Shown here: one piece after another, positions 1 to 64,000 of the stretch
Position numbering within the stretch: position 1 is the stretch's first letter
How the letters are laid out: every line of letters starts with the position of its first letter
DNA from: Candidatus Saccharimonadota bacterium
GTDB taxonomy: Bacteria > Patescibacteriota > Saccharimonadia > CAILAD01 > BJGX01
Direction of reading: 5' to 3'
NCBI GenBank assembly: GCA_046350735.1
Contig: JAXLZU010000001.1
Span: 204,530-268,529 of the forward strand
Length of the DNA: 64,000 bases
Translations under genes and position numbers: made by a program
Notes under the pieces: model-generated
Seen by the model: the letters and a program-made list of their open reading frames with translations, nothing else
The model's database searches: none
What the model was told of the DNA's origin: nothing

Positions 1-13
1 CAGGAAACTATAA

Positions 14-1054
14 ATGAGTAAAGTTTTTGTTGGGCTTTCGGGTGGGGTAGATAGTGCAGTTGCCGCAGCGCTACTTAAAGAGCAAGGCTATGAAGTAACA
101 GGCGTTTACATGAAGAATTGGAGTCGGGATATCGCTGGGTTTCAATGCCCATGGCAAGAAGACTTGTCAACGGCTCGACTCGTGGCGGCACATTTGCAAA
201 TTCCTTTTAAGATTTATGATTTTGAAAAAGAATATTATGAGAGTGTTACACAGTACCTACTCGATACTTACAAGAAGGGACAAACACCAAATCCAGATGT
301 AATGTGTAATCAATCAATTAAGTTTGATGTATTTTACAAACAATGTCGCAGAGACGGTGCAGAGTTTATTGCTACCGGTCACTATGCAAGTATACAAGAT
401 GGGCAGTTACGTACTGCTGCCGACACAAGTAAAGATCAAACCTATTTTCTCTATCGAATGAATCCGAGAATAGCAAAGCATGTTATTTTTCCTCTTGGCC
501 GTCTAAAAAAGCTAGAGGTAAGAAAGCTAGCAAAGACATTTGCGCTCCCTAATTATAACCGACCAGATAGTCAGGGTTTGTGTTTTGTAGGCCCAGTGCC
601 AATGCGAGATTTTTTGAGTGAATTTATTCGACCCAAAGCCGGCAATATTGTAGATGAAACTGGAGAAAAAATCGGCCAACATAATGGGGCTTATGCATAT
701 ACTATTGGTCAACGTCATGGTCTCGGCATAGGCGGTGGCCAACCATACTTTGTTTATGCAATTGATACAAAGAAAAATATTGTGTACGTTACAAGTAATG
801 CAGAGTCAGATTTGCTAAATAAAACTGAGTTTGTAATACGTGACTGTGTTTGGTGGCAACAGCCAAAGCCTAGAGACAAAGGACTGAAAGTGCGAGTTAG
901 ATATCGAAGTAAGACTATCGCATGTACACTTACAGTACTTAATGACACTACTTGGAAAGTTGTATTAGATAGACCCGAGCGAGCGATAGCAGCCGGACAG
1001 TCGGCAGTTTTTTATAAAGGCAATAGTGTATTTGGTGGCGGTATTATCGGCTAA
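14..1054 (+). CDS. mnmA: tRNA-specific 2-thiouridylase MnmA
   Basis: N-terminal PP-loop SGGVDS followed by the conserved MnmA core; 346 aa. Confidence 0.9.
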   Translation: MSKVFVGLSGGVDSAVAAALLKEQGYEVTGVYMKNWSRDIAGFQCPWQEDLSTARLVAAHLQIPFKIYDFEKEYYESVTQYLLDTYKKGQTPNPDVMCNQSIKFDVFYKQCRRDGAEFIATGHYASIQDGQLRTAADTSKDQTYFLYRMNPRIAKHVIFPLGRLKKLEVRKLAKTFALPNYNRPDSQGLCFVGPVPMRDFLSEFIRPKAGNIVDETGEKIGQHNGAYAYTIGQRHGLGIGGGQPYFVYAIDTKKNIVYVTSNAESDLLNKTEFVIRDCVWWQQPKPRDKGLKVRVRYRSKTIACTLTVLNDTTWKVVLDRPERAIAAGQSAVFYKGNSVFGGGIIG

Positions 1055-1086
1055 AAAGTCTATGCTCTTTTACTAAGCATAACCAT

Positions 1087-1983
1087 TTGGCCTATAATAC
1101 TAGTATGAAGACCAGTGATGTTCATACGCGTAATACTGAAGTGCAAGATAAGCTCGACGAAGCTAAGAGTGCTCAATTAACTGCCGATTTACAGAGGTTG
1201 GCAGGTGCTGTAGATACAGCAGATGACGGGCATAAAGATCCTAACAATGGCCCAAATAGTACCGAAAAAGAAAACAAAACCGAGACAGACCAACAGACCT
1301 TAATTGAAGATTTAAAGAAGTTAATTGAGCAAGAATTTGATCAATTGAGAAATGGTATCGAGCGTTACAAGTGGATGCAAAGAGATATAGAGGCGCATAT
1401 TCGCAATATGTTACATATAGTGCATGCCGAACATTCTAGAGATAGCCAAGTAGAGCGAATGGTAGCCCAGGTGGCAATAGATATTGCAGCCACAACTATT
1501 GGCGAAGACATGCAGGGATCGATTTCTCTGAAGGGCTATAGCGAGCAGTTTTTGGCCGAAGTTGACCAGCTTGGCGAAGTGTATCGTTCAAGAGAAGCTG
1601 AGATAGTTGATGCACTCGAGCAAAGCAAGACTGACGAACTTAGTGGTAAACGTGATGCATTTATTGATGAGTTGGTTCGTAAGCCACTAGAACATACAAA
1701 GAGCGCAATGTATTCGACAGATGCTGAGTTGATAAGACTTTTACAAGAGCAAAAACGTACCATTCGTGAAAACTTAAATGCGTTTCAGCAACTCCAGTAT
1801 TTTCAAACTGACGATGTCTGGCAAAACCCAGCTTATCGCTTGTTACAGGAATATTGCGATAAAGTAATTCAAGTTATTAATACCCAGCTGAATAATTTGT
1901 ATAGTCAAACAGAAAGTGATGAAAAGCAAATTGATGGTTTAGCTAGAGAATCGCTATTGGTAATACAAAAAGTGCAAAGCTAA
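1087..1983 (+). CDS. hypothetical coiled-coil protein
   Basis: 298-aa ORF, charged and coiled-coil rich, no TM segment. It sits upstream of the tandem paralogue array. The real start may be the internal Met at MKTSDVH. Confidence 0.5.
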   Translation: MAYNTSMKTSDVHTRNTEVQDKLDEAKSAQLTADLQRLAGAVDTADDGHKDPNNGPNSTEKENKTETDQQTLIEDLKKLIEQEFDQLRNGIERYKWMQRDIEAHIRNMLHIVHAEHSRDSQVERMVAQVAIDIAATTIGEDMQGSISLKGYSEQFLAEVDQLGEVYRSREAEIVDALEQSKTDELSGKRDAFIDELVRKPLEHTKSAMYSTDAELIRLLQEQKRTIRENLNAFQQLQYFQTDDVWQNPAYRLLQEYCDKVIQVINTQLNNLYSQTESDEKQIDGLARESLLVIQKVQS

Positions 1984-1994
1984 AAACTACAAAG

Positions 1995-2660
1995 ATGAAA
2001 AAAGATACAACACCAGACAATCAAAATACTCAAGGAAAAACAGTTGCTATAGTGCTGCTAGTATTGTGTATTGTAGTTGCTTTAGTTCTGAGTTTTTTAG
2101 CATTTAGCTCGCGAGCGCAAGTATTGACTGAATTAAGCGATACACAAAACCAGCTACAAATATCGAGAGATCTTAATGCTCAATTACAAACTCAAGTAGA
2201 AACAATGCGCAGTGCAAATAATAATGCTCAGTATATACTTATTACTGATATGGGCGTGCGTATACCAAAAACAGCAGATTTACAGGATGTAGTAGTTGGC
2301 GTAGAGACGGTTGCTAACCCTAAGCAACCATTTGCGCATTTTACAAGTGCAGAGATTTTGGCAGCAGTAATGAGTAACCCTGCCGGACCATATAGTAGTA
2401 ATCAGTGTGCGCTGGGTGATAGTCCTCTAGGAGTAATTACACGGTACAGCTCTGGTAGTACTGTATATGGCAAAAAAGTAGAAACTATCTCTGATGCTAA
2501 CGTAAAAAAGATAGGTGATTATTACTTTGTATACTCTAACTCTGCCACTTCGTGCACAAGTAATAAGATAGTATCTGACTACATTACCGCACAGCAGCAA
2601 AAATTTGCAGCCGCCTTTGCAAATCTTGAAGCTATTACATCTTCTGTAAATACTCAATAA
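1995..2660 (+). CDS. membrane-anchored two-Cys surface protein, paralogue 1 of 4
   Basis: N-terminal TM anchor and a coiled-coil. The C-terminal domain has conserved C..LG..PLG..KKV...VKKIG..YY.V...C; this domain is shared with 2703 and 4065. Confidence 0.6.
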   Translation: MKKDTTPDNQNTQGKTVAIVLLVLCIVVALVLSFLAFSSRAQVLTELSDTQNQLQISRDLNAQLQTQVETMRSANNNAQYILITDMGVRIPKTADLQDVVVGVETVANPKQPFAHFTSAEILAAVMSNPAGPYSSNQCALGDSPLGVITRYSSGSTVYGKKVETISDANVKKIGDYYFVYSNSATSCTSNKIVSDYITAQQQKFAAAFANLEAITSSVNTQ

Positions 2661-2702
2661 CGTGGTATAATAAGCACAAGAATTAAATAGGAAACCAGCG
2701 AT

Positions 2703-3389
2703 ATGGAACCCCAACAAGTACACCCACAAGCCTCAGGCCTCGAGCCTACTACACAAATGCCAGAATCTAACCCAATGCCACCTAAGAAAGGTGGTAAGGG
2801 CTGGATGATAGTGGCAATTCTTGCCATTATTATTCTTATAGTAGTAAGTGCATTTGGCTATTACAAATGGCAAGCGTATCGCACCAAGGTTGGTGATTTG
2901 GGTGCTCAAGTAAATGCTTTGCAAGCGCAGGTTGATACACTCACTGCTGCGGCAGCATCCACCACTGTCTTAAAGATAAGTGAATTTGGTGTGCAGATGA
3001 CCAAACCAACTGATGCCAAAGATGCCTATTATTATGTCTCGAAAAATGCCGAAGGCAACCAAGTTGCTTCGTTTACCTCGCCTGGTTTACAAAACTTGGC
3101 GGCCACCAACCCATCTACTCCTGCAGTTAGTAACGCATGTGGTCTCAATAGTGCCCCGCTTGGTACAATTACCCAAGTTAAGGCCGGAAGCCTTATTAAG
3201 GGTGTAAAAGTAGAAGATGTTAAGAGTAGCGATACTCTCATTGTGAAGAAGCAAGATGTTTATTACTACGTGTATACAGCACCAACAACACAATGTTCTA
3301 CAGTAAAGACAGTACAAGATTTGCAAACCAAACAAGCCAAATCGCTTCAAGAAAGCTTTAATACTAGCCTAGCAGTCTTGGCAAAATAA
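2703..3389 (+). CDS. membrane-anchored two-Cys surface protein, paralogue 2
   Basis: TM anchor, AQVNALQAQV coiled-coil, and the same two-Cys C-terminal domain (NACGLNSAPLGTI...YYYVY...QCS). Confidence 0.6.
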   Translation: MEPQQVHPQASGLEPTTQMPESNPMPPKKGGKGWMIVAILAIIILIVVSAFGYYKWQAYRTKVGDLGAQVNALQAQVDTLTAAAASTTVLKISEFGVQMTKPTDAKDAYYYVSKNAEGNQVASFTSPGLQNLAATNPSTPAVSNACGLNSAPLGTITQVKAGSLIKGVKVEDVKSSDTLIVKKQDVYYYVYTAPTTQCSTVKTVQDLQTKQAKSLQESFNTSLAVLAK

Positions 3390-3400
3390 GTAGGTAACAA

Positions 3401-4000
3401 ATGAAAGATCAAAACCAAAACACACATCAACCAGTACATAATCCATCAAGTGATCATATTCAGCTTCCCAAAAGAGATAGAGCAAAAACCATTTGGATAG
3501 TAGTAGCAATTATTGCTATTGCAGCACTTATTGGCCTGGCAGCATTTGGATATGTAAAAGTAAAGAATCTCAACAAACAGATTAGCGACCAACAATCGCA
3601 GATAAATGAATTGAATAATACCAAGAAAACACTAGAAGATGCGGCAGCTGCAGCTGCAAGTGCTGCAGCCGCTGCAGCTACAAAAAGTGCTATAAATACT
3701 GTTACTACAAGCGGAACAACAGACACTGCGCTTATTGAAGCTACAAAAAATCATTACATGAGGAATCCTAATATAAAAACTGTAAATGCTACTGTTCAGG
3801 ACAAATCTGGTGATTTTGCGCATGTAAGTGTAAATTTTGGTGAACCAGGTACAAGCAGAACAGCTATTTTTAAAAAAGTGAATAATACTTGGCAGTATAT
3901 TTATGGTGGCACCCAGGCGCCTTGTTCTGATTATGCAGCACTATATGGTCTACCAAGTGGTTGGTATATGGTAGAAAAATGTACAACTACACCGGACTAG
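3401..4000 (+). CDS. membrane-anchored surface protein, paralogue 3 (mosaic)
   Basis: The N-terminus, TM and coiled-coil are nearly identical to 4065 (NLNK.ISDQQ.QINELNNTKKTLEDAA). The C-terminal domain is different and contains two Cys. Confidence 0.6.
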   Translation: MKDQNQNTHQPVHNPSSDHIQLPKRDRAKTIWIVVAIIAIAALIGLAAFGYVKVKNLNKQISDQQSQINELNNTKKTLEDAAAAAASAAAAAATKSAINTVTTSGTTDTALIEATKNHYMRNPNIKTVNATVQDKSGDFAHVSVNFGEPGTSRTAIFKKVNNTWQYIYGGTQAPCSDYAALYGLPSGWYMVEKCTTTPD

Positions 4001-4064
4001 TTTCTATATCTATCTTTTGTTTTTCAAGAAAACTTAATTATTGTAATAATGAACTGGAGTAAAT

Positions 4065-4751
4065 ATGAAAGAAGAAAAAACAGAATTACAAACCGATGAA
4101 CATAATAGCTCAATGCCAAGCAAAAATAATGGCAAAATGATTTGGATAATTGTGGCGATAGTTGCAATTGTTGCACTACTTGGCTCAATAGCTTATGGCT
4201 ACATAAGCATGAAGAACCTCAACAAAAAGATTAGTGATCAACAAGCACAGATAAATGAGTTGAATAATACCAAGAAAACACTAGAAGATGCGGCAAAATC
4301 AGCTGCTTCAGGAGTTGCAAATGCGGTACTGGAAAATAAAGGTACAAGAAATATACCTGAGTTAGGTGTAAAGTATACTGTATCTAGCGATAATGCGAAT
4401 ACGACGTATGCATTTCAGACAGTAGGTGAAGAGAGTTCCAAAGCAATTGGTCTATCGACTACAGATCTAATGAGTACAAACGCAAATGTTATTGGTTCTA
4501 CTAGTGAAAATAAATGTAATGCATATGCAAGTCCTTTGGGCAGAATTATTATGTATAAACCAGGTGTAATTTTATTCGATAAAAAAGTCGAAGATCAAGT
4601 TGGTCCGAATGTGAAGAAAATTGGGAATAATTACTTCGTAAAACAGCCTGCACAATTTGTCTGTTCTGAGAATCCATCGGTTTTTTCACTTATTAAAACA
4701 TTGAATCCGAAAGTTTTAGATTCTATCTTCAATAGTTTACAGGCACAATGA
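4065..4751 (+). CDS. membrane-anchored two-Cys surface protein, paralogue 4
   Basis: The N-terminal half resembles 3401. The C-terminal domain resembles 1995 and 2703 (KCNAYASPLGRI...VKKIGNNYFV...VCS). Confidence 0.6.
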   Translation: MKEEKTELQTDEHNSSMPSKNNGKMIWIIVAIVAIVALLGSIAYGYISMKNLNKKISDQQAQINELNNTKKTLEDAAKSAASGVANAVLENKGTRNIPELGVKYTVSSDNANTTYAFQTVGEESSKAIGLSTTDLMSTNANVIGSTSENKCNAYASPLGRIIMYKPGVILFDKKVEDQVGPNVKKIGNNYFVKQPAQFVCSENPSVFSLIKTLNPKVLDSIFNSLQAQ

Positions 4752-4790
4752 ATATAAACTTAAAAGCTCGCTCTCTATCTGATTTCTTGC

Positions 4791-4796
4791 TATAAT
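4791..4796 (+). promoter_or_regulatory. extended -10 box TGCTATAAT, 7 nt upstream of the alaS ATG (leaderless or very short leader)
   Basis: Sequence ttgctataattactggcATG. The same motif recurs upstream of many genes in this window. Confidence 0.5.
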
Positions 4797-4803
4797 TACT
4801 GGC

Positions 4804-6627
4804 ATGACTACCAGTGAAATTCGTTCTAAATTCTTAGAATTCTTTAAAGAAAAAGATCATCAAATAATTCCATCAGCTCCAGTGGTGCCAGAACATGACC
4901 CGACCGTACTATTTACTACTGCCGGTATGCATCCGCTTGTGCCGTATCTTTTAGGTACACCACACCCTCAAGGTAGACGTTTGGCCGATGCCCAAAAATG
5001 TATTCGCACAACCGATATCGATGAGGTGGGTGACAATACGCATTTAACATTTTTTGAAATGTTAGGTAACTGGAGCCTGGGCGATTATTTTAAGAAAGAA
5101 TCAATTGCTTGGAGCTGGGAGTTTCTTACCAGCAAACGTTGGCTCGGTATTGATCCTCACAAACTCTATGTAACGGTATATGAGGGCGATGGTGAAGTGC
5201 CAAAAGATGAAGAATCTATTGCGCTATGGATAGAGCAATACAAATCTGCCGGTATAGATACTCAAGAAGGAGACAGGATTCTCGCACTTGGGCGAGAACA
5301 TAACTGGTGGGAGCAAGGCGGAGTGGCTACTGGCCCAGCCGGACCAGATACCGAAATATTTTATTATGTAGGCCAAGAAAAAGACCCTAAATTTAGTGAA
5401 GACAATGATGATTTTGTAGAGATTTGGAACAATGTGTTTATGGCGTATCAACGTCAGGCCGATGGCAGCTATAGTGAGCTAGAAAATAAGAATGTTGATA
5501 CTGGCATGGGCTTAGAACGAACCAGTTTTATCTTGCAGGGACTAAATAATGTGTACGACACAGATATGCTTTCTCAAATAAAATCGGCAGTACATAACTA
5601 TGCTGCCGAGGTTAGAGAGCCGAGTTTTGTGGCTACCCATCCAGACACGGCCGAGCGAGCTGAGAGAATTATTACTGACCATAGTAGAGCAATTACATTT
5701 ATGGCGGCTGACGGTGTTGTGCCAAGTAATAAAGACCAGGGCTATGTTATGCGACGTTTGGCACGCCGAGCTATTCGCGAGGCATTGGTAATAGGTATTC
5801 AGCACGATCTCTTTGCTCGAATTGTTCCACGTGTGGTTGCTCTCTACGAAGATGAGTATCCAGAGTTAGGAATCAATCAAATACAAATTATGGAAGTGCT
5901 CAAACGCGAAGAAAATGCGTTTAGGCAGACACTTACTCGAGGTCTAAAGGAATTCGAAAAACTTCTTACTAATAAAAAAGAACTTGATGGCCATACCGCT
6001 TTTACGCTATATGACACCTATGGTTTTCCAAAAGAACTCAGTCTTGAGGAAGCTAAGCGGATTAATCTTTCTATCTCAAAATTATTTGAGGCCGAGTTCG
6101 ATCAGCAATTAGAGGCCCAACGCAGTAGAAGTCGTAGTGCTACTGCTGGACAATTTAAAGGTGGGCTGGCCGATAATAGCGAAATTGCCACGCGCTACCA
6201 CACCGCAACACATTTAATGTATAAAGCTTTACGCAATGTGTTGGGTGACCATGTAATGCAGAGGGGAAGTAATATTACCGCCGAGCGTATGCGGTTTGAC
6301 TTTAGTCATGGCGAAAAAATGACGCCTGAGCAAATCAAACAAGTAGAAGATATGGTAAATGAGCAGATTGCCAAAGACCTACCAGTAACGTTTACCGAGA
6401 TGAACAAAGACAAGGCATTTGAGGCTGGAGCTCTGGGTGCCTTTGGTGAAAAATATCCAGATACAGTAAAGGTATATACTGTCGGTGATCCAGAAGGAGA
6501 TTATTACTCTAAAGAAATTTGTGGTGGCCCGCACGTAAGTAAAACGTCTGAGATAGGCAAGTTTAAGATAGTAAAAGAAGAGTCGAGCTCGGCCGGCGTA
6601 CGGCGTATAAAAGCAGTTATAGAATAG
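4804..6627 (+). CDS. alaS: alanine--tRNA ligase, short form lacking the C-Ala domain
   Basis: Class II catalytic core, HxxxH editing motif (HTATHLM) and CGGPHV zinc site. The ORF ends after the editing domain at 607 aa. Confidence 0.9.
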   Translation: MTTSEIRSKFLEFFKEKDHQIIPSAPVVPEHDPTVLFTTAGMHPLVPYLLGTPHPQGRRLADAQKCIRTTDIDEVGDNTHLTFFEMLGNWSLGDYFKKESIAWSWEFLTSKRWLGIDPHKLYVTVYEGDGEVPKDEESIALWIEQYKSAGIDTQEGDRILALGREHNWWEQGGVATGPAGPDTEIFYYVGQEKDPKFSEDNDDFVEIWNNVFMAYQRQADGSYSELENKNVDTGMGLERTSFILQGLNNVYDTDMLSQIKSAVHNYAAEVREPSFVATHPDTAERAERIITDHSRAITFMAADGVVPSNKDQGYVMRRLARRAIREALVIGIQHDLFARIVPRVVALYEDEYPELGINQIQIMEVLKREENAFRQTLTRGLKEFEKLLTNKKELDGHTAFTLYDTYGFPKELSLEEAKRINLSISKLFEAEFDQQLEAQRSRSRSATAGQFKGGLADNSEIATRYHTATHLMYKALRNVLGDHVMQRGSNITAERMRFDFSHGEKMTPEQIKQVEDMVNEQIAKDLPVTFTEMNKDKAFEAGALGAFGEKYPDTVKVYTVGDPEGDYYSKEICGGPHVSKTSEIGKFKIVKEESSSAGVRRIKAVIE

Positions 6628-6635
6628 CTAATAAA

Positions 6636-6661
6636 ATGAAGCGAGCCCCTGCGGATGCAGG
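6636..6661. terminator. bidirectional hairpin gagcccctgc-ggat-gcaggggctc between alaS and the convergent high-GC gene
   Basis: Perfect 10-bp stem. A T-rich tract (ttcattttatt) follows when read on the minus strand. Confidence 0.45.
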
Positions 6662-6698
6662 GGCTCTGAGGTGGACGCCACGTCGGCGTTTGGTCGAG

Positions 6699-7217
6699 TC
6701 AGGGGAGAGGGAGACCGTACTGGAGTCCCTCGGTGCTGACGCAGGTGGCAGGGGCCGAATCCTGCCTTTCGAAGGGCACGGCCTCGAAGGAGGCGATGCC
6801 GAACGACTGCCCGTCGTCGCTGACCAGGACAGGGGCGGTGCACCTCTTCTGCTGCACCTCACCCTGGGTCCAGGTGGCGACGAGCTGATCACCCTTGTAG
6901 GTGACGCTCATCGACACGAGCGGCCCGACACCCGGGTCGGTGTCGTTGAAGCGTGCCCGGAGGACCGCTTCGGCCTTGACGCGTGTCATCTCCCTCTCTG
7001 CCTCGCCGTTGTCACCGCGCGAAGCGATGAAGGCGACGAGAGCCACGACGACCACCACGGCGGCGATGACGAGCACCCACGTGTTGCGGGTGTTCTTCTT
7101 CGCCTTGCCGCGCTGCGGCTCGGGCTTCGCCTTGGCGGGTGTAGGGCCGGTCGGCTGGTTGATGGTACTGGTCACTTCTGACCTCTTTCCTCTCGTTCTA
7201 CGATGGAACATTAGCAT
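6699..7217 (-). CDS. high-GC (about 65%) membrane-anchored two-Cys protein, paralogue of the adjacent low-GC gene 7375..7941
   Basis: Basic N-terminus, one TM, and an extracellular domain. It shares AERE...CTAPV...DD...AVPFE...C with its neighbour. Start taken at MLMFHRR (start codon 7215-7217); the six-frame ORF extends to 7280. Confidence 0.55.
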   Translation of the reverse strand: MLMFHRRTRGKRSEVTSTINQPTGPTPAKAKPEPQRGKAKKNTRNTWVLVIAAVVVVVALVAFIASRGDNGEAEREMTRVKAEAVLRARFNDTDPGVGPLVSMSVTYKGDQLVATWTQGEVQQKRCTAPVLVSDDGQSFGIASFEAVPFERQDSAPATCVSTEGLQYGLPLP

Positions 7218-7374
7218 TATACGCCACAAACATAATAAAGTCAATACTTTTTGACAATTTATTTTAGCTAAATAAAGCAATAAAAAGATATTATTATCAG
7301 TACTATATTAACAATTATTAACAAATAAAATACCCACATCTCTTCGATGTGGGAAAATTGTTTATAGACTCTAT

Positions 7375-7941
7375 TTAATTAGCACCCAAACCTGCTAATG
7401 ATACTGTGGCTACACACTTATATCGAGAAGTTGCTAAGTTTTCGAGCGGAACCGCATCAACTCTATCTACCCAGTAGAGATTGTGTTGATCATCGGGTGG
7501 GTTAACCGGAGCGGTGCAATGAGCATTGCCCTGTGAGAAGCTTACTTCCATAGGGCTGCCAAAGGGATATTGTACCGTAACACTATCAATATCAACTTGG
7601 TTATTGCTTGGTAACTTCTGATTGAGAATAGTTGCGTAGGCTTTTAGCTCACGCTCAGCCGTAGTGCGGTCTAGCTCGTGACGATACGTCAACCATATCA
7701 AAGTAACAATGCCCACCAGTAAAAGTGTAATCAGAATAGAAATACCGGCTGTAACAAAGCTAGAGCCTCTCTTTGCAGCCTTCTTGTTACTTGCAGAACT
7801 GGGTGTCTGGCTGGGCAAAACACCAAAATCACGTGCTTCCACGTGCTGGCGTGCCAACTCGCGCTCTTCATCGGTTAATAGTCGCCTACTTGCTTGCAGA
7901 CTATGCTGCTGAATATCAGCAACTGCTTGCTCTGTGCTCAT
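7375..7941 (-). CDS. membrane-anchored two-Cys protein, native low-GC paralogue
   Basis: 188 aa: cytoplasmic N-terminus, TM, and a C-terminal domain with CTAPV...AVPLE...KCVA, homologous to 6699..7217. Confidence 0.6.
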   Translation of the reverse strand: MSTEQAVADIQQHSLQASRRLLTDEERELARQHVEARDFGVLPSQTPSSASNKKAAKRGSSFVTAGISILITLLLVGIVTLIWLTYRHELDRTTAERELKAYATILNQKLPSNNQVDIDSVTVQYPFGSPMEVSFSQGNAHCTAPVNPPDDQHNLYWVDRVDAVPLENLATSRYKCVATVSLAGLGAN

Positions 7942-8016
7942 GTTGTCAACCTTCTGGTAGGTGCAACCTACTCCGCCCGAATATAATAGTAGTAAGTCTA
8001 TGTTATGTCAAGCAGA

Positions 8017-9297
8017 CTATACCGAGAGAGTACGACTGAGTCGCTGTAAGATATTTTCGCCTACCGAGTCGCTACCAACAATATCGAGTGCCAAGTTGGC
8101 GAGCCCCATTGGTGTAATATCTTGTGGACTAGTAAGCTCGCCAGTACTATCAATTACCCTGTTTACTTCTTTGGGTTTTACAAAATCTACCGTCGGCTTG
8201 CGAGTAAAGGGCAGACCTTTATACCAATTTTCGTGCGTTAGGGCTTCTTTAATTTCTGGCAGTGCAGAGCCACCTCCACAGAGCAGAATACGATTTGGTA
8301 GGTGCTCTAAATTATCAAATTCACCAAGAGCCAACTCTACACCACTTATCCAGGTCTGAGCATCATTTTTTAGAGCTTCACTAACTTCTTTTTCTTTCTT
8401 AGCCTCTAGCTTGCCAGCAGAATGATCGAGCTTAAGTTTTTCGGCTGAATCGAATGTTATACCGAGGCTGGTTGCAATACGTTTGGTAAAGCTACGCCCC
8501 CCAATGGCAAACATCTGCGTGCCCTCGACGCCACCATTATTGACAACTGCTATATCGCTTGTACCGCCGCCAATATCAATAAATATAGCCGAAAACTCTG
8601 TACTGTCATCTGCACCAACACTTTTGGCTACAGCAAATGGCTCGGCTGCAATATTAACAAGGTTGAGATCTAAATCGGCTGCAACGGTTTGTAAGGCCCC
8701 CAAGTGCACCATTGGTGCAAAGGCGTTAAAAATTTGGATAGTAACGTCTTTACCCTGAAACCCAACTGGGTTAGTTACTCTATAACCATCAATATGCACA
8801 TCCACGACCGCCGCATTTACTAGCTTTACTTCTAGCTCTTTTTTGCCAGTTTCCCACATCAGCTGCTTGCGCACTTCTTCGTACGCTTGTTTTTGTATGC
8901 GCCCTATTATATCCATCATCTCGGCTTGGTCTATTTTTACATCTGGTCTAGCACGCCGATAACTCACACTAGTCGTACCACCTTTAACAAGCTCACCAGC
9001 AATACCAAGTACAGCGTCTTTGGCAACAATCTCGGCCATTTCTTCGGCTCTACGCAGGGCGGCATCGCAGTTTTCTACTACGCCGGCAATATCTGTTACA
9101 GCGCCACCTGCCATATCTGTTAGACGTTGTCGTTGACGGCCAACACCAATAACCTCTACTACTTGATAGGCTTTACCAGCAGAATCGGTATGTTCTTTTA
9201 CCTGGCCAATGAGTGCCTTGGCATATTCAGTGCCAATATCGAGCGCTACCAAATATTGGCCAGACTTTTTCTTTTTGGTAAATCCTGGCAATTTCAT
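8017..9297 (-). CDS. ftsA: actin-like ATPase, probably cell-division protein FtsA
   Basis: ALDIGTEYAKALIG phosphate-1 motif and DIGGGTSD phosphate-2 motif of the Hsp70/actin fold; 426 aa, FtsA-like length. Confidence 0.55.
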   Translation of the reverse strand: MKLPGFTKKKKSGQYLVALDIGTEYAKALIGQVKEHTDSAGKAYQVVEVIGVGRQRQRLTDMAGGAVTDIAGVVENCDAALRRAEEMAEIVAKDAVLGIAGELVKGGTTSVSYRRARPDVKIDQAEMMDIIGRIQKQAYEEVRKQLMWETGKKELEVKLVNAAVVDVHIDGYRVTNPVGFQGKDVTIQIFNAFAPMVHLGALQTVAADLDLNLVNIAAEPFAVAKSVGADDSTEFSAIFIDIGGGTSDIAVVNNGGVEGTQMFAIGGRSFTKRIATSLGITFDSAEKLKLDHSAGKLEAKKEKEVSEALKNDAQTWISGVELALGEFDNLEHLPNRILLCGGGSALPEIKEALTHENWYKGLPFTRKPTVDFVKPKEVNRVIDSTGELTSPQDITPMGLANLALDIVGSDSVGENILQRLSRTLSV

Positions 9298-9372
9298 AGA
9301 TATATTGTAGCGCTTATGCTGCTAGTTGACCAGTCGGGAAGGTTTTACACTTTGCTGTGTTTTTGATATAGT

Positions 9373-10323
9373 ATGCGCGTATCTAGACCTGTCAAAGGGG
9401 GTAGAGGCACCTTGTCGAATCGGTCAACCTCACAATCTACCAGAATGCAGAGGCTGGTGTATTTTCCGAGCCTTCATGGCAAAGAAAGTACATTGGTAGT
9501 TCCGTTTAAGTTTATTTTCGAAGTAATTGCCAAACTTACAATTTGTTGGTGGGCGTTACCATTAACATGGGTAGGCGAGAAAACACGACAGAATTGGCTT
9601 GTAATACTTATTAAGCAGATCCCAAATGCGCTAAGCTTTGTACGTATTATTGTTACGCCCTACATCTGTGTAAGGCTGGTAATGTATATCGCTAACAATA
9701 ACCATAGTAGTGCAGAAAACTGGTTTTTCTTGTTAATGTTGGTTATTAGTCTCGATGCACTTGATGGCCCCGCTGCCCGCGACCTCGATGCAGTGAGCGA
9801 GTTTGGAGCGCGGCTTGACCCTGCGAGCGATAAGTTTTGCTTTACCTTAATTGTACTGAGCTATTGTGTCGCTAGCTTGTTTGAATACAGTGTGGCATTT
9901 TGCGCCGTGGCAATTGGCCTGGCTCTGTGGTGTTTGCATGTAGAACTAAAGCTTATTAGGCTCTCAGTTGGGCCATTTAGACGTTTGTTGATAGTTCTCA
10001 AAAGCTACGATCCTGAATTTTCCGACCCAGGAGCGTTTATCTCGGGTAAGATTAAATTCAATCTTCAGGTTGCTGCCTGTGCTATTGGCTGGGCTGGTCT
10101 TATCTGGTTTCCGGCAGACCCGACAGCCATCTTACTGATGGTGATTATCTTGTTTGCTGCTCGTAGCTTTGGTGACAAGTCGCTAGGTATGCACAGGCAA
10201 GAATTTGCGTGGTTGGCAGTGGTAGCAATAATTTTGCAAAACTCGACTGGTTTAAAAGAAATAACTTCTACCGACTCAGATGAGCCGCCAGGCAACGTGT
10301 ATCCAATTCGTAAGCCTGCTTGA
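9373..10323 (+). CDS. CDP-alcohol phosphatidyltransferase (PgsA-like); true start probably downstream of 9373
   Basis: IPNALSFVRI N-terminal signature and D-G-x2-A-R...G...D-x3-D motif (DALDGPAARDLDAVSEFGARLDPASDK). Multiple TM segments. Confidence 0.6.
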   Translation: MRVSRPVKGGRGTLSNRSTSQSTRMQRLVYFPSLHGKESTLVVPFKFIFEVIAKLTICWWALPLTWVGEKTRQNWLVILIKQIPNALSFVRIIVTPYICVRLVMYIANNNHSSAENWFFLLMLVISLDALDGPAARDLDAVSEFGARLDPASDKFCFTLIVLSYCVASLFEYSVAFCAVAIGLALWCLHVELKLIRLSVGPFRRLLIVLKSYDPEFSDPGAFISGKIKFNLQVAACAIGWAGLIWFPADPTAILLMVIILFAARSFGDKSLGMHRQEFAWLAVVAIILQNSTGLKEITSTDSDEPPGNVYPIRKPA

Positions 10324-10460
10324 GGCCTATTACTCCGAGAACATCTCGGAGTTTTTATTTATGCCTCTTTTTTTACGTCACATCAAAATGCTCAAGCTAG
10401 TTATTTTGCGTAGGATAGTCTCTGCAAGCGTAAGACGTTTGCGCTATAATAAATATAACT

Positions 10461-12116
10461 ATGTCCGAAGAACATACACCAGATATTATTTACCTCGAAG
10501 CTGATAGCGAAATTACCGAAGCTATCGATAAGTTTAAGGCTGCCAAGGCTCATGAGGTGCGCGTGGCTGTACCTGCTCGTTCTACACTCTTGCAGAGCGC
10601 GGTTAATATTAAGCTATTTAAAAAAGCTGCCGAAAACAATAAGAAGAAATTGGTGCTTATTAGTAATGATAAAGCCACCCTTAGCTTGGCAGCAGGTCTT
10701 GGTGTACTGGTGGCCAAAAACGTCAAAGCCGAGGCGGCTATACCAGAGGCACTTACGGGCTCTATAGGAGAAAAGGCTGCAAACGAGCCAATTGTTATAG
10801 AACAAGAAAATCCACCAGAAGGGTCTACTAGCCAAAAAGGCAAAAAAGCCAAGCAGAGTAATAGTTTTCAAAAGCAACACATTGCCCTAGACGGTGAAGA
10901 CACTAAAACCGAAGAAGCAGAAAACTCTCAGCATCAACCCGTTGCTAGTCACCCTGCCAAAGAAAAGAAAGTGCCAAATTTTGGCGGTCTTAACAAGAAA
11001 ATATTCTGGATAGTTGCCGGTATCGGTGCCCTAGTGTTACTAATACTCGGCTATATATTCTTACCAACTGCCAAGGTGGCACTAATAGCAAAAGCACAGA
11101 AAACACCAGTAAACCTCAAGTTTACTCTCGATGCAGGTACAAAACGTTCGGATTTTTCTAGCGGTGATGTTGCGGCCGATACTATCTCTACTACAAAAGA
11201 AGTAAGTGGGCAGTTTAATGCTAGTGGTAAAAAAGACGTAGGCACCAAGGCAACCGGCAATATTACTATTAAGAACGCAGCTAGCTCGAATGCTATTAGT
11301 TTGCCTGCCGGAACAACGGTTGTCTCTGACGGTAAGGGCTTTACAACTAATCAGGCAGTTAGTGTTCCTGGGGCATCTGTTTCTGGTGGCCAAATAGTTC
11401 CTGGCACTGCCAATGTGGCAATTACCGCAACTCAAAGCGGCGATAGTTATAACTTTGGCAGCGCCGCCTTCTTGGTAAATGGCTATAGTGGCCTTACAGC
11501 TACCGGTTCTACAAGCGGCGGTGTTTCTAAGACTGTTACTGTAGTTACACAGGCAGATATAGATAAGGCTCAAAAAGCACTCATCGAAGATGCTACCAAC
11601 AATGTCAAAACTGAGTTGCAAAACAAAGCTGGTGATAATGAGTATGTCTTTGAACAAACACTTACCACCGAGGCAACATCGGTATCTAGCTCGGTTCCGG
11701 TTGATAGCGAGGGGAGTATTGTTACACTAACAGCTCAAATAAAATTCTCAGAGCTCGCTGCTAAAAACTCTGACTTAGATGAGTTGTTTAGAACCCAGAT
11801 ACAAAGTAAGGTGCCAGGGGGTAACGATATCTACCAAAGCGGTGCGAGCGATGCTACATATACCCTCGTAAAGAGTTATGGCGCAGACAAAGCTGACATG
11901 GCGGCTAGTAGTAACGCATTTTATGGGCAAAGTATAGACAAAGACCAAGTAGCCAAATCGATAGCCGGTAAAAGCAAAAAAGATGCTGCCGACATTATTA
12001 AACCTATCTATCCACAAGTAACCCAAGTATTGGTTGAGACGAATCCATGGTTAAGTCCTAATCTGCCATTCTTTGCTAATCGAATTAAGGTAGAAATTAG
12101 AGTCCAGACAGACTAA
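10461..12116 (+). CDS. hypothetical membrane-anchored protein with a large Ser/Thr/Gly-rich ectodomain
   Basis: 551 aa: cytoplasmic N-terminal domain of about 180 aa, one TM (IFWIVAGIGALVLLILGYIFL), then low-complexity S/T/G-rich ectodomain. Confidence 0.55.
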   Translation: MSEEHTPDIIYLEADSEITEAIDKFKAAKAHEVRVAVPARSTLLQSAVNIKLFKKAAENNKKKLVLISNDKATLSLAAGLGVLVAKNVKAEAAIPEALTGSIGEKAANEPIVIEQENPPEGSTSQKGKKAKQSNSFQKQHIALDGEDTKTEEAENSQHQPVASHPAKEKKVPNFGGLNKKIFWIVAGIGALVLLILGYIFLPTAKVALIAKAQKTPVNLKFTLDAGTKRSDFSSGDVAADTISTTKEVSGQFNASGKKDVGTKATGNITIKNAASSNAISLPAGTTVVSDGKGFTTNQAVSVPGASVSGGQIVPGTANVAITATQSGDSYNFGSAAFLVNGYSGLTATGSTSGGVSKTVTVVTQADIDKAQKALIEDATNNVKTELQNKAGDNEYVFEQTLTTEATSVSSSVPVDSEGSIVTLTAQIKFSELAAKNSDLDELFRTQIQSKVPGGNDIYQSGASDATYTLVKSYGADKADMAASSNAFYGQSIDKDQVAKSIAGKSKKDAADIIKPIYPQVTQVLVETNPWLSPNLPFFANRIKVEIRVQTD

Positions 12117-12517
12117 TGGCGGGTTATTTAGCGTTTGACTACGGAAGCCAAAGAATTGGTGTTGCGATGGGCGGGGGAAAACTTGGGAGGCCACAAGCAC
12201 TGACAATTATTCCTAACGACCAGTATAGTATTAGTACTATCCAATCACTTATTAAAGAGCATAATCCTACAAAAATTATCGTTGGGTTGCCTCATAATCT
12301 AGATGGCGAAGAAACTAACCAATCTATAGAGTGTCGTAACTTTGCTCGCCAGCTTGAGGCATTTAATAAGCAAGTGGTTTTGTATGACGAATCTCTATCT
12401 TCGCAGCGGGCTGAGCATCGCTTAGGTTCGTTATCGATACGTAAAAAAAAGCGACAACTCGATGCTCTAAGTGCACAAATAATTCTCGAGGACTACATAG
12501 CTCATGCAACCAAATAA
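12116..12517 (+). CDS. ruvX: putative pre-16S rRNA nuclease / Holliday-junction resolvase-like YqgF (RuvX)
   Basis: FDYGSQRIGVAMG N-terminus and IIVGLPHNLDG motif. Confidence 0.8.
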   Translation: MAGYLAFDYGSQRIGVAMGGGKLGRPQALTIIPNDQYSISTIQSLIKEHNPTKIIVGLPHNLDGEETNQSIECRNFARQLEAFNKQVVLYDESLSSQRAEHRLGSLSIRKKKRQLDALSAQIILEDYIAHATK

Positions 12518-13598
12518 TCATCATCAAATACCGCCACATACTCCTAGCCCAAAACTGCCAGAAGACAAGTCTGCGCAGTCTAGCAAGAAGGAATTAAGAA
12601 AAACTCCCTTGTGGCTACTTGTATTGCTTGGTGTTTTTGGGGTAATTACGGCGGTATTTGTAGCTGGCATTATTTGGCTTTTTTCGACGGTCTATGCAGT
12701 CAGAACCAATGTCTCGGTAAATGGCCAGATTTTTGAGGTAAAAAAAGGTGAAAGTATCAGTGAGATTGCCAATGAGCTGGCTCAACAAAGTCTAATAGAC
12801 AATCCCAACGCATTTGTGCTCTATGCCAAGTTAGGGCCGGCACATGGCCGGCTTATTCCTGGGCCGTATCTTATTCGCCCATCAAGCTCAATTGCATCGA
12901 TTGTAGGCGATATGAGTAGTGGCAGGATAGCGCAGAACAAAATTACGTTTCCAGAAGGTATAACCATGGCCGATATGGCAACCCGGTTTGCTAACGCTGG
13001 TTATGGCAGCAAAGAAGAGTATCTTTCGGCGGCCAAAAGCTTGGCGACAGATTATAGCTTTATTCCTGCTAGTGCTAAGGACAACCCAGAGGGCTACTTG
13101 TTTCCTTCTACCTATACATTTATACCCAACAGAGGTGCTACCGAGCTTGTAAAAAAACAATATGAAGCCTTTAATAGCGAGATGGTACCATTACTCCAGA
13201 GTAAGCAAGTTGCTAATCTTACGCCTAACCAAGTATTAACCCTAGCTTCTATTGTTGAGAAAGAAGCCCTAACTGAAAAAGACAGAAAGCTTGTTGCGGG
13301 AGTATTTTTGAATCGTCTTGCCAAAGGTATGAAATTTGAGAGTGATGTAACGGTAAATTATGCTACTGGTAAGAAAATCACCTCGCCAGCAGATTTAAGT
13401 GTTAATTCACCATACAACACGTATAGGATAGTTGGTTTACCACCAACCCCTATTAACAATCCAAGTACAGATAGTGTAGAAGCAGTGCTAAATTATACTC
13501 CTAACGACTATATTTTCTTTATTGCTGGTAATGATGGGGTGGTATATTATGCCAAAACATTGTCAGAACACAACCAAAATATCAAAAATCACCTATAA
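12504..13598 (+). CDS. mltG: endolytic murein transglycosylase MltG (YceG family)
   Basis: N-terminal TM and LTLASIVEKEA...VFLNRL signature. Confidence 0.8.
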   Translation: MQPNNHHQIPPHTPSPKLPEDKSAQSSKKELRKTPLWLLVLLGVFGVITAVFVAGIIWLFSTVYAVRTNVSVNGQIFEVKKGESISEIANELAQQSLIDNPNAFVLYAKLGPAHGRLIPGPYLIRPSSSIASIVGDMSSGRIAQNKITFPEGITMADMATRFANAGYGSKEEYLSAAKSLATDYSFIPASAKDNPEGYLFPSTYTFIPNRGATELVKKQYEAFNSEMVPLLQSKQVANLTPNQVLTLASIVEKEALTEKDRKLVAGVFLNRLAKGMKFESDVTVNYATGKKITSPADLSVNSPYNTYRIVGLPPTPINNPSTDSVEAVLNYTPNDYIFFIAGNDGVVYYAKTLSEHNQNIKNHL

Positions 13599-13914
13599 AA
13601 CAGCATTTTATGCTTTTATATAAGCAAAAAAATGCTCTTGCACACCGCTTTTCTTCGTGCTAGTATAGGCAACGTACTCTTTCTAAGGATAAGCATTTAG
13701 CTCTAGATTATGGTTTGTGAGCTTATCTTTGAAAGCGTTCCTGCAAATACCTTATCAGCAGAAGGAAAATAGAACAGTTTACCTGTTTTGAAAGATTAAT
13801 TAATAAGGTCGAATTTCCTGGTTCCAAAGCAAGCTTTGGAAGACGATAAGCTGCAGCGATTTCTCATCTCTTACGAAACGATGGGAAAGGGAGAATTTTA
13901 TTCGTAAAAAAGTA

Positions 13915-15105
13915 TTGGGATTGCCCCTACAAGTGCGCAGTGAATCTTTCACAAGCGTGGGGCAGCAAGATCAGCTCTCTAAAACAAACAATCCCAACCA
14001 AATAAACGCAGATGCTTCGGATCCATTGCCGAAAGCCTCTGCTGTAGTTGACCCCAAAAACCGACTCTTCTCGAGTCTTGGTAGCAACAGTAAAACCAAA
14101 AATCGCAAAAAACTGCACGTATCATCACGCTATGTATTGCACGCCGCATTTATTGTAGGTGTTGTTTTGGCTGTTGGTGCAGGTAAAGTACAATCTCAAG
14201 CTGGCTTAGTCTCGGCTAATAGTGACACACCACTCGATAAGACATCTATGATTACTACAGGTGCTGTACTAGCCCAGAGCTCGGTAAGTCTGGTTAACTC
14301 AGATCTTAATCAAGAAGCCAAAACCATCAACTCACAAACCACGATGGCAACAGCAGGAAACGAGTTCTTACAGAAGGGCCAACCAGTATTAGTAGGTAGC
14401 CAAAGCCGCGATATTACTACGTATGCTATTCAGAATGGTGATACTCTTAGCAGTATTGGCCAGAAGTTTAATATTACTACCGATACTATTAAGTGGGCTA
14501 ATAATATTACTGACGAAAACAGTATTAAGCCTGGTGATAAAATTGTCATTTTGCCGGTATCGGGTGTACTCTATACTGCTACTGGCGGAGACGATTTGGT
14601 AGCTGTAGCAGCTCGTTATCAGGCCAATGTAGCACTGATAGATAGTTTTAATAACTTAGAAGGTAAATCGCCTGTAGCTGGGCAGAAATTAGTTATACCA
14701 GACGGTGTTATTGCAGCTCCTGCCCCTGCTGTAGCAAAGACAACTGTTGCTACTACCAGCCCTACACCAACAAACGTTATTACTGGGTTTCATGGTGGCG
14801 GCGGTAGCTCGAGCAATAGCTACTCGTATGGATACTGTACTTGGTATGTTGCTACTCGTCGGTATGTTCCTCCTTTCTTGGGTAATGCCAATCAGTGGCC
14901 AAGTAATGCTCGCCGTGCAGGGATGAGTGTGGGTAACTCTCCTGTAGCGGGTGCTGCTGGTGTGTCTCGATATGGCAACCATGTTGTTTATATCGAACGT
15001 GTAGAAGGTGGAACAGTCTTTTATACCGAGATGAACGGCCCTGCTGGATGGGGACGCGTTAACTCTGGTACTGCTTCGGCCGGCAACTTCATCTACGTTT
15101 ACTAA
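13915..15105 (+). CDS. secreted peptidoglycan hydrolase with two LysM domains and a C-terminal CHAP domain
   Basis: LysM repeats (YAIQNGDTLSSIGQKF...; YTATGGDDLVAVAARY...) and CHAP core GYCTWYVA...H. Start uncertain. Confidence 0.75.
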   Translation: MGLPLQVRSESFTSVGQQDQLSKTNNPNQINADASDPLPKASAVVDPKNRLFSSLGSNSKTKNRKKLHVSSRYVLHAAFIVGVVLAVGAGKVQSQAGLVSANSDTPLDKTSMITTGAVLAQSSVSLVNSDLNQEAKTINSQTTMATAGNEFLQKGQPVLVGSQSRDITTYAIQNGDTLSSIGQKFNITTDTIKWANNITDENSIKPGDKIVILPVSGVLYTATGGDDLVAVAARYQANVALIDSFNNLEGKSPVAGQKLVIPDGVIAAPAPAVAKTTVATTSPTPTNVITGFHGGGGSSSNSYSYGYCTWYVATRRYVPPFLGNANQWPSNARRAGMSVGNSPVAGAAGVSRYGNHVVYIERVEGGTVFYTEMNGPAGWGRVNSGTASAGNFIYVY

Positions 15106-15115
15106 TAAAATTATT

Positions 15116-15146
15116 AAAAAACCCACTTTGATCCGTGGGTTTTTTG
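15116..15146 (+). terminator. rho-independent terminator (acccac-N8-gtgggt-TTTTTT) after the LysM/CHAP gene
   Basis: Hairpin plus T-run at 15141-15146. Confidence 0.6.
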
Positions 15147-15174
15147 TAATAAAAAAGCAGATCTTTAGGATCTG

Positions 15175-15540
15175 CTACGCATCTTCGCTAGCGAAAGAGT
15201 GTCTAAGAGCTGAATTTGCCCAGCCGGCAATTGTTTTAAACTTTGCAAGAGTCATTACCACATCTCCGTCTTCATTAATAAAGAGACTTCCGTCATTTCC
15301 GGGTCCATTAGGTAAACCGCCACAGGCACGTAGGAATGCTTGAGCATTCTCAGCAGAAAGAAACTCACCACTTCCTGTAGGCCAAGCAAAAAAGTGATCA
15401 CCGTGCAGTTCAGACTGGTCGTGTCCAGCCCGTTTAGTACAGTATCTTCCATGCGGTAATTCTGGATGAAATAGTTCGAGGCAAGTTGAATCAATATATT
15501 CTTGAGACACATATTTCATATCTGGTTGGCGTTTTGCCAT
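15175..15540 (-). CDS. hypothetical protein
   Basis: 121-aa ORF with its own hairpin/T-run terminator (15151-15175 on the minus strand). Confidence 0.45.
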   Translation of the reverse strand: MAKRQPDMKYVSQEYIDSTCLELFHPELPHGRYCTKRAGHDQSELHGDHFFAWPTGSGEFLSAENAQAFLRACGGLPNGPGNDGSLFINEDGDVVMTLAKFKTIAGWANSALRHSFASEDA

Positions 15541-15605
15541 CGATACTCCTTTAGGGTGCGAACAAAACTGTAGAAATTATAATATTACTATGCTATAATG
15601 TCAAT

Positions 15606-16868
15606 ATGTTTATAGATGTAGCTACAGTAAAAATACAGGCCGGTAACGGTGGTAATGGCTATCTTAGCTTTCATCGTACCAAAGGTAATGCCAAAGGTGG
15701 CCCAGATGGCGGTGATGGTGGTAATGGTGGTGACGTTATTTTGCGTGCCAGCCACAATACTAGTACCCTCTCTAAATATCGTACTAGCAAGCTCTGGGCA
15801 GCCCAAGATGGCGAGCAAGGTGGTAGCAATAGACGTCATGGCAAAAATGGCGAGTCGGTAGTGCTTTTGGTGCCACCGGGTACTGTTGTTTTTGATAACG
15901 AAGAACTGTTGGCAGATCTTACCAAAGATGGCCAAGAGGCTGTTATTGCCAAAGGTGGTAAGGGTGGCTTTGGTAATACTCACTTTAAAAGTTCTGTTCG
16001 TCAGGCTCCACAAATGGCCGAGTTAGGCGAACAAGGCGAGGCTAAGACACTAAAGCTAGAGTTAAAAATTGTTGCCGACGTTGGCCTTATTGGTCTGCCC
16101 AATGCTGGTAAGAGCACGCTACTTTCGGTAGTTAGCTCGGCCAAGCCAGAAATTGCCAACTATGCGTTTACAACGTTAGTGCCTAACCTAGGAGTGGTAG
16201 ATATCGATGGCAAAAGCCTCCTGCTGGCTGACATACCAGGATTAATAGAAGGTGCAAGTAAGGGTAAAGGTCTGGGGATAGAATTCTTACGCCACGTAGA
16301 GCGTTGTAGAGTGTTGTTGCAACTTATTGATGCCACTTCTACATATTGGGGTAAAGATTATCAGACTGTCAGAGACGAGTTGTCGTTATATTCTGCAGAA
16401 CTTGGCAAGAGACCATACTTGGTGGTTATTACTAAATCAGAAAGTGTTGCAAAGGCCGATTTAGAGAAAAAAGTTGCCAATTTTAGCAAACAAGCCAAGC
16501 TGAAAAAGAGTGAGATATATACCATTTCTGCAGTGGCTAATACTGGCATAGTTACGCTGCTCCGTGCCGCGCTAACTATGGTAGAGAAGAGCAACAAACA
16601 ACGCGAGCACGTACAGCCAGAAGAAGAGCTAGAAGTTATTACACTTGCACCTGGTGAGACTTGGGAAGTTAGCAAAGAAAAAGAAGGCTACAAAGTTAGT
16701 GGTACGCGTCTAGAGCGTTTTGCAGCTCGCACTAATTTTGATCAGCCCGATGGTATAAGACGATTGCGCGACATTCTAACGCGCGAGGGTGTTGGCCGCG
16801 AGCTGACTCGCCTTGGTGCCGAGCGTGGCGACACTATAATAATTGCTAAGAAAAAGCTGCAATGGTAA
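15606..16868 (+). CDS. obg: GTPase Obg
   Basis: Gly-rich Obg fold (GGNGGNG), then G1 to G4 GTPase motifs (GLPNAGKST, DIPG). Confidence 0.9.
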   Translation: MFIDVATVKIQAGNGGNGYLSFHRTKGNAKGGPDGGDGGNGGDVILRASHNTSTLSKYRTSKLWAAQDGEQGGSNRRHGKNGESVVLLVPPGTVVFDNEELLADLTKDGQEAVIAKGGKGGFGNTHFKSSVRQAPQMAELGEQGEAKTLKLELKIVADVGLIGLPNAGKSTLLSVVSSAKPEIANYAFTTLVPNLGVVDIDGKSLLLADIPGLIEGASKGKGLGIEFLRHVERCRVLLQLIDATSTYWGKDYQTVRDELSLYSAELGKRPYLVVITKSESVAKADLEKKVANFSKQAKLKKSEIYTISAVANTGIVTLLRAALTMVEKSNKQREHVQPEEELEVITLAPGETWEVSKEKEGYKVSGTRLERFAARTNFDQPDGIRRLRDILTREGVGRELTRLGAERGDTIIIAKKKLQW

Positions 16869-17416
16869 ATGTAGATGTAGCCGATATTCGTTTGCGCTGC
16901 GAAACCCAGCCAGACTTATTCTCGCCCAAAGGTCTCGATACTGGTTCTCGGCTTTTGCTAGAGACTATTATTAAGCAAAATACACCTTACCAATCTATTT
17001 TAGACTGGGGCTGCGGATGGGGAGCAATTGGTCTTGTTTTGGCTGCTCAGTTTGGTTCTGCCAAGGTAGTGGCTGTAGACTCTGATATTGCTGCTATTGC
17101 TACCACCAAAGAGAATATAGCAATTAATAAGCTAACCAATATAGAAGTAATTGCGAGCCATGGTTTTAGCGAGATAGCAGAGCAGCAGTTTGGTCTTATT
17201 GTTTCTAACCCACCCACACATCGTGGACGAGAGGTAGTAGACAATATGATACGCCAAAGTTACGAGCATTTAGATACCGATGGAGTATTGGCAATTGTTG
17301 TGGAGGCTCGCTTAAAGCCCTGGGTGGCTAGACAAATGAAGTTGGTGTTTGGCAATTACAAAATTGCGCAGCGTGGCCCCAAACATGTGGTTTTAATTGC
17401 AAAAAAATCGGAATAA
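16862..17416 (+). CDS. class I SAM-dependent methyltransferase (RsmC/RsmD-like MTS domain)
   Basis: LDWGCGWGAIG motif I and NPP(T)H motif IV, typical of rRNA m2G/m6A methyltransferases. Confidence 0.65.
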   Translation: MVNVDVADIRLRCETQPDLFSPKGLDTGSRLLLETIIKQNTPYQSILDWGCGWGAIGLVLAAQFGSAKVVAVDSDIAAIATTKENIAINKLTNIEVIASHGFSEIAEQQFGLIVSNPPTHRGREVVDNMIRQSYEHLDTDGVLAIVVEARLKPWVARQMKLVFGNYKIAQRGPKHVVLIAKKSE

Positions 17417-17431
17417 ACTTATGATTAGACT

Positions 17432-17641
17432 ATGGAAAAACGCGAACATAAGAACACTGCAGCTAGCCAGTTCTTTAAAGAAGGCAAAGAGCTACAAGCA
17501 CGCGATATAGCCCGAAGCGCTCACTACACCTATCGTGATGGGTTTAGACTGGGCCTTGGTATATTTATTGGTTTTTTGGTTGGCGCATTAGCACTTGTAC
17601 TTGTTGTCTATCTACTCAATCTTCTCTTACGGCTTATCTAA
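17432..17641 (+). CDS. small hypothetical membrane protein
   Basis: 69 aa with a C-terminal TM helix. Confidence 0.3.
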   Translation: MEKREHKNTAASQFFKEGKELQARDIARSAHYTYRDGFRLGLGIFIGFLVGALALVLVVYLLNLLLRLI

Positions 17642-17710
17642 TTGTTAAAACAGCTATTTTCTGATAGAATTATTGCGTTCTAGAAACAAAAAAGTTTTCA
17701 TAAAAATTAC

Positions 17711-17787
<77 letters not shown>

Positions 17788-17919
17788 GCAATCATATACA
17801 AGGTACACCAAACAGGCGCTCACTATTCGTAGTCGGACGCCTTTCTATTTGTGTGTAGGGATTTGGCTGTTTGTCAAACGACCAGCTGTTTGAGACAATA
17901 CATAACATAAGCAATATCT

Positions 17920-20229
17920 ATGTCAGAAAGAACTCCATCACCAGCAGAGCCTCTGTATCGTAAATATCCAGATTTGCACAAATCTCAGTCAGTAGAGCAC
18001 GAGGTTGCTCGTCTGCGTCAGCATGGTGAGCGTATTCCCAACGAGCCGGCACCCAAGCTAGAAGCTTGGCTTCGGTTATTAGAGAGAACCCACACGGGTA
18101 AAGGTGGTAGTGAGGCCCGCCAAGCCGCGCAGCCACAAGTATACGAGCGCATAAAAACTCTCTACCATCGTCCAACTCAAGAAGGTGGCTATATTACTGG
18201 TCTTGACGATACCTCTATAGAACGGTATTTACGTCATCAAGCTCGTATTGCCCACGAGCAAGGCCACGGCGCTATTGAAGATATTATGGCCCGAGCGAAT
18301 GACCAAGTGCGAGCCGAGGCCAGAGAGACGATTCGAACCGACCAAGAACGTAGTCTCGATGCCTGGCTAGATTACCTTACCTCTGATGATGCCACGTACC
18401 CAATGTGGTTTAAATACTACACCTTCCGCAACATTACCCGTCTGGCCGAGTACGACAAACAAAAGGGTGAGTTCCCCAAGCGTTCTAAATCTACCACTGC
18501 ACCGTTCCCAGATATTAATCGCGAAGCCTTGGCGTATATGGAAGACAGCTTAGCCAAACACTATGGCCTCAAAGATATTGATCCAGATAACCCTAAGGAC
18601 GCTATCGACCCAGAAACTCAAGCGCTCTTAGACAAAGATGCCAACTTTGCCAGTCTCTACAGGCGTGCCATTGAATACGCTGCCCCCAAACACGCCGAAC
18701 AGCTCAATGTTACTGATGGTCGGTGGGTAAAGTACGACCAGACAAGTGACGAGAGTAAGAGTAAAGAGCTAGCCCACTCATTACATGGCTATGGCACAGG
18801 TTGGTGTACCGCCGGTGAGGGCATGGCGCATAGCCAACTGAGTGGTGGTGACTTTTATGTCTACTATACCAAAAGCGAAGATGGTCAGTACTCGGTACCT
18901 CGTGTAGCTATCCGCATGCAAGAAGAATATGGCCAGCAACACATTGCTGAGGTGCGGGGAATTGAAGCCGACCAGAACATGGAAGCAGCGTTGGTACCAA
19001 TTGCCGATGCCAAGCTTGCTGAGATAGACCCTGCAGGTGCTGAACGATACAAGAAACGCTCAGAGGACATGCGCCGCCTCACCGAGATAGACAACCTGCT
19101 CAAAGCTAATCCGAGTGCCGAGCTTAGCAAAGACCAGCTGAGATTTCTCTACGAACTAGATAGTAAGATTGAAGGCTTTGGTTATAACAAGGACCCACGG
19201 ATTGCCGAGATATTACAAACTCGCAACCCAAGGGTTGATTTGGCCTTTACATTAGATGTACAGCCCGAACAAATTAGTCTAACAAAAGAAGAGGCGTTGA
19301 GGGGCAATATAATCTATCACTATGGTAATCTCAACCTCAGCGGCCTGACCTCAGCCGAAGGCTTACAGCTGCCCGAGACGATCGGTGGTAATCTCGACCT
19401 CAACGGCCTGACTTCAGCCGAAGGCTTACAGCTGCCCAAGACGATCGGTGGTGATCTCGAACTCAGAAGCCTGACTTCAGCCGAAGGCTTACAGCTGCCC
19501 AAGACGATCGGTGGTTATCTCGACCTCAACGGCCTGACCACGGCCGAAGGCTTACAGCTGCCCGAGACGGTCGGTGGTGATCTCAACCTCAGCGACCTGA
19601 CCACGGTCGAAGGTTTACAGCTGCCCAAGACGGTCGGTGGTTATCTCGACCTCAGCGACCTGACCACGGCCGAAGGTTTACAGCTGCCCGAGACAATTGG
19701 CGGTGATCTCTACCTCAGAAGCCTGACCTCAGCCGATGGCTTGCACCTGCCTAAGACGATCGGTGGTGATCTCAACCTCAGAAGACTGACCTCAGCTGAT
19801 GGCTTACAGCTACCCAAGACGGTCGGTGGTGATCTCTACCTCAACGGCCTGACCACGGCCGAAGGTTTACAGCTACCCAAGACGGTCGGTGGTTATCTCA
19901 TACTCGAAGGCCTGACCACGGCCGAAGGTTTACAGCTGCCCGAGACGGTCGGTGGTGATCTCTACCTCAACTACCTGACCTCGGCCGAAGGTTTACAGCT
20001 ACCCGAGACGGTCGGTGGTGATCTCTACCTCAACGACCTGACCACGGCCGAAGGTTTACAGCTACCCAAGACGGTCGGTGGTGGTCTCATACTCGAAGGA
20101 CTAACCTCAGCCGAAGGCTTACAGCTGCCCGAGACGATCGGTGGTTATCTCGACCTCAGCAGCCTCGGTGCTGCAGATATAGCTACCCTGAGACAGCAAT
20201 ACCCTCTATTAGCAGACATGATTTATTAA
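17920..20229 (+). CDS. large hypothetical protein: 460-aa N-terminal domain plus 13 tandem 20-aa LRR-like repeats
   Basis: 769 aa with no signal peptide. The C-terminal third is LTSAEGLQLPxTIGGxLxLxx repeated 13 times. GC is about 52%, above the local background. Confidence 0.7.
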   Translation: MSERTPSPAEPLYRKYPDLHKSQSVEHEVARLRQHGERIPNEPAPKLEAWLRLLERTHTGKGGSEARQAAQPQVYERIKTLYHRPTQEGGYITGLDDTSIERYLRHQARIAHEQGHGAIEDIMARANDQVRAEARETIRTDQERSLDAWLDYLTSDDATYPMWFKYYTFRNITRLAEYDKQKGEFPKRSKSTTAPFPDINREALAYMEDSLAKHYGLKDIDPDNPKDAIDPETQALLDKDANFASLYRRAIEYAAPKHAEQLNVTDGRWVKYDQTSDESKSKELAHSLHGYGTGWCTAGEGMAHSQLSGGDFYVYYTKSEDGQYSVPRVAIRMQEEYGQQHIAEVRGIEADQNMEAALVPIADAKLAEIDPAGAERYKKRSEDMRRLTEIDNLLKANPSAELSKDQLRFLYELDSKIEGFGYNKDPRIAEILQTRNPRVDLAFTLDVQPEQISLTKEEALRGNIIYHYGNLNLSGLTSAEGLQLPETIGGNLDLNGLTSAEGLQLPKTIGGDLELRSLTSAEGLQLPKTIGGYLDLNGLTTAEGLQLPETVGGDLNLSDLTTVEGLQLPKTVGGYLDLSDLTTAEGLQLPETIGGDLYLRSLTSADGLHLPKTIGGDLNLRRLTSADGLQLPKTVGGDLYLNGLTTAEGLQLPKTVGGYLILEGLTTAEGLQLPETVGGDLYLNYLTSAEGLQLPETVGGDLYLNDLTTAEGLQLPKTVGGGLILEGLTSAEGLQLPETIGGYLDLSSLGAADIATLRQQYPLLADMIY
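19324..20163 (+). repeat. 13 near-identical in-frame 60-bp tandem repeats
   Basis: Each unit is ctgac(c/t)(t/a)c(a/g)gccgaaggcttacagctgccc(g/a)agacg(a/g)tcggtggt(g/t)atctc... and encodes 20 aa. Confidence 0.85.
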
Positions 20230-20338
20230 TGCCTTGAAGAGAGTTTGTATAAGTGAATGGTAAGCGCGACAATAGATCGCGCGATGAAAACCAATTCACC
20301 TCAACCATCAGCTAACAAGTAAATGTTATAATATAGCT

Positions 20339-20620
20339 ATGTCGTTTCAGGCCTACTTAGACAATATAGAAGAAAAAACTGGCAAAACTCCAAACCAGTT
20401 TATAGAGCTGGCAAAAGCAAAGGGTTTTGGTAAAGATACCAAATCTGGCGAGATAGTAGACTGGCTAAAACAAGATTACGATTTGGGCCGAGGCCACGCT
20501 ATGGCGTTAGTATATGTAATAAAAAATGGGCCAAAAATACGTGATAAACATGTAAATAGTGGTGGTACCCATAGCGATGCTAGTAACGAGTTAAGACTAG
20601 ACGGTATAAAAAACAGATAG
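20339..20620 (+). CDS. DUF4287-like protein
   Basis: N-terminal MSFQAYLDNIEEKTGKTP matches my recollection of the DUF4287 family. Confidence 0.6.
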   Translation: MSFQAYLDNIEEKTGKTPNQFIELAKAKGFGKDTKSGEIVDWLKQDYDLGRGHAMALVYVIKNGPKIRDKHVNSGGTHSDASNELRLDGIKNR

Positions 20621-20727
20621 AATGTATCGATACAAAACAGCCCCATAGGGGTCTTTTTTGTAATTAGCCTATGCTTTTAATTACTTCTCGTCGATTATAC
20701 AATTGCCTAAGCACCCGCATAGATACC

Positions 20728-20745
20728 AAAAAAAAGGGGGGGTTG
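20728..20745 (+). repeat. homopolymeric tract A8G7 immediately upstream of the 20750 ORF start
   Basis: ccaaaaaaaagggggggttgagaaATG. Confidence 0.8.
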
Positions 20746-20749
20746 AGAA

Positions 20750-21082
20750 ATGCCCACCAAATCAGAACCAGTCTATTTTTGGCTATGTGCCGATTGCGAT
20801 TTTTCTGTAATTGGCAGTGCAGAAGAAGCTGGCAAGCACTTTGGGCAGAAGGGTTGTTGGGGGCATTATATTTATGAATTTGTTTTAGAAAAAGATAGGC
20901 CTCTTCCATTTTCGGCTACAGGATCAGAGATACATACATCAGATTCATTGGTTGCCGATTACTATCTATCGCCCCGCAGCGAAGATGTAGATTATGTCTA
21001 TAAGACATTCTTTAAAAGAAAGTATAATGCGGCTGTAGAAAAATTATTTGCCAAACCAGTTGCAGCAAATAGCGACTCCTAG
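20750..21082 (+). CDS. hypothetical protein with a CxxC...CWGH zinc-ribbon-like motif
   Basis: 110-aa ORF; terminator hairpin at 21076-21104. Confidence 0.45.
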   Translation: MPTKSEPVYFWLCADCDFSVIGSAEEAGKHFGQKGCWGHYIYEFVLEKDRPLPFSATGSEIHTSDSLVADYYLSPRSEDVDYVYKTFFKRKYNAAVEKLFAKPVAANSDS

Positions 21083-21245
21083 TATTACTAGGAGTATTTT
21101 ATTGTTACCAATTGGCATAGCAAACTATGCAATTAGCTCTCACTATCTAGTGTGGCTACTTGCGCAGTGCATAAATATAGAAAAATATCTATAAATATGG
21201 TAAAATACCGAAGTTCTAGTCAGCACCTTCAAAAAAGGGAGCCAG

Positions 21246-23078
21246 ATGCTCACAGAGGCCATTGCATTGGCACTAAGACACGGCACATATGTGTATGACA
21301 ATAAAGGCATTCTAGATAAAGAAAAAGCAACCTTCTGTTTTGACGATGGCGACTTTACACCCAACTACTCGCGCGAAGACTTTGCTGCATCAGAAGCTGC
21401 TTTGCTAAATAGACACATCCAGGGCTTGCAGGCAATGTCGCCGCAAGATGAACACTTAAGGGCTTTGGGGCCACAGTACGTTAGTACACGGCTAGGTAGC
21501 CAGAACCGCAAAGATGCACTACGAAATGCACGCAAACACACATTCTTGCCAGTAACACCAGAGTGGACAGATAGAGATGTCGAGTACCAGCTAACTCTGT
21601 TGGGCACTTGGCTAATGCGAGAGGCTCAGCGGAATTTGCCGTTTGGTTGCGTAGAAGCTGCCATTGGATTTTCGCAAAAGAGTCTAAAAGAGCGAGAAGA
21701 GAGACTTAAGGTAGTTTTTGAATATCTTCTGTGCAGTAATTGGTACGCAATTAACGAGTATCGAGCCAAAAAGTTTGCAGAAGAAAAGCGACATAACCCA
21801 CTAGAGGTGTTGCCTCGACAGTACGGCCAGTATCCATCGAGTCTGGTGCGGCCGAATTGCTTAGGTATTAGTGCTATGCTCTGTGGCTGGTGCGAGCTAG
21901 CTGGTGTGGAGTATATGTATGTAAATACTGTTCGCGATAGAAGCAGTACATTTGCTGAGATGTTGGTAGAAACCATTAAGTACTCACTTGCTTGGTGCCA
22001 GCAGCACGAAATTACTCTCTCCGAGGGAGATCTTTTTGCAATGCAGTCTCAGCTAGATGAGTTTACAAACCCCCATAGCGCAAGCCGTTTTCATCATTGT
22101 GTGGCAGTAAAGATGGCAGACGATTATTGGCTGATGTTAGATCCGTACCAAGAGCTATTGTTGCCCATCTCGCCTATAAATCACAGAACTGGCGACAGTA
22201 TAGAAGAAACGTATAGGCTGCTTTGTAGGATGCAAAGCAGCCTACCAGGTGTAGTTGTGCAGTATGAGTCAGAAGACTACGAAGCTATTCGAGGACCAGC
22301 CGAGAATCGTATTCAAGATAGTTTTGTGAGTGCGGTAGATGCTAAGTTATATATACAGTATTTTGGTAAAGACCCAGATACGTTATTTGGTGCAATTAAT
22401 CTTGCTCTCAAAGAAGGGTGGTTTGCGAGCTTTTGGGAAGATAATTGGCAGTCTTGTGGAATTTCGGGTAGCCACTTAGCATTTCCAGATAAAAAACGAG
22501 GTATTAACCATAGAACCTTTTATGAATGTATGTACGGTTGGGTAGGTGCATCAATACTAAACCTTGCCTCTGGCTATCGGTTTTCGAGTCTCGAAAAGTT
22601 AAAAGCCTATTATTCTGCAAACGAGGGTTTTGCTTACCGATACAGAGAATTGTTTCAGGCACTACCAATTATATTGTTTGTGCAGCAAATGCAGAAGTAT
22701 GTGTATGATGACAAATCTCAATATAACCACTTTGTAGTAGAATTTGGTAACCCGGCTTTTCAATTAGCGTGCAATACACTTAATCATTTGAGTGCATGGG
22801 ATGAAGAGTTTTCTGCTATGGTCTCACCGTTTGATATTGCAAAATTTAGTGGTAGCCAACTTATCTGGCACGATGCCTTGGCAAGGTGGTATAATACTGA
22901 CCAGTCTCACCAGGATGCTGAGTGGGAGACGTACCTTATTTCTCAACTTTGTAAATTAGAGAAGTACCAATGGCACTTCCAAACCCGGCAACTACTCACT
23001 TACCCCGACCAGGAGGAACCCAAAGATGCCGAGAATGACGAAAGAGCAGAAGGCAGCCGAGATCATGAAGCTGCGTAG
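21246..23078 (+). CDS. hypothetical 610-aa protein with a transglutaminase-like Cys-His-Asp core
   Basis: NCLGISAMLCGWCELAGVEYMYV (Cys) and HHCVAVKMADDYWLMLDPY (His, Asp), spaced as in TGase-like cysteine peptidases. The last 16 codons lie in the high-GC segment. Confidence 0.55.
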   Translation: MLTEAIALALRHGTYVYDNKGILDKEKATFCFDDGDFTPNYSREDFAASEAALLNRHIQGLQAMSPQDEHLRALGPQYVSTRLGSQNRKDALRNARKHTFLPVTPEWTDRDVEYQLTLLGTWLMREAQRNLPFGCVEAAIGFSQKSLKEREERLKVVFEYLLCSNWYAINEYRAKKFAEEKRHNPLEVLPRQYGQYPSSLVRPNCLGISAMLCGWCELAGVEYMYVNTVRDRSSTFAEMLVETIKYSLAWCQQHEITLSEGDLFAMQSQLDEFTNPHSASRFHHCVAVKMADDYWLMLDPYQELLLPISPINHRTGDSIEETYRLLCRMQSSLPGVVVQYESEDYEAIRGPAENRIQDSFVSAVDAKLYIQYFGKDPDTLFGAINLALKEGWFASFWEDNWQSCGISGSHLAFPDKKRGINHRTFYECMYGWVGASILNLASGYRFSSLEKLKAYYSANEGFAYRYRELFQALPIILFVQQMQKYVYDDKSQYNHFVVEFGNPAFQLACNTLNHLSAWDEEFSAMVSPFDIAKFSGSQLIWHDALARWYNTDQSHQDAEWETYLISQLCKLEKYQWHFQTRQLLTYPDQEEPKDAENDERAEGSRDHEAA

Positions 23079-23274
23079 GGCTGGTATGAGCGATGCTCAG
23101 ATCATCGCCGAGCACAGCAACTTGCAGGCCGGCTACGTCTGGCTGCAAGAGAACCCCGATGGCACAGCCGAGGCCGAGTCGCCGAAGCGCCCCGTTGGTT
23201 CTGGCTCGTCGCCAGCACGTCTGCAGCCACAGCCGAGCTACGGTGCCGAGTTTCGCACCCCTCAGCTCAGCTAG
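23026..23274 (+). CDS. small ORF in a high-GC (about 62%) segment, HTH-like N-terminus; possibly a gene fragment
   Basis: MPRMTKEQKAAEIMKLRRAGMSDAQIIAEH resembles a resolvase or transposase-type HTH. Followed by Pro/Ser/Gly-rich low complexity. Confidence 0.3.
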   Translation: MPRMTKEQKAAEIMKLRRAGMSDAQIIAEHSNLQAGYVWLQENPDGTAEAESPKRPVGSGSSPARLQPQPSYGAEFRTPQLS

Positions 23275-23282
23275 AACGTTTA

Positions 23283-23309
23283 CCAGTCTTTAACGAGACT
23301 GGTTTTTTT
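23283..23309 (+). terminator. rho-independent terminator ccagtct-ttaacg-agactgg-TTTTTTT
   Basis: 7-bp stem plus T7. Confidence 0.6.
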
Positions 23310-23379
23310 ATTGTAACTTTTGTTTATGAGAGAAAATTACCCTATAATTATTTTACTTTCTCTATAGAAAGAGGAGCAA

Positions 23380-23778
23380 ATGAACCTTTTAGATGTATTG
23401 CCAGAGCGGTTTTTTATCGATACTCTCACGATTGCAACATACGATGAATTCTTTGCGCTTGGGCCTCCATGTATGTATTGGTGGCAAGATCCTCAAAAAG
23501 ATCAACCGTGGCCAACGATACAGTTAGCACAAAAAACAGCTGTTAGGCTGTGGCATGGTAGAGTGCAGGTTATTCGCATGGGTGACTATTTGGTGTGGTG
23601 TAATTCAGACCCAATAGAGATAGGGGTAGTTAGGTATAGTGCACATGAGATTAATGACTTAAAAATAGTATCGGTACCAGAAATAGCTAGCTCTCTCAGT
23701 GAAGACCTGTGGGTAGCATGGATAGTAAGTAAAAAGCTAACTCATCAAGAAAGTGATGAGCTCAATAGTGACTTCTAG
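23380..23778 (+). CDS. hypothetical protein
   Basis: 132-aa ORF; hairpin terminator at 23772-23796. Confidence 0.45.
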   Translation: MNLLDVLPERFFIDTLTIATYDEFFALGPPCMYWWQDPQKDQPWPTIQLAQKTAVRLWHGRVQVIRMGDYLVWCNSDPIEIGVVRYSAHEINDLKIVSVPEIASSLSEDLWVAWIVSKKLTHQESDELNSDF

Positions 23779-23835
23779 TACAACTAGGAGTTTTTTATTG
23801 TCACAAAATTTACTTGTCTACGTTATTTCTGTATC

Positions 23836-24282
23836 ATGAAAGACAAGATGGATACAGTAAAACATATTAGTAAAAAAGCTGCCGAAAAAGCCCAGAAACA
23901 GGCCCAAAAACACGCAAGCGGGTTTATGCAATTTATTCGCGAGCAAGGCGTAGTAACTCTTGCAGTTGGGTTTATATTGGCTGCTGCTGTTACTAAGACT
24001 GTCAACTCGCTTGTAACCGACATTATCAATCCCATACTGGGCATATTTCTCGGAAAAACCAATCTAGGAAGTGCCACATGGCAAGTGGGTGGTGTTACTA
24101 TCGCCTGGGGCAATTTTGTAAGTGCCTTAATAGATTTTTTAGTTATAGCTCTGGTTGTGTATATTGGCTTTAAAGTTTTACATCTCGATAGACTCGATAT
24201 TGATAAGAAAAAACGCGAAAAAGAAGCCGAAGATGCCGCCAAAAAAGAACAAGCTAGCGAAAAAACTATTAAGAAGAAATAA
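23836..24282 (+). CDS. mscL: large-conductance mechanosensitive channel MscL
   Basis: FMQFIREQGVVTLAVGFILAAAVTKTVNSLVTDIINPILG matches the MscL TM1 signature. Two TMs and a charged C-terminal helix. Confidence 0.85.
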   Translation: MKDKMDTVKHISKKAAEKAQKQAQKHASGFMQFIREQGVVTLAVGFILAAAVTKTVNSLVTDIINPILGIFLGKTNLGSATWQVGGVTIAWGNFVSALIDFLVIALVVYIGFKVLHLDRLDIDKKKREKEAEDAAKKEQASEKTIKKK

Positions 24283-24297
24283 CACCACCAATTTTCT

Positions 24298-24606
24298 ATG
24301 GTTATATTTGCCACCCTCACTCTCGTCGTAGCTTTTTTATACTGGACAGGTATACAAGTAGAAACTGGTAGAAGAAAACCTCAGCCCAAAGACCCATTCT
24401 TTCCTCTTTTTGGTAGAAATATTGATTATGTTGTGGGTAGCGCAGGAATATTGGTAGCGACAGGAATAATAATTGAAGCACTTGGCTTAAGTGTAAACTC
24501 TTATACATTAATCGGTATTGGCCTAGTGTGTATTATTGTTGGTGTTATTCGCCCATATCTTAACCCCAAAAAATTTGGCCCACGATGGATAAAGACTAAG
24601 GGCTAG
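24298..24606 (+). CDS. small hypothetical membrane protein
   Basis: 102 aa, 2-3 TM segments. Confidence 0.4.
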   Translation: MVIFATLTLVVAFLYWTGIQVETGRRKPQPKDPFFPLFGRNIDYVVGSAGILVATGIIIEALGLSVNSYTLIGIGLVCIIVGVIRPYLNPKKFGPRWIKTKG

Positions 24607-24678
24607 TTATATTGCGTATTGACTTCGTAAGTCGAAAAATCTACCATACAGTTACGTACCTCGAAAAAAGGTGGGGCT

Positions 24679-25440
24679 ATGTCAACTACTCCCTATATTG
24701 GTGTAACAGGCTTTATGAGCAGAGCACAAGTAGAAGCTGCCTTAGAGGGTTTTCCGTTTTCGCCGTTTGTTAAGCTAATGGTTGGTGTATTAGTAAGTGA
24801 TAAGACGCTATCGGGTGTACCCAATAGTCACCCCAATAGCTTTCCTCACCCCGATGATATTGCAGAAATTTTTGTTGATGACCCCCGGGTCTTAAACTTG
24901 GTGCATTATAATACACACGACCAAAAAGGATTGGCGCGACAGTTAGATAGACTTTTTGATACCGCGGGGCCAAACTGTCATGGTGTACAACTCAATATTA
25001 CTTGGCCAAATATAGAAGAGTTAAAGCTGTTTCATGCGGCCTGGCGCGACAAGGTTATTGTTTTGCAGTTAGGTAAAGAAGCCTTTGAGGCTAAGCAAAG
25101 CCCAGAGATTGTTGCTAAGTATCTCAGTTATTACAAATACCTAATTGATTATCTTCTTTTTGATATGAGTGGTGGATTTGGTGTAGAGATAGATATAGAC
25201 TTGGCCTCAGAGACTATTGGTCAGTATTTAAGGCAAGGGCTAAGTAAGCATTTCGGTTTTGGCTTGGCAGGTGGGTTAGATGCCGAAAAGCTTGCAATGC
25301 TTGCTCCGTTACTGCGTACCATGCAGACAATTAGTATTGATGCCCAAGGTCGGCTACGCAGTGACGACCAGCTCGATTTAGAAAAAGTGAAAGCTTATAT
25401 TCGGGCAGCTCTGTTACTATACCGACGTGTTAAGGTATAA
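24679..25440 (+). CDS. TrpF-like (phosphoribosylanthranilate isomerase family) TIM-barrel protein
   Basis: YIGVTGF...VGVLVS...VLQLGKE...ISIDAQGRL pattern resembles PRAI. Terminator at 25447-25474. Confidence 0.4.
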   Translation: MSTTPYIGVTGFMSRAQVEAALEGFPFSPFVKLMVGVLVSDKTLSGVPNSHPNSFPHPDDIAEIFVDDPRVLNLVHYNTHDQKGLARQLDRLFDTAGPNCHGVQLNITWPNIEELKLFHAAWRDKVIVLQLGKEAFEAKQSPEIVAKYLSYYKYLIDYLLFDMSGGFGVEIDIDLASETIGQYLRQGLSKHFGFGLAGGLDAEKLAMLAPLLRTMQTISIDAQGRLRSDDQLDLEKVKAYIRAALLLYRRVKV

Positions 25441-25490
25441 ACTATTCTCCGAGACGTGAGCTCGGAGTTTTTTAGTGTTAGAATATAGCA

Positions 25491-26765
25491 ATGAAGCAAC
25501 TCGCCAAAAACGTTATTGTTAGGCAATTAAATAAGAAAGTTCGTAAGCTACTAGCGTTGCATAATATTACGCTTATAGAAGTAACTGGTACAGTTGGTAA
25601 AACCAGCACTAAGGTAGCAATAGGAAAAGTATTGTCTTCTCAGCGCAAAGTCAGATACAGCGAAGATAGCTATAATACCGATATTGGTATTCCACTAAGT
25701 TTGTTTGACAGCAAGGCACCTGCTCAGTTGTGGAATCTTAACTCTTGGCGAAAGATATTTGCGCAGATTGATGCACAAATTAGTAATTATCCATTCGATA
25801 CTGTTGTGCTCGAGCTGGCAGAAGACGAGCCGGCTATGATGGCTAGAGTACAAAAAATTCTCCCACCAGATATTACGGTAATTACCGAGGTAACACCTGC
25901 GCATATGGAGAGAATGCACGATATCAAAACCTTGCTTCATAATGCCTGGAAGATAGCTGCGCGTGGGAAATACATTTTTTACAATGCAGATAGCGAAGGA
26001 TTGCGAAAAAAAGCTTATAAAACTGGCACTACTGGTTATGGCTTGGCGTATGGCCAAGTAACATTTACCAATATTAGACGCAATAGCCAAGGTCTTTTAA
26101 AAGCTAAATTGCTATTAGGTAAAAACAGTACAGAAATACAGACCAAGATGTGTGGCCAGCAAAACCTACATGCATTATTGGCAGCAGCATCGGTGGCAGA
26201 CCATCTGGGTATGTCATTTACCAGTATCGTTAATGAGCTACAAACTATCATGCCCGTGAGGGGTCGTATGAATCTGTTACCGGCAATAGAAGGTGCTCGA
26301 CTTATTGATGATAGTTATAATTCAAGCCCCGACGCGGCCTTAGCCGCCCTACAGACACTCTCTGAGTTTAAGACAAGAAAAATTGCAGTACTTGGCAATA
26401 TGAACGAGCTAGGCCAGCATAGCCCAACCGAGCACGAACGCGTTGGCAAGGCTGCATCAGAAGTTGTAGATCTGCTAGTAGTAGTAGGGCCGCATGCCGA
26501 AAAATATCTGGCTCCGGCTGCAGAGCAAGCGGGGTTAGCGGCGGAAAATATCAAACGTTTTCGTACTCCATACGAGGCCGGACATTATATTAAATCAATC
26601 TTACAAAAGGGTGATGTGGTACTGGTAAAAGGAAGTCAAAATGGTGTATACAGTGAAGAAGTAAGTAGAATACTGCTAGACCCCAAGCTAGATCCTAGCG
26701 AAAACCTAGTTCGCCAAAGCAAAGACTGGCGACGTAAAAAGAAAAAAGCTTTTGCTTTGCATTAA
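25491..26765 (+). CDS. murF: Mur ligase family protein, most like UDP-MurNAc-tripeptide--D-Ala-D-Ala ligase MurF
   Basis: GTVGKTSTK P-loop and IDDSYNSSPDA motif. Confidence 0.7.
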   Translation: MKQLAKNVIVRQLNKKVRKLLALHNITLIEVTGTVGKTSTKVAIGKVLSSQRKVRYSEDSYNTDIGIPLSLFDSKAPAQLWNLNSWRKIFAQIDAQISNYPFDTVVLELAEDEPAMMARVQKILPPDITVITEVTPAHMERMHDIKTLLHNAWKIAARGKYIFYNADSEGLRKKAYKTGTTGYGLAYGQVTFTNIRRNSQGLLKAKLLLGKNSTEIQTKMCGQQNLHALLAAASVADHLGMSFTSIVNELQTIMPVRGRMNLLPAIEGARLIDDSYNSSPDAALAALQTLSEFKTRKIAVLGNMNELGQHSPTEHERVGKAASEVVDLLVVVGPHAEKYLAPAAEQAGLAAENIKRFRTPYEAGHYIKSILQKGDVVLVKGSQNGVYSEEVSRILLDPKLDPSENLVRQSKDWRRKKKKAFALH

Positions 26766-26776
26766 AACAGCGTACA

Positions 26777-27487
26777 ATGACGCACATGGGAGAAATAGTA
26801 ATGTCACAAAAAAGTGAGCAAGCACCAGAACCGGTAGATATTTATTTAGATGTTGATCATGTTTGGCAACTCGACCCAGAACATAATATTCCCGAAAACG
26901 AACGCCGTACAATTTGTGCAATTGCCTGCATGAAGATGATTATCGACTATGTTGTGCCAGATAAAGCCAATCTTAGCTTGCATAGTATATTTAATGAAAT
27001 GCGAGATTCTGGTGGGCAAAATAGTAATATGCACTGGAAACATGCTGACGAAGTTAATTATTTTAAGAAACTCAATCTAGTATCGTGGCGAAGAAATTGG
27101 CTGGCGCCAAATCCAGACCCAAAATGGTTTGCCGAAAACGAGGAATATAATAATCAACAGCTGGTAGCTGTATCAGAACAAATGAAAGATGAGAGTCTTG
27201 CAGGTGGTTATACTAAACAGGCTCTCCATAGTATCCGTCAATCATTAGATGCTAACTTGCCAGTAATTGTGAGCGTGGCAGCGGGTTTTAGTGAAAACAG
27301 ACAAGATCATCAGATTGTTGTTAATGGGTATGGCAGCGATGGAAAGAACGAATGGTTATATTATGTAGACCCAGTTCTTTCTCCAGAAAAACATCAAGAT
27401 AGACAGAAAGTATCACTCGAGTATTTCTTAAAATTCTTTAATAACAGAGCAATCTTTGTAAAACAACCTACGCCATCTGAAATTTGA
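26777..27487 (+). CDS. hypothetical protein with a papain-fold (C39-like) Cys...His...Asp signature
   Basis: RRTICAIACMKMIIDY (Cys) and DHQIVVNGYGSDGKNEWLYYVDP (His, Asp). No signal peptide. Confidence 0.45.
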   Translation: MTHMGEIVMSQKSEQAPEPVDIYLDVDHVWQLDPEHNIPENERRTICAIACMKMIIDYVVPDKANLSLHSIFNEMRDSGGQNSNMHWKHADEVNYFKKLNLVSWRRNWLAPNPDPKWFAENEEYNNQQLVAVSEQMKDESLAGGYTKQALHSIRQSLDANLPVIVSVAAGFSENRQDHQIVVNGYGSDGKNEWLYYVDPVLSPEKHQDRQKVSLEYFLKFFNNRAIFVKQPTPSEI

Positions 27488-27964
27488 CAGGTGGCTATTT
27501 TTTTAATACTCTAGTAATTATGCAACGAACACTACTCAATCTATTCGGTTTATTACTGCCACAGGCGGTTCGGGTTAGTGTACGTTAGATAATTTTTAGA
27601 TAAGACTACCACCCAAGCCGCCATAAGAATGGTGGTTTTTTTGTTGTTCGCCTTCGGCTTACAGATTCTGTAGGTCGAAGCCCGCACCACAAAAGGAGAA
27701 AACGTTGAGCGATACGGTTTCGCCAAAAGAAGTAGAGCAGCCCAAACCACCGAAAAAAGTTGATACTTCTCAGGCTGAGAGCTCACCAGGTAAGGCCAGT
27801 CCGGTTTGGCCTTGCTTTAATGCACAGTATCCCGATGGCTTGCTGCCATATGCATAACGCTCTTTGATAGTTCCCTTGCGGGCACTGGCTCTGGGGTAGG
27901 TAAAACTACCCCAGAGCCGCGCTCGATTACGTTCTTGGTATAAATGAGGTAAAATAAGTACAGT

Positions 27965-30808
27965 ATGAAAAACTATGATCCCAAAGAGATAGAAGCCAAG
28001 TGGCAAAAAATTTGGCAACAAACAGATTTGTATAAAACTCCAGAGAATCCTAAAAAACCATTTTATAACTTGGTAATGTTTCCCTATCCAAGTGGCGATT
28101 TGCATGTGGGGCACTGGTACAACTTTGCTCCTGCAGACACGCTGGGAAGATTTGCCCGCATGCATGGCTATGATGTGTTGCAGCCTCTTGGCTATGATGC
28201 TTTTGGTTTGCCCGCCGAGAATGCAGCTATTAAGCGAGGTATACCGGCAGACGAGTGGACTGCCAAAAATGTCGCTAATTTTCACCAACAATATCTTAAT
28301 CTTGGTGGCATGTATGATCTAAGTAAAGAAATAAATACATCGAGCCCAGAATATTATCGCTGGACCCAATGGTTGTTTTTGCAATTATTTAACGCCGGCA
28401 AAGCCGTGCAGAAAGAGGCTTATGTCAATTGGGATCCAGTAGATAAAACTGTGCTTGCCAACGAGCAAGTAATAGACGGCCATGCCGATAGAAGTGGGGC
28501 CAAGGTAGAGAGAAAATTACTTAAGCAATGGTTTTTTACTATTACCGATTATGCCGATGAGCTTATTGATGATCTCGAAGGACTAGACTGGCCAGACAGA
28601 GTAAAACAACAACAGATAAATTGGATTGGTAAAAGCCATGGAGCTCTTGTGAAATTTCCATTGGTTGATGCCGATGACTACATAGAAGTTTACACTACCA
28701 GAATTGACACTATTTTTAGCGGTACATTTATTGTGCTTGCACCAGAACATCCAATGATAGCCAAACTAACAGAAGCCAAGTACAAAAAAGAAGTAGAAGA
28801 ATATATCGAACAAGCTGGCTCTAAAACCGATGTGGATCGCCAAGAAGCCAAAGAGAAGACAGGCGTATTTACTGGTAGCTATGTAACTAACCCGGCCAGT
28901 GGAGAAAAAATGCCTGTTTGGGTGGCTGATTTTGTGTTGGGCGGATATGGTACCGGCGCTGTCTTTGCTGATGCGCATGATGAGCGTGATGTAGAGTTTG
29001 CTCGCAAGTACAAGATTCCTTTAAAAGAATCTATCGAGCCGGTTACTGGTACACCTCAAGAAAATCCAGAGTTTCGACGAAGTATTGTTGCATTGGTGAT
29101 AAACCCAGAGACTAATGAAGTACTCACCATCAACTGGGGCAAAAACAATGGCGGCCATATCTTTATTGGTGGTGGTGTTGATGAAGGCGAAGACATTATT
29201 GAGTGCGCCAAACGAGAAATTGCCGAAGAAACTGGCTATAACGACATTAGCTTTATTAAACAGACAGAAAACATTCACCATCATTATTTTGCACATTCCA
29301 AAAATGTGGCACGCGAAATTTTAGCTACCGGCCTACTATTTGAATTAAACTCTGACAAGCAACAAGATCAGAAGTTAGAGCACGATGAAGAGGGTAAATT
29401 TAGTGTTGAGTGGCAACCACAAGCTAAGGTAGATCAACTGGTTACTGACGAGCTTCACCAATATGTATTCGACAGACTCATTAATAACAAAATATGGTCT
29501 GGTGATGGTATTTTGTATAACTCAGACCAATTTGATGGCATGACATCTAGTCAGGCTCGCAAAGAAATTACTGATTGGTTGGCAGAAAAAGGCTTGGCCG
29601 AACATAAGACACAGTATAAATTGCGCGATTGGCTAATAAGCCGTCAACGGTATTGGGGTGCACCTATCCCAATAATTTATTGTGAAAAGTGTGGAGTTGT
29701 GCCAGTACCAGAAGAAGACCTCCCTGTGCTATTGCCTCTTGGACAGAAATTTGATGCCTCTGGGCAATCTCCTCTCTTGCGTGATAGTTTTACCAAAACA
29801 GTATGTCCTACTTGTGGCGGCAGTGCCAAAAGAGAAACTGATACAATGGACACATTTGTAGATAGTAGCTGGTACTATTTGCGATACCCGAATACTCAAT
29901 ACACCAAAGCTGCTTTCGACCCAGACGCCGTAAAGACATGGCTACCAGTTGATAGATATATGGGCGGAATAGAACACGCTATTTTGCACTTGCTCTATGC
30001 TCGGTTTATTACTAAATTCTTGCATTCCGTAGACTTAATTGACTTTAACGAGCCATTTACCAAGCTAATTAACCAAGGTATGATCTTAGGCCCAGATGGC
30101 AATAAGATGAGCAAATCTAAGGGGAATGTTATTGACCCTATGGAATACCTCCAAAAATATGGTGCTGATGCACTGCGATTATATCTAATGTTTATGGGTC
30201 CATACGAGGATGGGGGTCCCTGGGATACCGGAAGGTTTGAGGGTACATTCCGCTTTATCAATAAGGTCTACAATTTAGTTATTGAGCCATACCGTCAGAC
30301 AGATATCGACACGATAATAGAAGCAGATGTAGAAACCCGACTGCACAAGGCTATTAAGAAAGTTGGCGAAGATTTGGGAGCTGTTAAATTTAACACGGCT
30401 ATTGCATCACTAATGGAATTTGTTAATTTCCTTACCAACATCAAGCAGGCCGGCAACATATCTGAGTCTGCTTGGCAGCAGACAGTTAATACGCTTATTA
30501 AAGTTATGGCGCCACTTACACCATATCTAGCTGAAGAGTTATGGGAACACATAGGAGAGGGAGAGAGTGTGCATTTGCAAGCTTGGCCAAAATACAGCGA
30601 AGACAAAGTTAAAGATGATGTGGTAACTATTGTGGTTCAGGTAAACGGTAAGCTCAAAAGCGAGTTCGTTGCCACCTCAGGTAGTAGCCAGGAAGAATTA
30701 GAGACAATGGCGCGCAATTTAGATAAAGAAAAGAATTTTACTAAAAATGGTGAGATAGTAAAAGTTATTGTAGTGCCAAATAGACTTGTAAATTTTGTAG
30801 TAAGATAA
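27965..30808 (+). CDS. leuS: leucine--tRNA ligase with an inserted Nudix hydrolase domain
   Basis: HVGH and KMSKS motifs, CP1 editing domain (TTRIDT, GTGAV..AHD). A perfect Nudix box GGGVDEGEDIIECAKREIAEETGY is inserted at about aa 368-505. Total length 947 aa. Confidence 0.9.
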   Translation: MKNYDPKEIEAKWQKIWQQTDLYKTPENPKKPFYNLVMFPYPSGDLHVGHWYNFAPADTLGRFARMHGYDVLQPLGYDAFGLPAENAAIKRGIPADEWTAKNVANFHQQYLNLGGMYDLSKEINTSSPEYYRWTQWLFLQLFNAGKAVQKEAYVNWDPVDKTVLANEQVIDGHADRSGAKVERKLLKQWFFTITDYADELIDDLEGLDWPDRVKQQQINWIGKSHGALVKFPLVDADDYIEVYTTRIDTIFSGTFIVLAPEHPMIAKLTEAKYKKEVEEYIEQAGSKTDVDRQEAKEKTGVFTGSYVTNPASGEKMPVWVADFVLGGYGTGAVFADAHDERDVEFARKYKIPLKESIEPVTGTPQENPEFRRSIVALVINPETNEVLTINWGKNNGGHIFIGGGVDEGEDIIECAKREIAEETGYNDISFIKQTENIHHHYFAHSKNVAREILATGLLFELNSDKQQDQKLEHDEEGKFSVEWQPQAKVDQLVTDELHQYVFDRLINNKIWSGDGILYNSDQFDGMTSSQARKEITDWLAEKGLAEHKTQYKLRDWLISRQRYWGAPIPIIYCEKCGVVPVPEEDLPVLLPLGQKFDASGQSPLLRDSFTKTVCPTCGGSAKRETDTMDTFVDSSWYYLRYPNTQYTKAAFDPDAVKTWLPVDRYMGGIEHAILHLLYARFITKFLHSVDLIDFNEPFTKLINQGMILGPDGNKMSKSKGNVIDPMEYLQKYGADALRLYLMFMGPYEDGGPWDTGRFEGTFRFINKVYNLVIEPYRQTDIDTIIEADVETRLHKAIKKVGEDLGAVKFNTAIASLMEFVNFLTNIKQAGNISESAWQQTVNTLIKVMAPLTPYLAEELWEHIGEGESVHLQAWPKYSEDKVKDDVVTIVVQVNGKLKSEFVATSGSSQEELETMARNLDKEKNFTKNGEIVKVIVVPNRLVNFVVR

Positions 30809-31139
30809 TACATATTCAGCCGGTTCTCAGTTTTGCCAAGTAAAGTAATAGCTAGGTAGCAAGGGGACTGTCGCAGTGATATTGTTGGGGTTGCAATTTT
30901 GAGTAATTTTTGCTACAATACTCCGTGAAATGCTTAAAGTTTAAGTCGTTTTATACGGCTTTGGCATTCTGGAGAATCCAGGTGTGACACCAATGGTGTC
31001 ATAGGTCTTTGTCTCTCTCTTTAGACCAAGACTTGTTGATTTCGAAGTCACATACATACTTGTGGCGTCGTTTAGTTCAGTACCTCTCTAGAATTATTTA
31101 GGTGTTTAATAACACAATTAAACCAAAGGAGGCATTGCT

Positions 31140-31310
31140 ATGCCAGTACCAAAAAAGCGTCGTACCAGCGCAACTCGTGGTCAACGTCGTAGTCACGACA
31201 ACCTAGAAAGTTTGCAGCTAATGTACGAAAAGAATTCCAAATTAAATGTACCTCGTCGCCTTAAAAAAGCAGCCGAACTCGGCCTTTTAAAGACTCGTCG
31301 AAGTATCTAA
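31140..31310 (+). CDS. rpmF: 50S ribosomal protein L32
   Basis: MPVPKKRRTSATRGQRRSHDNL... (56 aa). SD aaggagg lies 8 nt upstream. Below the length cutoff of the ORF track. Confidence 0.85.
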   Translation: MPVPKKRRTSATRGQRRSHDNLESLQLMYEKNSKLNVPRRLKKAAELGLLKTRRSI

Positions 31311-31361
31311 CTAAAAGTTTCCAATCCCCCATAAAGTACGTTACAATTAAAAGTAAGAACT

Positions 31362-31976
31362 ATGGCATCGAACCGTCACCTCTGTAGAATAATCGCCTTG
31401 CAAAGTTTGTATGAATACGACTTTCGCACTTCTTTAGATATGGAAGATCTCAAAACCGATATGGATGAAATATTGGCACGAAATCTTGCAGTCTATGCAG
31501 ATTCTTTAGAAGAAGATGATTTTGTAGTAGACCTAGTAAAAGGCACACTAAAAAATCAAGATAAGCTCGATGCTCTGATAGTTCCGGCAGCTCCAGAATG
31601 GCCAATTGATCAGATTGCCAAAATTGACAAAGAGATATTGCGTCTGGCTACATACGAGCTTATGATAAAGCGCGATGTACCACCAAAAGTTGCTATTAAT
31701 GAAGCAGTAGAACTAGCCAAAAGTTTTGGCGGTGATAACTCTAGTAAGTTTATTAACGGCGTACTTGGCACAATCTATAGAAGTAGTGAAATATATGAAC
31801 CAGAAGAAGACAAAAAATTCCAGGCAGAAAAGCAGGCGATGGCGCCGCAGTCAGCAGAATCAGCAAAAGCAGACAAACCAGCAAGCGCCAAACCAAAGCC
31901 AGTCAAATCAGGCGACAACGACACCGCAGGTGCAAGTTCAGAATCAGAACCAAAATCGCCAGCCAAATCGGAATAA
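31362..31976 (+). CDS. nusB: transcription antitermination factor NusB with a low-complexity C-terminal tail
   Basis: [17 protein letters not shown] NusB signature. The core is about 140 aa, followed by an A/S/P/K/E-rich tail of about 60 aa. Confidence 0.8.
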
Positions 31977-32460
31977 GAAAAAACATCCCGGAGAGCATAC
32001 CCAGAAAGTTGCTCGTCAAAAAGCTGTCCGCGAATATTCTAGCGGAGGGATTGTTTTTCGTGTAGTTGATAGTTCTATAGAGATTTTACTCTTGCAAGAC
32101 CTTAAGACGCGTTGGTCTATTCCGAAGGGTCATATAGAATCTGGCGAAACCCCCAAACAAGCAGCTTTACGTGAAGTTTCCGAAGAAACCAATCTAAAAG
32201 AATTAAAGATACATTCTAAGCTCGATAAAATTCACTTCTTCTATCGAATGGAGGGTAAGCTTATCTTTATGACCAATTTTATTTATCTTATTGAGTCTAC
32301 CAACCACAATGAAACTATTAAGACAGAAGATGATGCGCCATGGATTACCGATGTGCAGTGGTTTGAAGCCGAACAGGCATATGATATCCTAGAGTATAAG
32401 GCAACCAAAATTATCTTGCGAGAGGCAATTAATCGCATTAAGGCTCTGTACAATCTCTAA
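31795..32460 (+). CDS. Nudix hydrolase; start uncertain, overlaps the nusB 3' end in another frame
   Basis: Nudix box [23 protein letters not shown]. There is no in-frame ATG between the nusB stop and the Nudix fold. Candidate starts are ATG 31795 and ATG 31726. Confidence 0.6.
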
Positions 32461-33152
32461 TGGTATACAACAAAGAAAAAGTAGAAGCAGTGTTGGGAGT
32501 GACGTTTGAAAACGAAGATCTCTTAAAGACTGCATACACACACAGAAGTTACTTAAACGAGCATCGTCGAACGAGTTTAGAACACAACGAACGAATGGAA
32601 TTCTTGGGCGATGCTGTTTTAGAACTAGTTGTAACAGACTATCTTTATCGTAATTATAAGAATCCCGAAGGAGAGTTAACTTCTTGGCGCTCTGCTTTGG
32701 TAAAAACCGAGTCGCTCGCCGAACTAGCCGAAAAACTTCAACTTGGGCAGTTTTTGCTTATGAGTCGTGGTGAGGCAAAAACAGGTGGGCGTACTCGTCA
32801 GGCACTGCTTGCCAATCTTGTCGAGGCTACTATCGGCGCAATTTATTTAGAAAAAGGATACGACGAAGCCAAAAAATTTATCGAGAACAATATTGTTATT
32901 AAGCTAGACGAAATTATCAAGACAGGTGCGTATATAGACGCCAAGAGTCAGTTTCAGGAATTATCGCAAGAGAGTCATGGAGTTACTCCTAGCTATAAAG
33001 TTCTTGAAGAATCGGGCCCAGACCACGACAAAACTTTTTTGATGGGTGTATATCTTGGCGACAAAGAGTATGGTCGCGGAGAAGGTAGTAGTAAACAGGC
33101 TGCCCAGCAGAGTGCTGCACTAGATGGCTTAAAAAAATTACAAAAAAAATAG
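32460..33152 (+). CDS. rnc: ribonuclease III
   Basis: ERMEFLGDAVLELVVTDYLY catalytic signature and a C-terminal dsRBD. Confidence 0.9.
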   Translation: MVYNKEKVEAVLGVTFENEDLLKTAYTHRSYLNEHRRTSLEHNERMEFLGDAVLELVVTDYLYRNYKNPEGELTSWRSALVKTESLAELAEKLQLGQFLLMSRGEAKTGGRTRQALLANLVEATIGAIYLEKGYDEAKKFIENNIVIKLDEIIKTGAYIDAKSQFQELSQESHGVTPSYKVLEESGPDHDKTFLMGVYLGDKEYGRGEGSSKQAAQQSAALDGLKKLQKK

Positions 33153-33240
33153 TTTTCAAAATCATAAAAAATCGCTAGACTTAAGCTAACAGCTTGCAGA
33201 GTAAGTTGGGTACCTCTAGAGTACGAGGAGGTTAGAGCGT

Positions 33241-34011
33241 ATGAGCTTCTCAACATTGACAATTTCTGGCACATTGGCACCTCCACCCAGTCGGGTGTAT
33301 TACGAGCCTATCTTGAGGGTATGTTATAAATACAGCCGTACCAACACATTTTTTGAAACTATTTTCTTACTGGGTCTGGGAGATATTATTCGGGCTGTTG
33401 ATGAGCTAGATAAGAAATACTTTGTAGGTAATAATAACACCTTTGTATTGCTTGGCCACTCGCAAGGCGGATTAATTGCTAGCCTTCTAGCAATGCGTTA
33501 CCCAACAAGAGTAAAGGCGGTAATAGCCATAGCAACACCATTTAAAGGTACCACTTGGGTAGACCCGGTAAATATGCCAATTCGCGGCGCTATAGAGATA
33601 ATAACTAGATTAACACTCGGCAAAGTACGTCTTAAGCCAACACTGCGGCAAATGATTATCCCTATTTTGCCAATTGTTCGCGATCTTGGTGCACATAGTG
33701 ATGTTTGTGAAAGAATTGTTGAATATCTAGAAGATCAGATTGCGGGACACGAAACCTTTGCAATAATTGGTAGTAATGATATGTTGGTGTTTCCGCATCG
33801 TAGCGCTAATCCTGTAGGCCCATTAGTAACTAACTATATTGTTGCGCCGCATGGTGAATATAAAAAGCTTTTACCAGTCTTACCTCACGATCTCAACCAT
33901 ATTAATTCACGTGCCGGACATGTCTCGATTGTTCGTAACCCAGAAGTACTTGCGTTAATAGATAAAATTATTACACAAAAAGCAAACGGTTTACCGGCTT
34001 ATAGCGTATAA
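33241..34011 (+). CDS. alpha/beta-hydrolase (lipase/esterase-like)
   Basis: GHSQGG nucleophile elbow. Terminator hairpin 33993-34021 overlaps the stop codon. Confidence 0.6.
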   Translation: MSFSTLTISGTLAPPPSRVYYEPILRVCYKYSRTNTFFETIFLLGLGDIIRAVDELDKKYFVGNNNTFVLLGHSQGGLIASLLAMRYPTRVKAVIAIATPFKGTTWVDPVNMPIRGAIEIITRLTLGKVRLKPTLRQMIIPILPIVRDLGAHSDVCERIVEYLEDQIAGHETFAIIGSNDMLVFPHRSANPVGPLVTNYIVAPHGEYKKLLPVLPHDLNHINSRAGHVSIVRNPEVLALIDKIITQKANGLPAYSV

Positions 34012-34080
34012 GCCGGTTTTCTTATAGGCATAATAATTTTGGTAATAATACATCTGGTTATGGCATGATACAATAAGGGA

Positions 34081-36600
34081 ATGAAGAGTGAGGGTCAGAT
34101 TCTACAGAGTCTAGAGATAGCTGGGTTTAAGTCTTTTGGTAAACGAAAAAAACTTGATTTTTCAAATGGAATTACCGCTATTGTTGGCCCAAATGGATCT
34201 GGTAAAAGTAATGTGGCCGATGCATTGCGTTGGGTACTTGGCGAGCAACGTACCTCGCGTATGCGTAGTGGTAAGTCAGAAGAACTTATCTTTCATGGCA
34301 CCGAAAGTAAGGCCATGGCAAGTGTTGCCGAGGTAACACTGGTACTCAATAACACAAATAATTTATTTGCCTTACCGGCCAGTCAAATAGAGATTAGTCG
34401 CCAACTTTACCGATCTGGCGAAAGTAGTTATCGACTGAATGGTCGTAAAGTAAACTTTGCGCGCGTTGAAGAACTATTGGCTAGTGCAGGTATTGGCAAA
34501 AATAGTTATGCAGTAGTTGGTCAGGGCACGATTGATCAACTATTAACAATGGATGGCAAGGATCGTAAAATGCTCTTTGATGAAGCATCTGGAATTCGAC
34601 AATACGAAATTCGTCGCATTGCCGCCAAACGCAAGCTTGAGCAGTCTAGTGCCGATTTAGAAAAAGTAACCGCTATTGTAGAAGAACTATTGCCAAGTTT
34701 GTCTGTATTACAGAAGCAAGCCGAGGTAGTGAAAAAACAAACTATTCTAGCAGATACTCTAAAGCAACTTAAAACTAATTATGTGTTGTACTGGCAAGAT
34801 AATTATCAGAAAGAAAAAGCTACTCTGCAGTCGTCTATGCAAAAAGATATTTTGTTACTCGAAAAAATCGAAAATAATCTCTCTCGGGCACGTCAAGACT
34901 CACAACAGCCCGACAATACAAAAAAAATGCAGCAGATAAAACACTATCAAGCCCAGATACAATCAGCCGAAAAAGAAAAATCGGCAATGGTTACTGCTCT
35001 AATTCAGCTTGAGGCGGAGATTGCTAGCTTACAAACTAATATTGATAGTATTAGTACTACTTCTGCCGCAGCAATAAAAGGTAAGGTTAATCACGAAACT
35101 GAGCAACAGGCCAAAATTCAAAAAAGCTTAGCTTTGCACACACAAAAGGTTGCTGAATATGACAATTTAATTAAAGATATTAATTCACAGTTAAAGACAA
35201 TCTCTAATACCCTAAATGAAACACGTAAACAATTAGAGAAGAGTCAGAAACGTGAATTTTTTCACCATGCTAGCGGTCTTATTACAACTGCACGCACTCA
35301 ATTACGCAATGCTACTGCAAGACGAGAAATAGATATTACCATGCAACGTCTTGCCGATATGATACAAATTGCACTAACCGACGATGCTACGGAATTGGCT
35401 CTTACTATTAACAAATTACAGCAAAAAATCAGTACGAGTATGGCTGAAAGAGAAGAGGTAGTGGAGGCACAGACAAAAGAAATTATTAAGATTAGATCAC
35501 TCGAGTTAGATTATTCGGCCAGTAAAGAGCGACTCAAAAACTTCCAGACCGAATTAGACACATTGCTAAGTAACGATCAGCTCAAAAAAGAGTCTATTGC
35601 AAAACTAAAAACAATGATAACTGACCAGTCTGCCTATAAGCGCAAGATAATCGTATTTGAGAAAGATATTTCTGTACTGCAAAATAAGCTGCTAACGCAG
35701 CAGCAAAACTTGCATCAAAAAGCCTCAAACGACATGTTTGCTCAGTTCGAAAAGTTAGTATCAGAACAAAAAACACTTGAGTTGCACATTGCGAATAATA
35801 AAGAACAACTCGAATATATTAACTCTCGAGAAACCGAACTGAGTAATTATAGAAAAGAATGGTTTGGTATAAAAAAGATTACTGGTGAGATACCGGTACA
35901 GCCCGTTAGATTAGAAGAGATTACAAAAATAGAGTCAGAGTTGAATGTTATTGATGATATTGATGCTGGTGCACTAGAACAGGCAAATGAATTATCCCAG
36001 AGGGTAATTTTTTTACAGACCCAGAAAAAAGATTTGCAAAAAGCCATAGCAGATAGTGAGCAGTTTATTCAAAAAATTGAAGCGCAAACTAAACAAAAAT
36101 TTATAAAGAATTTTGAAAAAATTAATGCCCAGTTTCAGAAATATTTTGTGATACTTTTTGGCGGAGGTACGGCAAAGCTAAGTTTGGTTACTAAAGAAGA
36201 ATTTGCTATAGATATTATAACTACACCTCCAGGCAAACGGACGCACAGTATTACTGCTCTTTCTGGCGGCGAAAAATCTCTGGCATCACTAGCTCTTCTA
36301 GCTGCTATTCTAACCAGCAATCCCACGCCATTTATTTTTCTCGATGAAGTTGACGCTGCTTTGGACGACGAAAACTCTACTCGGTTTAATACTATTCTAA
36401 AAGATCTTGCCAGGCATTCACAGATAATTGTCATTACACATAATCACGAAACTATGCAGGCTGCAAAACAATTGTTTGGTATTACTACTAGCCAGAAAGG
36501 CGATAGTGAGGTATTAAGTCTACAACTGCAACAAGCCGATAGCCTTACCCAAGAAGCTCAGGCGGCCAAACCTGTTGACAAGGCAGTGTCTTTGAAGTAG
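34081..36600 (+). CDS. smc: SMC-family chromosome segregation ATPase, short form
   Basis: N-terminal Walker A GPNGSGKSN, a long coiled-coil, and C-terminal LSGGEKSLASLALL signature with IFLDEVDAALD Walker B. The protein is 839 aa and has no obvious hinge domain. Confidence 0.75.
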   Translation: MKSEGQILQSLEIAGFKSFGKRKKLDFSNGITAIVGPNGSGKSNVADALRWVLGEQRTSRMRSGKSEELIFHGTESKAMASVAEVTLVLNNTNNLFALPASQIEISRQLYRSGESSYRLNGRKVNFARVEELLASAGIGKNSYAVVGQGTIDQLLTMDGKDRKMLFDEASGIRQYEIRRIAAKRKLEQSSADLEKVTAIVEELLPSLSVLQKQAEVVKKQTILADTLKQLKTNYVLYWQDNYQKEKATLQSSMQKDILLLEKIENNLSRARQDSQQPDNTKKMQQIKHYQAQIQSAEKEKSAMVTALIQLEAEIASLQTNIDSISTTSAAAIKGKVNHETEQQAKIQKSLALHTQKVAEYDNLIKDINSQLKTISNTLNETRKQLEKSQKREFFHHASGLITTARTQLRNATARREIDITMQRLADMIQIALTDDATELALTINKLQQKISTSMAEREEVVEAQTKEIIKIRSLELDYSASKERLKNFQTELDTLLSNDQLKKESIAKLKTMITDQSAYKRKIIVFEKDISVLQNKLLTQQQNLHQKASNDMFAQFEKLVSEQKTLELHIANNKEQLEYINSRETELSNYRKEWFGIKKITGEIPVQPVRLEEITKIESELNVIDDIDAGALEQANELSQRVIFLQTQKKDLQKAIADSEQFIQKIEAQTKQKFIKNFEKINAQFQKYFVILFGGGTAKLSLVTKEEFAIDIITTPPGKRTHSITALSGGEKSLASLALLAAILTSNPTPFIFLDEVDAALDDENSTRFNTILKDLARHSQIIVITHNHETMQAAKQLFGITTSQKGDSEVLSLQLQQADSLTQEAQAAKPVDKAVSLK

Positions 36601-36677
36601 AATAAGTCAATGTTGTATTGCTTCTCGAATAAGCCGAGGGCATTCATAATCAAAAATAAGGAAAACATTCAGAATCT

Positions 36678-37163
36678 ATGTTAGTTATTCGTCTGGCCCG
36701 TCATGGCCGAAATAAATATCCTGTTTATCGTATTGTTGCTGCCGACAAACGCCGTGCTGCTACTTCTAAGTATGTAGCTATTTTAGGTAACTATAATCCT
36801 CATACCAAAGAGATTGTTCTCAATAAAGAAAAAATTGAAATGTATCTTAGTAATGGCGCTCAGGCAAGTGATAGAGTGTTACGTTTGCTAAAGGCAGAAG
36901 GTATTAAACTTCCTAGCTGGGCCAATATTCACGATCGCAATAAAGCTCCAAAGAATCAAGAAGAAGCTAGTAGCGACGCAGCTCCAGAAGGTGTAGAAAC
37001 AGCAGAAGCTACTGCAGATGTGACAGAAGCGAAAGCCGAAGATCAAAAAACCGATGTCGGTACTGCCAAAGAAGCCGATGAGGTAAAAAACGAGGCAGAG
37101 GCCCAAGAAAAAGCTGCCGAAGCTGCCGAAGAAGCTAGTAAAGAAGAAAAACAACCAGAATAA
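36678..37163 (+). CDS. rpsP: 30S ribosomal protein S16 with an acidic Ala/Glu-rich C-terminal extension
   Basis: MLVIRLARHGRNKYPVYRIVAADKR... bS16 core of about 85 aa plus a tail of about 75 aa. Confidence 0.9.
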   Translation: MLVIRLARHGRNKYPVYRIVAADKRRAATSKYVAILGNYNPHTKEIVLNKEKIEMYLSNGAQASDRVLRLLKAEGIKLPSWANIHDRNKAPKNQEEASSDAAPEGVETAEATADVTEAKAEDQKTDVGTAKEADEVKNEAEAQEKAAEAAEEASKEEKQPE

Positions 37164-37232
37164 CCACTGGTTGTTTTTGTTATTACCACATTTGTTGTAT
37201 AATGAAGATATTAATAAATAGGAGACCAAGAT

Positions 37233-37664
37233 ATGGCTGCAACAGAACACGACCAAGTTTTTCTCGAATACGTAGTAAAAGCATTGGTAGACCAACCAGA
37301 TAAAGTCGAAATTAAACGAACCGTTGATGAGCGAGGCGTACTCTTAGAGCTTACTGTAGACCCAGAAGATATGGGCAAAATAATTGGTAAAGCAGGTGCT
37401 ACTGCAAAATCTATCCGTACCCTGCTTCGTGTACTTGGTGCTAAAGACGATGCACGATATAACTTAAAAATTGTTGATCAAGAAGGTAGTGAGAGACCTG
37501 CTAGAGAAGACAATACTGATAATGAGCCAAGTAACGAGGTTGTAAGTGAAGAGGCTGCAGAACCTAGCGAAGAAGCACCAGTCAAAAGTGATGAAGACAG
37601 TAAGGCTGAAGATATTAAGGCCAAAGCTCGCGAAGGCTTAGAAGATCTCGACACAGACATCTAA
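37233..37664 (+). CDS. KH-domain RNA-binding protein (YlqC/UPF0109-like) with an acidic tail
   Basis: GKIIGKAGATAKSIRTL KH GXXG loop. Confidence 0.75.
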   Translation: MAATEHDQVFLEYVVKALVDQPDKVEIKRTVDERGVLLELTVDPEDMGKIIGKAGATAKSIRTLLRVLGAKDDARYNLKIVDQEGSERPAREDNTDNEPSNEVVSEEAAEPSEEAPVKSDEDSKAEDIKAKAREGLEDLDTDI

Positions 37665-37822
37665 GCGGTCTATTCTCTTTGCACATTCTACGTTACAAGT
37701 TCTAAGTCCGCACTCGCTGTATCTTAATTACAGGTTGTTTGCGGGCTTCACTTGTTTCTTAAGACGAGCTAAAGAAAATCAATCTCTGCAAAAGAATATC
37801 TAAAAAAAGTAATATCTAAAAT

Positions 37823-38500
37823 ATGAAAAAAATCGCCATCATTACACTTTTTCCAGAAATGTTCGAGCCTGTACTAAACACTAGTATGTTATTAAAGGCC
37901 CAAAAACATCAATTGGTAGAATTTAATGTAGTAAATCTGCGGGATTTTGGTATTGGCAAGCGCAAGACAGTTGATGATACTCCGTATGGCGGAGGTGCTG
38001 GTATGATTTTAAAACCAGAACCAATTTTTGATGCAGTAGAGTTTGCTAGCAAAAAAATGTTGCAGCCAAAGGTGCTGCTAATGAGCCCACGCGGTAAACC
38101 GTTTAATCAACTTGTAGCCAAAGAACTAAGCAATGTAAAAGAATTAATTATTCTTTGTGGACACTACGAAGGCTTTGACGAGCGCGTAATGAGTATTGTA
38201 GATGCCGAGATTTCGATGGGCGACTTTGTGCTTACCGGTGGAGAAATTCCGGCTATGGCGGTTGTAGATGGAGTGGTACGTCTTATTCCGGGTGTACTGG
38301 GTGACGAGCAGAGTAATAAAGACGAGTCATTTTCTCAGGGTTTATTAGAGTATCCACAATATACCCGACCAGAAGAATTTAGAGGTATGGAAGTACCAGA
38401 AATCTTAAAGAGTGGAAACCATACCGAGATATCTAAATGGCGTAGGGGACAAGCGATAAAGAAGACTCAGTTGAACAGACCAGATTTAATTGACTTTTAA
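37823..38500 (+). CDS. trmD: tRNA (guanine37-N1)-methyltransferase TrmD
   Basis: SPOUT-fold TrmD motifs ([25 protein letters not shown]). Confidence 0.9.
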
Positions 38501-38700
38501 TTAAATTGATTGCTATTCTCAATGCCTGCATGGATCGTCATGGTAGTCGGTGGACCGGGCTTCATTAGATTATGGATCTGCTCTCCGAGAAGTGGTGAGT
38601 CAATTTCTAAAGTACAGAAATATAATTATATGTTTTGGGAATTATTACATAATACAAAAATAGGGCCTAGTTGCCCTATTTAACATACATATTTAACTTT

Positions 38701-38775
38701 TGGCTGGGACGGAAGGATTCGAACCTTCGATCTCCTGAGCCAGAATCAGGCGCCTTACCACTTGGCCACGTCCCA
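38701..38775 (-). tRNA. tRNA-Gln (anticodon CUG), CCA encoded
   Basis: Reverse complement folds as UGGGACG-UG-GCCAAGUGGUAAGGC-G-CCUGA-UU-CUG-GC-UCAGG-AGAUC-GAAGGUUCGAAUCCUUC-CGUCCCA-G-CCA. Confidence 0.8.
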
Positions 38776-38859
38776 TAATATTTGCAATTCAATCTCGTAT
38801 TTTAGCTGAAAAATTAGATTTTTACTAGGGGGTAATGTCTAGCTACCAACATAACACTT

Positions 38860-39366
38860 ATGCTAAACTATGCTAAAGGTAATAAAATGAGTAAAAAAAT
38901 ATCAGGATTAATTCTACCCGGCATGTTAATACTTGCTTGGATATTGGCGTTAAGTGGTGTAACCTCTCCAGGTCATATGGCTAGCGATACTAGTGCTGTT
39001 TCATATATACGATGGTTACTATACTTTGCGGGCTTTGTTTTTATCTTTTCTGCTATTATGCATTCAGTGTTTGCCAAAAGTATGGCAGCCTCTATTGGCT
39101 GGAAGACAAATGGGTTTCAGTATGAGATAGCAGCTGTATCGTTAGGTTTGGGCTTAGGTTGCTTTTATGCAGTGTATCATGGTGTAGAAGCTTGGGTAGC
39201 AATATCGCTACCAATAGTGTCGTTTCTCTTCTTGGCTGGGGTTAATCACCTTTATGAGATGGTACGCAAAAAGAATTATGCACCAAATAATAGTTTGATA
39301 TTAATTTGGGATTTTGGCCTACCAGTATCATTACTTGCTCTACTAGCGGTAATTCTTAAGTTCTAA
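38860..39366 (+). CDS. hypothetical polytopic membrane protein
   Basis: 168 aa, 4-5 TMs. Confidence 0.45.
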   Translation: MLNYAKGNKMSKKISGLILPGMLILAWILALSGVTSPGHMASDTSAVSYIRWLLYFAGFVFIFSAIMHSVFAKSMAASIGWKTNGFQYEIAAVSLGLGLGCFYAVYHGVEAWVAISLPIVSFLFLAGVNHLYEMVRKKNYAPNNSLILIWDFGLPVSLLALLAVILKF

Positions 39367-39436
39367 CACCAAAATCTCCCAAATAGTAGTTTGGGAGATT
39401 CTAGTTTTAGACAAAGTTTTGGGAAAAGAAGTCTAA

Positions 39437-39949
39437 TTATTGTACTTGTTGGTCTGAATCTTGAGGTGGTTGTGGGTTGTTTGAGGACATCATCTTGCCT
39501 CTATGATGCTTACCGCCAGCTGGCCCCATTACACCGGCAGGGATTCCATTATCTTTCTCCCATTGCTGCATTTCATTACGTAGGGCATCGAGAGCTGTCT
39601 TGCGCTCGGCTGGGTTAGAAATTTGGCGTGCCGCCTCCATCTTTGGCTTCATTTCTTCGAGCTTAGCGATAATCTTGGCTTCTTGGTCACTGGTAATTTT
39701 ACCGTCTTGTACTAACTTATCGAGATGTTGCTTTAGTCTATCTTGATGTTGCTGGTCAATAACTTTCTGTACGTCATCTTTGTTAAGATTGAATTTAGAT
39801 GCTATAGCTTGGGCTAAACCGCCTGGTTGGGCATTTGAAGTCTGGGCAAAAGCTACGCCACCAACAATTAATGTACTGGCTAGTGCGGCTGAGGCTAAGC
39901 TAGTCGCCAAAATAGCCTTCTTCTTTTTTGCTGTTCTCATACGCTTCAC
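39437..39949 (-). CDS. hypothetical secreted protein
   Basis: Signal peptide MKRMRTAKKKKAILATSLASAALASTLIVGGVAFA, then a Q/K/E-rich helical region. Confidence 0.5.
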   Translation of the reverse strand: MKRMRTAKKKKAILATSLASAALASTLIVGGVAFAQTSNAQPGGLAQAIASKFNLNKDDVQKVIDQQHQDRLKQHLDKLVQDGKITSDQEAKIIAKLEEMKPKMEAARQISNPAERKTALDALRNEMQQWEKDNGIPAGVMGPAGGKHHRGKMMSSNNPQPPQDSDQQVQ

Positions 39950-40090
39950 TCCTTTATTAGTTACTATACATATTTACCAGTGAAACAAGTACTTGTGACT
40001 AAATGATATCTATGAAGTCACTACTTTATTCTATCTGGCATACATATACACTAGATCATTAGACTGAAAATAGGCTGAAAACAGAAAAAA

Positions 40091-40429
40091 TTATTTTATT
40101 AGTTTCTTTTTGCCGGTTTTTTCTCTTTCTTTTGCTCTTTCGACGGCACGCTCACCAGCACGGCGTACAAATAAATTTGCGAATGTTACAATGACTCCGA
40201 TACCCCCTAAAATATAGAATATATCAACAATCTTTCCTAAATTGGTTTGTGGCGTAAAATCTCCGTATCCAACAGTTGCTAAGGTAACAGTACAAAAATA
40301 AAAACTATTTAGCCAACTCCATTTTTCTTGATAATGAAAAAATATTGCACCCCCAACTAATAATACCAAAGCTATAAGAGCTGTTAGACGAAAAAGACGT
40401 TTTGTGCTAAATATCTGAGCGGGTTCCAT
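40091..40429 (-). CDS. two-TM potassium channel (KcsA-like)
   Basis: Selectivity filter TVGYGD in TVTLATVGYGDFTP, flanked by two TM helices; 112 aa. Confidence 0.7.
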   Translation of the reverse strand: MEPAQIFSTKRLFRLTALIALVLLVGGAIFFHYQEKWSWLNSFYFCTVTLATVGYGDFTPQTNLGKIVDIFYILGGIGVIVTFANLFVRRAGERAVERAKEREKTGKKKLIK

Positions 40430-41103
40430 TATCTTGTGTTTCCAAAAATCCTTAACAAGAATAAGAAGAGATTGATAAAATCTAAGTAGAGTGCCAACGC
40501 ACCCATAATAGCTAATTGATCTTTTTTATCAGACTCATAAAAGCCTTTAATTTTTTGCGTGTCATAAGCAGTTAACCCTAAGAATATCGCAACTCCTAGA
40601 TATGAAATAATAATCTGAACGGCATTAGAGTGTAAGAAAATATTAACGATAGTGGCAATAATTATACCGATTAAGCCCATTAACAATATTCCGCCAAGAC
40701 GGCTGAGATCTTTCTTGGTGATATATCCAATAATAGCCATAAAAAAGAACATACTTGCTGTAATAAAAAAGATGCGCATTATGGATGTGCTAGTGTAGGC
40801 TAGAAAAATATAGCTGAGGGTGATACCAAGCAGTGCAGCATACGCCAAGAAACCTGCCCGAGCAGCCATTGGAGACATTTTGGTTATCCTGGCAGCCAGT
40901 AAAATAACTACTCCTAATTGAGCGGCAATGAGTAGTATAAGTGTAATAGGATTACCAAAGAATGCTTGTTGTGCAACAGAACTGTGTGCCACAAACCAGG
41001 CTACAATTCCACTAACCGTTAGTCCGGCAAACATCCAAGCAAACACACCGGCAAAATAATTTGCTATTTCTGCTTCGGCATTTTTACTTAATGTTTGTTC
41101 CAT
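40429..41103 (-). CDS. Bax-inhibitor-1/YccA family membrane protein
   Basis: Seven TMs and a C-terminal ...AYDTQKI... motif characteristic of the BI-1/UPF0005 family. Confidence 0.7.
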   Translation of the reverse strand: MEQTLSKNAEAEIANYFAGVFAWMFAGLTVSGIVAWFVAHSSVAQQAFFGNPITLILLIAAQLGVVILLAARITKMSPMAARAGFLAYAALLGITLSYIFLAYTSTSIMRIFFITASMFFFMAIIGYITKKDLSRLGGILLMGLIGIIIATIVNIFLHSNAVQIIISYLGVAIFLGLTAYDTQKIKGFYESDKKDQLAIMGALALYLDFINLFLFLLRIFGNTR

Positions 41104-41138
41104 ATAGTTTTAGTATAACAAAATATATTCAAGTTTGT

Positions 41139-42122
41139 TTACTTATGACTGCCAGTCTTCTTTTTGGTGCCATGTACTTTTTTAGACAAAGCGTCTAGTT
41201 GTGAGTCGAGTTGATGTTGGACTTTTTGAAGGGGAAGAAATATATATACTAGAGTAAAGATGACACCCAACACCAAGCAAACTAACCCAAAGTTTCTGGT
41301 TGTAGCAAAAAGGTAAGAAGATGCGCCGTTTATAAGACCATTTACCTGCTCGCCTATAATCGGATCATTATTTCGTGCGCCAAATACTCCTACTAGCGCA
41401 GGGAATAACCAGCTACCAAGTAAAACAATGACTGCAGGTGTGCCAAATATCCAGGCCAATGTCTTAGCTAGTCGACGCAAATTACGTAGATTGAGTAGCA
41501 GAATAATGATAAAACCTATTGGTATAACCCACCATAACACATTCACCACCGTATTTACGGTTCGCAGAGTGTCTCGCATTTTTATTAAAAGCATTATTGG
41601 GTTATTAGGGTGCTTAGAATTATCAATAATGGTTAATTCTTGAGGTACTGAGTTAATGAGAGATTGAGCCGGTTCTTTAAGGGCATCTGCCAGGCCAAGG
41701 CCATTAACGTAGTTGATGGCCTGATCTTTATAGGTAGCAGTGGCAATAACAACCTTATTGTTTTGAATTGTGGTTGGTGTATCAACTGCTTTGTACGTAA
41801 GGCGTAAACCTGGTTGAGCAAGCTTCTCTATGTTTTCAGCCGTAATAATGTAGTCCATAAACTTATTAATAAGTGTAAGTTCTATAACATTACTCTTAAT
41901 CTTTTCTGGAAGCTTATCGGATATCTCTGCTTTAATAATGTCTGCAGTATAGCTAAACGATTTACTTTCGTGCAGAAATATTTGCAACTTTGCTGCAGTA
42001 GAAAAGTTTGCCAAAAGTGCACCACCATAACAAACGACAATTAAAGAGATGGTAACTATAGCTGCAATTAAACGATTCCAGCCGCCATGTTTGGCTGGAG
42101 TAGTTTTTGTTTCATTCTTCAT
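41139..42122 (-). CDS. hypothetical membrane protein
   Basis: 327 aa: N-terminal TM, a periplasmic domain, and C-terminal TMs. Confidence 0.5.
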   Translation of the reverse strand: MKNETKTTPAKHGGWNRLIAAIVTISLIVVCYGGALLANFSTAAKLQIFLHESKSFSYTADIIKAEISDKLPEKIKSNVIELTLINKFMDYIITAENIEKLAQPGLRLTYKAVDTPTTIQNNKVVIATATYKDQAINYVNGLGLADALKEPAQSLINSVPQELTIIDNSKHPNNPIMLLIKMRDTLRTVNTVVNVLWWVIPIGFIIILLLNLRNLRRLAKTLAWIFGTPAVIVLLGSWLFPALVGVFGARNNDPIIGEQVNGLINGASSYLFATTRNFGLVCLVLGVIFTLVYIFLPLQKVQHQLDSQLDALSKKVHGTKKKTGSHK

Positions 42123-42128
42123 ATAGCC

Positions 42129-42683
42129 TTACTTTCTTTTGGCGGGAGATTTCTTACTTGATTTGGTAAAGAAGCTTGCGACCACCAGCAGGATACCGGT
42201 AAGAATTGCATATGCACCAATTATCCAGACGAGTGTAAGTGCACCAGCGAGTGGGTTAAAGAGCATATAAACGCCGAAGATCATCGATAGTACACCAGTT
42301 AGAATCATAAACCAAGCACCACTAATTTTCTCAGACGAAGCTGCAAAACCAGCATATAAGTCTACTACACCAAAGGCTAGGGCCCATATTGCAATGAGTA
42401 GGGTAACAACACCTGCGGCAATTTCAGGACGGGCAATGAGAAAAATGCCCAGAATAACACCTAGCAAACCAAGTAGTGCTGTTAATACTGCATGGGGGTT
42501 AGACTTATCAAACAGCGGCTCAAATATAGCAAACATACCAACAATAAGAATATTAATTGCAAATATCAAAATAAGAATATAAAGAGTAAGTCCAGGCCAT
42601 GCAACTGCCACCAAACCAAAAATTACGTTTAATATACCGCGCAGTACTAATGTGCTACGACTTGGGTTTCCTACGAGTTCCAT
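42129..42683 (-). CDS. HdeD/DUF308-like membrane protein
   Basis: Repeated G-x-x-x-G-(I/V)-L small-TM pattern typical of DUF308. Confidence 0.5.
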   Translation of the reverse strand: MELVGNPSRSTLVLRGILNVIFGLVAVAWPGLTLYILILIFAINILIVGMFAIFEPLFDKSNPHAVLTALLGLLGVILGIFLIARPEIAAGVVTLLIAIWALAFGVVDLYAGFAASSEKISGAWFMILTGVLSMIFGVYMLFNPLAGALTLVWIIGAYAILTGILLVVASFFTKSSKKSPAKRK

Positions 42684-42724
42684 TTTTTGTCTCCATTAAT
42701 TTATTATCTTTATTGTAATATTTC

Positions 42725-43807
42725 TTAAGCTGAGTTGGCAAGCACTTGATCACGCATATTCGAAATTGTCTTGAGAAAAAGTATTAGCCAGACAAAAGTT
42801 AGACAAAATGCCAGTAGCTCATATGCAGTTTGACTAAAGTAGTGCAGTGGTTGCCACACAATAAAACTACCAAGCAATATTGCTAATATTGCATAAGAAT
42901 TTACCAGGAATGAGTTACTTATTTTGGGTATTAAGTATTTCAAACTCGCTATAAGTATAGTAAAGAAAATAACTAATAAATAAGCAGATGATGTATGAAG
43001 GGTGGGGTGAATGTCCCACGGGAATAACCCAACACCTGCAAAACTGAGGCTAAGACTAATAAATAATATCTTAATTATTGAAATCTTTCGAGAAATATTA
43101 TTATTGGTTCCTTTTAATATTATTTCTAAATCTTGAAGTAAATGATCAGTTAAACACAGTAGCAATAAACCAGAAAGTACTAAAGTAATGTTAAAGCTAT
43201 ACGCTGATAAATTATTGCTTGTACCAAGACTTGAAAAGTTTATTTCCCACCACTGTGGGTTTTGGGATGTTGCCATACTAAGAAACACACCTCCACCAAC
43301 AAAAAGAGCTATGGCGTTTACAATGTTATTACTTCGTAAATGCACAGAAGTGGTAATAATTCCATATGTGGTTATAGTTGCAATTATCCCAATAATAAGA
43401 CTTGCAGATAGCGGAGGCATGGCAAGACCTGTAAATGCGGCACTTATTCCGATAATTAAAAAGAGCGTAAAGGCAAATACAATTATTGTATAGCCTATAG
43501 ATAGGGTTATGCAGTCAAACACTAACTTTAGCTTTGAAATATGTAGCTTTTCTGAATCAGGTAAAAGTTTTTGTCCGCGTAGATACCCAAAAATAAAACC
43601 AAAAAAAGCAATAATAAGAGCATCTATTAATAGGGCTGTTGCGAGCGAGGGCCAACTACTAAGGGTTACAGCCCTATGATAAGAGCTAAAGATAAGCCAC
43701 CATACCGTCCCAAGAATAAGCCCAACTGGCAAAGCGAGATTGAGAGCAAGATTTTCTCCATGACTATTTCTTTTGGACTGGGCAATTTGTGATGATCGAT
43801 TCTTCAT
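42725..43807 (-). CDS. hypothetical polytopic membrane protein
   Basis: 360 aa, at least 9 TMs. Confidence 0.5.
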   Translation of the reverse strand: MKNRSSQIAQSKRNSHGENLALNLALPVGLILGTVWWLIFSSYHRAVTLSSWPSLATALLIDALIIAFFGFIFGYLRGQKLLPDSEKLHISKLKLVFDCITLSIGYTIIVFAFTLFLIIGISAAFTGLAMPPLSASLIIGIIATITTYGIITTSVHLRSNNIVNAIALFVGGGVFLSMATSQNPQWWEINFSSLGTSNNLSAYSFNITLVLSGLLLLCLTDHLLQDLEIILKGTNNNISRKISIIKILFISLSLSFAGVGLFPWDIHPTLHTSSAYLLVIFFTILIASLKYLIPKISNSFLVNSYAILAILLGSFIVWQPLHYFSQTAYELLAFCLTFVWLILFLKTISNMRDQVLANSA

Positions 43808-43852
43808 TCTTTTTCTAAATAATCAGTACAATTTAGGGTAAAATTATAGACT

Positions 43853-44878
43853 ATGCTGCTTTCTGACTACAATTATATACTACCCAAAAAGAATATTGCT
43901 CAATTTCCTACTAAAATACGGGGTACTGCTAAGTTACTAGTACTCGATAGGGCTTCTGGCAAAACTACAGATAACAATTATGGTGATATTCTAAATTATC
44001 TTAAGAGCGGTGACGTACTAGTACTTAATGATACTAAGGTAATTAAAGCACGTTTATTTGCTAAGGATACATCTGGTGTTTCTCACGAGCTTGTTTTGCT
44101 GGAAAAACATGCAGGTAGTGAAGATAATTATCATCATGACGTGTTGTATCGAGGTAAACTAACACTTAACGAGACGCTCTATATAAATAATGAAGAAATG
44201 AACGTAGTTGCCATAAAGGATGGCGGCATAGCAACAATAAAAGCTAACCTAGACGTAGACCAACTGGCAGAACAGGCTGGTAACGTACCCTTACCACCAT
44301 ATATGAAGCGTGATGCTTCACCAGACGATGTAGTGCGCTACCAAACAGAGTTTGCAAGACACAAGGGCTCAGTAGCTGCACCGACAGCAAGTCTTAATAT
44401 GACTAAAGAATTAATAGACAACCTAGAGGCTCAAGGTGTGATAGTTTGTTATCTTACGCTGCACGTAGGACTGGGAACATTTTTGCCAATTCGAAGCGAT
44501 AAGATAGAAAACCACACCATGCATAGCGAGTGGTATTCTATTCCGCAACCAACCATTCGGGCAATACAACAAGCTAAATCATCTGGTAATAGAATAACTG
44601 CTGTGGGTACAACAGTTGCGCGTACTCTAGAGTACTGCGCTGAAGATCTGCTAAAGGCAGACCAACCATTAAGTGGAGAAGCCGATATTTTTATATACCC
44701 TGGTTATCAATTTCGCTTAGTCGATCAATTACTCACTAACTTCCATGCGCCAAAAAGCACGGTACTTATGCTGGTTGCAGCCTTTGCTGGTTGGCCAAAT
44801 TTATTACATGCATATACGTATGCCTTGCAGCACAACTATATGTTCTTAAGCTACGGCGACAGTATGCTAATACATTAA
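43853..44878 (+). CDS. queA: S-adenosylmethionine:tRNA ribosyltransferase-isomerase QueA
   Basis: MLLSDYNYILPKKNIAQFPT N-terminus and the conserved QueA core. Confidence 0.9.
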   Translation: MLLSDYNYILPKKNIAQFPTKIRGTAKLLVLDRASGKTTDNNYGDILNYLKSGDVLVLNDTKVIKARLFAKDTSGVSHELVLLEKHAGSEDNYHHDVLYRGKLTLNETLYINNEEMNVVAIKDGGIATIKANLDVDQLAEQAGNVPLPPYMKRDASPDDVVRYQTEFARHKGSVAAPTASLNMTKELIDNLEAQGVIVCYLTLHVGLGTFLPIRSDKIENHTMHSEWYSIPQPTIRAIQQAKSSGNRITAVGTTVARTLEYCAEDLLKADQPLSGEADIFIYPGYQFRLVDQLLTNFHAPKSTVLMLVAAFAGWPNLLHAYTYALQHNYMFLSYGDSMLIH

Positions 44879-44921
44879 TTTACTTGATAAAAATATAAAT
44901 TTAGTACATAATGATTATCTA

Positions 44922-46127
44922 ATGAAGCAATTTTCTTTTAGTATTACCTCGGAGCTAAACAATAGCAAAGCTCGTGTAGGAACTATCTCTACGCCGCATG
45001 GTGATATAAAAACACCAGCCTTTATTACTGTGGGGACAGCTGCTACCGTAAAGGCACTTACGCCCGAGCAAGTGGCGAGTGTAGGTGCACAAGCGGTGCT
45101 GGCAAATACCTACCATTTGTATTTACGACCTGGAGAAGCGGTAGTAAAAAAAGCTAGTGGATTGCACAAATTTATGCATTGGCAGGGGCCAATGTTTACC
45201 GATTCTGGCGGATTTCAAGTTTTTTCGTTAGGCGAAGCCTTTGGTAAAGGTATTAGCAAAGTTGCGACCGGCGATAATTCTAAAAGCTCGGTAAATGAAA
45301 GAATGAGTCAGGCAAAAAAAGCTAAGATTACCGATGAAGGAGTAACGTTTTATTCGCATATTGATGGCAGTAAACATGTACTTACCCCAGAAAAATCAAT
45401 GCAAATTCAACACACCTTGGGTGCCGATATTATTTTTGCGTTCGATGAATGCACTAGCCCACATGCAAAGCGTGAGTATCAAGAGATTGCATTACAAAGA
45501 ACCCACACTTGGGCTAAGAGGAGTTTGGTAGAGCATCAAAAACTCAATGCTAAGCAAGCTCATTATCAGGCGCTTTATGGCGTGGTGCAGGGTGGGCAGT
45601 TTAAAGACCTACGCGAGTACTCGGCAACCACACTTGGTGATATGGAATTTGATGGCTTTGGTATAGGCGGTAGCTTTACCAAAGACGATATTGCAACGGC
45701 AGTCGGTTGGGTAACAGATAAGTTACCTAAAGATAAGCCCAGACACTTACTGGGCATGGCGGAAGTAATAGATTTGTTTGAGGGTATAGAGGCGGGTATA
45801 GATACCTTTGATTGTGTTAGCCCGACTAGGATTGCGCGGAACGGTACAGTGTTTACCAAGAACGGTAGAATAAGTCTGGGTAATGCAAGCTATAGACAAA
45901 AGTTAGATCCGATAGAAGAGAATTGTCGGTGCTATACCTGTCAAAACTTTACCTGTGCGTATTTGCATCACCTTGTAAAGGCCCAAGAAATGCTCTCAGC
46001 TACATTGCTTTCTATTCACAACCTTTATTTTATTACACATTTGGTTGATCTTATTCGAGAATCAATTGAGAATAATACCTTTTATAATCTTAAAAAAGAC
46101 GTTCTCAGTAGTTATTATGCAGAATAA
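44922..46127 (+). CDS. tgt: queuine tRNA-ribosyltransferase Tgt
   Basis: TPAFITVGTAATVK, catalytic Asp DSGGFQV, and Zn site CxCxxC...H. Confidence 0.9.
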   Translation: MKQFSFSITSELNNSKARVGTISTPHGDIKTPAFITVGTAATVKALTPEQVASVGAQAVLANTYHLYLRPGEAVVKKASGLHKFMHWQGPMFTDSGGFQVFSLGEAFGKGISKVATGDNSKSSVNERMSQAKKAKITDEGVTFYSHIDGSKHVLTPEKSMQIQHTLGADIIFAFDECTSPHAKREYQEIALQRTHTWAKRSLVEHQKLNAKQAHYQALYGVVQGGQFKDLREYSATTLGDMEFDGFGIGGSFTKDDIATAVGWVTDKLPKDKPRHLLGMAEVIDLFEGIEAGIDTFDCVSPTRIARNGTVFTKNGRISLGNASYRQKLDPIEENCRCYTCQNFTCAYLHHLVKAQEMLSATLLSIHNLYFITHLVDLIRESIENNTFYNLKKDVLSSYYAE

Positions 46128-46192
46128 TTGACCAATTCTAAATATTTGTTTATAATTACATTCCAATCGCACCTTTAGAAGAAGGAGACGGT

Positions 46193-46810
46193 ATGCTACA
46201 AGCTTACCCGGATATTAATCGCGAACAGTTTATGGCCGCAATTCAGCCATATTTTACCCAGACAGAAATGAAAGATATCGAGGCGGCATATTTCTTCTGT
46301 AAATACGCACATCGAGGACAGAGGCGTGATGATGGCCGTAGGTATTTTGATCATCCGCGCGCAGTGGCTTGGATACTGGTAGATGAGCTGTGTATTGATG
46401 ATGTAGCAGTAGTAATTATTGCTCTCTTGCACGACCTGCAAGAAGATTCATTTATTATGACTGAAGAACGTATTGAGATTAATTTTGGCCGAGTTGTGAC
46501 GCTGGGTGTACGGAATATGAGCAAGAACACTACTGCTAAAGACAATTATTGGCCTCGATTTATGACCTTTGCACAGTGGCGAGAAGTTATCTGTAAGTTG
46601 GCCGACCGTTTGCACAATCTGCGTACTCTAGGTGTCTGCACCATAGAAAAGCAGCGACGTAAGATTGCTGAGACCAAGTCTGTCATCTACCCTATGTTTG
46701 AAAGAGCAAAATTGCTGTCGCCAGAGGTATACCTACCTTCTGTTAATCGTCTCTGTACGATGATAGAACAAGAAGTTGATTTGGTAGAGACTAGGTTGGC
46801 TAGTGAGTAA
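46193..46810 (+). CDS. small HD-domain hydrolase, RelA/SpoT-like (p)ppGpp hydrolase domain only
   Basis: H...HD...D pattern (HRGQRRDDGRRYFDHP...LHDLQED) typical of the SpoT/Mesh1 HD domain. Confidence 0.6.
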   Translation: MLQAYPDINREQFMAAIQPYFTQTEMKDIEAAYFFCKYAHRGQRRDDGRRYFDHPRAVAWILVDELCIDDVAVVIIALLHDLQEDSFIMTEERIEINFGRVVTLGVRNMSKNTTAKDNYWPRFMTFAQWREVICKLADRLHNLRTLGVCTIEKQRRKIAETKSVIYPMFERAKLLSPEVYLPSVNRLCTMIEQEVDLVETRLASE

Positions 46811-47298
46811 TTTTTACCCATCCACACAATGTGGATGGGTATTTATGTATCTAAAAAACATAATTATTGTCAAAAAATATTGACATTTAATAATTTATAT
46901 GCTATATTGGTAAGTATCAATATTACTTCTTGCGAGAACTCGGGCGCGAGAAGACCACCTAAATAGTTATGAACCCAGATACAAAGGCTTAATTTCTCAA
47001 ATTTTAAAGGCGCGATTCGGACATATGAGCCGAATGCCCTAACACTCGCGATGTTTTCGCAAAACAACAAAGAATTTTGAGCCTTTCTATCTGGTCTCTT
47101 CGCATTATTATGATTTTTATAAAAAAAAAGTAAGCGCAAGCGCTTGACTTAGCATAAGCGTATGTTACTATAGATAGCACTATGAGTAACATAGCAACCA
47201 AATTAATTACATTTTTCCGCACACTTGGCATGGCCACTGTGCCGGTTCGTGCAACCTATGTCTCGAGAAAACTACGATAATTAGCAATTATATATAAA

Positions 47299-47335
47299 AG
47301 CTCGAGACTGGAAACACTCTCGAGCTTTTTGTTTT
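47299..47335 (+). terminator. strong rho-independent terminator agctcgaga-N10-tctcgagct-TTTTgTTTT at the end of a 600-nt non-coding region
   Basis: Perfect 9-bp stem plus T-run. Confidence 0.6.
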
Positions 47336-47414
47336 GAGCGAAAAAACGCTCCAAAAAGCACCATCCTGTGCTTAATAGGCACATCCACCTTAACAACCAA
47401 ATAGAGGAGAAACC

Positions 47415-49196
47415 ATGAAGGGTTTACAGAGTTATTTAACACTGTATAGAATGCTTGTACAACAAAATGGTGCCAAGCAGAACCTGACAAGACTAAAAAA
47501 GCTATCTATGCATGCATTTGTGTGGCTTATTTTGGTTGAATTTGTCGTGGTTGCTCAAATTTATCCTGTAAAATGGTTTATTGATGGCCTAACCGCCAAC
47601 CAAGATATGCAATACTTTGCTGCTTTGGCAGGTGTAATCTTTGCAGTATACCTATCAGGATCACTTCTGTATGCCAGAATGGATCACTTTCGGCTTTGGG
47701 CAATGTGGATGAACTTCTTAACCATTCTTGGATATTCGCATCAGCACTTGTTGTTGCTCGATACAGCCTGGCACGGCGAACACAGTACTGGAGAAAAAGA
47801 ATCTGTCTTAAGTAAAAACATTCGTAAGATAGATCGGTTAACGGACGAGCTAATTTTTCAGGCTCTACCCTCTGCCTTGCGTATTGTGTTTATCTCGTTT
47901 GGTGTTCTGCTAATTGGCTGGCAATATTCGCTTTTGGCAGTACTAACAACGCTTGGGTATTACCTGGCTGCAGCGCGTACAGAACGCCGATATGAGCCAT
48001 TACGACTAAAGGCGCACGAAGAAGATAAGGCTTTTAATCGTCGTGGTAGCGAGCAGATAAGTAATTGGCGCACAATTAAGCAGTTTGGCCTCGAGAGAAA
48101 GCAGAGCAGGCAATATATTCAGATGCTTGATGATTTTGTTGAGGCCGAACATTTGCGTTTTGATGTTTGGCTAAAAGACATTCGTATTCAGGATGCTATT
48201 GTATCGTCTAGCCGTGCAATGCTGTATTTGTTTATGGGCTTTCAGTTTGTAAACGGTAGAGTATCGATAGGCGAGATAGTACTTGCTACAGCATGGCTTG
48301 AGAAGATATATAGCAATCTGTATCAGTTTGTTCACTTTCAGCGTTACAAAAATGAGGGTGAAGAAGCGTTACATGAGCTTGCTGAGATGTTGAGTACAAA
48401 ACCACGTGTAGCTCAGAAAGAGAATGCTATAGAGATTGATGATATTAAAGGTAGAGTAACATTCGAAAATGTTAGCTTTGCTTACTCTGACGATAGTCAG
48501 CCGGTACTGCGTAATATCGATTTCGAAATCAAACCACACCAGACTGTTGCCCTCGTTGGCCCGTCTGGCTGTGGAAAATCTACTACTGTTAGTTTGGTTT
48601 TGCGTGAGCACGACCCTACATTTGGCCGTATCTTAATTGATGGCATACCTCTTACCGATATCGACTATGATTGGTTTCGACAAGAGGCAGTAGGTATTGT
48701 TGATCAAAACATCAAAATGTTCGAAACAACCATTGCCGAAAATATTCGACTTGGTTGCCCAAATGCTAGTGACGAAGAAGTTGTGGCAGCTGCTAAGAAG
48801 GCAGATATTCATAACTTTATTGTTAGTAAACCGAAGGGGTATCAAACCCTCGTTGGCGAGGACGGTATTCGTCTTAGTGGTGGGCAAAAACAACGTATTG
48901 CCATTGCTCGGGCGTTGGTAAAACAGCCATCACTGTTAATTCTCGATGAAGCCACGAGTAGTCTAGATGCTATTTCTCAGGCAGAAGTACAAAAGGCCAT
49001 TGATAGTCTGATTGCTGCCAGAGAATGTACTATCTTTATTATTGCTCATCGATTTTCTACTGTCGAAAGCACAGATATCGTCATTGTGCTTAACAATGGT
49101 GAGATAGAGGCTATGGGCTCGCATGAAGAAATGGAGTGTCAAAACGGTCTCTATAATATTCTTAAGAACCTCGAAAAAAATGGAGGCTTGGAATAG
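47415..49196 (+). CDS. ABC transporter, fused permease/ATPase (exporter, MsbA-like)
   Basis: Six N-terminal TMs, Walker A GPSGCGKST, signature LSGGQKQRIAIARAL, Walker B LILDEATS. Confidence 0.85.
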   Translation: MKGLQSYLTLYRMLVQQNGAKQNLTRLKKLSMHAFVWLILVEFVVVAQIYPVKWFIDGLTANQDMQYFAALAGVIFAVYLSGSLLYARMDHFRLWAMWMNFLTILGYSHQHLLLLDTAWHGEHSTGEKESVLSKNIRKIDRLTDELIFQALPSALRIVFISFGVLLIGWQYSLLAVLTTLGYYLAAARTERRYEPLRLKAHEEDKAFNRRGSEQISNWRTIKQFGLERKQSRQYIQMLDDFVEAEHLRFDVWLKDIRIQDAIVSSSRAMLYLFMGFQFVNGRVSIGEIVLATAWLEKIYSNLYQFVHFQRYKNEGEEALHELAEMLSTKPRVAQKENAIEIDDIKGRVTFENVSFAYSDDSQPVLRNIDFEIKPHQTVALVGPSGCGKSTTVSLVLREHDPTFGRILIDGIPLTDIDYDWFRQEAVGIVDQNIKMFETTIAENIRLGCPNASDEEVVAAAKKADIHNFIVSKPKGYQTLVGEDGIRLSGGQKQRIAIARALVKQPSLLILDEATSSLDAISQAEVQKAIDSLIAARECTIFIIAHRFSTVESTDIVIVLNNGEIEAMGSHEEMECQNGLYNILKNLEKNGGLE

Positions 49197-49205
49197 TTAC
49201 ATTTA

Positions 49206-49242
49206 GGCCCTACGTAAAGTAGGGCTTTTTCTTTGTTATAAT
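49206..49242 (+). promoter_or_regulatory. terminator hairpin (ggccctacgtaaagtagggc TTTTT) fused to an extended -10 (tgtTATAAT), 6 nt before the ATG
   Basis: Nearly identical to the module at 54555-54590. Confidence 0.5.
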
Positions 49243-49248
49243 AAGGTT

Positions 49249-49959
49249 ATGAATCGGCCTAAACAAATTATACTTGTCAGGCATGCTGAGAGTGCTCGTA
49301 ACAAAGCAAAATATGGCAAAGGAACAACGTATTTTGCCGATGAGTATGCCCGACGAGATATTAAAGGCATTCCAGACTATGAGATTCCGCTAACTAAAGA
49401 GGGTGAAGCCCATGCCGTAGCAACAGGTAAATATTTACGTGATAGGTTTGGAACATTTGATTATATTTATCACTCTGGCTACAAGCGTACAAAAGATACG
49501 CTTGAGAATATGTTGTTGGCGTATACCGACGAAGAACGCGAACAAATGAAAATACGACACGACGCTTTTATACGCGAGCGAGACCCGGGCTTCACATATG
49601 ATATGACAGAAGAAGAGGCAACTAAGGCGTTTCCGTGGCTACAAGAATACTGGGATACATATGGTGGATTTTTTGCCTACCCGCCCGGTGGAGAAAGTAT
49701 AGCCAAGATGACAGAGAGAGTGTATCAATTTATTGGTATGCTCTTCGATAGACGTGCTAATCAAAAAGTACTTATCGTTACTCATGGTGGAACCATTCGA
49801 GCGTTTAGATTTTTGCTAGAAAGGTGGAGTTACGAACGAGCAATTACATGGCCATCTGGTACAGAGCCGAAAAATTGTGGTATTACTGTTTATGACTACA
49901 ACACAGAAGAACATCGCTTGGTTTTAAGCGAATATAACACCGTGTGCCCAGAAGAATAA
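49249..49959 (+). CDS. histidine phosphatase family protein (phosphoglycerate-mutase-like)
   Basis: LVRHAESARN catalytic RH(G/A) motif plus a downstream His. Confidence 0.7.
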   Translation: MNRPKQIILVRHAESARNKAKYGKGTTYFADEYARRDIKGIPDYEIPLTKEGEAHAVATGKYLRDRFGTFDYIYHSGYKRTKDTLENMLLAYTDEEREQMKIRHDAFIRERDPGFTYDMTEEEATKAFPWLQEYWDTYGGFFAYPPGGESIAKMTERVYQFIGMLFDRRANQKVLIVTHGGTIRAFRFLLERWSYERAITWPSGTEPKNCGITVYDYNTEEHRLVLSEYNTVCPEE

Positions 49960-49993
49960 AAAAACCATCCACTATAATGGATGGCAAAACTCT

Positions 49994-50221
49994 TTATTGC
50001 TGCGTGTTGCTGACACTTCCTGAAAGGGGAGTATGCCCTTTGATGATGCTATCAATATCTATAATCTGCTGATGTGGCCGCATGGCCGAAGCGGCATTGG
50101 CTTCAGCACGTCGAGCCGCTGATTCATCGAATGGATTAACAAACCGGACAATATCGGCTAGATACCCAAATCGACGACGAGAACGAGATTGACTCGGGTC
50201 CTGATATATCTGAGAACTCAC
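49994..50221 (-). CDS. small hypothetical protein (antisense-oriented between two + strand genes)
   Basis: 75-aa ORF. The hairpin ccatccattatagtggatgg followed by T7 is correctly placed on the minus strand at 49960-49986. Confidence 0.3.
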   Translation of the reverse strand: MSSQIYQDPSQSRSRRRFGYLADIVRFVNPFDESAARRAEANAASAMRPHQQIIDIDSIIKGHTPLSGSVSNTQQ

Positions 50222-50356
50222 ACAGATCCTTTCTGGTTTGATAGGCTTTTGGGTACACTTCTGTTGTCAGAAGAAGATTACGATTTTAGCTTATCTATAG
50301 TTATTTGTCAATACTATTTTTGGCACCTGGGCGTAAAAACAAGTATCATAATAAGC

Positions 50357-52195
50357 ATGAGAGTTTTAAAAAGTGCCTGGCTCAAAAAATATGGTTGGCT
50401 AAGTTTTGTAAGTGTTGGGCTACTTTTCTGTCTGGCCTTATACTTATCAGGTAATACCAAATTGTCAGAAATAGGTATTATTAGTATTTGTCTTATTGGT
50501 ACTATACCTGAGGCCGTGGATATTGTTCATGATATACTGCATCGTCAGTTTGGTGTAGACATTATTGCGCTAGTGGCAGTTTTGGCTTCACTAGCACTGC
50601 ATGAGTATGCTGCTGCTGGAGTGATTTTATTGATGTTTACCGGCGGCAGAGCACTCGAAGAGTATGCAAAATCTCGTGCTCAAAAAGAACTGAGTGATTT
50701 ATTAAAGCGCAAACCTAAGCTGGCTCATATAAAACATGCGGGCGAATTTGTCGATATTGCAGCCACTAAGGTTCGCCCAGGCGACAACTTACTTATAAAA
50801 CCAGGCGAGACTGTACCGGTAGATGCACTAATCTTGCAAGAACATAGTAGCTTTGATGAATCTGCTATAACAGGCGAAAGTTTGCCACAAGCTAAATCAC
50901 CCGGGCAAGAAGTAGTGTCGGGCAGCATTAACCAGGATAGTGCAGTAATAGTAAGAGCCTTACGAACAACCGGGCAGAGTCAGTACGAGCAGATTATTGA
51001 TCTAGTGAAGGCTGCTGCCAGCTCAAAATCACCGCTTGTCCGTGTGGCAGACCGTTATAGTGTACCGTTTACAATCGTTACCTTTGGTTTGGCAGGCCTT
51101 GCCTGGCTAGCAAGTGGTAACCCAGTTAATGCTTTGGCGGTTTTAGTAGTTGCAACGCCATGCCCACTCCTTATTGCTACCCCAGTAGCGATTGTCTCAG
51201 GTATGAGTCGTGCAGCTCATGCCGGTATTATTATTAAAGATGGTGCCAGTCTTGAGAGTTTGGCAATGCTAAAAATACTTGCTTTTGACAAGACAGGTAC
51301 TCTTACGCAAAATCTTCCATCAATAGACAAGATTACTACTAATGGAGTAACCGAGCAGCAGTTATTACAGTTGGTGGCATCTATCGAAACGGGTAGTGCG
51401 CACACATTAGCCAAAACTATCGTCAACAAGGCACACTCGCTTAAGATAAAGCTTTTACCGGTACACGAGATTCACGAAGAAGTTGGCTATGGTATTTCGG
51501 CTATGGTAGGGAAAAGTCGAATATTGGTAGGCAAACATGAATATCTAACTCATCATGGTATTACGCTACCCAATAATAAGAATATTGCTCAGACTACTGT
51601 ACTGGTGGCACGAGGCCATACCTATATTGGTTCGATTAGTTTTATCGACCCAATTCGTAGTGATAGCAAAACAACCTTACAGCGTTTAAAACAGTTGGGC
51701 ATTCGGCAAACCTTAATGCTTACTGGGGATAAGTCAGAAGTAGCAATTAAGATTGCTCATCAGCTTGGTATTACTGATGTTCATGCAGGGTTGCTACCAG
51801 AAGATAAGCTAAAGGTAGTAGAGAAACATCGTCGAGAAGGGCAAATGATAGGTATGGTAGGCGACGGGGTAAATGATGCACCGGTGCTAGCAGCAGCTGA
51901 TGTAGGTATTGCACTTGGTGCAAAGGGCTCAACTGCCGCAAGCGAGTCTGCCGACGTAGTAATTATGCTCAACAACTTTACCAGGGTAGCGGCAGCTATA
52001 GCAATTGCCAAGCGAACACTAAAAATTGCCAAGCAAAGTATATTTGTGGGTATTGGTCTTAGTTTTGTACTAATGATATTTGCAGCATTTGGTAAGATCC
52101 CCCCACTATATGGTGCACTACTGCAAGAAGTGGTAGATGTTGCAGTTATTCTCAATGCTTTGCGCGCATTAATACCACATAAGGAGATTCTCTAA
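50357..52195 (+). CDS. P-type cation-transporting ATPase (P1B-like; no N-terminal metal-binding domain)
   Basis: DKTGTLT phosphorylation site, GDGVNDAP, and TM6 motif ATPCPL. Start placed at the internal ATG 50357 (MRVLKSAW). Confidence 0.8.
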   Translation: MRVLKSAWLKKYGWLSFVSVGLLFCLALYLSGNTKLSEIGIISICLIGTIPEAVDIVHDILHRQFGVDIIALVAVLASLALHEYAAAGVILLMFTGGRALEEYAKSRAQKELSDLLKRKPKLAHIKHAGEFVDIAATKVRPGDNLLIKPGETVPVDALILQEHSSFDESAITGESLPQAKSPGQEVVSGSINQDSAVIVRALRTTGQSQYEQIIDLVKAAASSKSPLVRVADRYSVPFTIVTFGLAGLAWLASGNPVNALAVLVVATPCPLLIATPVAIVSGMSRAAHAGIIIKDGASLESLAMLKILAFDKTGTLTQNLPSIDKITTNGVTEQQLLQLVASIETGSAHTLAKTIVNKAHSLKIKLLPVHEIHEEVGYGISAMVGKSRILVGKHEYLTHHGITLPNNKNIAQTTVLVARGHTYIGSISFIDPIRSDSKTTLQRLKQLGIRQTLMLTGDKSEVAIKIAHQLGITDVHAGLLPEDKLKVVEKHRREGQMIGMVGDGVNDAPVLAAADVGIALGAKGSTAASESADVVIMLNNFTRVAAAIAIAKRTLKIAKQSIFVGIGLSFVLMIFAAFGKIPPLYGALLQEVVDVAVILNALRALIPHKEIL

Positions 52196-52295
52196 GATAC
52201 CAATCTACGTCAATACGCTTGTGCTTTTTATCTAATAGGCGAATAATAAGAGTAAATAAGAACAAAAAGTAATATATGAAAGGATAAGAAGTGTT

Positions 52296-52706
52296 ATGTG
52301 GAATTTTTTAGCAATGTATTGGAAAGGCATTGGCCTGGCCACAATAGCCGCAATGATTGTTGGTTTTGTGTGGTATGCCAAGCCGGTATTTGGCAAAAAA
52401 TGGCAAGAGCTTGTGGGGCTAAAAGACAAAGATATGAAGCAAGGGATGTTTTTGCCGATGCTAATTATGTTGTTGGTAGTATTTATTACTGCCTGTGTGT
52501 TAATGCGCTTTATTGTTATTGCCAACCCAACAAGTTATGTACAGGCAATTAAACTTGCCATTTGGGTTTGGCTAGGTTTTGTGGCTACCTATGCTATAGG
52601 TGGAGGTATGTTTGAAAAGCGCCCACCCTTACTTATAGCTATTAATATTGCCAACAGCTTAGTAACACTTGTTGTAATGGCTACTATTCTCTACGCCCTG
52701 CAATAA
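52296..52706 (+). CDS. DUF1761-like small membrane protein
   Basis: 136 aa, 4 TMs. Confidence 0.45.
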   Translation: MWNFLAMYWKGIGLATIAAMIVGFVWYAKPVFGKKWQELVGLKDKDMKQGMFLPMLIMLLVVFITACVLMRFIVIANPTSYVQAIKLAIWVWLGFVATYAIGGGMFEKRPPLLIAINIANSLVTLVVMATILYALQ

Positions 52707-52740
52707 CTATTTATTTGCATACAGTGTAGTATAAAATTAT

Positions 52741-52998
52741 ATGAATTCATTTACCGATTCGGTATATAGAGTAGTGCAATCTATTCCTGAAGGCAAAACT
52801 ATGACGTATAAAGAGGTGGCTATTGCTGCTGGTAGTCCTAAGGCTTTTCGGGCAGTGGGTAATATACTTAATAAAAATTACAACCCCAGTATTCCTTGCC
52901 ACAGAGTAATACGGTCTGACGGTAATACTGGTGGATACAATCGTGGCGCAGCAAAAAAGGCTAGGCTGTTGCATGCAGAAAAATTCGCAAATCAATAA
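52741..52998 (+). CDS. MGMT-family protein (O6-alkylguanine DNA alkyltransferase DNA-binding domain, Ogt/Atl-like)
   Basis: Active-site motif IPCHRVI; 85 aa (C-terminal domain only). Confidence 0.75.
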   Translation: MNSFTDSVYRVVQSIPEGKTMTYKEVAIAAGSPKAFRAVGNILNKNYNPSIPCHRVIRSDGNTGGYNRGAAKKARLLHAEKFANQ

Positions 52999-53140
52999 AA
53001 AACATAAGCAATTTTCAGCTGTCTCTCAGTTTGGTATTTTATGCTATCTATAGCTCGAAAAAACATAGAGACAAACAAAAAAATGTGTTGACGAGCGGTG
53101 TATAATAAAAAGCGTAAGCATAGAGGGGAGGTGAGGAGCT

Positions 53141-53311
53141 ATGAAAAGCCACGCACGAGTTATGCGACGTATCCGGCGCATGCCACAAAACTTGTTGCGC
53201 GACCGCCAGATAGTAGAAGACATCTTAGATGAGATGGCTACTAAATGGGCCCGCAAAGCAGAACGTTTGCAGCACAAAGCTGTAGGACACATGCAGACAA
53301 AGACGAAGTAG
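53141..53311 (+). CDS. small basic hypothetical protein (56 aa)
   Basis: Strong SD ggaggtgagga 6 nt upstream, and a hairpin terminator after the stop. Not in the ORF track because it is under 60 aa. Confidence 0.35.
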   Translation: MKSHARVMRRIRRMPQNLLRDRQIVEDILDEMATKWARKAERLQHKAVGHMQTKTK

Positions 53312-53492
53312 CACCAGCAAATAGAAAGGCAAAAGTTTTGGGAAAAATAAACGTCTGACACGCAGATGAGTGTTTTAATCGCTCGTCTGCGTGTGCTGTT
53401 TATCCTCATAGCAAATGCCTTTTTTTATTGTAAAACATTATTAAATAGACTAGTATATAGACCATCTTGTACCTCTAAAGAAAGGTAGCAAC

Positions 53493-53705
53493 ATGTCGGT
53501 AGTTGCAATTGGTGGTGTTCGGTATGCACTTGCGTGGCAAGAAATTTGTGAGCATGTAAGCCGAGAAGATCTTCTCGGCTTAAAAGATCTTGATGAGGCT
53601 GATTTTGTTGGTGCGATTATTGGATTACTTGTGGAGAGGGGCTATGAGCCTGACGATGCAGTACAGCTACTCACACGGGCTTGTCTGCTTGAGGGAGATG
53701 ACTGA
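53493..53705 (+). CDS. small acidic hypothetical protein
   Basis: 70 aa. Its stop overlaps the next start (TGATG), so it is translationally coupled to 53705. Confidence 0.4.
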   Translation: MSVVAIGGVRYALAWQEICEHVSREDLLGLKDLDEADFVGAIIGLLVERGYEPDDAVQLLTRACLLEGDD

Positions 53706-54019
53706 TGCGTATCGGTACCAGCAAGTTAAGATTCCGTAGTCCAATCGCTACTGAAAGAGTTGGTAGAAAGCCCATAAAGTACCCCTCGCTTAATCAATGG
53801 ACCATCTATAAAGTTACCGCTGTTCTTCAAGTAATAACATCGATAGGGTGTATTGTGTGGTTAATAATGGGTTTGCGTGGGGTGGAAACCTCTATACCGT
53901 TATACTTTATTTTCATTATGGCTTTACAGGGGTTTGGTGTTCCTTACAGTCTGTCATTGCATAAGCAAGAAATATCTAGAAGAATGTATTTATATCCAAT
54001 GCGCGAATATGGCTCCTGA
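53705..54019 (+). CDS. small hypothetical membrane protein (2 TM)
   Basis: 104 aa; coupled to the upstream ORF. Confidence 0.4.
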   Translation: MRIGTSKLRFRSPIATERVGRKPIKYPSLNQWTIYKVTAVLQVITSIGCIVWLIMGLRGVETSIPLYFIFIMALQGFGVPYSLSLHKQEISRRMYLYPMREYGS

Positions 54020-54123
54020 TTAACCAGGAGTTTTTTCTTTTTAAATATAATTGATAGGCTTCTTTTAAAAAGTATATTACAATAATTGAGAAAATTTGTT
54101 CCTTCTAGACAAGAGAGGCAAGT

Positions 54124-54561
54124 ATGTTAAAGCGGCTAATATTTGCTTGGCATAGCTGGATGGATATGCCACTAGAATCTCCACAATGGTATTTAGATAA
54201 AATAGAGGGCGAAATTACAGAGCTAGCAGATGCGAGAGGATGTTGGGCTCGTCTAAGTGAGAAGGGCGATGTTCTCTACAGCTATAGCAGAGCAGAGTTT
54301 GATGGTATATCAGTTCTAGGTACTTATCACGCATATCTACATCTATATATAGCTTTATATATGGTTATAAAACTAACGTTACGCAGACTGTATTATAAAA
54401 GAGTTGGTGCGCGTATGGACCCACCAAAAGATATGAAAGCTTTGAGAAATCCTCAAAAGGATGACAATCTACGTAGTCTAGCAGTTAAACATGGATATGA
54501 TGAAATAATTTTTCTAAATACCGCCAAAAAAATTAGAAGTAGATGGTTATTTTTACCCTAG
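54124..54561 (+). CDS. hypothetical protein
   Basis: 145-aa ORF with no recognisable motif. Confidence 0.4.
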   Translation: MLKRLIFAWHSWMDMPLESPQWYLDKIEGEITELADARGCWARLSEKGDVLYSYSRAEFDGISVLGTYHAYLHLYIALYMVIKLTLRRLYYKRVGARMDPPKDMKALRNPQKDDNLRSLAVKHGYDEIIFLNTAKKIRSRWLFLP

Positions 54562-54590
54562 CGTTGCTAGGGTTTTTTCTTTGCTATAAT
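54555..54590 (+). promoter_or_regulatory. terminator hairpin (accctagcgttgctagggt TTTTTT) fused to an extended -10 (tgcTATAAT) before xth
   Basis: Nearly identical to the module at 49206-49242. Confidence 0.5.
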
Positions 54591-54596
54591 AAAGTT

Positions 54597-55394
54597 ATGA
54601 CTACATTATTTTCTTGGAACGTTAATGGCATACGTGCTGTTATAAAAAAAGGTGAGTTTCAGAAATTTATCAAAGAATACAAACCCGATATTTTGTGTTT
54701 GCAAGAAACCAAAGCCAAGCAAGGTCAGGCAGAAATAGATTTGCCAGAATATAAAGAATACTGGAACTCTGCCGAGAAGGCGGGCTATAGTGGTACGGCC
54801 ATCTTTACCAAAATCGAGCCAGTCTCTGTAACAAACGGCTTGCCAGAAGATATTGTACAAAAATACGATATGGAAGACGACTATGGCCATCCTAACAAAG
54901 AAGGTAGAGTACTTACGGCCGAGTTTGATGCGTTTTATGTTGTGACGGTATATACTCCAAATGCCAAAGACGATCTTAGTCGAGTAGCATTACGACACAA
55001 ACAGTGGGACCCTGCATTTTTAGAATACTGTAAGAGTCTCGAAAAGAAAAAACCGGTATTATTCTGCGGAGATCTTAATGTGGCGCATACCGAAGATGAT
55101 TTAGCCCGACCAAAACCGAATATTGGCAAAAAAGGTTTTACTAATGAAGAAAGAGAAGGTTTTGAGAATTTTATTAACGCTGGGTTTGTTGATACCTTAC
55201 GGATGTTTGTAAAGGGGAATGGCTACTATACCTGGTGGACCCACTGGGCAAATGCCAGAGCAAATAATGTTGGTTGGCGTATAGATTATTGGTTGGTGTC
55301 AAAAAGTTTTAAAAACCACGTAAAACAAGCCGAAATTCACCCAGAACAGATGGGGTCTGATCATTGCCCGGTATCTATAACCCTCGACATATAG
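54597..55394 (+). CDS. xth: exodeoxyribonuclease III (AP endonuclease)
   Basis: FSWNVNGIRA...LCLQETK EEP-fold N-terminus and C-terminal SDHCP. Start at the internal ATG 54597. Confidence 0.9.
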   Translation: MTTLFSWNVNGIRAVIKKGEFQKFIKEYKPDILCLQETKAKQGQAEIDLPEYKEYWNSAEKAGYSGTAIFTKIEPVSVTNGLPEDIVQKYDMEDDYGHPNKEGRVLTAEFDAFYVVTVYTPNAKDDLSRVALRHKQWDPAFLEYCKSLEKKKPVLFCGDLNVAHTEDDLARPKPNIGKKGFTNEEREGFENFINAGFVDTLRMFVKGNGYYTWWTHWANARANNVGWRIDYWLVSKSFKNHVKQAEIHPEQMGSDHCPVSITLDI

Positions 55395-55575
55395 CATCTG
55401 AAACCTAGAAATAGCGACTTACATCGTTGTAATTTCTAAGTCTCACTCGATGTAGGTTTGCTACACCTCGTTTCGAGTTTCAATTACGCCTTGTAATTCA
55501 TCTATTTCTAGGCTTCAGCAAAGATACGGTCTGGGCTTGAATATCTTGTAAATATCAGGTATACTATTCAACATT

Positions 55576-55749
55576 ATGTCTAAGAAAACACTCGAACAAA
55601 TTGTGGTAATGAAAAACAAAGCCACCGGTAGCCGTTATTACACCCGTAAAAACCCCAAAAACACTACCGACAAGCTCGAACTCAAGAAATTCGACCCTAA
55701 AACTCGTAAGGTCGAAACTTTTACCGAAGTAAAAGCCAAACTAAAATAG
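55576..55749 (+). CDS. rpmG: 50S ribosomal protein L33 (zinc-less type)
   Basis: ...YYTRKNPKNTTDKLELKKFDPKTRKVETFTEVK (57 aa). Below the ORF-track cutoff. Confidence 0.8.
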   Translation: MSKKTLEQIVVMKNKATGSRYYTRKNPKNTTDKLELKKFDPKTRKVETFTEVKAKLK

Positions 55750-55795
55750 GGTTTAGTTACTAGACTCTCTTTTCTAACCTTGCTACAATCATAAG

Positions 55796-56476
55796 ATGAA
55801 GAAACAGGGGATTAAAAAGTATTTGCCAACAATTCTTATTGTGGCAGTAATAGTAATAGTAATTGGCTTCGTGGTGTACGCTATGACGCGCTCTGATAGC
55901 TCGAGCACAACAGCTACTCAGCCGGCTACTGCAGAAGATGTAGCAGCAATTAGCCAAGGTCATACCACTGGTAATGCCAATGCCAAAGTAGTGGTGACTG
56001 AGTTTGGTGATTATCAATGTCCTGTCTGTGGCACCTGGTACCCATATCTACACAACACATTCTTACCGCTTTACCAAGACAAAGTAGCATTTGTATTTAA
56101 AAATTTTCCGCTTACCCAAGTGCATAAAAATGCTCAGATATCAGCTCAAGCTGCAGAAGCTGCAGGGCTACAAGGAAAGTTCTGGGAGATGCATAACAAG
56201 CTCTACGAAACTCAGACTGAATGGAGCGATCAAAGCGACCCTACTGGCAAATTTGCCGATTATGCAGGGCAAATAGGTATTAATGTTAATCAGTTTAAAT
56301 CAGACCTAAATAGTCAAAAAGTAAAAGACATTGTGCAAAAAGATGCCGACTTGGCAACTAAGCTGAATATTCAGGGTACACCAACCTTCTTTATTAATGG
56401 TAATCAGGTAACAATTAAAACAGGTTTTGAAGACCTAAAGAATGCCGTCGACCAAGCACTGGCCCAAACAAAATAG
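55796..56476 (+). CDS. DsbA-like thiol:disulfide oxidoreductase, membrane-anchored
   Basis: N-terminal TM and the thioredoxin-fold active site CPVC (GDYQCPVCGTW). Confidence 0.8.
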   Translation: MKKQGIKKYLPTILIVAVIVIVIGFVVYAMTRSDSSSTTATQPATAEDVAAISQGHTTGNANAKVVVTEFGDYQCPVCGTWYPYLHNTFLPLYQDKVAFVFKNFPLTQVHKNAQISAQAAEAAGLQGKFWEMHNKLYETQTEWSDQSDPTGKFADYAGQIGINVNQFKSDLNSQKVKDIVQKDADLATKLNIQGTPTFFINGNQVTIKTGFEDLKNAVDQALAQTK

Positions 56477-56915
56477 TTCACTCCTGTGGCTACTTGCTGC
56501 TATAAGTGCGGTTGGGCTAACTGATGCACTGTATTTAACTATTACTCATTACACTAAAGCACTGGTACCGTGTAACTTTTCGCATGGCTGCGAAACAGTT
56601 TTAAAGAGTCAATATGCAGAAATATTTGGTATACCCGTTGCTGCACTTGGTGTTGTGTTTTATTTCACTACTTTAGTGGTGGCAATATTTTTTGCTAATC
56701 ATCATCATTATCATTGGTTGTTGAGTATTTGGGGGCTTATTGGTTTTATATCAACTCTGTATCTATTCTACATTCAAGCATTTGTTTTACATGCATTTTG
56801 CCAGTATTGCTTGCTCTCGGCCCTCACATCAACCCTTACGTTTGGCATTACAACTCTGTTATACTTTATTAATAAGCATAAGGAGGACTCGGCACATGAC
56901 AACAACTCAATCTGA
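56442..56915 (+). CDS. vitamin K epoxide reductase (VKOR) family protein
   Basis: Four TMs, a loop Cys pair (C..HGC) and the active-site CQYC near TM4. Adjacent to dsbA. Confidence 0.65.
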   Translation: MPSTKHWPKQNSSLLWLLAAISAVGLTDALYLTITHYTKALVPCNFSHGCETVLKSQYAEIFGIPVAALGVVFYFTTLVVAIFFANHHHYHWLLSIWGLIGFISTLYLFYIQAFVLHAFCQYCLLSALTSTLTFGITTLLYFINKHKEDSAHDNNSI

Positions 56916-57243
56916 CATTATTGAATTTTATGGCGAAACCTGTCCCCACTGTCTTAGTATGAAACCAGTTGTAGAAAAAATAGAAAAAGACATGGGTATC
57001 GAAATTACAAAACTAGAAGTTTGGAATAATGCTGACAATCAGGCAACCATGAAAAAATATGAAGCTATTATTGGTGAGGCCTGTGGCGGCTTTGCTGCGG
57101 TACCTGCATTTGTAAATACTAAGACCAATCAAGCACTGTGTGGTGCACACGACGCCGAAGACATTGCTAATTTAATTAATGGCGGTGACTGTAGTGGCAA
57201 TGTTTGTAAGCCCCATAGCAAAATGCCAAAGGCAAAAGCATGA
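56896..57243 (+). CDS. thioredoxin/glutaredoxin-like protein
   Basis: Active site CPHC. SD aaggagga lies 9 nt upstream of ATG 56896. The longer six-frame ORF from 56740 is rejected. Confidence 0.7.
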   Translation: MTTTQSDIIEFYGETCPHCLSMKPVVEKIEKDMGIEITKLEVWNNADNQATMKKYEAIIGEACGGFAAVPAFVNTKTNQALCGAHDAEDIANLINGGDCSGNVCKPHSKMPKAKA

Positions 57244-57428
57244 GTCCTGCTGGTAAAAAACGTACTCGTCGTCTGGTAGCAAAAGTAAAAAATGCAGGGT
57301 TTTGGCAGCGCTTTAATAAGCCAGGTAGTAGTAGCTCAACATCAAAAGTCAGGGCTAGCGGTCAAAGTAATGCTCGCGAGTTAAGAGGACACGAACACCC
57401 TAAAGAGCCAGAAAGAAACAAAAAGTAA
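57240..57428 (+). CDS. small basic hypothetical protein
   Basis: 62 aa. Its start overlaps the thioredoxin stop (ATGA). Confidence 0.25.
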   Translation: MSPAGKKRTRRLVAKVKNAGFWQRFNKPGSSSSTSKVRASGQSNARELRGHEHPKEPERNKK

Positions 57429-57517
57429 ATTCGTACATATAACGACAATAATTGCTACTAGCTCCTTACTCTTAAGCTTGATACAATATAAGCATAAGAT
57501 TAATCAGGAGACCGTCA

Positions 57518-58528
57518 ATGATTCGAGTTGCAATAAATGGTTTTGGTCGTATTGGCCGCAATGCTTTTAAAATAGCTTTTCTAAAAAAAGATATAGAAAT
57601 TGTTGCTATTAACGATCTTACCGACAATGCAACCCTGGCCCACTTATTGCGACATGATAGTAATTATGGGCATTATAATAAAATGGTTAGCTCTGACGAT
57701 AAGCATATTATTGTCGATGGTAAAAAGATTGTTGTTACCTCAGAGCCAGACCCAGCTAAGTTACCATGGAAAGAACTAAAAGTAGATATAGTTATTGAGT
57801 CTACCGGATTCTTTACAAAAGATGATGCATCTATGGCGCATATTAAGGCTGGAGCTAAGAAGGTAGTGGTGACTGCTCCTGTAAAGGGTGAAAGCAAACA
57901 GGCTAAGACATATGTAATAGGTGCCAACGAGTCTGAGATGAGTGGTGATTATCCAATTATTTCGAATGCTAGTTGTACTACTAATTGTATTGCACCCATT
58001 ATGGCAATTCTTAGTAAAGAGATTGGTATAGAAAAATCACTCATGACTACTGTTCATAGCTATACGGCCAGTCAGGCCTTGCAGGATGCGCCTAACAAAG
58101 ATTTGCGTGAGGGTAGAAATGCAGCCGAGAATATTGTGCCGACTACCACTGGTGCGGCCATTGCCGCAGCATTAACTGTGCCAGAATTACAAAATGTGTT
58201 TGACGGACTAAGTATACGAGTTCCTACCCCGGTAGTTTCACTAAGTGATATTACATTTTTAACTAAGCGTGATACTACCGTAGAAGAAATTAATGAGATT
58301 CTCAAAAAGGCTTGTCGTGGCACTCACAGAGGAGTACTGGACTGCACCGAAGAAGAATTGGTAAGTCGTGATTTTATTGGTGACCCTCATAGCTGTATAG
58401 TCGATCTCAAGCTTACTAATGTGGTAGCTGGTAATCTTTGTAAGGTAGTTGCTTGGTACGATAATGAGTGGGGGTATAGCAATCGTCTTGTAGAAATGGT
58501 AGGGCATGTAGGAAAGGCACTAAAATAA
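57518..58528 (+). CDS. gap: glyceraldehyde-3-phosphate dehydrogenase
   Basis: NGFGRIGR NAD-binding motif and the catalytic ASCTTNC. Confidence 0.9.
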   Translation: MIRVAINGFGRIGRNAFKIAFLKKDIEIVAINDLTDNATLAHLLRHDSNYGHYNKMVSSDDKHIIVDGKKIVVTSEPDPAKLPWKELKVDIVIESTGFFTKDDASMAHIKAGAKKVVVTAPVKGESKQAKTYVIGANESEMSGDYPIISNASCTTNCIAPIMAILSKEIGIEKSLMTTVHSYTASQALQDAPNKDLREGRNAAENIVPTTTGAAIAAALTVPELQNVFDGLSIRVPTPVVSLSDITFLTKRDTTVEEINEILKKACRGTHRGVLDCTEEELVSRDFIGDPHSCIVDLKLTNVVAGNLCKVVAWYDNEWGYSNRLVEMVGHVGKALK

Positions 58529-58541
58529 CTAGGGAGATGCT

Positions 58542-58994
58542 ATGACAATATACATCTCTTCAGACCACGCTGGGTTTGTAAAAAAACACCAACTCTCAGA
58601 GCGCTTGGCGAAAAATTACGAGGTAGTAGATTTGGGCCCAGAAGTACTAAACCCAAATGACGATTATCCTGAATTCGCCGAGCGAGTAGGAAATGCCGTA
58701 GTATTAGACAAAAGTAGCCTTGGTATTATTTTATGTAAAAGTGGTGAGGGGGCAGCAATGGCAGCTAATAAAATACATGGTGTACGAGCAGCATTGGTGT
58801 GGGAGCCGCATCTTGCCATCGAAACAAGAAGTGATAATGATAGTAATGTTTTGGCCTTGCCGGCTGATGAGTTAAGTGTAGACAAGCTTGAAGAAATTGC
58901 TAACAAATTTATCACTACTCCGTTTTCTGGTGCTGAGCGACATAAGCGAAGAATTGCTGAGATACAACAAATAGAGGACGAACAAAAGGACTAA
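58542..58994 (+). CDS. rpiB: ribose-5-phosphate isomerase B
   Basis: RpiB/LacAB family pattern (ISSDHAGF...LCKSGEGAAMAANK). Confidence 0.8.
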   Translation: MTIYISSDHAGFVKKHQLSERLAKNYEVVDLGPEVLNPNDDYPEFAERVGNAVVLDKSSLGIILCKSGEGAAMAANKIHGVRAALVWEPHLAIETRSDNDSNVLALPADELSVDKLEEIANKFITTPFSGAERHKRRIAEIQQIEDEQKD

Positions 58995-58995
58995 G

Positions 58996-59643
58996 ATGAG
59001 CGTGAAGATTGTTCCAGCCATACTGACCGATTCAGTAGATGAGCTCAATACACAATTGCGTATTGCCCGGCAATTAACCGATAGAGTTCAAATAGATATT
59101 ATTGATGGCGAATACGTAGACAACACAACTATTCAGCCTGAAGATATTCAAAAGCCAATCGACTCTAAGTTAGATCTCCACTTAATGGTGAATGATGTAA
59201 TGGGCTACATTACTCAATGTATCAGTCTCAATCCGCACACTATTATTTTTCAGTTTGATGCCCTTCGGTTACAGAGGGATATTTTGGAGGCTATCGATGC
59301 AATTAAGTCTGCAGGATTTAGGGCGGGTCTTGCAATAAATCCCGAAGTCGAAGTTGCAACAATTGAGAAATTTATACCCAAGATAGATCATGTGCTCATT
59401 ATGGGTTATCCTGCCGGTTTTGCTGGTCAAAAGTTTCAGCGTGCGGTAATAGACAAGGTCGCTTTGGTACGGGCAATTCGACCAGACATAGAAGTTGGTA
59501 TTGATGGCGGGGTAAATCACCAGACTCTAAAAGTTGTGGCTAGTGGTGACTTTGATGTGGTAAATGTTAATACGTATCTTTTTCATAACCACGAGTCCGA
59601 TCCGCTCACAGTGTATTCACAACTATTGGAGGCTTTATTGTGA
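58996..59643 (+). CDS. rpe: ribulose-phosphate 3-epimerase-like
   Basis: TIM-barrel RPE family (VPAILT...IDIIDG...HLMV...GIDGG). Confidence 0.7.
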   Translation: MSVKIVPAILTDSVDELNTQLRIARQLTDRVQIDIIDGEYVDNTTIQPEDIQKPIDSKLDLHLMVNDVMGYITQCISLNPHTIIFQFDALRLQRDILEAIDAIKSAGFRAGLAINPEVEVATIEKFIPKIDHVLIMGYPAGFAGQKFQRAVIDKVALVRAIRPDIEVGIDGGVNHQTLKVVASGDFDVVNVNTYLFHNHESDPLTVYSQLLEALL

Positions 59644-60533
59644 TAGAGCAACCTCTTGATATTAAGTCTCTAGAGTTAAAAGCCGACGAAATACGCATGG
59701 ATATTATTACTATGCTTACTCATGCTGGTAGCGGCCATAGTGCCGGTCCACTGGGTATGGCAGATATTTTTACCGCACTCTATTTTGGTGGACTAATGAG
59801 TTACAATGCAAAAAATCCCAACTGGCCAGACCGCGATCGTTTGGTGCTTAGCAATGGGCACATTAACCCTGTACTATATGTTGCAATGGCACATGCGGGT
59901 TATTTTGCGCGTAGCGAGTTAAAAACCTTGCGGCAATTCGGTACACGCTTACAAGGTCATCCAGAGAGACTACGTCTACCTGGTTTAGAGACCACCAGTG
60001 GGCCGTTAGGGTCTGGACTTAGTCAGGCATCTGGTATGGCGTATGGTCTGCGTATGGATAATCAAAAGAAACCACATATTTTTTGTCTTACAAGCGATGC
60101 TGAAATACAAGAAGGAAATTATTGGGAAGCCGTAATGTTTGCTGGCAAAAACAAGCTGCACAATCTATGCGCCATAATCGATCGCAATAACATTCAGATA
60201 GATGGTTTTACAGAAGATGTCATGCCACTCGAGCCGCTAGCAATGAAGTTACAGGCATTTAATTGGCACGTATTAGAAATTGATGGACATAACTTCGAAG
60301 AAATTGCTGCCGCCATAGGCCAGGCACGGGCGATTTTCGAAAAACCAACTGTTATTATTGCTCATACAATTCCGGGTAAAGGAGTAGATTTTATGGAAAA
60401 CGATTGGCGTTGGCATGGTACTCCACCAGACAAATCAGATATTCCAGGTTCACCACCAGTCAGCGACCAGGCCAAAGTTGCTCTTGCCGAGCTTAGAACA
60501 CTAAAAGGAAAGATACAAAGTGAACATCAATAA
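59640..60533 (+). CDS. tkt: transketolase, N-terminal subunit
   Basis: TPP-binding GSGHSAGPLGMAD and GDG-like motif; split-type tkt. Confidence 0.9.
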   Translation: MIEQPLDIKSLELKADEIRMDIITMLTHAGSGHSAGPLGMADIFTALYFGGLMSYNAKNPNWPDRDRLVLSNGHINPVLYVAMAHAGYFARSELKTLRQFGTRLQGHPERLRLPGLETTSGPLGSGLSQASGMAYGLRMDNQKKPHIFCLTSDAEIQEGNYWEAVMFAGKNKLHNLCAIIDRNNIQIDGFTEDVMPLEPLAMKLQAFNWHVLEIDGHNFEEIAAAIGQARAIFEKPTVIIAHTIPGKGVDFMENDWRWHGTPPDKSDIPGSPPVSDQAKVALAELRTLKGKIQSEHQ

Positions 60534-61511
60534 AGCACAGAAACTACATTCTGGCCTGTTTCAGGGCAAGGTCGAAATGCTGCCAATTCGTAAGGGTTTT
60601 GGCGAGGGGTTACTAGAGGCTGGTAAAGAGAATGAGAGTATTGTAGCGCTTAGTGCCGACCTTACAGAGTCTACACAAATGCAGGCCTTTGCCGAAGTTT
60701 TTCCTGACCGTTTTATAGAGATAGGTGTAGCCGAACAAAACTTGGTTACCATTGGTTCTGGCCTAGCTGCTGTTGGAAAACAACCGTTTGTTACTAGCTA
60801 TGCAGGCTTTAGTCCTGGTCGAAACTGGGAACAAATTCGTACCACAATCTGTCTTAATGATAGAAACGTCAAGATTGTAGGATCGCATGCCGGGGTTTCT
60901 GTTGGCCCAGATGGTGCAACCCATCAAATGCTCGAAGATATTGCGTTAATGAGAATACTGCCGAATATGACAGTTGTTGTGCCAGCAGATAGTGTAGAGG
61001 CAAAAAAGCTACCTTGGCTTTAGCTAAAACCCAATCGCCAGCCTATTTGCGATTAGCTCGCGAGAAGACCGCAGTTATCTTTACCGATGACTCACCGTTT
61101 ACCATAGGTAAAGCCGAAGTGTTGGCAGTCGGTAGTGATGTGACAATTGTAGCCTGTGGGCCAATGGTGTATGAGGCGTTAGTAGCAGCAAATAACTTAG
61201 CAAAACATCACCTAAGTTGCGAAGTAATTAATTGCGCCACCATTAAGCCACTCGATGCTAAAACTATTTTGCAGAGCGCCAAAAAGACCCGCAGAGTTAT
61301 TACTGCCGAAGAAGGTCAGGCGGCTGGCGGCCTTGGCGGTGCTGTAGCCGAATTACTAAGTAGTCAGTTACCTACCCCGCTACACATTGTTGGTGTACAA
61401 GACAGATTTGGTCAGTCTGGCGAAGTTACACAATTATGGCACGAGTATCAACTCGATGCTCATGCAATTATGCAATCAGCCATGAAGATAATGAATAAAG
61501 GTAAGCAATGA
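60520..61511 (+). pseudogene. tkt: transketolase C-terminal subunit interrupted by a -1 frameshift in an A6 run (60520-61023 plus 61014-61511)
   Basis: Frame 1 reads ...PADSVEAKKLPWL*. Shifting -1 at gcAAAAAAg (61002-61008) restores ...EAKKATLALAKTQSPAYLRLAR..., the canonical continuation. Confidence 0.8.
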
Positions 61512-62479
61512 ACTCTCCATTACTAGTATATGGCTCGACAGGGTTTGATATTTTTGCTGTCAGTAAAAATTTTCGTGGTCAGGGTGAAGGTGTCGAACAA
61601 ACTGTTATGTTTGATCATCCTAGCCAAATTTGGCTTGACAATGCGATTACCGAGCCAGGAGGTTCTGCATTACTTGCAGCAATTACCATTGCTCGTCAGT
61701 CTATTGAGACCAATTTACTAACTGCAATTGGTAGTGATGCACCTGGTAAAGCCCTCAAGAAGGTTATACAAGAAGAAAATATTAATGAGAGTGCTATTTA
61801 TCAGACAAGCTCGCATGGTAGTGATACACATATCCACCTTACCAGCTCAGGAAGAGACCAAACAACTCTGCATTATACTGGTGCCTTCCTCTCACTTGGA
61901 AAAAAAGAAATAAATAGCAATGTACTGCCATTTCGATGGCTGCATATTGCAGACATACCTCCAGACAAAAAGACACTGCAGGCTTTACTTGCTCTAGCTA
62001 ATAAAGCCAGTGCCCGAGTTTCTATTAATCCGCGTTATGTACATACCTACCATAGCAGTTGGCTGATTAAGGTATTTAAAGAATGTGATTGGGTATTTAT
62101 TAATCGAGACGAGGCTAGCTTGTTATTGGGTGGCTATTTTTCTTTGCGCGAGGCAGCAGAGAAGCTACAAGCATCTGGAATTTCTGCTGGCGTGGTGTAC
62201 GATAATATAGATGGGTCTGCTACATTCTATGCCAATAATATCTACGAGGCAGGCCTTTATGGCAACTCTAAAATGCTCGAGCCCTCCGGCGGAGAAGCGG
62301 TCTTTAGTGCAGCATTTGTAGCAGCAACACTGCAAGAAAAAACTATCGAAGAAAGAATTACTACGGCTAGTGCACAAGCCGCCTCGGTAAAAAGTATTGT
62401 TGGTGCTCGCTCTGCAATATTAAAAAAACCCGCACTACGAACATTAAAAATAATCGCAACGAAAGGATACCCACAATGA
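61508..62479 (+). CDS. PfkB-family carbohydrate-kinase-like protein (degenerate motifs)
   Basis: Ribokinase-like fold; the anion-hole motif is degenerate (GGEAVFSAAF). Confidence 0.5.
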   Translation: MNSPLLVYGSTGFDIFAVSKNFRGQGEGVEQTVMFDHPSQIWLDNAITEPGGSALLAAITIARQSIETNLLTAIGSDAPGKALKKVIQEENINESAIYQTSSHGSDTHIHLTSSGRDQTTLHYTGAFLSLGKKEINSNVLPFRWLHIADIPPDKKTLQALLALANKASARVSINPRYVHTYHSSWLIKVFKECDWVFINRDEASLLLGGYFSLREAAEKLQASGISAGVVYDNIDGSATFYANNIYEAGLYGNSKMLEPSGGEAVFSAAFVAATLQEKTIEERITTASAQAASVKSIVGARSAILKKPALRTLKIIATKGYPQ

Positions 62480-63480
62480 AATCCAAACTACAAATGCTTG
62501 CCGTTGGCGATGTGGTAACTGACGCTTTTATTAGACTCTTGCCAGCCGAAGCCGAGATAGAGCACGATGCTAAGCGACACCCATTATTATGTATGACGTA
62601 TGGAACAAAAATTCCTTATGAAGAAGAAATAGAGGTACCGGGGGTTGGTAATGCAGCTAATGCTGCAGTAGCGGCATCAAAGCTGGGTATGCAAACAGGA
62701 TTTTTAAGCGATGTAGGCTCTGATGAGGTTGGTGAGAAGATTATTCGAAGCTTGCATGCTCATAAAGTATCGACAGAGTTTGTCCGGGTACATATGGGTC
62801 TACGCAGTAATTACCATTACGTATTGTGGTATGGTGCCGATAGAACCATTCTTATCAAGCACGAAGATTATCCGTATAATTGGCCAGAAATTAGATCGTA
62901 CCAAAAGCCAGAATGGATCTATCTTAGCTCAATTGCTGAGAGTGGCGAGCCAATCCATCGTGGGCTAAGCAAATATCTTAAGGAAAACCCAGAGATTAAA
63001 TTTGCGTTTCAACCAGGCACGTTTCAGATACGTGAAGGCCATACCAAATTATCTGGCCTATATGAGCGTTGCAGTATATTTGCTGCTAACAAAGAAGAAT
63101 TTCAGCAGATCTTACACTCTACTAGCTCGAGCGAGAAAGAACTTATTACCAAGATGCACAAGCTTGGTCCCAAAACAGTTTTACTCACAGACGGGCCAAA
63201 TGGCGCATTTGCCTCAGACGGCACCAGAATAGTCTTTATGTCACCATATCCAGACCCTCAGCCACCGGTTGATAGAACAGGTGCCGGCGATGCCTACGCC
63301 ACTACCTTTACTGTGGCTATAGCCAAGGGGCATAGTCTCGAAGAAGCTCTGGCCTGGGCAGGTATTAACTCTATGGGGGTTGTGCAAAAAATCGGTGCCC
63401 AAGCTGGCCTACTAACTTCTGCCGAGCTAAAGCACTATTTGGCAAAAGCACCAAAAAGCTATACGGCCAAAGAAGTATAG
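62476..63480 (+). CDS. PfkB-family sugar kinase
   Basis: GVGNAANAAVA and DRTGAGDAY (DTxGAGD) motifs. Confidence 0.8.
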   Translation: MKSKLQMLAVGDVVTDAFIRLLPAEAEIEHDAKRHPLLCMTYGTKIPYEEEIEVPGVGNAANAAVAASKLGMQTGFLSDVGSDEVGEKIIRSLHAHKVSTEFVRVHMGLRSNYHYVLWYGADRTILIKHEDYPYNWPEIRSYQKPEWIYLSSIAESGEPIHRGLSKYLKENPEIKFAFQPGTFQIREGHTKLSGLYERCSIFAANKEEFQQILHSTSSSEKELITKMHKLGPKTVLLTDGPNGAFASDGTRIVFMSPYPDPQPPVDRTGAGDAYATTFTVAIAKGHSLEEALAWAGINSMGVVQKIGAQAGLLTSAELKHYLAKAPKSYTAKEV

Positions 63481-63521
63481 TCTGGTAGTCTAGGGTAACT
63501 GTCTTTGCTATAATACTTCTT

Positions 63522-64000
63522 ATGCTAGATCTTATTATTATAGGTGGTGGCCCAGCCGGAATGACGGCTGGTGTATACGCAGCCCGAAAAAAACTTAAAA
63601 CTCTCATGCTTACAAAAGACATTGGTGGACAAGCAGCGTGGAGTAGTGATGTAGAAAATTATCCTGGTTTTACAATGATTAAAGGAGTAGAGCTAGCCGA
63701 AAAATTCGAGCATCATCTCGAGCAATTTTCTGATGTACTCGAGCTACGACTGGTAAATAGTGGGGTCAATAACATAGAGAAAGTAGATAATTACTTTGTT
63801 GTAACGACAGCAGATAAGAAGACCACCCATGCTCGGGCAGTAATTATAGCTGGTGGAAAGTTGCCACGACCGCTTGGTGTTTCCGGCGAAAAAGAGTTTC
63901 TTAACAAAGGGGTTACTTACTGTGCTTGGTGTGATGGGCCACTGTTTGCTGGCAAAGATGTAGTAATTGTTGGTGGAGGTAACTCTGCCCTAGATGCCGC
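63522..64000 (+). CDS. trxB: thioredoxin-disulfide reductase, 5' partial (runs off the window)
   Basis: [25 protein letters not shown] motif, redox-active CAWCDG, and a second GGGNSA dinucleotide motif. Confidence 0.85.

Follow-up and report, generated by a model that had tools for sequence, protein, structure and literature searches.

Gene Content and Setting of the Array

The 64,000-nt stretch of Candidatus Saccharimonadota DNA analyzed here (the window) contains four consecutive genes, g1 to g4, whose products are predicted to share one architecture, in which a short N terminus is followed by a transmembrane (TM) helix, a helical stalk and a single globular C-terminal domain (CTD) of one of two types, CTD-A or CTD-B (Table 1). 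The four plus-strand ORFs, of 221, 228, 199 and 228 amino acids, were recovered at exactly the positions given by the first-pass annotation of this DNA, and all are intact.

The array is flanked by mnmA and alaS. This arrangement is retained in 13 further loci (L001-L014 with the exception of L012, whose 1.9-kb contig breaks off within the array and was left out of the count), and the comparison of copy number and order that the first-pass annotation had proposed shows the fixed mnmA-alaS slot to be filled by between one and four genes. The NA-NB-NA order recurs at L013 and L014, two distant loci. In most relatives the array is preceded by the ORF termed CC298, which is fast-evolving (43% amino acid identity to its L001 counterpart, where alaS has 86%) and whose position is occupied in L003, L009 and L010 by a divergent helical ORF; no family match for CC298 was obtained in Pfam, NCBIfam, PADLOC and PHROGs scans. 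The ten ORFs scanned between 8017 and 23078 comprise ftsA-like, pgsA-like, ruvX, yceG, LysM-CHAP, obg and methyltransferase genes together with three having no confident family, and the ftsA-like gene lies 3.3 kb from the array on the opposite strand. Promoter and terminator scans gave nothing above the shuffled background.

Table 1. Coordinates of the array genes, their domains and the recombination-related features (window positions)
Feature	Positions	Strand	Description
CC298	1087-1983	+	Acidic, all-helical, TM-less ORF
g1	1995-2660	+	221 aa; U0516_01105 in GenBank (hypothetical); TM aa 17-35; helical stalk
g1 CTD-A	2238-2657		aa ~82-221; Cys138/Cys187
g2	2703-3389	+	228 aa; U0516_01110; TM aa 34-52; helix 33-85
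g2 CTD-A	2967-3386		aa 89-228; Cys146/Cys198
g3	3401-4000	+	199 aa; U0516_01115; alpha-type N-module (TM aa 31-49, 4-heptad coiled coil, Ala-rich linker) + CTD-B
N-module repeat, copy 1 (g3)	3485-3657	+	173 nt, 78% identical to copy 2; spacing 649
Crossover interval AGATTAG	3579-3585	+	Equivalent to 4228-4234 in g4; from three-way alignment A4 and site table
649-bp segment	3586-4234	+	In the window, L015 and (3' part) L017/L018; absent from L004-L006
36-nt identical stretch, copy 1 (g3)	3611-3646	+	Encodes LNNTKKTLEDAA
g3 CTD-B	3716-3997		aa ~106-199; putative cystatin/NTF2-like domain
g4	4065-4751	+	228 aa; U0516_01120; beta-type N-module (TM aa 25-43, coiled coil) + CTD-A
N-module repeat, copy 2 (g4)	4134-4306	+	From repeat search
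36-nt identical stretch, copy 2 (g4)	4260-4295	+	Exact match
g4 CTD-A	4350-4748		aa 96-228; Cys151/Cys200

Membrane Anchor and Stalk Modules

All four proteins have one strong hydrophobic segment (KD19 > 2.8 in each) following a hydrophilic N terminus of 16-33 amino acids, in agreement with the single TM helix read from the sequence at the outset. Two to four Lys/Arg residues are placed within 15 residues before this segment and a similar number after it, so that the positive-inside rule is not discriminating for g1-g4; a single-pass N-in/C-out topology is predicted. In AF2 models a long helix follows the TM segment. The coiled coil that had been assigned to all four proteins is upheld for g3 and g4, where heptad periodicity is significant (the observed value is reached by 24/2000 and 2/2000 shuffles, respectively), and is suggestive only, not significant, for g1 (189/2000) and g2 (327/2000). 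The paralogues may oligomerize, with association proposed to occur through the TM helices and stalks.

The TM segment and short coiled coil of g3 and g4 form a common N-module, with 57% amino acid identity over the N-terminal 92 residues (BLASTP E 6e-26) and 78% nucleotide identity over 173 nt. The description of these N-terminal halves as near-identical was too strong, and a 12-codon stretch alone is identical. Exactly two copies of the corresponding 36-nt string are present in the window, where shuffles give an expectation of 0; its first copy had been located correctly, whereas the second had been placed at 4267-4302 and lies 7 nt further upstream. Among the relatives every pairing of an N-module subtype with a C-domain type is represented, four in all.

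The CTD-A Ectodomain

CTD-A, the ectodomain common to g1, g2 and g4, is ~135 residues long, longer than the roughly 100 residues first estimated, and contains two invariant Cys residues. BLASTP over the C-terminal domain aligns g1 with g2 at 36% identity (E 1e-22), g1 with g4 at E 4e-13 and g2 with g4 at E 5e-12; the sharing of this domain had been claimed by the first-pass annotation, which named a failure to align pairwise beyond chance as grounds for refutation, and these E values show similarity far above that expected by chance. The Cys pair is invariant in alignments A2, A3 and A7, exactly two Cys are present in 139 of 144 distant CTD-A relatives, and the pair presumably forms a disulfide. 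The AF2 model of g2 has pLDDT > 90 over residues 89-228 and shows a beta4-alpha-beta3-alpha topology.

The domain is spread across Patescibacteria, with 677 cluster representatives, and a hydrophobic segment is located upstream of it in 127 of the 144 distant relatives. Fusions of CTD-A with PG_binding_1, Big_7, TIG, PsbP_2, PD40 and SH3_3 domains indicate a position outside the cell. The g4-type CTD-A has few relatives, the closest non-self sequences being 53-58% identical. No Pfam family covers CTD-A in scans of 78 full-length relatives and 45 isolated CTD-A segments, and g1-g4 gave only sub-threshold TM/coiled-coil matches against Pfam, NCBIfam, PADLOC and PHROGs. Profiles A2, A6 and A7 retrieved no PDB sequence below E 0.04, and Foldseek searches of PDB and BFVD with the g2 model gave no match at E<0.001, so that the earlier impression of no known family holds across these resources. 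In the databases searched no fold or sequence match points to a ligand or activity of CTD-A, literature searches found no description of the family of array proteins, and a tblastn search of plasmids with the GC-rich m1 ectodomain gave no match. CTD-A is a widespread, uncatalogued Patescibacteria domain and not an orphan.

The predicted g2 helix (53 residues) is of pilin-like length and has a hydrophobic start, and it is followed by a β-sheet head with a Cys pair near the C terminus, as in type IV pilins. On this likeness the array proteins would be atypical type IV pilins or pseudopilins, cut by a prepilin peptidase and assembled into a fiber; one JGI homologue is annotated PilE, a weak NCBIfam match to a prepilin peptidase-dependent protein is present (E 0.004), and a canonical G|FS(V/I)(I/V)E signal occurs in 2 of the 144 distant CTD-A proteins (P0153 and P0240). 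However, the G(-1)/F(+1)/E(+5) motif is found in 0/4 window proteins and 0/104 close homologues, and the long hydrophilic leaders have no conserved Gly. N_methyl is not matched by g1-g4 in Pfam, pilB, pilC and pilD are absent within 10 kb, and the g2 helix itself is of low confidence (pLDDT < 50 for most of its length), its packing against the domain being likewise not modeled with confidence. The negative scan for the class III signal motif led to rejection of the pilin hypothesis, which we regard as very unlikely. A 20-residue terminal helix, not known from pilins, closes CTD-A.

The CTD-B Ectodomain

The C-terminal region of g3 had been reported as a different domain and is so by both comparisons made, with no BLASTP match to g1, g2 or g4 and an hhalign probability of 1.4% between CTD-A and CTD-B; at the sequence level the two domains are unrelated. 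The two conserved Cys residues noted for all four proteins, borne out in CTD-A, do not extend to CTD-B, as the two Cys of g3 are not kept in its own homologues (alignment A5). The AF2 model, built from an 8-sequence alignment with pLDDT 80-88, consists of a helix (residues 108-120) on a curved four-stranded antiparallel sheet, an arrangement like that of cystatin/NTF2-like domains such as the Rv0361 C-terminal domain and DUF4783. Cystatin-fold designs lead the Foldseek matches (E 0.03, probability 1.0, TM 0.59 on the target), with DUF4783 and NTF2-like proteins among the further top matches, although these scores are not significant, and NF051431 (Rv0361_Cterm) matches the g3 C-domain over its full length but weakly (14.9 bits compared with an NCBIfam cut-off of 37).

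A 649-bp Polymorphism and an In-frame Hybrid Gene

Strains L004-L006 of the same species are ~99% identical in the flanks and have a three-gene array, the last gene of which is an in-frame g3N::g4C hybrid. Their locus is shorter by exactly 649 bp, a length equal to the spacing of the N-module repeat, and the segment concerned comprises CTD-B and the spacer together with the 3' portion of the g3 N-module and the 5' portion of that of g4. Alignment by blastn to the L004-L006 locus matches window positions 1-3657 and 4141 onward, both at ~99%, and the two matches overlap by 166 nt in the locus. All diagnostic sites of the hybrid allele 5' of the crossover interval are g3-like or resemble neither parent, none being g4-like, and all diagnostic sites 3' of it are g4-like, giving one clean parental switch. 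Only 7 nt are identical between g3 and g4 of the window at the switch point, which is placed ~25 nt upstream of the 36-nt tract, indicating that the real parental sequences or heteroduplex repair differed somewhat. Scans of metagenome contigs for a degenerate junction pattern and for the 36-mer gave no matches. Recombination between the g3 and g4 stalk modules is strongly supported by these sequence comparisons; the recent recombination or gene conversion suggested by the first-pass annotation finds its counterpart in the in-frame hybrid, the exact length difference, the single switch and the module combinations seen in relatives. The event may have been a deletion or an insertion, in either direction.

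The source of the window is a metagenome-assembled genome, and metagenome assemblers can jump at repeats, so the mosaic could in principle be an assembly artefact or the genes decaying pseudogenes. This is extremely improbable given the distribution of the two alleles. The four-gene allele is present in two independent NCBI assemblies, including GCA_964570715.1 (L015/L016), and the Logan read sets L017 and L018 carry its part from the g3 3' end to g4, their contigs starting at window positions 3789 and 3905 and covering only the 3' part of the 649-bp segment. The hybrid allele (P0025) is found on 10 contigs, three of them from JGI, Logan and ENA(+Logan), and the 7 identical nt at its switch are too short for a k-mer jump. 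The intact ORFs, the purifying selection on g1 and g2 (see below) and the recurrence of the NA-NB-NA order at distant loci also argue against an artefact.

Evolutionary Rates Across the Array

Compared with L008, the nearest related lineage, dN/dS is 0.035 for g1 and 0.045 for g2, within the range of the housekeeping genes alaS (0.025), ftsA (0.035) and mnmA (0.054), whereas g3 has 0.38 overall and 0.45 in CTD-B; as dS is ~1 and near saturation, these figures are comparative only. The g1 protein is 92% and 82% identical to its L008 and L001 orthologues and g2 is 92% and 90% identical, for which AlaRS has 95% and 86%. CTD-B of g3 has fallen to 31% amino acid identity with its L008 counterpart over the same distance. 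Judged by these ratios g1 and g2 are under strong purifying selection, and non-synonymous divergence raised above the housekeeping level is found in g3 and the g4 slot and is absent from g1 and g2, so that fast evolution is limited to the third/fourth slot.

The first-pass annotation had considered the pattern typical of diversifying surface proteins such as adhesins, which fits the g3/g4 slot and fails for g1 and g2. Extended to the whole array, it would make all four proteins adhesins or host-interaction factors with variation driven by positive selection. Surface display is predicted for g1-g4, copy number and cassettes vary between strains and species, CTD-B and the third/fourth slot change very fast, and g4-type CTD-A has few relatives; the canonical pilin N terminus on two distant CTD-A proteins suggests display on fibers. 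The members of the group that have been cultivated are mostly Saccharibacteria and live as epibionts attached to bacterial hosts (PMC10633639). We nevertheless consider this reading unlikely, since g1 and g2 evolve like alaS, ftsA and mnmA and stay close to their orthologues, dN/dS is below 1 even for CTD-B, and between strains the array (99.2% identity) is just as similar as the flanks. No repeats, LPXTG motif or known adhesin domain were found in g1-g4 in Pfam and NCBIfam scans.

Comparison with Divisome and Secretion Scaffolds

The N-in single-pass TM helix followed by a short leucine-zipper coiled coil, and the presence of paralogous partners in tandem, are features of FtsB/DivIC/FtsL (PF04977), and the PilN/PilO and GspL/GspM proteins likewise combine a cytoplasmic tail, TM helix, coiled coil and small alpha/beta extracytoplasmic domain in tandem paralogues. 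The array proteins could accordingly be divergent bitopic scaffolds serving a conserved envelope apparatus, analogous to FtsB/DivIC/FtsL or PilN/PilO/GspM, that form hetero-oligomers by TM/coiled-coil pairing. Such a role would fit the purifying selection on g1 and g2 and the nearby ftsA-like gene. Pfam DivIC matches at E<0.01 are present in 51 of 78 family members (best 8.2e-6), the name FtsB is given to one JGI homologue, and precomputed PF04977 matches accompany several.

The profile remains below the gathering score in the window proteins, with g4 reaching 20.2 bits compared with 28.9, and MapZ, FliL, HemX, GspM and Rz spanins match equally weakly, which points to a generic TM plus coiled-coil similarity. 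The bitopic N-in form with a juxtamembrane coiled coil is present (heptads being significant in g3 and g4 only), but FtsB and DivIC are small proteins of ~100-130 residues with a short tail, whereas the array proteins, at 199-228 residues, are twice as long and have a globular C-domain of 95-140 residues. The 135-residue Cys-pair domain, presumed to contain a disulfide, is foreign to FtsB and FtsL, and the array proteins bear either this domain or the putative cystatin-like one. The array lies outside any division cluster, between mnmA and alaS, its gene number differs between strains, and pil and dcw genes are absent from the ORFs scanned at 8017-23078. T2SSM and GspM matches are marginal, at 18-19 bits where the cut-offs are 27.8 and 60, only 3 of 78 relatives give such matches, and the array has no pilM, pilB or pilC context. 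The N-module profile retrieved no FtsB, FtsL, PilN or PilO chains from PDB, and the Foldseek matches of g2 include no PilO, GspM or FtsQ-like fold. A scaffold role is on this evidence improbable, and were it correct the value of the array would be limited to annotation.

A Proposed Model for Cassette Exchange Between Stalk Modules

The reading that we favor, with some reservation, is of a lineage-specific array of modular envelope proteins that is remodeled by recombination between stalk modules. In each protein a short tail in the cytoplasm would lead into a signal-anchor TM helix, and a short stalk, helical or coiled-coil, would then bear a single extracytoplasmic domain, CTD-A or CTD-B. The slot between mnmA, with its fast-evolving helical neighbor, and alaS would be fixed, g1 and g2 would be conserved core components, and the last slot or slots, g3 and g4, would be variable. 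As the stalk-coding module is common to the paralogues, in-register homologous recombination between its copies could delete, insert or swap ectodomain cassettes with the reading frame kept, and the joining of g3 and g4 into the single hybrid gene would represent one such event. The ectodomains may be displayed on the outer side of the membrane and bind a ligand there, of the envelope or of the host surface.

Natural transformation may help exchange between strains, Saccharibacteria being described as naturally competent (PMC10187176). A bolder proposal, to which we give little weight, is that CTD-A is a new Patescibacteria-specific disulfide-stapled fold serving as an episymbiont recognition module for a host-surface or cell-wall ligand. 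The mnmA-alaS array would then be a cassette system with the stalk modules as homology arms, in which transformation and intragenomic recombination swap ectodomains and so change attachment.

Most of the envelope proteome of Patescibacteria, Saccharibacteria included, is uncharacterized, and members live attached to host bacteria. CTD-A, having no entry in the domain and structure resources searched, offers a well-defined subject for structure determination and for ligand screens. The conserved g1 and g2 beside the fast g3 and g4 within one operon-like array can guide the testing of core roles against strain-specific interactions, and the nearly identical strains that are one in-frame cassette fusion apart provide a natural experiment on the reshuffling of envelope genes in reduced genomes.

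The mrp-emm-enn region of Streptococcus pyogenes consists of tandem genes for M-like proteins, in which, as in similar surface-protein arrays, neighboring paralogues recombine into in-frame chimeras. The array proteins have no known sequence or fold relation to M-like proteins, they are anchored by an N-terminal TM helix where M-like proteins have a C-terminal LPXTG motif, their variable part is globular and not a fibrillar coiled coil, and variability is missing from two of the four genes. The likeness is in the genetics, as in both systems adjacent paralogues share a conserved module, and unequal or in-register recombination gives, within one species, hybrids formed by deletion and fusion as well as copy-number variants; the array shows both kinds of product, in-frame chimeras and changes in gene number, from recombination of neighboring paralogues.

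Architecture and topology of the array

The window derives from a Candidatus Saccharibacteria MAG. The four array genes, g1-g4, occupy exactly the plus-strand coordinates proposed in the first-pass annotation and are separated by spacers of 11-64 nt (see table). Each product has a single strong hydrophobic segment preceded by a hydrophilic leader with Lys/Arg at its end, and the AlphaFold2 models show an unbroken helix running through and past the transmembrane (TM) segment (residues 33-85 of g2 and 27-102 of g3). The TM helix claimed earlier is predicted in all four proteins, and of the coiled coil claimed with it, the post-TM heptad periodicity is significant in g3 (matched or exceeded by 24 of 2000 shuffles) and g4 (2 of 2000) and only suggestive in g1 and g2 by the same shuffle test. 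The proteins would be signal-anchored in an N-in/C-out orientation, with short helical stalks holding the C-domains on the outer side of the membrane. An extended -10-like TGGTATAAT within the g1-g2 spacer and a TATAAT 8 nt upstream of the alaS start hint at possible internal promoters; the promoter scan overall gave no excess over shuffled background.

Coordinates of the array, its internal features and neighboring genes in the window
Feature	Position	Strand	Description
mnmA	14-1054		upstream of array
CC298	1087-1983		upstream of array; acidic helical ORF
g1	1995-2660	+	221 aa; U0516_01105, hypothetical
-10-like TGGTATAAT	2663-2671		g1-g2 spacer
g2	2703-3389	+	228 aa; U0516_01110, hypothetical
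g3	3401-4000	+	199 aa; 100% identical to NCBI U0516_01115
g4	4065-4751	+	228 aa; U0516_01120, hypothetical
DNA repeat	3485-3657, 4134-4306		78% identical; spacing 649 nt
36-mer	3611-3646, 4260-4295		two identical copies
TATAAT	4791-4796		upstream of alaS
alaS	4804-6627		downstream of array
ORF	6617-6892	-	antisense ORF
ORF	6636-7181	+	antisense ORF
m1	6699-7280	-	G+C spike at 6700-6999
m2	7375-7941	-	paralogue of m1
FtsA-like gene	8017-9297	-	actin fold
ORF	17920-20229		769 aa; G+C-rich at 18001-20000

Shared modules

The C-terminal ectodomain termed CTD-A is common to g1, g2, and g4 (31-36% identity, E 1e-22 to 5e-12, BLASTP), and the N-terminal 92 amino acids of g3 and g4 are 57% identical (E 6e-26). 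The g3 C terminus, termed CTD-B, has no BLASTP match to g1, g2, or g4, and profile-profile comparison with CTD-A returned a probability of 1.4%. BLASTP thus confirms the mosaic of shuffled domains, and the description of the g3 and g4 N-terminal halves as near-identical was overstated, given 57% amino acid and 78% nucleotide identity. The 36-nt stretch reported as identical does occur in exactly two copies, with a chance expectation of none; the first lies where it had been placed and the second 7 nt away from its reported position.

The module shared by g3 and g4 (N-mod) comprises the TM segment and approximately four heptads, closing with the motif LNKxISDQQAQIxxLxNxKKTLEDAA and followed by an Ala-rich linker. 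Two subtypes are distinguishable, alpha (g3-like) and beta (g4-like), and each is joined to CTD-A and to CTD-B across different genomes, combinations that read as the signature of repeated module exchange.

In 13 further loci, mnmA and alaS likewise flank the array, which holds one to four genes; locus L012 is a 1.9-kb contig that stops within the array. With A denoting a CTD-A gene, NA an N-mod joined to CTD-A, and NB an N-mod joined to CTD-B, the window reads A, NA, NB, NA. The comparison loci read A, NA, N(alpha)A (L004-L006); A, NA, NB (L008); A, NA, NA (L001); A, NA (L002); NA, NA (L003); NA, NB (L007 and L011); NB (L009); NA (L010); and NA, NB, NA (L013 and L014).

A 649-bp polymorphism at the stalk

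Loci L004 (JGI), L005 (Logan), and L006 (ENA) match the window at 98.7-99.7% identity over the mnmA-ftsA interval and have arrays of three genes only. The third gene encodes P0025 (233 aa, found on 10 contigs), with its N terminus from g3 and its C terminus from g4. The blastn alignments to these loci cover window positions 1-3657 and those from 4141 onward, and the two overlap by 166 nt in the locus, so that exactly 649 bp, the spacing of the repeat, is absent. In a three-way alignment the diagnostic sites up to window position 3578 are g3-like, apart from two matching neither parent, with none g4-like, and all sites from 3586 onward are g4-like. The pattern is that of one in-register crossover, located at 3579-3585 in g3 coordinates, equivalent to 4228-4234 in g4 coordinates. 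The recombination proposed in the first-pass annotation is accordingly well supported by the hybrid gene, the missing 649 bp, and the single parental switch; the polymorphism is in-frame and located at the shared stalk module.

Another NCBI assembly, GCA_964570715.1 (L015/L016), also has the four-gene allele, and the part of this allele from the g3 3' end to g4 is present in the Logan read sets L017 and L018, so the allele is not an artefact. Identity shared at the switch point amounts to just 7 nt, which could not cause an assembler to jump between k-mers and which also prevents exact reconstruction of the event from the window's own two copies. Deletion rather than insertion appears the simpler reading of the event, since L013 and L014, both distant, also have the NA-NB-NA order, and L008, the closest other lineage, has A-NA-NB.

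L015 belongs to the same species and matches the window at 99.6% identity across mnmA and the array up to the g4 end. Identity then falls to 89.5% over alaS plus m1 (L015 6407-9103 against window 4804-7323), with ∼62 additional nt between g4 and alaS, and is back to 98.5% from window 7269. This second mosaic boundary sits exactly at the g4/alaS junction, and the array neighborhood is therefore recombinationally active. Saccharibacteria are naturally competent (PMC10187176), and competence would offer a route of exchange for such mosaics.

The CTD-A and CTD-B ectodomains

The CTD-A model (g2 residues 89-228, pLDDT >90, AlphaFold2) runs through four strands, one helix, and three more strands to a C-terminal helix of 20 residues. 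Of 1.84 billion cluster representatives searched with a CTD-A profile, 677 match at E<=1e-3, of which 159 reach E<=1e-10. In the set of 144 that was retrieved, CTD-A contains exactly two Cys in 139 proteins and is preceded by a hydrophobic anchor or signal segment in 127; some members carry fused PG_binding_1, Big_7, TIG, PsbP-like, PD40, or SH3_3 domains. A canonical type IV pilin signal, ...G|FS(V/I)(I/V)E, stands at the N terminus of two of the 144, the distant relatives P0153 (325 aa) and P0240 (190 aa), so a pilin helix can apparently carry CTD-A in other Patescibacteria. P0153 contains two CTD-A copies in tandem and scores 20.2 bits against Pfam N_methyl (cut-off 21.2). The Cys count, upstream anchors, fusions, and pilin signals form the pattern of an extracytoplasmic module, and CTD-A is a well-defined, widespread, and uncatalogued Patescibacteria ectodomain.

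Both CTD-A cysteines are invariant in three alignments (A2, A3, and A7), and the domain is most likely stabilized by a disulfide. The claim of two conserved cysteines throughout the array does not extend to g3, as the CTD-B cysteines show no conservation among homologues. The CTD-B model (pLDDT 80-88, built from only 8 sequences) places a single helix against an antiparallel sheet of four strands, and its best Foldseek matches, cystatin-fold and NTF2-like proteins, are not significant (E 0.03).

Comparison with known families

The array proteins have topology and a zipper in common with FtsB/DivIC, and 51 of 78 relatives match PF04977 below threshold (best E 8.2e-6), with g4 scoring 20.2 bits against a gathering score of 28.9. 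MapZ, FliL, HemX, GspM, and Rz spanins give equally weak matches, and FtsB or FtsL chains are absent from a PDB search with the N-mod profile. The sub-threshold, unspecific scores are read as generic TM plus coiled-coil similarity, and FtsB/DivIC membership was rejected. PilN/PilO/GspM was likewise rejected, profile match, fold match, and pilus gene context all being absent. The helix length and Cys pair are reminiscent of type IV pilins, and one JGI homologue is labeled PilE, but the class III signal is missing in g1-g4 and in 104 of 104 close homologues. The array family is undescribed, in line with the first-pass annotation, which recognized no known family.

Rates of evolution

Pairwise Nei-Gojobori dN/dS values against L008, comparative only as dS is ∼1, are 0.035 for g1 and 0.045 for g2, alongside 0.025 for alaS, 0.035 for ftsA, and 0.054 for mnmA. 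The whole of g3 gives 0.38, its N-mod 0.16, and its CTD-B 0.45 with 31% amino acid identity. The g2 product is 90% identical to its L001 orthologue (AlaRS 86%), and of the 78 family members compared, just three are relatives of the g4-type CTD-A (53-58% identity). The array therefore consists of two slowly evolving core members under purifying selection, g1 and g2, and one or two fast or replaceable ones, g3 and g4. The earlier view of diversifying adhesins is supported only in part: the latter pair change rapidly, and g1 and g2 evolve like housekeeping genes.

CC298, the ORF standing before the array in most relatives, is TM-less, all-helical, and acidic with no family match. It evolves very fast (43% amino acid identity compared with 86% for AlaRS; dN/dS 0.18-0.22) and could act with the array as a partner in the cytoplasm or be simply a fast-evolving neighbor.

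Proposed function

The shared stalk sequence could act as a built-in homology arm through which ectodomain cassettes are lost, gained, or swapped with the frame kept. The displayed C-domains would bind an envelope or host-surface ligand, and hetero-oligomers of the paralogues are plausible. The architecture and recombination in this picture are highly probable, the predicted ligand-binding role of the ectodomains is tentative, and the picture as a whole, combining display, cassette recombination via the stalk, and ligand binding, is slightly favored. The family is undescribed but a variant of a familiar theme, recombination-reshuffled modular surface or envelope proteins; its main value lies in the uncatalogued ectodomain and in a clean, naturally occurring recombination event.

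Flanking genes

The m1 product is TM-anchored, has an ectodomain with two Cys, and is a paralogue of the m2 product (29% identity, E 4e-7). The gene has 60-68% G+C in a genome of 40-43%, and GC3 in its C-terminal half is 0.85 compared with 0.22-0.36 in g1-g4 and alaS. The anomaly is kept in three lineages (counterparts at L001 9300-9761, L008 8508-8990, and L005 6272-6853). With this composition, m1 may have come from a high-GC organism or undergone strongly biased conversion, and the two long antisense ORFs are compositional by-products; tblastn of the G+C-rich m1 ectodomain against plasmids gave no match. A second G+C-rich stretch (52% compared with ∼41%) lies inside the 769-aa ORF, for which a confident Pfam match was not found.

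The FtsA-like gene (Pfam FtsA 62 bits; PilM_2 27 bits, at cut-off) has 91-96% amino acid identity in relatives. Downstream there is no ftsZ, and m2 then m1, encoding bitopic two-Cys proteins, follow directly on the same strand in an order reminiscent of pilM-pilN-pilO. Bacterial alanyl-tRNA synthetase is usually ∼870 aa; the window enzyme and its L001-L003 orthologues have only 606-607 aa, comprising tRNA-synt_2c and tRNA_SAD without a C-terminal region, and this shortness is kept in relatives.

What the first reader, a model, noticed from the sequence alone, without database searches (positions are those of the whole stretch)
19324..20163. Thirteen near-identical 60-bp in-frame tandem repeats encoding an LRR-like 20-residue motif
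The repeats are conserved at the nucleotide level, which suggests recent expansion or concerted evolution. They provide a substrate for repeat-number variation by slipped-strand or recombinational events. The encoded motif L-T-S-A-E-G-L-Q-L-P-x-T-I-G-G-x-L-x-L-x-x resembles a leucine-rich-repeat variant (LxxLxLPxxIGGxLxL). The 460-aa N-terminal domain has no recognisable motif and no signal peptide. The protein could be a secreted or injected host-interaction protein, or a sensor with a repeat-based recognition module.
Basis: seen in the sequence. Interest (0 to 1): 0.55.

Follow-up and report, generated by a model that had tools for sequence, protein, structure and literature searches.

The report
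Variable leucine-rich repeat recognition protein
This gene from a tiny symbiotic (Saccharibacteria/CPR) bacterium joins a widely conserved domain of unknown function to a fast-changing array of 13 leucine-rich repeats. In related proteins the same position is occupied by a domain that a retroelement deliberately hypermutates, so the array is probably a variable binding surface for a fast-changing target.

Summary
The tandem array is real, in frame and at the stated place. Its unit is 63 bp / 21 aa, not 60 bp / 20 aa. It has 13 full units (19324-20142) plus a partial 14th. The units are about 85% identical, not near-identical.

The array is the C-terminal module of a 769-aa protein (17920-20229) with no signal peptide, no transmembrane segment and no Pfam, NCBIfam, PHROG or PADLOC match.

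The repeats fit the nested 21-residue IRREKO class of LRRs. AlphaFold2 models them confidently as a solenoid, and Foldseek matches FNIP-type LRR proteins.

Four positions per unit (GxLxLxx) are hypervariable, with pN/pS of 2.8 against 0.32 for the framework. An allele whose first 1546 bp are 99.87% identical carries 11 reshuffled units instead of 13.

The roughly 445-aa N-terminal domain defines an uncharacterised family found in at least 549 Patescibacteria species. It is fused to interchangeable C-terminal modules. In six homologous loci the C-terminus is a verified target of a diversity-generating retroelement (DGR), with adenine-specific TR/VR mismatches and an adjacent reverse transcriptase. 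None of 27 LRR-type loci has such a reverse transcriptase nearby.

Best reading: a hypervariable ligand-recognition module on a conserved, possibly PcfJ-like, domain. The ligand, the cellular location and the biochemistry remain unknown.

The parts
17920..20229 (+). Complete ORF of 769 aa including the stop codon. It is a two-module protein that is acidic and has a single Cys.
   Evidence: ORF listing. Homologues share the same start region. No transmembrane segment or signal peptide; 117 D+E against 76 K+R.
17920..19254 (+). Conserved N-terminal domain (aa 1-445): a helical region plus an alpha/beta core. Its function is unknown and it may be PcfJ-like.
   Evidence: More than 1,421 homologues. 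At least 549 loci in GTDB species genomes. AlphaFold2 pLDDT 88. 42% identity over aa 9-459 to a DGR-target homologue. No significant PDB fold match.
18718..18960 (+). Alpha/beta core of the N-domain (aa 267-347). It holds the invariant residues G267, W269, T293, W295, C296 (codon 18805-18807), G310, D311, F312, P327, R328, E344 and G347.
   Evidence: Invariant columns in a 69-sequence alignment. Secondary structure of the model. Weak, non-significant GNAT/MYST-like Foldseek matches.
19255..19323 (+). Junction and N-terminal cap of the solenoid (aa 446-468, ...ISLTKEEALRGNIIYHY). C-terminal modules are swapped between family members at this point.
   Evidence: Family consensus ISxTxEEALxGxIxxHYG. 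The same cap is kept in short repeat proteins that lack the N-domain. Alternative modules begin here.
19324..20142 (+). 13 tandem 63-bp / 21-aa LRR-like units, G-x-L-x-L-x-x-L-T-(S/T)-A-E-G-L-Q-L-P-(E/K)-T-(I/V)-G. Positions 2, 4, 6 and 7 are hypervariable.
   Evidence: Tandem Repeats Finder. Unit table. pN/pS of 2.83 at positions 2, 4, 6, 7 against 0.32 for the framework. Model pLDDT of about 89-97 with two short strands per unit.
20143..20166 (+). Partial 14th unit (GYLDLSSL) that closes the array.
   Evidence: It is orthologous to the last partial unit of L001, with 2 mismatches.
20167..20226 (+). C-terminal helical cap (GAADIATLRQQYPLLADMIY). It is conserved across LRR-type family members (...L(R/Q)xxYPxLxxxI).
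   Evidence: Helices 751-760 and 762-767 in the model. Conserved tails in homologues.

Best explanation
The gene encodes a member of a Patescibacteria-wide family of two-module proteins. A conserved N-terminal domain of about 445 aa, of unknown activity, carries a C-terminal module whose job is to bind a fast-changing ligand.

Here that module is a capped solenoid of 13 IRREKO-like 21-residue leucine-rich repeats. The Leu, Pro and Gly framework builds the core. The four x positions around the LxL strand (GxLxLxx) form a hypervariable surface.

New specificities arise in two ways: gain, loss and shuffling of 63-bp units by recombination within the array, which always stays in frame, and selection for amino-acid change at those four positions. 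Framework positions are homogenised within each array.

In sister proteins the same N-domain carries a C-terminal domain that a diversity-generating retroelement hypermutates. The LRR array is therefore a recombination-based alternative to retroelement-based diversification of one recognition protein.

Shown here: the anatomy, the family, the variability pattern, the allele difference and the DGR targeting of homologues. Inferred: ligand binding by the variable face, and the recombinational mechanism. Unknown: the ligand, whether the protein acts inside or outside the cell, and what the N-domain does.
For: - Array anatomy.
- Confident AlphaFold2 model (pLDDT 89.8) with two short strands per unit plus caps.
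- Foldseek matches to FNIP-type LRR proteins (E 5.7e-4, prob 1.0).
- Weak match of the family profile to internalin A (E 0.02).
- The unit fits the IRREKO consensus LxxLxLxxNxLxxLDLxx(N/L/Q)xx as AEGLQLPxTI|GGxL(D)LxxLTS (PMC2946307).
- pN/pS at positions 2, 4, 6, 7 is 2.83 in the window and 4.14 in L001, against 0.32-0.33 for the framework.
- This ratio exceeds 1 in 11 of 21 arrays, notably those with low pS.
- Across 172 arrays and 1,652 units, the same four positions have the highest within-array entropy. Positions 15, 18 and 19 are uniform within arrays but differ between them.
- Against L001, the upstream region plus N-domain is 99.87% identical (2 differences in 1546 bp), yet L001 has 11 units against 13 and only the terminal units are clearly orthologous.
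- Copy number ranges from 4 to 22 with a strict 21-aa period.
- The N-domain is fused to at least five alternative C-terminal modules.
- In six homologous loci the last ~130 bp of the gene has a downstream template copy (TR) whose base is A at 18/18, 25/25, 23/23, 18/19, 15/16 and 19/22 mismatches, next to a reverse transcriptase with LGNLTSQ and YADD motifs.
- The N-domains of these homologues are 40-45% identical to this protein over about aa 10-459.
- A reverse transcriptase lies within 4 kb of 10 of 41 non-LRR loci and 0 of 27 LRR loci.
- Literature: CPR DGR targets include proteins with a PcfJ-like motif upstream of the variable region (PMC5758913). They typically lack transmembrane or known domains (PMC8144416).
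Against: - No ligand, localisation or expression data exist.
- pN/pS is about 1 or below in 10 of 21 arrays, where synonymous sites are saturated. Relaxed constraint rather than positive selection cannot be excluded family-wide.
- The 11-versus-13 comparison rests on one metagenome-assembled contig. Repeat arrays are prone to assembly error.
- Foldseek found no solved LRR structure at E<=0.001, and Pfam LRR models do not hit this protein.
- The strict LxxLxLxxN signature is absent.
- The protein has no export signal, which is awkward for a surface receptor. It has no NTPase or recognisable effector and no defence-island context, which is awkward for an immune sensor.
Confidence: 0.66

Rival explanations
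1. Exported host-interaction protein. The protein leaves the cell by a non-classical route, or is displayed on it. The LRR face binds surface structures of the host bacterium on which the episymbiont lives, and variation tracks host surface diversity.
For: - The same 21-aa repeat module occurs behind N-terminal membrane anchors (P0226, P0220, P0214, P0233). It also occurs in a 3,550-aa protein with PG_binding_1 and Big_5 domains.
- Giant forms place a signal peptide and a hydrophobic hairpin before the N-domain plus repeats (P0198).
- DGR targets are generally ligand-binding proteins involved in cell-cell or virus-cell contact (PMC8144416).
- Patescibacteria lead a host-attached lifestyle (established knowledge).
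Against: - The 769 aa contain no signal peptide or transmembrane segment.
- CPR DGR targets are reported to typically lack transmembrane or other recognisable domains.
- No secretion-system genes are conserved next to the gene. Its neighbours are housekeeping genes such as Obg, a methyltransferase, RecA, DnaG and FtsK.
Confidence: 0.3
2. Intracellular sensor-effector in a genetic conflict, against phage or foreign DNA. The variable LRR face recognises an invader component in the cytoplasm, and the conserved N-domain is the effector or signalling part.
For: - The protein has no export signal and a cytosolic-type acidic composition.
- The N-domain resembles a phage protein annotated PcfJ-like (Foldseek E 9.2e-4, prob 0.93).
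- PcfJ of pCF10 lies next to an AcrIIA9-family gene on a conjugative plasmid.
- DGR-diversified putative intracellular antigen sensors are described in other bacteria (PMC10907252, abstract).
- The gene's composition is foreign: GC 52% against 42%, in differing genomic contexts, and near-identical between lineages whose flanks are about 80% identical.
Against: - There is no PADLOC hit, no NTPase switch and no recognisable nuclease, protease or TIR effector.
- The gene is not in a defence island.
- The family is very widespread and usually stands alone among housekeeping genes.
- The PcfJ link failed sequence tests.
Confidence: 0.3
3. The repeats are a structural spacer or neutral expansion. 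Slippage-prone DNA was expanded recently, and the variable positions merely reflect lack of constraint on a surface with no recognition role.
For: - Copy number is very plastic, from 4 to 22 units.
- pN/pS at the variable positions is about 1 when averaged over 21 arrays.
- The C-terminal module can be replaced by unrelated domains.
Against: - Variability is confined to the same four positions in 172 arrays.
- pN/pS is well above 1 in young arrays, including this one.
- Caps and framework are conserved across deep divergence.
- The replacing module in sister proteins is an actively hypermutated DGR variable region, which points to function in variability itself.
Confidence: 0.07
4. The array is itself diversified by a DGR acting in trans, or is a relic of one. 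The hypervariable codons derive from AAY template codons by adenine mutagenesis.
For: - 40 of the 52 codons at positions 2, 4, 6 and 7 are reachable from AAY by changing only A positions (counted from the codon table).
- The commonest residues at these positions family-wide are D, N, S, Y and G, the AAY-accessible set.
- Close relatives of the protein are DGR targets.
Against: - The 64-kb window contains no reverse transcriptase ORF and no copy of the unit outside the array.
- None of 27 LRR-type loci has a reverse transcriptase within 4 kb.
- 12 of the 52 codons need non-A changes.
- D, N, S, G and Y are also typical of exposed LRR positions in general.
Confidence: 0.05

Closest known systems
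DGR target proteins of Candidate Phyla Radiation bacteria (Wu et al. 2018 category 'g', 'PcfJ-like' motif upstream of the variable region; Roux et al. 2021, DGR clade 2 targets)
   Same: The N-terminal domain is homologous, at 40-45% identity over about 450 aa, to proteins whose 3' ends I verified as DGR variable regions. Both lack transmembrane segments and known domains. Both have a C-terminal variable module.
   Different: This protein has no variable-region domain, no template repeat and no reverse transcriptase nearby. Its C-terminus is an LRR array that varies through unit turnover.
IRREKO@LRR proteins (21-residue nested LRRs such as E. coli YddK and Listeria internalin-J homologues; Matsushima et al. 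2010)
   Same: The unit is 21 residues with alternating 10- and 11-residue sub-units, each carrying LxL. The consensus is met at 7 of 8 positions, with T at the 'N' position and frequent D in 'LDL'. Two short strands per unit are predicted. Some IRREKO proteins are likewise intracellular, with no signal peptide.
   Different: Position L11 is Gly, with Ile one residue earlier. The strongly conserved LTSAEGLxLPxxIGG framework was not described in that paper. No Pfam LRR model hits this protein. It is fused to a large non-LRR domain.
FNIP / FGxxFN LRR proteins of giant viruses and Dictyostelium (Huyton et al. 2022)
   Same: These are the best structural matches to the solenoid (Foldseek on BFVD: E 5.7e-4 and 9.6e-4, prob 0.99-1.0). 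Both are non-canonical LRRs of about 21-22 residues with an LPxx segment.
   Different: There is no FGxxFN motif or phenylalanine spine. The unit is 21 residues rather than about 22-23. The host lineage and partner domains are different.
PcfJ domain proteins (Pfam PF14284; pCF10 PcfJ; phage polyvalent proteins)
   Same: Foldseek matches a phage 'PcfJ-like protein' (E 9.2e-4). The order of motifs is the same: (H/W)C(V/T)xG ... hydrophobic strand ... P..(T/A)(L/I) ... (V/I)x(Q/E)(I/V)(Q/R)Gxx(N). The family HMM aligns PcfJ proteins in the same register.
   Different: Neither Pfam PF14284 nor hhalign detects similarity, and the hmmsearch scores are at most 5 bits. The function of PcfJ is itself unknown.
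Lamprey variable lymphocyte receptors and other LRR proteins diversified by cassette shuffling (functional analogy only; established knowledge)
   Same: Recognition diversity comes from shuffling LRR units, with hypervariable residues flanking the LxL strand.
   Different: There is no evidence of programmed somatic assembly here. Variation is seen between strains, not within an organism.

Membership tests
Leucine-rich repeat superfamily | Tandem units of 20-30 residues | tested here: met
   13.4 units of 21 aa with no indels. The 21-aa period is strict in homologues.
Leucine-rich repeat superfamily | Conserved segment LxxLxLxxNxL, read strictly with Leu-type and Asn | tested here: not met
   The unit has no L at i, i+3, i+5 followed by N. 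It fits only under the permissive residue sets of Matsushima 2010 (A for L, T for N), and even then position 11 is Gly.
Leucine-rich repeat superfamily | Solenoid of stacked parallel beta-strands, similar to known LRR structures | tested here: inconclusive
Leucine-rich repeat superfamily | Match to a curated LRR profile | tested here: not met
   No Pfam LRR family matched this protein. LRR_14 matched only 8 of 69 relatives, best E 1e-4. A family profile against PDB matched internalin A at E 0.02.
IRREKO@LRR class | 21-residue unit with nested alternating 10- and 11-residue sub-units, each with LxL | tested here: met
   L14xL16 and L3xL5 are spaced 10 and 11 residues apart in every unit. The class definition is from PMC2946307.
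IRREKO@LRR class | Consensus LxxLxLxxNxLxxLDLxx(N/L/Q/x)xx | tested here: inconclusive
   AEGLQLPxTI|GGxLxLxxLTS satisfies L1(A), L4, L6, N9(T), L14, L16 and position 19(L). D15 is the commonest residue family-wide. L11 is Gly.
FNIP / FGxxFN repeat | FGxxFN(Q) motif in each unit | tested here: not met
   The motif is absent from all units. There is no Pfam FNIP hit. The resemblance is at the fold level only.
PcfJ domain (PF14284) | Significant match to the Pfam model or to bona fide PcfJ proteins | tested here: not met
   PF14284 did not hit the window protein. It is not among the 25 families listed (of 53) for the 69 relatives scanned at E<=1. hhalign against pCF10 PcfJ and its relatives gave probability below 1%. 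hmmsearch gave at most 5 bits.
PcfJ domain (PF14284) | Shared fold | tested here: inconclusive
   There is one Foldseek hit to a phage protein annotated PcfJ-like (E 9.2e-4, prob 0.93, TM 0.07-0.12). The literature reports a PcfJ-like motif in CPR DGR targets, but I could not confirm that these belong to this family.
DGR target gene | Variable region with a nearby template repeat differing at adenines | tested here: not met
   No copy of the repeat unit, or of the gene's 3' end, exists elsewhere in the 64-kb window. The feature is met in six homologous loci.
DGR target gene | DGR-type reverse transcriptase in the neighbourhood | tested here: not met
   No ORF of more than 150 aa with a YxDD motif exists in the window. 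None of 27 LRR-type loci has one within 4 kb, against 10 of 41 non-LRR loci.
On/off phase-variable contingency gene | Repeat unit not a multiple of 3, so copy change shifts the reading frame | tested here: not met
   The unit is 63 bp, so copy-number changes keep the frame. The 11-unit allele is full length.

The most novel reading that the evidence does not exclude
A single, CPR-wide recognition protein family uses two unrelated diversification engines interchangeably on the same conserved N-terminal domain. One is retroelement (DGR) hypermutation of a C-terminal domain. The other is recombinational shuffling of an LRR cassette array. This would be a bacterial parallel to the antibody versus lamprey-VLR dichotomy. 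It would imply that the family is a central, fast-evolving recognition system of these ultra-small symbionts, directed at their host or at invaders.
Probability: 0.4. Interest if true: 0.8.

Novelty: new variant of a known kind. Interest (0 to 1): 0.62.

Why it matters
- Patescibacteria are a very large and little-studied branch of bacteria. Most are thought to live attached to other microbes, and how they recognise partners or enemies is largely unknown.
- Their DGR targets have been a puzzle because they show no known domains or membrane anchors.
- This locus ties an LRR-type variable array to the same protein family. That gives an independent argument that the family's C-terminus is a recognition surface under diversifying pressure.
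- The family offers tractable constructs, with defined repeats and four variable positions per unit, for binding screens.
- It also defines a conserved 445-aa domain with an invariant Cys, Asp, Arg and Glu whose activity is worth finding.

Tried and rejected
- **Profile libraries.** Pfam, NCBIfam, PHROGs and PADLOC gave only spurious repeat-driven hits on the protein: Glutaredoxin2_C, threonine synthase, SpoV and HNH_5. No Cys/His HNH pattern is present.
- **Solved structures by sequence.** PDB searches found nothing for the N-domain. IncA at E 0.66 and ParB at E 1.2 were rejected.
- **Solved structures by fold.** Foldseek against PDB, with both the full model and the N-domain model, gave no hit at E<=0.001. 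Recurrent GNAT/MYST acetyltransferase hits had prob <=0.63 and TM <=0.38. I treat them as a topology hint only.
- **PcfJ homology.** hhalign and HMM tests were negative or insignificant. The word-indexed search seeded with pCF10 PcfJ returned only 18 close relatives, too shallow for a good profile.
- **Phages and plasmids.** tblastn of the N-domain found nothing. Only the repeats matched one phage.
- **Conserved operon partners.** None was found apart from the DGR cassette in non-LRR members. RecA, FtsK and DnaG adjacency is sporadic.
- **Genomic island at tRNA-Ala.** I considered that the gene belongs to an island integrated at tRNA-Ala. The tRNA boundary instead marks a rearrangement upstream in the L001 lineage, not the edge of this gene's mobility.
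- **Literature.** Searches for LRR proteins in Patescibacteria or Saccharibacteria returned nothing relevant.
Full report
**1. The observation**

Tandem Repeats Finder reports one array at 19323-20165. It has period 63, 13.4 copies, 85% matches, no indels and score 1035.

The array lies inside a 769-aa ORF at 17920-20229 on the + strand. Slicing the ORF gives 13 complete in-frame 21-aa units from 19324 to 20142. A partial 14th unit (GYLDLSSL) runs to 20166, followed by a 20-aa tail.

The place, the frame and the count are therefore right. The unit, however, is 63 bp / 21 aa, not 60 bp / 20 aa.

The units are not near-identical. They differ pairwise by 1-17 of 63 bases, with a mean of 9.8.

**2. 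Organism and setting**

The neighbours are ordinary housekeeping genes:
- Obg (15606-16868)
- a small methyltransferase (16862-17416)
- tRNA-Ala (17711-17787)
- a DUF4287 protein (20339-20620)
- a Mur ligase
- LeuRS

The closest homologues come from Candidatus Saccharibacteria / Saccharimonadia metagenome-assembled genomes.

The gene has 52.2% GC and a GC3 of 52.9%. The window as a whole is 41.8% GC, and neighbouring genes have GC3 of 34-41%. Other Saccharimonadia loci show the same offset of about +10%. Family-wide, gene GC tracks flank GC (r = 0.78, mean +3.4%).

**3. The repeats**

The unit is G-x-L-x-L-x-x-L-T-(S/T)-A-E-G-L-Q-L-P-(E/K)-T-(I/V)-G.

It does not contain the strict LxxLxLxxN signature, and no Pfam LRR model hits this protein.

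It does fit the 21-residue nested 'IRREKO' LRR class (PMC2946307). That class has the consensus LxxLxLxxNxLxxLDLxx(N/L/Q/x)xx, with alternating 10- and 11-residue sub-units and strands predicted on both faces. Read as AEGLQLPxTI | GGxL(D)LxxLTS, the unit satisfies 7 of 8 consensus positions. Thr sits at the 'N' position, and Gly sits at L11 with Ile one residue earlier.

AlphaFold2 with a 69-sequence alignment gives mean pLDDT 89.8. The repeats score about 89-97, show a regular two-short-strand pattern per unit, and have helical caps at both ends.

Structural and profile comparisons gave:
- no solved structure at E<=0.001 by Foldseek
- FNIP-type LRR proteins of giant viruses in the viral model library (E 5.7e-4 and 9.6e-4, prob 0.99-1.0)
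- internalin A at E 0.02 from a family profile
- LRR_14 in 8 of 69 relatives

I conclude that this is a non-canonical, IRREKO-like LRR solenoid.

**4. How the array varies**

Within the array, positions 2, 4, 6 and 7 (the x's of GxLxLxx) carry 4-5 different residues each. Most of the remaining positions are invariant, and the others alternate between only two residues.

| Array | pN, variable positions | pS, variable positions | Ratio | Framework ratio |
|---|---|---|---|---|
| Window | 0.435 | 0.154 | 2.83 | 0.32 |
| L001 | 0.395 | 0.095 | 4.14 | 0.33 |

Over 21 arrays with DNA available, the ratio exceeds 1 in 11. These include the arrays with low pS (L075, L001, L026, the window, L032 and L087, ratios 2.2-11.9). 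It is about 1 or below where synonymous sites are saturated.

Across 172 arrays and 1,652 units, the same four positions have the highest within-array entropy (1.7-2.1 bits). Positions 15, 18 and 19 are fairly uniform within an array but differ between arrays (1.4 bits against 2.2-3.0 bits). That is the signature of concerted evolution of the framework.

**5. A natural experiment**

Contig JAKOQC010000517 (L001) carries an allele whose upstream region plus N-domain differs from the window at only 2 of 1546 bases, or 99.87% identity.

Its array, however, has 11 units instead of 13. Only the first unit and the last partial unit are clearly orthologous (3 and 2 mismatches). The interior units are mosaics with different variable residues and a different mix of SAEGLQ and SADGLH framework variants.

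Downstream, identity is about 94% and then about 80%.

The array is thus by far the fastest-changing part of a locus that otherwise looks recently shared. There is a caveat: L001 is a short-read MAG contig, so assembly error in the array cannot be excluded.

Across the family, copy number ranges from 4 to 22 with a strict 21-aa period. Because 63 is a multiple of 3, copy changes never break the frame. This is size and specificity variation, not an on/off switch.

**6. The N-terminal domain**

Residues 1 to about 445 have no Pfam, NCBIfam, PHROG or PADLOC match. They have no transmembrane segment or signal peptide.

The domain is nonetheless strongly conserved:
- more than 1,421 homologues were found, all labelled 'hypothetical'
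- at least 549 loci occur in GTDB species representatives
- these span Saccharimonadia, Paceibacteria/Parcubacteria, and the Magasanik-, Kuenen-, Falkow-, Kerfeld-, Andersen-, Moran-, Levy-, Roizman-, Shapiro- and Berkelbacteria

Thirty-six columns are invariant. They include W295-C296 (GTGWCTAGE, the only Cys in this protein), D311, R328, E344 and Q352.

The model (pLDDT 88) shows a helical region plus a beta-alpha-alpha-beta-beta-beta core. No PDB fold match is significant. The recurrent GNAT/MYST hits are weak.

A phage protein annotated 'PcfJ-like' matches at E 9.2e-4. The motif order resembles the C-terminus of pCF10 PcfJ. However, Pfam PF14284, hhalign and hmmsearch do not support homology. 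I leave 'PcfJ-like' as a lead, not a classification.

**7. The decisive context: interchangeable C-terminal modules and DGRs**

The N-domain is fused to at least five different C-termini:
- the 21-aa LRR array
- a different 21-aa repeat (P0105)
- helical repeats of about 38 aa
- two globular domains

Clustering the neighbours of about 80 loci showed that the commonest neighbour, present in 15 loci just downstream, is a reverse transcriptase. A motif scan found the DGR-type motifs LGNLTSQ and YADD in 10 such ORFs.

In six loci (L023, L057, L059, L060, L077, L082) the last ~130 bp of the homologous gene has a second copy 350-500 bp downstream. The downstream copy has A at 18/18, 25/25, 23/23, 18/19, 15/16 and 19/22 of the mismatches. 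This is the hallmark of a diversity-generating retroelement.

Those proteins share 40-45% identity with the window protein over about aa 10-459.

| C-terminal type | Loci | With RT within 4 kb |
|---|---|---|
| LRR (21-aa repeats) | 27 | 0 |
| Type B globular | 24 | 7 |
| Other | 17 | 3 |
| Type A globular | 8 | 0 |
| Helical repeats | 2 | 0 |
| Truncated | 5 | 0 |

The window has no reverse transcriptase and no template-like copy of the unit.

The literature agrees. CPR DGR targets include proteins with a PcfJ-like motif upstream of the variable region (PMC5758913). They typically lack transmembrane or other recognisable domains, and it is still open whether they are genuinely not membrane-bound (PMC8144416).

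**8. Interpretation**

The C-terminal slot of this family is a place where sequence diversity is generated. A retroelement does this in some members. In this one, it happens by turnover and positive selection of LRR units.

The most economical reading is that the slot holds a ligand-binding surface aimed at a rapidly changing target, and that the conserved N-domain supplies a constant function. Ligand binding and the recombinational mechanism are inferences.

I cannot decide between two settings. In one, the protein is exported and acts on the host. The repeat module also occurs behind membrane anchors and in a giant protein with PG_binding and Big_5 domains, and giant forms carry a signal peptide. 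In the other, the protein is an intracellular sensor. It has no export signal, it has hints of kinship with proteins of mobile elements, and its gene has a foreign composition and appears mobile.

A neutral-spacer reading is unlikely. A trans-acting DGR on the repeats is not excluded but has no positive evidence beyond a codon flavour: 40 of 52 variable codons are reachable from AAY (counted from the codon table).

**9. Distribution of the repeat itself**

A full scan of 1.84 billion cluster representatives with the repeat region alone found 2,033 proteins at E<=0.001. Of the 148 best hits examined, 110 carry the N-domain.

The rest include short helical-N-terminus proteins, membrane-anchored proteins and a giant surface-type protein.

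A related 20-aa repeat (LPTSIGGSLxLSGCDLTGIT) sits unannotated at the left end of EBPR podovirus 1.

**10. Novelty and score**

LRR arrays with variable copy number, and DGR target families, are both known kinds. New here are three things:
- the recognition of a CPR-wide two-module family
- the assignment of its repeats to an IRREKO-like class
- the observation that an LRR array and a DGR variable region are alternative occupants of the same slot

I did not find this described in the literature I could search.

I rate it a new variant of a known kind, with interest 0.62.

Noticed in passing
window 17711-17919; L001 1150-1341: tRNA-Ala(GGC) lies 132 bp upstream of the gene. In the near-identical allele L001, identity starts exactly at the tRNA 3' end (AGCTCCACCA). 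Only a degenerate tRNA 3' remnant is left there, preceded by unrelated 54.7% GC DNA with a HAD-like ORF. This points to an integration or rearrangement at the tRNA 3' end in one lineage.
   Followed up: partly
window 21105-23764 (ORF 21246-23078, 610 aa): This segment is present in the window but absent from L001. Its 610-aa ORF has no Pfam, PHROG or PADLOC match.
   Followed up: partly
window 27965-30808: The leucyl-tRNA synthetase (947 aa) carries a NUDIX domain (aa 371-489, E 2e-13) just after the editing domain. The L001 counterpart is 806 aa with no NUDIX listed, so this may be a strain-specific domain insertion in an essential enzyme.
   Followed up: no
window 17920-20229 versus flanks; L009, L011, L012, L014, L041: The gene is about 10 GC points richer than its surroundings (52% against 42%; GC3 of 53% against 34-41%). 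The same offset is seen in other Saccharimonadia loci. One MAG holds two copies in unrelated contexts, and another genome has two tandem paralogues 8 kb apart. The 5' part is 99.87% identical between lineages whose flanks are about 80% identical. Together these suggest horizontal exchange of the gene.
   Followed up: partly
L006 (EBPR podovirus 1, JF412294.1) 1-735: An unannotated partial ORF at the left end of this phage record consists of 20-aa LPTSIGGSLxLSGCDLTGIT repeats. They are 40.6% identical to the window's array (E 2e-25).
   Followed up: partly
L001 2834-2907 (- strand): ARAGORN calls a tRNA-Gly(ACC) inside the repeat array of L001. This is almost certainly a false positive caused by the repeats.
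   Followed up: no
P0198, P0163; L075 (1,594-aa ORF): Giant relatives place about 800 extra residues before the N-domain plus repeats. P0198 has a signal peptide, and both P0198 and P0163 have a Gly-rich hydrophobic hairpin. L075 is labelled Deltaproteobacteria, so the family may reach outside Patescibacteria in an exported or membrane-inserted form.
   Followed up: partly
window 19324-20142, codons 2, 4, 6 and 7 of each unit: The variable codons are mostly NAY or RRY (GAT, TAT, AAT, GGT, AAC, GAC, TAC, AGC, GGC). 40 of 52 are reachable from AAY by changing only adenines, a DGR-like flavour, yet there is no reverse transcriptase or template repeat in the window. This is unexplained.
   Followed up: partly
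L058 +1 and two other loci (cluster, 112 aa): A small four-helix-type protein (MEELPVITVAFEIYKKLLELN...) recurs immediately downstream of non-LRR family members. It may be the DGR accessory protein (Avd). This was not verified.
   Followed up: no
window 13915-15105 and 26777-27487: A LysM + CHAP cell-wall hydrolase and a peptidase C39-like protein flank the region. Both are ordinary envelope and secretion-related genes, noted only as context.
   Followed up: no

Follow-up and report, generated by a model that had tools for sequence, protein, structure and literature searches.

The 82-aa ORF described here, which lies in a compact GC-rich block, is a complete and conserved gene of Candidatus Saccharibacteria, neither contamination nor a fragment of a gene. 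Its high GC content is an inherited property of the gene, rather than a sign of recent foreign DNA or mis-assembly. Most probably, the gene is the native distal cistron of a conserved two-gene operon, consisting of a 610-aa gene, the 82-aa gene and a terminator. Below, "the window" refers to the whole stretch of DNA analysed (64,000 nt), and "small gene" and "small protein" refer to the 82-aa ORF, its orthologues and their products.

Extent and composition of the GC-rich block

A sequence-only reading of this DNA had described a GC island of ~62% at 22995–23280, and this description holds. GC content across these positions is 0.612, compared to a window mean of 0.418 (286-nt windows, sd 0.049; z = 4.0), and values of ≥58% are reached by 286-nt windows in just three places in the 64 kb (6542–7256, 19314–20197 and 22947–23315). 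With 40-nt windows, GC climbs near 22960–22980 and drops past 23260. The onset of the rise (~22975–22985) falls within the tail of the 610-aa ORF, ~40 nt 5' of the ATG of the small gene, and the rise stops at the stop codon of the small gene. The block takes in the tail of the 610-aa ORF (its last ~28 codons), the ribosome-binding site and the entire 82-aa gene (Table 1). GC content by codon position in the 82-aa ORF is 0.61/0.51/0.75. The third-position value (GC3) of 0.75 compares with a mean of 0.36 (sd 0.09) over 71 ORFs of the window, and the base composition of the block is likewise atypical (61% versus 42% GC).

Table 1. Features of the two-gene locus (window coordinates)
Feature	Position	Strand	Description
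Promoter-like site, candidate operon promoter	21178..21206	+	TAGAAA-17-TAAAAT, extended TG; consensus scan only
610-aa ORF, proximal cistron	21246..23078	+	Uncharacterised Saccharibacteria protein; homologues 54–97% identity
GC-rich block	22975..23280		~61% GC versus 42% GC for the window; z = 4.0
Shine-Dalgarno AGGAGG	23011..23016	+	9 nt 5' of the small-gene ATG; inside the 610-aa coding sequence
82-aa gene, distal cistron	23026..23274	+	ORF, MPRMTKEQKAAEIMKLRRAGMSDAQIIAEH...; family and codon-position evidence
Intrinsic terminator	23282..23310	+	ACCAGTCTTTAACGAGACTGGT then TTTTTTT; stem-loop 23282–23303, 9-bp stem, 4-nt loop

The composition shift is abrupt on both sides of the block, as would be expected of an assembly chimera in which a piece of a high-GC genome had been joined into a low-GC contig, and recurrent chimeric contamination had been put forward as one explanation. 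However, the region 22800–23500 aligns end to end at 99–100% identity in 10 loci, with identical junctions, and these come from independently assembled samples (JGI, ENA and SRA-derived). Both junctions are also continuous in diverged relatives, in which the order of the 610-aa gene, small gene and terminator is unchanged at 74–82% nucleotide identity. Moreover, the frame of the upstream ORF and the downstream terminator run continuously with the block. These data leave a chimera with a vanishingly small probability and, as far as public assemblies show, exclude it.

A conserved two-gene arrangement

The ORF quoted in the sequence-only reading is real and corresponds to the 82-aa ORF. It had been described as fused onto the 3' end of the 610-aa gene; the two overlap, with the 610-aa ORF running 53 nt into the 82-aa gene in a different frame. 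Wherever upstream DNA was recovered, a homologue of the 610-aa gene lies directly 5' of the small gene, and these upstream genes encode homologous proteins. The two genes overlap by 53 nt in loci L012–L018 and L027, by 56 nt in L021, by 11 nt in L022–24 and by 8 nt in L029–31. The same locus and overlap arrangement is seen in relatives whose partner protein is as little as 54% identical, and in more distant Saccharibacteria of 53–54% GC, the homologues of the two genes also adjoin and overlap each other. Variable sites within the overlap distribute as 1/4/7 over the codon positions of the small gene. Because substitutions fall mostly at the third position of the small gene, overlap included, the last ~17 codons of the 610-aa ORF are weakly constrained read-through over the small-gene start.

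Every lineage has a Shine-Dalgarno site before the small gene. The region around it, CCAGGAGGAA, is kept in seven close relatives, while three distant relatives carry AAGGAG or AAAGGA at the same distance from the small-gene start. A programmed frameshift fusing both ORFs was considered and found unnecessary, since each lineage has both a Shine-Dalgarno site and a start codon. Upstream extensions of the small-gene frame vary in length and sequence among lineages.

The native-looking terminator noted immediately downstream of the GC-rich ORF is present, and it is conserved. Eight relatives retain it, and its closing pair shows compensatory changes (GC in four, AU in three, CG in one); there is also a G-U change inside the stem. 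At the other end of the predicted operon, a terminator-like hairpin (21075–21095) ends the preceding gene, and the promoter-like site lies just past it, 40 nt 5' of the 610-aa ORF. One caveat here is that 6 promoter-like sites were found in the region versus 7.6 expected by chance, making this site a weak candidate.

The small protein and its family

Variable columns by codon position in the small gene number 25/24/50, such that the third position is the most variable, and dN/dS is ~0.27. An identical 82-aa protein is encoded on 14 contigs, which derive from at least 10 samples, and its gene invariably sits between the 610-aa ORF and the gene that follows. Six close homologues have 73–95% identity. 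An exhaustive profile search of 1.84 billion representative proteins gave just 15 matches at E ≤ 1e-3. The small matches, 71–87 aa in length, share the layout M..K..(E/Q)KAAEI.KLR..G.SDA.II...L.AG(Y/F).WL.ENP, followed by a tail with an invariant G-x-G. All family members with a source name are from Candidatus Saccharibacteria, and a search for related loci recovered only three species-level genomes. The ORF had been taken for a fragment of a gene; a family of full-length proteins in this size range, with the head-plus-tail layout in every member, argues against that.

AlphaFold2 predicts helices at residues 6–18, 23–29 and 31–42 of the 82-aa protein (pLDDT ~86) and a disordered tail (pLDDT 54–67), giving a three-helix HTH-like head (residues 6–42) and a tail rich in Pro, Ala, Ser and Gly. 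The tail contains the invariant G58-x-G60 (GSG in most members), and close relatives share a C-terminal Y-x-AEFRTP-x-L motif. No above-threshold match was obtained for the 82-aa protein in Pfam, NCBIfam, PHROGs or PADLOC, and Foldseek returned none against the PDB. PDB sequence searches with the profiles of both protein families gave chance matches only (protein A repeats, TIM18). Sub-threshold Pfam matches that recur over 18 members are to HTH families only: DUF433 in three, HTH_68 in two, and HTH_23, MerR_1 and HTH_7 in one each. The three predicted helices and these recurrent matches, all of them sub-threshold, lend weak support to the HTH-like N-terminus proposed from the sequence. The putative recognition-helix region, LQAGYVWL, is devoid of basic residues, an unusual feature in an HTH that binds DNA. 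Our literature search found nothing on the small-protein family or on GC islands in Saccharibacteria.

The proposed kinship with resolvases and transposases did not stand. Within the three-helix unit, the pattern G-x-S-D-A-x-I-I-A...L-x-A-G-Y-x-W-L does recall the HTH of such proteins, but the small protein is stand-alone in every member, never joined to a catalytic domain, and its gene is without flanking mobile-element features. HTH_7 (PF02796) and HTH_23 (PF13384) each match one of the 18 members (E = 0.17 and 0.04), all of which are stand-alone proteins of 71–87 aa.

The 610-aa partner and possible functions of the pair

Distant homologues of the 610-aa protein are 685 and 693 aa long (blastp E = 2e-19 and 6e-31). 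An alignment of the family reveals the invariant residues PNC(205)LG...WC(216)xLA...H283...W295...D299, of which C205, H283 and D299 are retained down to 23% identity among homologues. The full-length protein has no match in Pfam, PHROGs, NCBIfam, PADLOC or PDB sequences. Its sole Pfam lead is Transglut_core (PF01841), obtained on a core fragment (E = 0.17, 12.6 bits versus a cut-off of 23). On the basis of the invariant residues and this match, a transglutaminase/papain-like Cys-His-Asp core is possible. Like PF01841 enzymes, the protein has its invariant Cys (PNCLG) at the start of a predicted helix and its invariant His and Asp on predicted downstream strands, in the order Cys...His...Asp. 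In contrast to them, it is far larger, with long helical flanks, the match is sub-threshold, and the AlphaFold2 model (pLDDT 36) is unusable. In one population (L005), the 610-aa ORF contains a nonsense codon.

In predicted layout, the pair resembles type II antitoxin systems. DUF433/COG2442 antitoxins, for instance, pair with PIN toxins (PMC2701414, PMC3834315). As in type II antitoxins, the small protein is ~80 aa long, with a helical HTH-like head, a disordered tail and a conserved terminal motif, and its gene overlaps the partner in one terminator-bounded predicted operon. DUF433 (PF04255) is also the commonest Pfam match in the family, though sub-threshold: the window protein scores 13.1 bits (E = 0.084), short of the gathering threshold of 23.6, and the best E among the three of 18 members that match at all is 0.069. 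There are clear differences, however. The partner (610–693 aa) is far larger than typical toxins and has neither a known toxin domain nor any Pfam, NCBIfam or PADLOC domain, and no PIN gene lies next to the small gene at any locus. The small gene is downstream of its partner, not upstream. Finally, type II toxin-antitoxin modules are mobile and patchy in distribution, whereas the 610-aa/82-aa pair is chromosomal, syntenic and vertically conserved.

We propose that translational coupling may lead to joint production of the 610-aa and 82-aa proteins, and that the two may act in concert. The small protein, with its HTH-like head and disordered tail, would bind the large protein, which may be a Cys-His-Asp enzyme of the transglutaminase/papain fold. 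We infer that the small protein may act as a regulator or an antitoxin-like neutralising partner, possibly one that binds DNA as well.

Alternatively, the small protein could be a substrate, i.e. a precursor peptide that undergoes cleavage or modification of its tail after G-x-G. The enzyme would be either a C39-like peptidase encoded nearby or the 610-aa protein, through its putative papain-fold domain. Its organization, with a conserved head, then the invariant G-x-G, then a short C-terminal segment carrying a conserved motif, would suit such a role, as would the adjoining gene for a putative Cys-His-Asp enzyme. A Peptidase_C39_2 gene (26777–27487) also lies 3.5 kb downstream in the window, and likewise in L012 and L016. 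Yet proximity of this gene to the pair is confined to the low-GC clade, and it is absent from the neighbourhood of the pair in L022–24 and L029–31. By hhalign, the C39_2 peptidase of the window shows no similarity to the 610-aa family, and no PCAT-type transporter (ABC/PCAT gene) is found nearby. No canonical double-glycine leader helix precedes the G-x-G, where the protein is disordered. We therefore judge a substrate role improbable. A double-glycine-leader precursor peptide of the RiPP/bacteriocin type was specifically rejected, as G58-x-G60 is in a disordered region and not at the end of a leader helix.

High GC persists among diverged relatives

In most members examined, from genomes of 40–54% GC, the small gene has a GC content of 59–64% and a GC3 of 0.71–0.77; in two relatives, the values are lower (56% GC, GC3 0.60–0.63). 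Members from the 53–54% GC genomes have 64% GC and a GC3 of 0.71–0.72. The orthologous block is 56–62% GC in relatives, compared to 38–42% GC for its flanks. In L012 and L016, GC3 is 0.73–0.80 for the small gene and 0.29–0.41 for the flanking genes, and the flanking genes are near synonymous saturation (pS 0.66–0.84, dS above 1.6). Since the high GC has persisted despite such divergence of the neighbouring genes in this clade, we regard it as inherited. Polarised third-position changes imply an equilibrium GC3 of 0.59 for the small gene versus 0.47 for the adjacent 900 nt of the 610-aa ORF, values that come from parsimony counts and are biased towards 0.5. Composition-corrected synonymous codon turnover reaches 0.48–0.78 of saturation in the small gene, compared to 0.77–1.01 in the flanking genes. 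The argument from lack of amelioration involves small samples (42–62 codons) and parsimony counts with a known bias. Codon optimisation was rejected as the cause, since GC3 is lowest in the genes for ribosomal protein S16 and KhpA (0.25–0.27).

The 6638–7200 block, which the sequence-only reading had paired with this one as another acquired or chimeric island, turned out to hold a conserved gene as well (6699–7190), with a very GC-rich orthologue (GC3 0.91). This gene adjoins a low-GC paralogue (29% identity, E = 2e-7).

Recent or ancient transfer

Cultivated Saccharibacteria live on Actinobacteria, and the small gene could in principle be a fragment of a gene for a resolvase, transposase or regulator, recently acquired from a high-GC donor, for instance an actinobacterial host. 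The contrast between its GC3 of 0.75 and the genome value of 0.36, and the existence of a second GC-rich gene at 6699–7190, are in keeping with repeated small-scale uptake of high-GC DNA, as had been suggested. As in GC-atypical acquired islets, the block is a sharp compositional outlier (z = 4.0) that matches gene limits. Unlike such islets, the small gene occupies the same locus in all sampled relatives, with a divergence common to its neighbours, and its composition has not ameliorated over saturating divergence. Every relative with a readable site has the gene there, between flanks near synonymous saturation; the one possible exception, L020, is cut by the contig end. The borders lack flanking direct or inverted repeats and mobility genes, the nearest tRNA is 5 kb away, and no donor is apparent: no homologue beyond the family of 71–87 aa is found among the 1.84 billion representatives, and phage and plasmid collections contain no match. 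The family consists of full-length proteins rather than fragments, and HTH_7 matches just one of 18 members (E = 0.17). With no outside homologue and with GC-richness common to diverged relatives, recent uptake from Actinobacteria is very hard to sustain, and we assign it only a slight probability.

A more ancient event deserves more weight. In L020, the partner gene stops exactly at the start of the GC block (...QWHFRNRHL*), and the contig ends 2 nt later. L020 could conceivably represent a lineage without the small gene, and hence point to a history of insertion; a metagenome scan for DNA downstream of L020-type partner genes returned only an already known contig. One scenario is a xenologous replacement from within the phylum. 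At the base of the low-GC clade, a copy from a higher-GC Saccharibacterium would have taken the place of the small gene and the 3' tail of its partner, and would then have ameliorated unusually slowly. The coincidence of the block start with the end of the L020 partner protein would fit this, as would the 64% GC and GC3 of 0.71–0.72 of the members from 53–54% GC Saccharibacteria. The high-GC gene at 6699–7190 sits beside its low-GC paralogue, as expected if a foreign copy had been added, and parsimony counts indicate a modest net loss of third-position G/C (1158 versus 586). However, the 685- and 693-aa homologues likewise have an HxQxxQLL motif, a tail of ~26–29 residues and an overlapping small gene, and because these distant homologues show the same tail and overlap arrangement, no insertion is required. 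In addition, the 82-aa protein is just 42–44% identical to the sampled higher-GC members, and with flank dS above 1.6, neutral decay should have far exceeded what the observed GC3 of 0.73–0.80 allows. Ancient replacement is in our estimation a minority possibility, though one to be taken seriously.

Nucleotide-level causes of GC-richness

A second function at the nucleotide level might impose GC-richness on the small gene; candidates are a structured RNA, an overlapping or antisense gene, and a DNA site to which a protein binds. Synonymous turnover is lower than in the flanking genes after composition correction (see above), small-gene composition is independent of genome GC, and the antisense frame in codon register is free of stops in 7 of 9 orthologues. 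Several results speak against the specific candidates. RNAalifold, run on 8 orthologues, detects no covariation outside the terminator (covariation term +0.57), MFE z-scores are –0.75 (+ strand) and –1.4 (– strand), and Rfam yields no gathering-level match (best E = 0.31). Both other sense frames have variable stops. In the antisense frame, the first start codon leaves only 50 aa, and the openness of this frame follows from a GC3-rich gene of any kind having few TTA, CTA and TCA codons. Taken as a whole, a second function of this kind is rather unlikely, yet not negligibly so.

A recombination hotspot with GC-biased gene conversion would have the appeal of a single process, with frequent exchange of the gene among related lineages lowering synonymous divergence and lifting GC3, and the same pattern is seen in the second short gene at 6699–7190. 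Yet the amino-acid divergence of the small protein (20–27%) is no lower than that of its neighbours, and the limits of the GC block match gene limits, not any recognisable recombination signal. We consider this explanation improbable too.

More generally, we offer as a tentative and speculative proposal that the small gene and the 6699–7190 gene are under an undescribed nucleotide-level constraint that holds them at ~56–64% GC (GC3 0.60–0.91 in the orthologues examined), whatever the GC content of the host (40–54%) and even over saturating divergence. The constraint might come from a DNA or RNA signal within the coding sequence, or from gene-specific recombination or conversion in Saccharibacteria.

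Implications for Saccharibacteria genomes

The usual interpretation of a GC island in a metagenome-assembled CPR genome is contamination or recent transfer. Here, it is neither, and trimming of the GC-rich block would consequently delete a real conserved gene. The pair constitutes a newly defined two-gene module of Saccharibacteria, in which a protein of ~600–700 aa with invariant Cys, His and Asp is accompanied by an ~80-aa partner whose HTH-like head precedes a disordered tail. In this genome, at least two short genes hold a strongly atypical composition over long evolutionary times. If this persistence reflects selection on nucleotide sequence, they would make a useful test case for the control of GC content in reduced, AT-drifting genomes, and if the proposed constraint is real, compositional islands would have a function in epibiont genomes and would not be scars left by gene transfer.

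A GC-rich gene overlapping the 610-aa ORF

The GC island that a sequence-only reading had placed at 22995–23280 is real. GC content there is 61.2%, compared to 41.8% for the window as a whole (sd 4.9% for 286-nt windows; z = 4.0), and at the 286-nt scale values of ≥58% are reached elsewhere in the 64 kb only at 6542–7256 and 19314–20197. The ORF quoted in that reading exists, its junction with the 3′ end of the 610-aa gene takes the form of an overlap in another frame, and the terminator is present. GC at codon positions 1/2/3 of this small gene is 0.61/0.51/0.75. Mean GC3 among 71 non-overlapping ORFs of the window is 0.36 (sd 0.09), with a sole comparable outlier, the minus-strand gene at 6699–7190.

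Features of the window considered in the text
Feature	Position	Strand	Remarks
Candidate promoter (weakly indicated)	21178–21206
610-aa ORF (partner)	21246–23078	+	3′ end overlaps the small gene by 53 nt, different frame
Shine-Dalgarno AGGAGG	23011–23016	+	9 nt ahead of the small-gene ATG
Small gene	23026–23274	+	82 aa
Terminator	23282–23310	+	9-bp hairpin and T-run after the small-gene stop codon
132-aa ORF	23380–23778	+	between the preceding terminator and mscL
Terminator-like hairpin	23770–23792		belongs to the 132-aa ORF
Peptidase_C39_2 gene	26777–27487	+	stand-alone, 3.5 kb downstream of the small gene
GC-rich membrane-protein gene	6699–7190	−
Low-GC neighbour of 6699–7190	7375–7941	−
tRNA-Ala	17711–17787
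769-aa repeat-protein gene	17920–20229	+	immediately downstream of tRNA-Ala

The small protein defines a family

A word-indexed search returned six homologues at 73–95% identity. Five are 82 aa long and the sixth is annotated as 72 aa; one of the six carries the name Candidatus Saccharibacteria. When 1.84 billion representatives were searched exhaustively with a HMMER profile, only 15 matches reached E ≤ 1e-3, among which the small proteins are 71–87 aa and the named ones are again Saccharibacteria. All members share a conserved head, M..K..(E/Q)KAAEI.KLR..G.SDA.II...L.AG(Y/F).WL.ENP, followed by a Pro/Ala/Ser-rich tail in which a G-x-G is invariant (mostly GSG), and closer members additionally end in a Y-x-AEFRTP-x-L motif. 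As a member of a family with this shared head and tail, the ORF is not the gene fragment it had earlier been taken for. AlphaFold2, run on the family alignment, predicts helices at 6–18, 23–29 and 31–42 (pLDDT about 86), with the tail disordered. No member has a Pfam match at threshold, and sub-threshold matches are mostly to HTH families (DUF433 in three members, HTH_68 in two, and HTH_23, MerR_1 and HTH_7 in one each). The three-helix head and the kind of families matched lend the HTH-like label weak support. A small HTH-like partner of this sort is nothing unusual in itself; the family it belongs to is undescribed and restricted to Saccharibacteria.

Fourteen contigs encode an identical 82-aa product, always between the 610-aa ORF and the following gene. 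They come from at least 10 independent samples, comprising a single JGI metagenome, a single ENA assembly and a number of SRA runs. Positions 22800–23500, which contain both junctions, align unbroken at 99–100% identity in 10 of these loci and at 74–82% in diverged relatives. These data rule out recurrent chimeric contamination, one of two origins first proposed for the island.

Fixed pairing with the 610-aa protein

At each locus whose upstream DNA could be retrieved, a homologue of the 610-aa gene immediately precedes the small gene and overlaps it. Among homologous loci of other assemblies, the overlap is 53 nt in L012–L018 and L027 (partners of 610–612 aa, 74–77% identical), 56 nt in L021 (partial partner, 54% identical), 11 nt in L022–L024 (685 aa, blastp E = 2e-19) and 8 nt in L029–L031 (693 aa, E = 6e-31). 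A Shine-Dalgarno sequence lies 7–9 nt ahead of the small-gene start codon in every lineage, and the terminator is conserved, with a compensatory change. Variable columns in the overlap number 1/4/7 by small-gene codon position 1/2/3, indicating that selection there acts mainly on the small gene; judged from this alignment, the acidic C-terminal stretch of about 17 residues in the 610-aa protein is weakly constrained read-through.

The 610-aa protein was recognised by no library searched, and its AlphaFold2 model is unusable. Aligned with the distant 685-/693-aa homologues, it retains PNC205LG, W215-C216, H283, W295 and D299 as invariant positions, and the sole Pfam match of its conserved core is Transglut_core (E = 0.17). 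We regard a putative Cys-His-Asp centre of papain or transglutaminase-like type as a lead, not a result. In locus L005 (population SRR6837555), a T-to-A change at 2424–2426 (window 22788–22790) converts Leu515 (TTG) of the 610-aa ORF to TAG. It is the sole difference in 1833 nt, the small gene is intact, and the change could mean that the partner is a pseudogene there, or could simply be a sequencing variant.

Downstream, the 132-aa ORF has no family match and is confined to the window's own lineage; in L012, L016 and L019, mscL directly follows the small gene. The Peptidase_C39_2 gene is syntenic in low-GC relatives and is not near the gene pair in relatives with 53–54% GC.

GC-richness is inherited

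In L012 and L016, the small gene is 59–60% GC (GC3 0.73–0.80), with flanks of about 40% GC. Between the window and these loci, flanking genes (GC3 0.29–0.41) have pS of 0.66–0.84 and dS from 1.6 to unmeasurable, and small-gene pS is 0.39–0.49. With skewed codon usage allowed for, synonymous codon turnover reaches 0.48–0.78 of saturation in the small gene (42–62 codons, small samples) and 0.77–1.01 in six flanking comparisons. Across seven close orthologues, 28 of 46 amino-acid-invariant degenerate codons have both G/C and A/T third bases, and so third positions do turn over; despite this, GC3 stays at 0.73–0.77 in six of the seven (0.63 in L025) and is 0.60 in the more distant L021. Outgroup-polarised counts for the small gene (1158 G/C-to-A/T versus 586 A/T-to-G/C) imply an equilibrium GC3 of 0.59; applied to 900 adjoining nt in the 610-aa ORF, the method gives 0.47, though actual GC3 there is 0.36. 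As this method is biased towards 0.5, the true small-gene equilibrium is probably higher than 0.59. Saccharibacteria with 53–54% GC genomes have a small gene of 64% GC and GC3 0.71–0.72, about as in the 40% GC clade.

The profile search yielded no donor outside the family, phage and plasmid collections gave no match, and no bracketing repeats were found. With relatives keeping the GC-richness at such flanking divergence, these results count against the other origin first proposed, acquisition of high-GC DNA, as a recent event; the composition is inherited, not fresh.

As for what upholds it, translational optimisation can be rejected: GC3 is only 0.25–0.27 in the genes for ribosomal protein S16 and KhpA. 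A constraint that escaped detection remains a candidate, against which stand the lack of covariation-supported RNA structure, of significant folding energy, of any Rfam match and of a conserved alternative frame. Two other candidates are a recombination or conversion hotspot, and replacement long ago by a copy from a Saccharibacterium of higher GC content, with the copy decaying unusually slowly since. Replacement gains some colour from L020, where the partner gene stops (...QWHFRNRHL*) exactly at the GC-block start and the contig ends 2 nt later; one metagenome scan recovered no longer contig for an L020-type partner gene. Speaking against insertion, the distant 685-/693-aa proteins also have HxQxxQLL and a ~26–29-residue tail overlapping the small gene.

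Other GC-rich genes

The gene at 6699–7190 is conserved too, with 12 homologues; its product is a membrane-anchored single-pass protein in which two Cys are conserved. The gene is distantly paralogous to its low-GC neighbour (29% identity, E = 2e-7). Its L028 orthologue (L028:5001–5513; 54% identity) is 68% GC with GC3 0.91, beside ftsA in a 44–47% GC context. The two islands were rightly linked, but through persistent gene-specific composition rather than contamination. Upstream in L028 (4300–4600), a short stretch is 57–65% GC; the 168-aa gene called there has an implausible translation and odd codon-position GC (0.44/0.59/0.53), and may be mis-called or decayed.

The third GC-elevated region, 17920–20229, averages 52% GC and climbs to about 58%, especially at 19314–20197. 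It encodes a protein of 769 aa that contains some 14 tandem repeats of 19–20 aa (LTSAEGLQLPKTIGGDLDL, leucine-rich-repeat-like) and no significant Pfam domain.

Proposed operon and its implications

The small gene is real, complete and conserved, and is paired with its partner, with coupling signals and a terminator; very probably it is a native operon gene, neither foreign nor chimeric. The two genes probably form a bicistronic, translationally coupled operon running from the candidate promoter to the terminator. The 82-aa protein may act as partner of the putative Cys-His-Asp enzyme, with the HTH-like head mediating DNA binding or docking and the disordered tail binding the enzyme. A more specific role, as a regulator or antitoxin-like neutraliser, is a tentative and rather doubtful proposal.

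In the 53–54% GC Saccharibacteria, several neighbouring Pfam-less genes (L023:9458–11324, L029:7769–8924) have GC3 of 0.74–0.91, versus about 0.6 for groEL/pgi; marked differences in GC3 from one gene to the next may therefore be a general trait of the phylum. That the small gene keeps its anomalous composition is a genuine puzzle, if a modest one.
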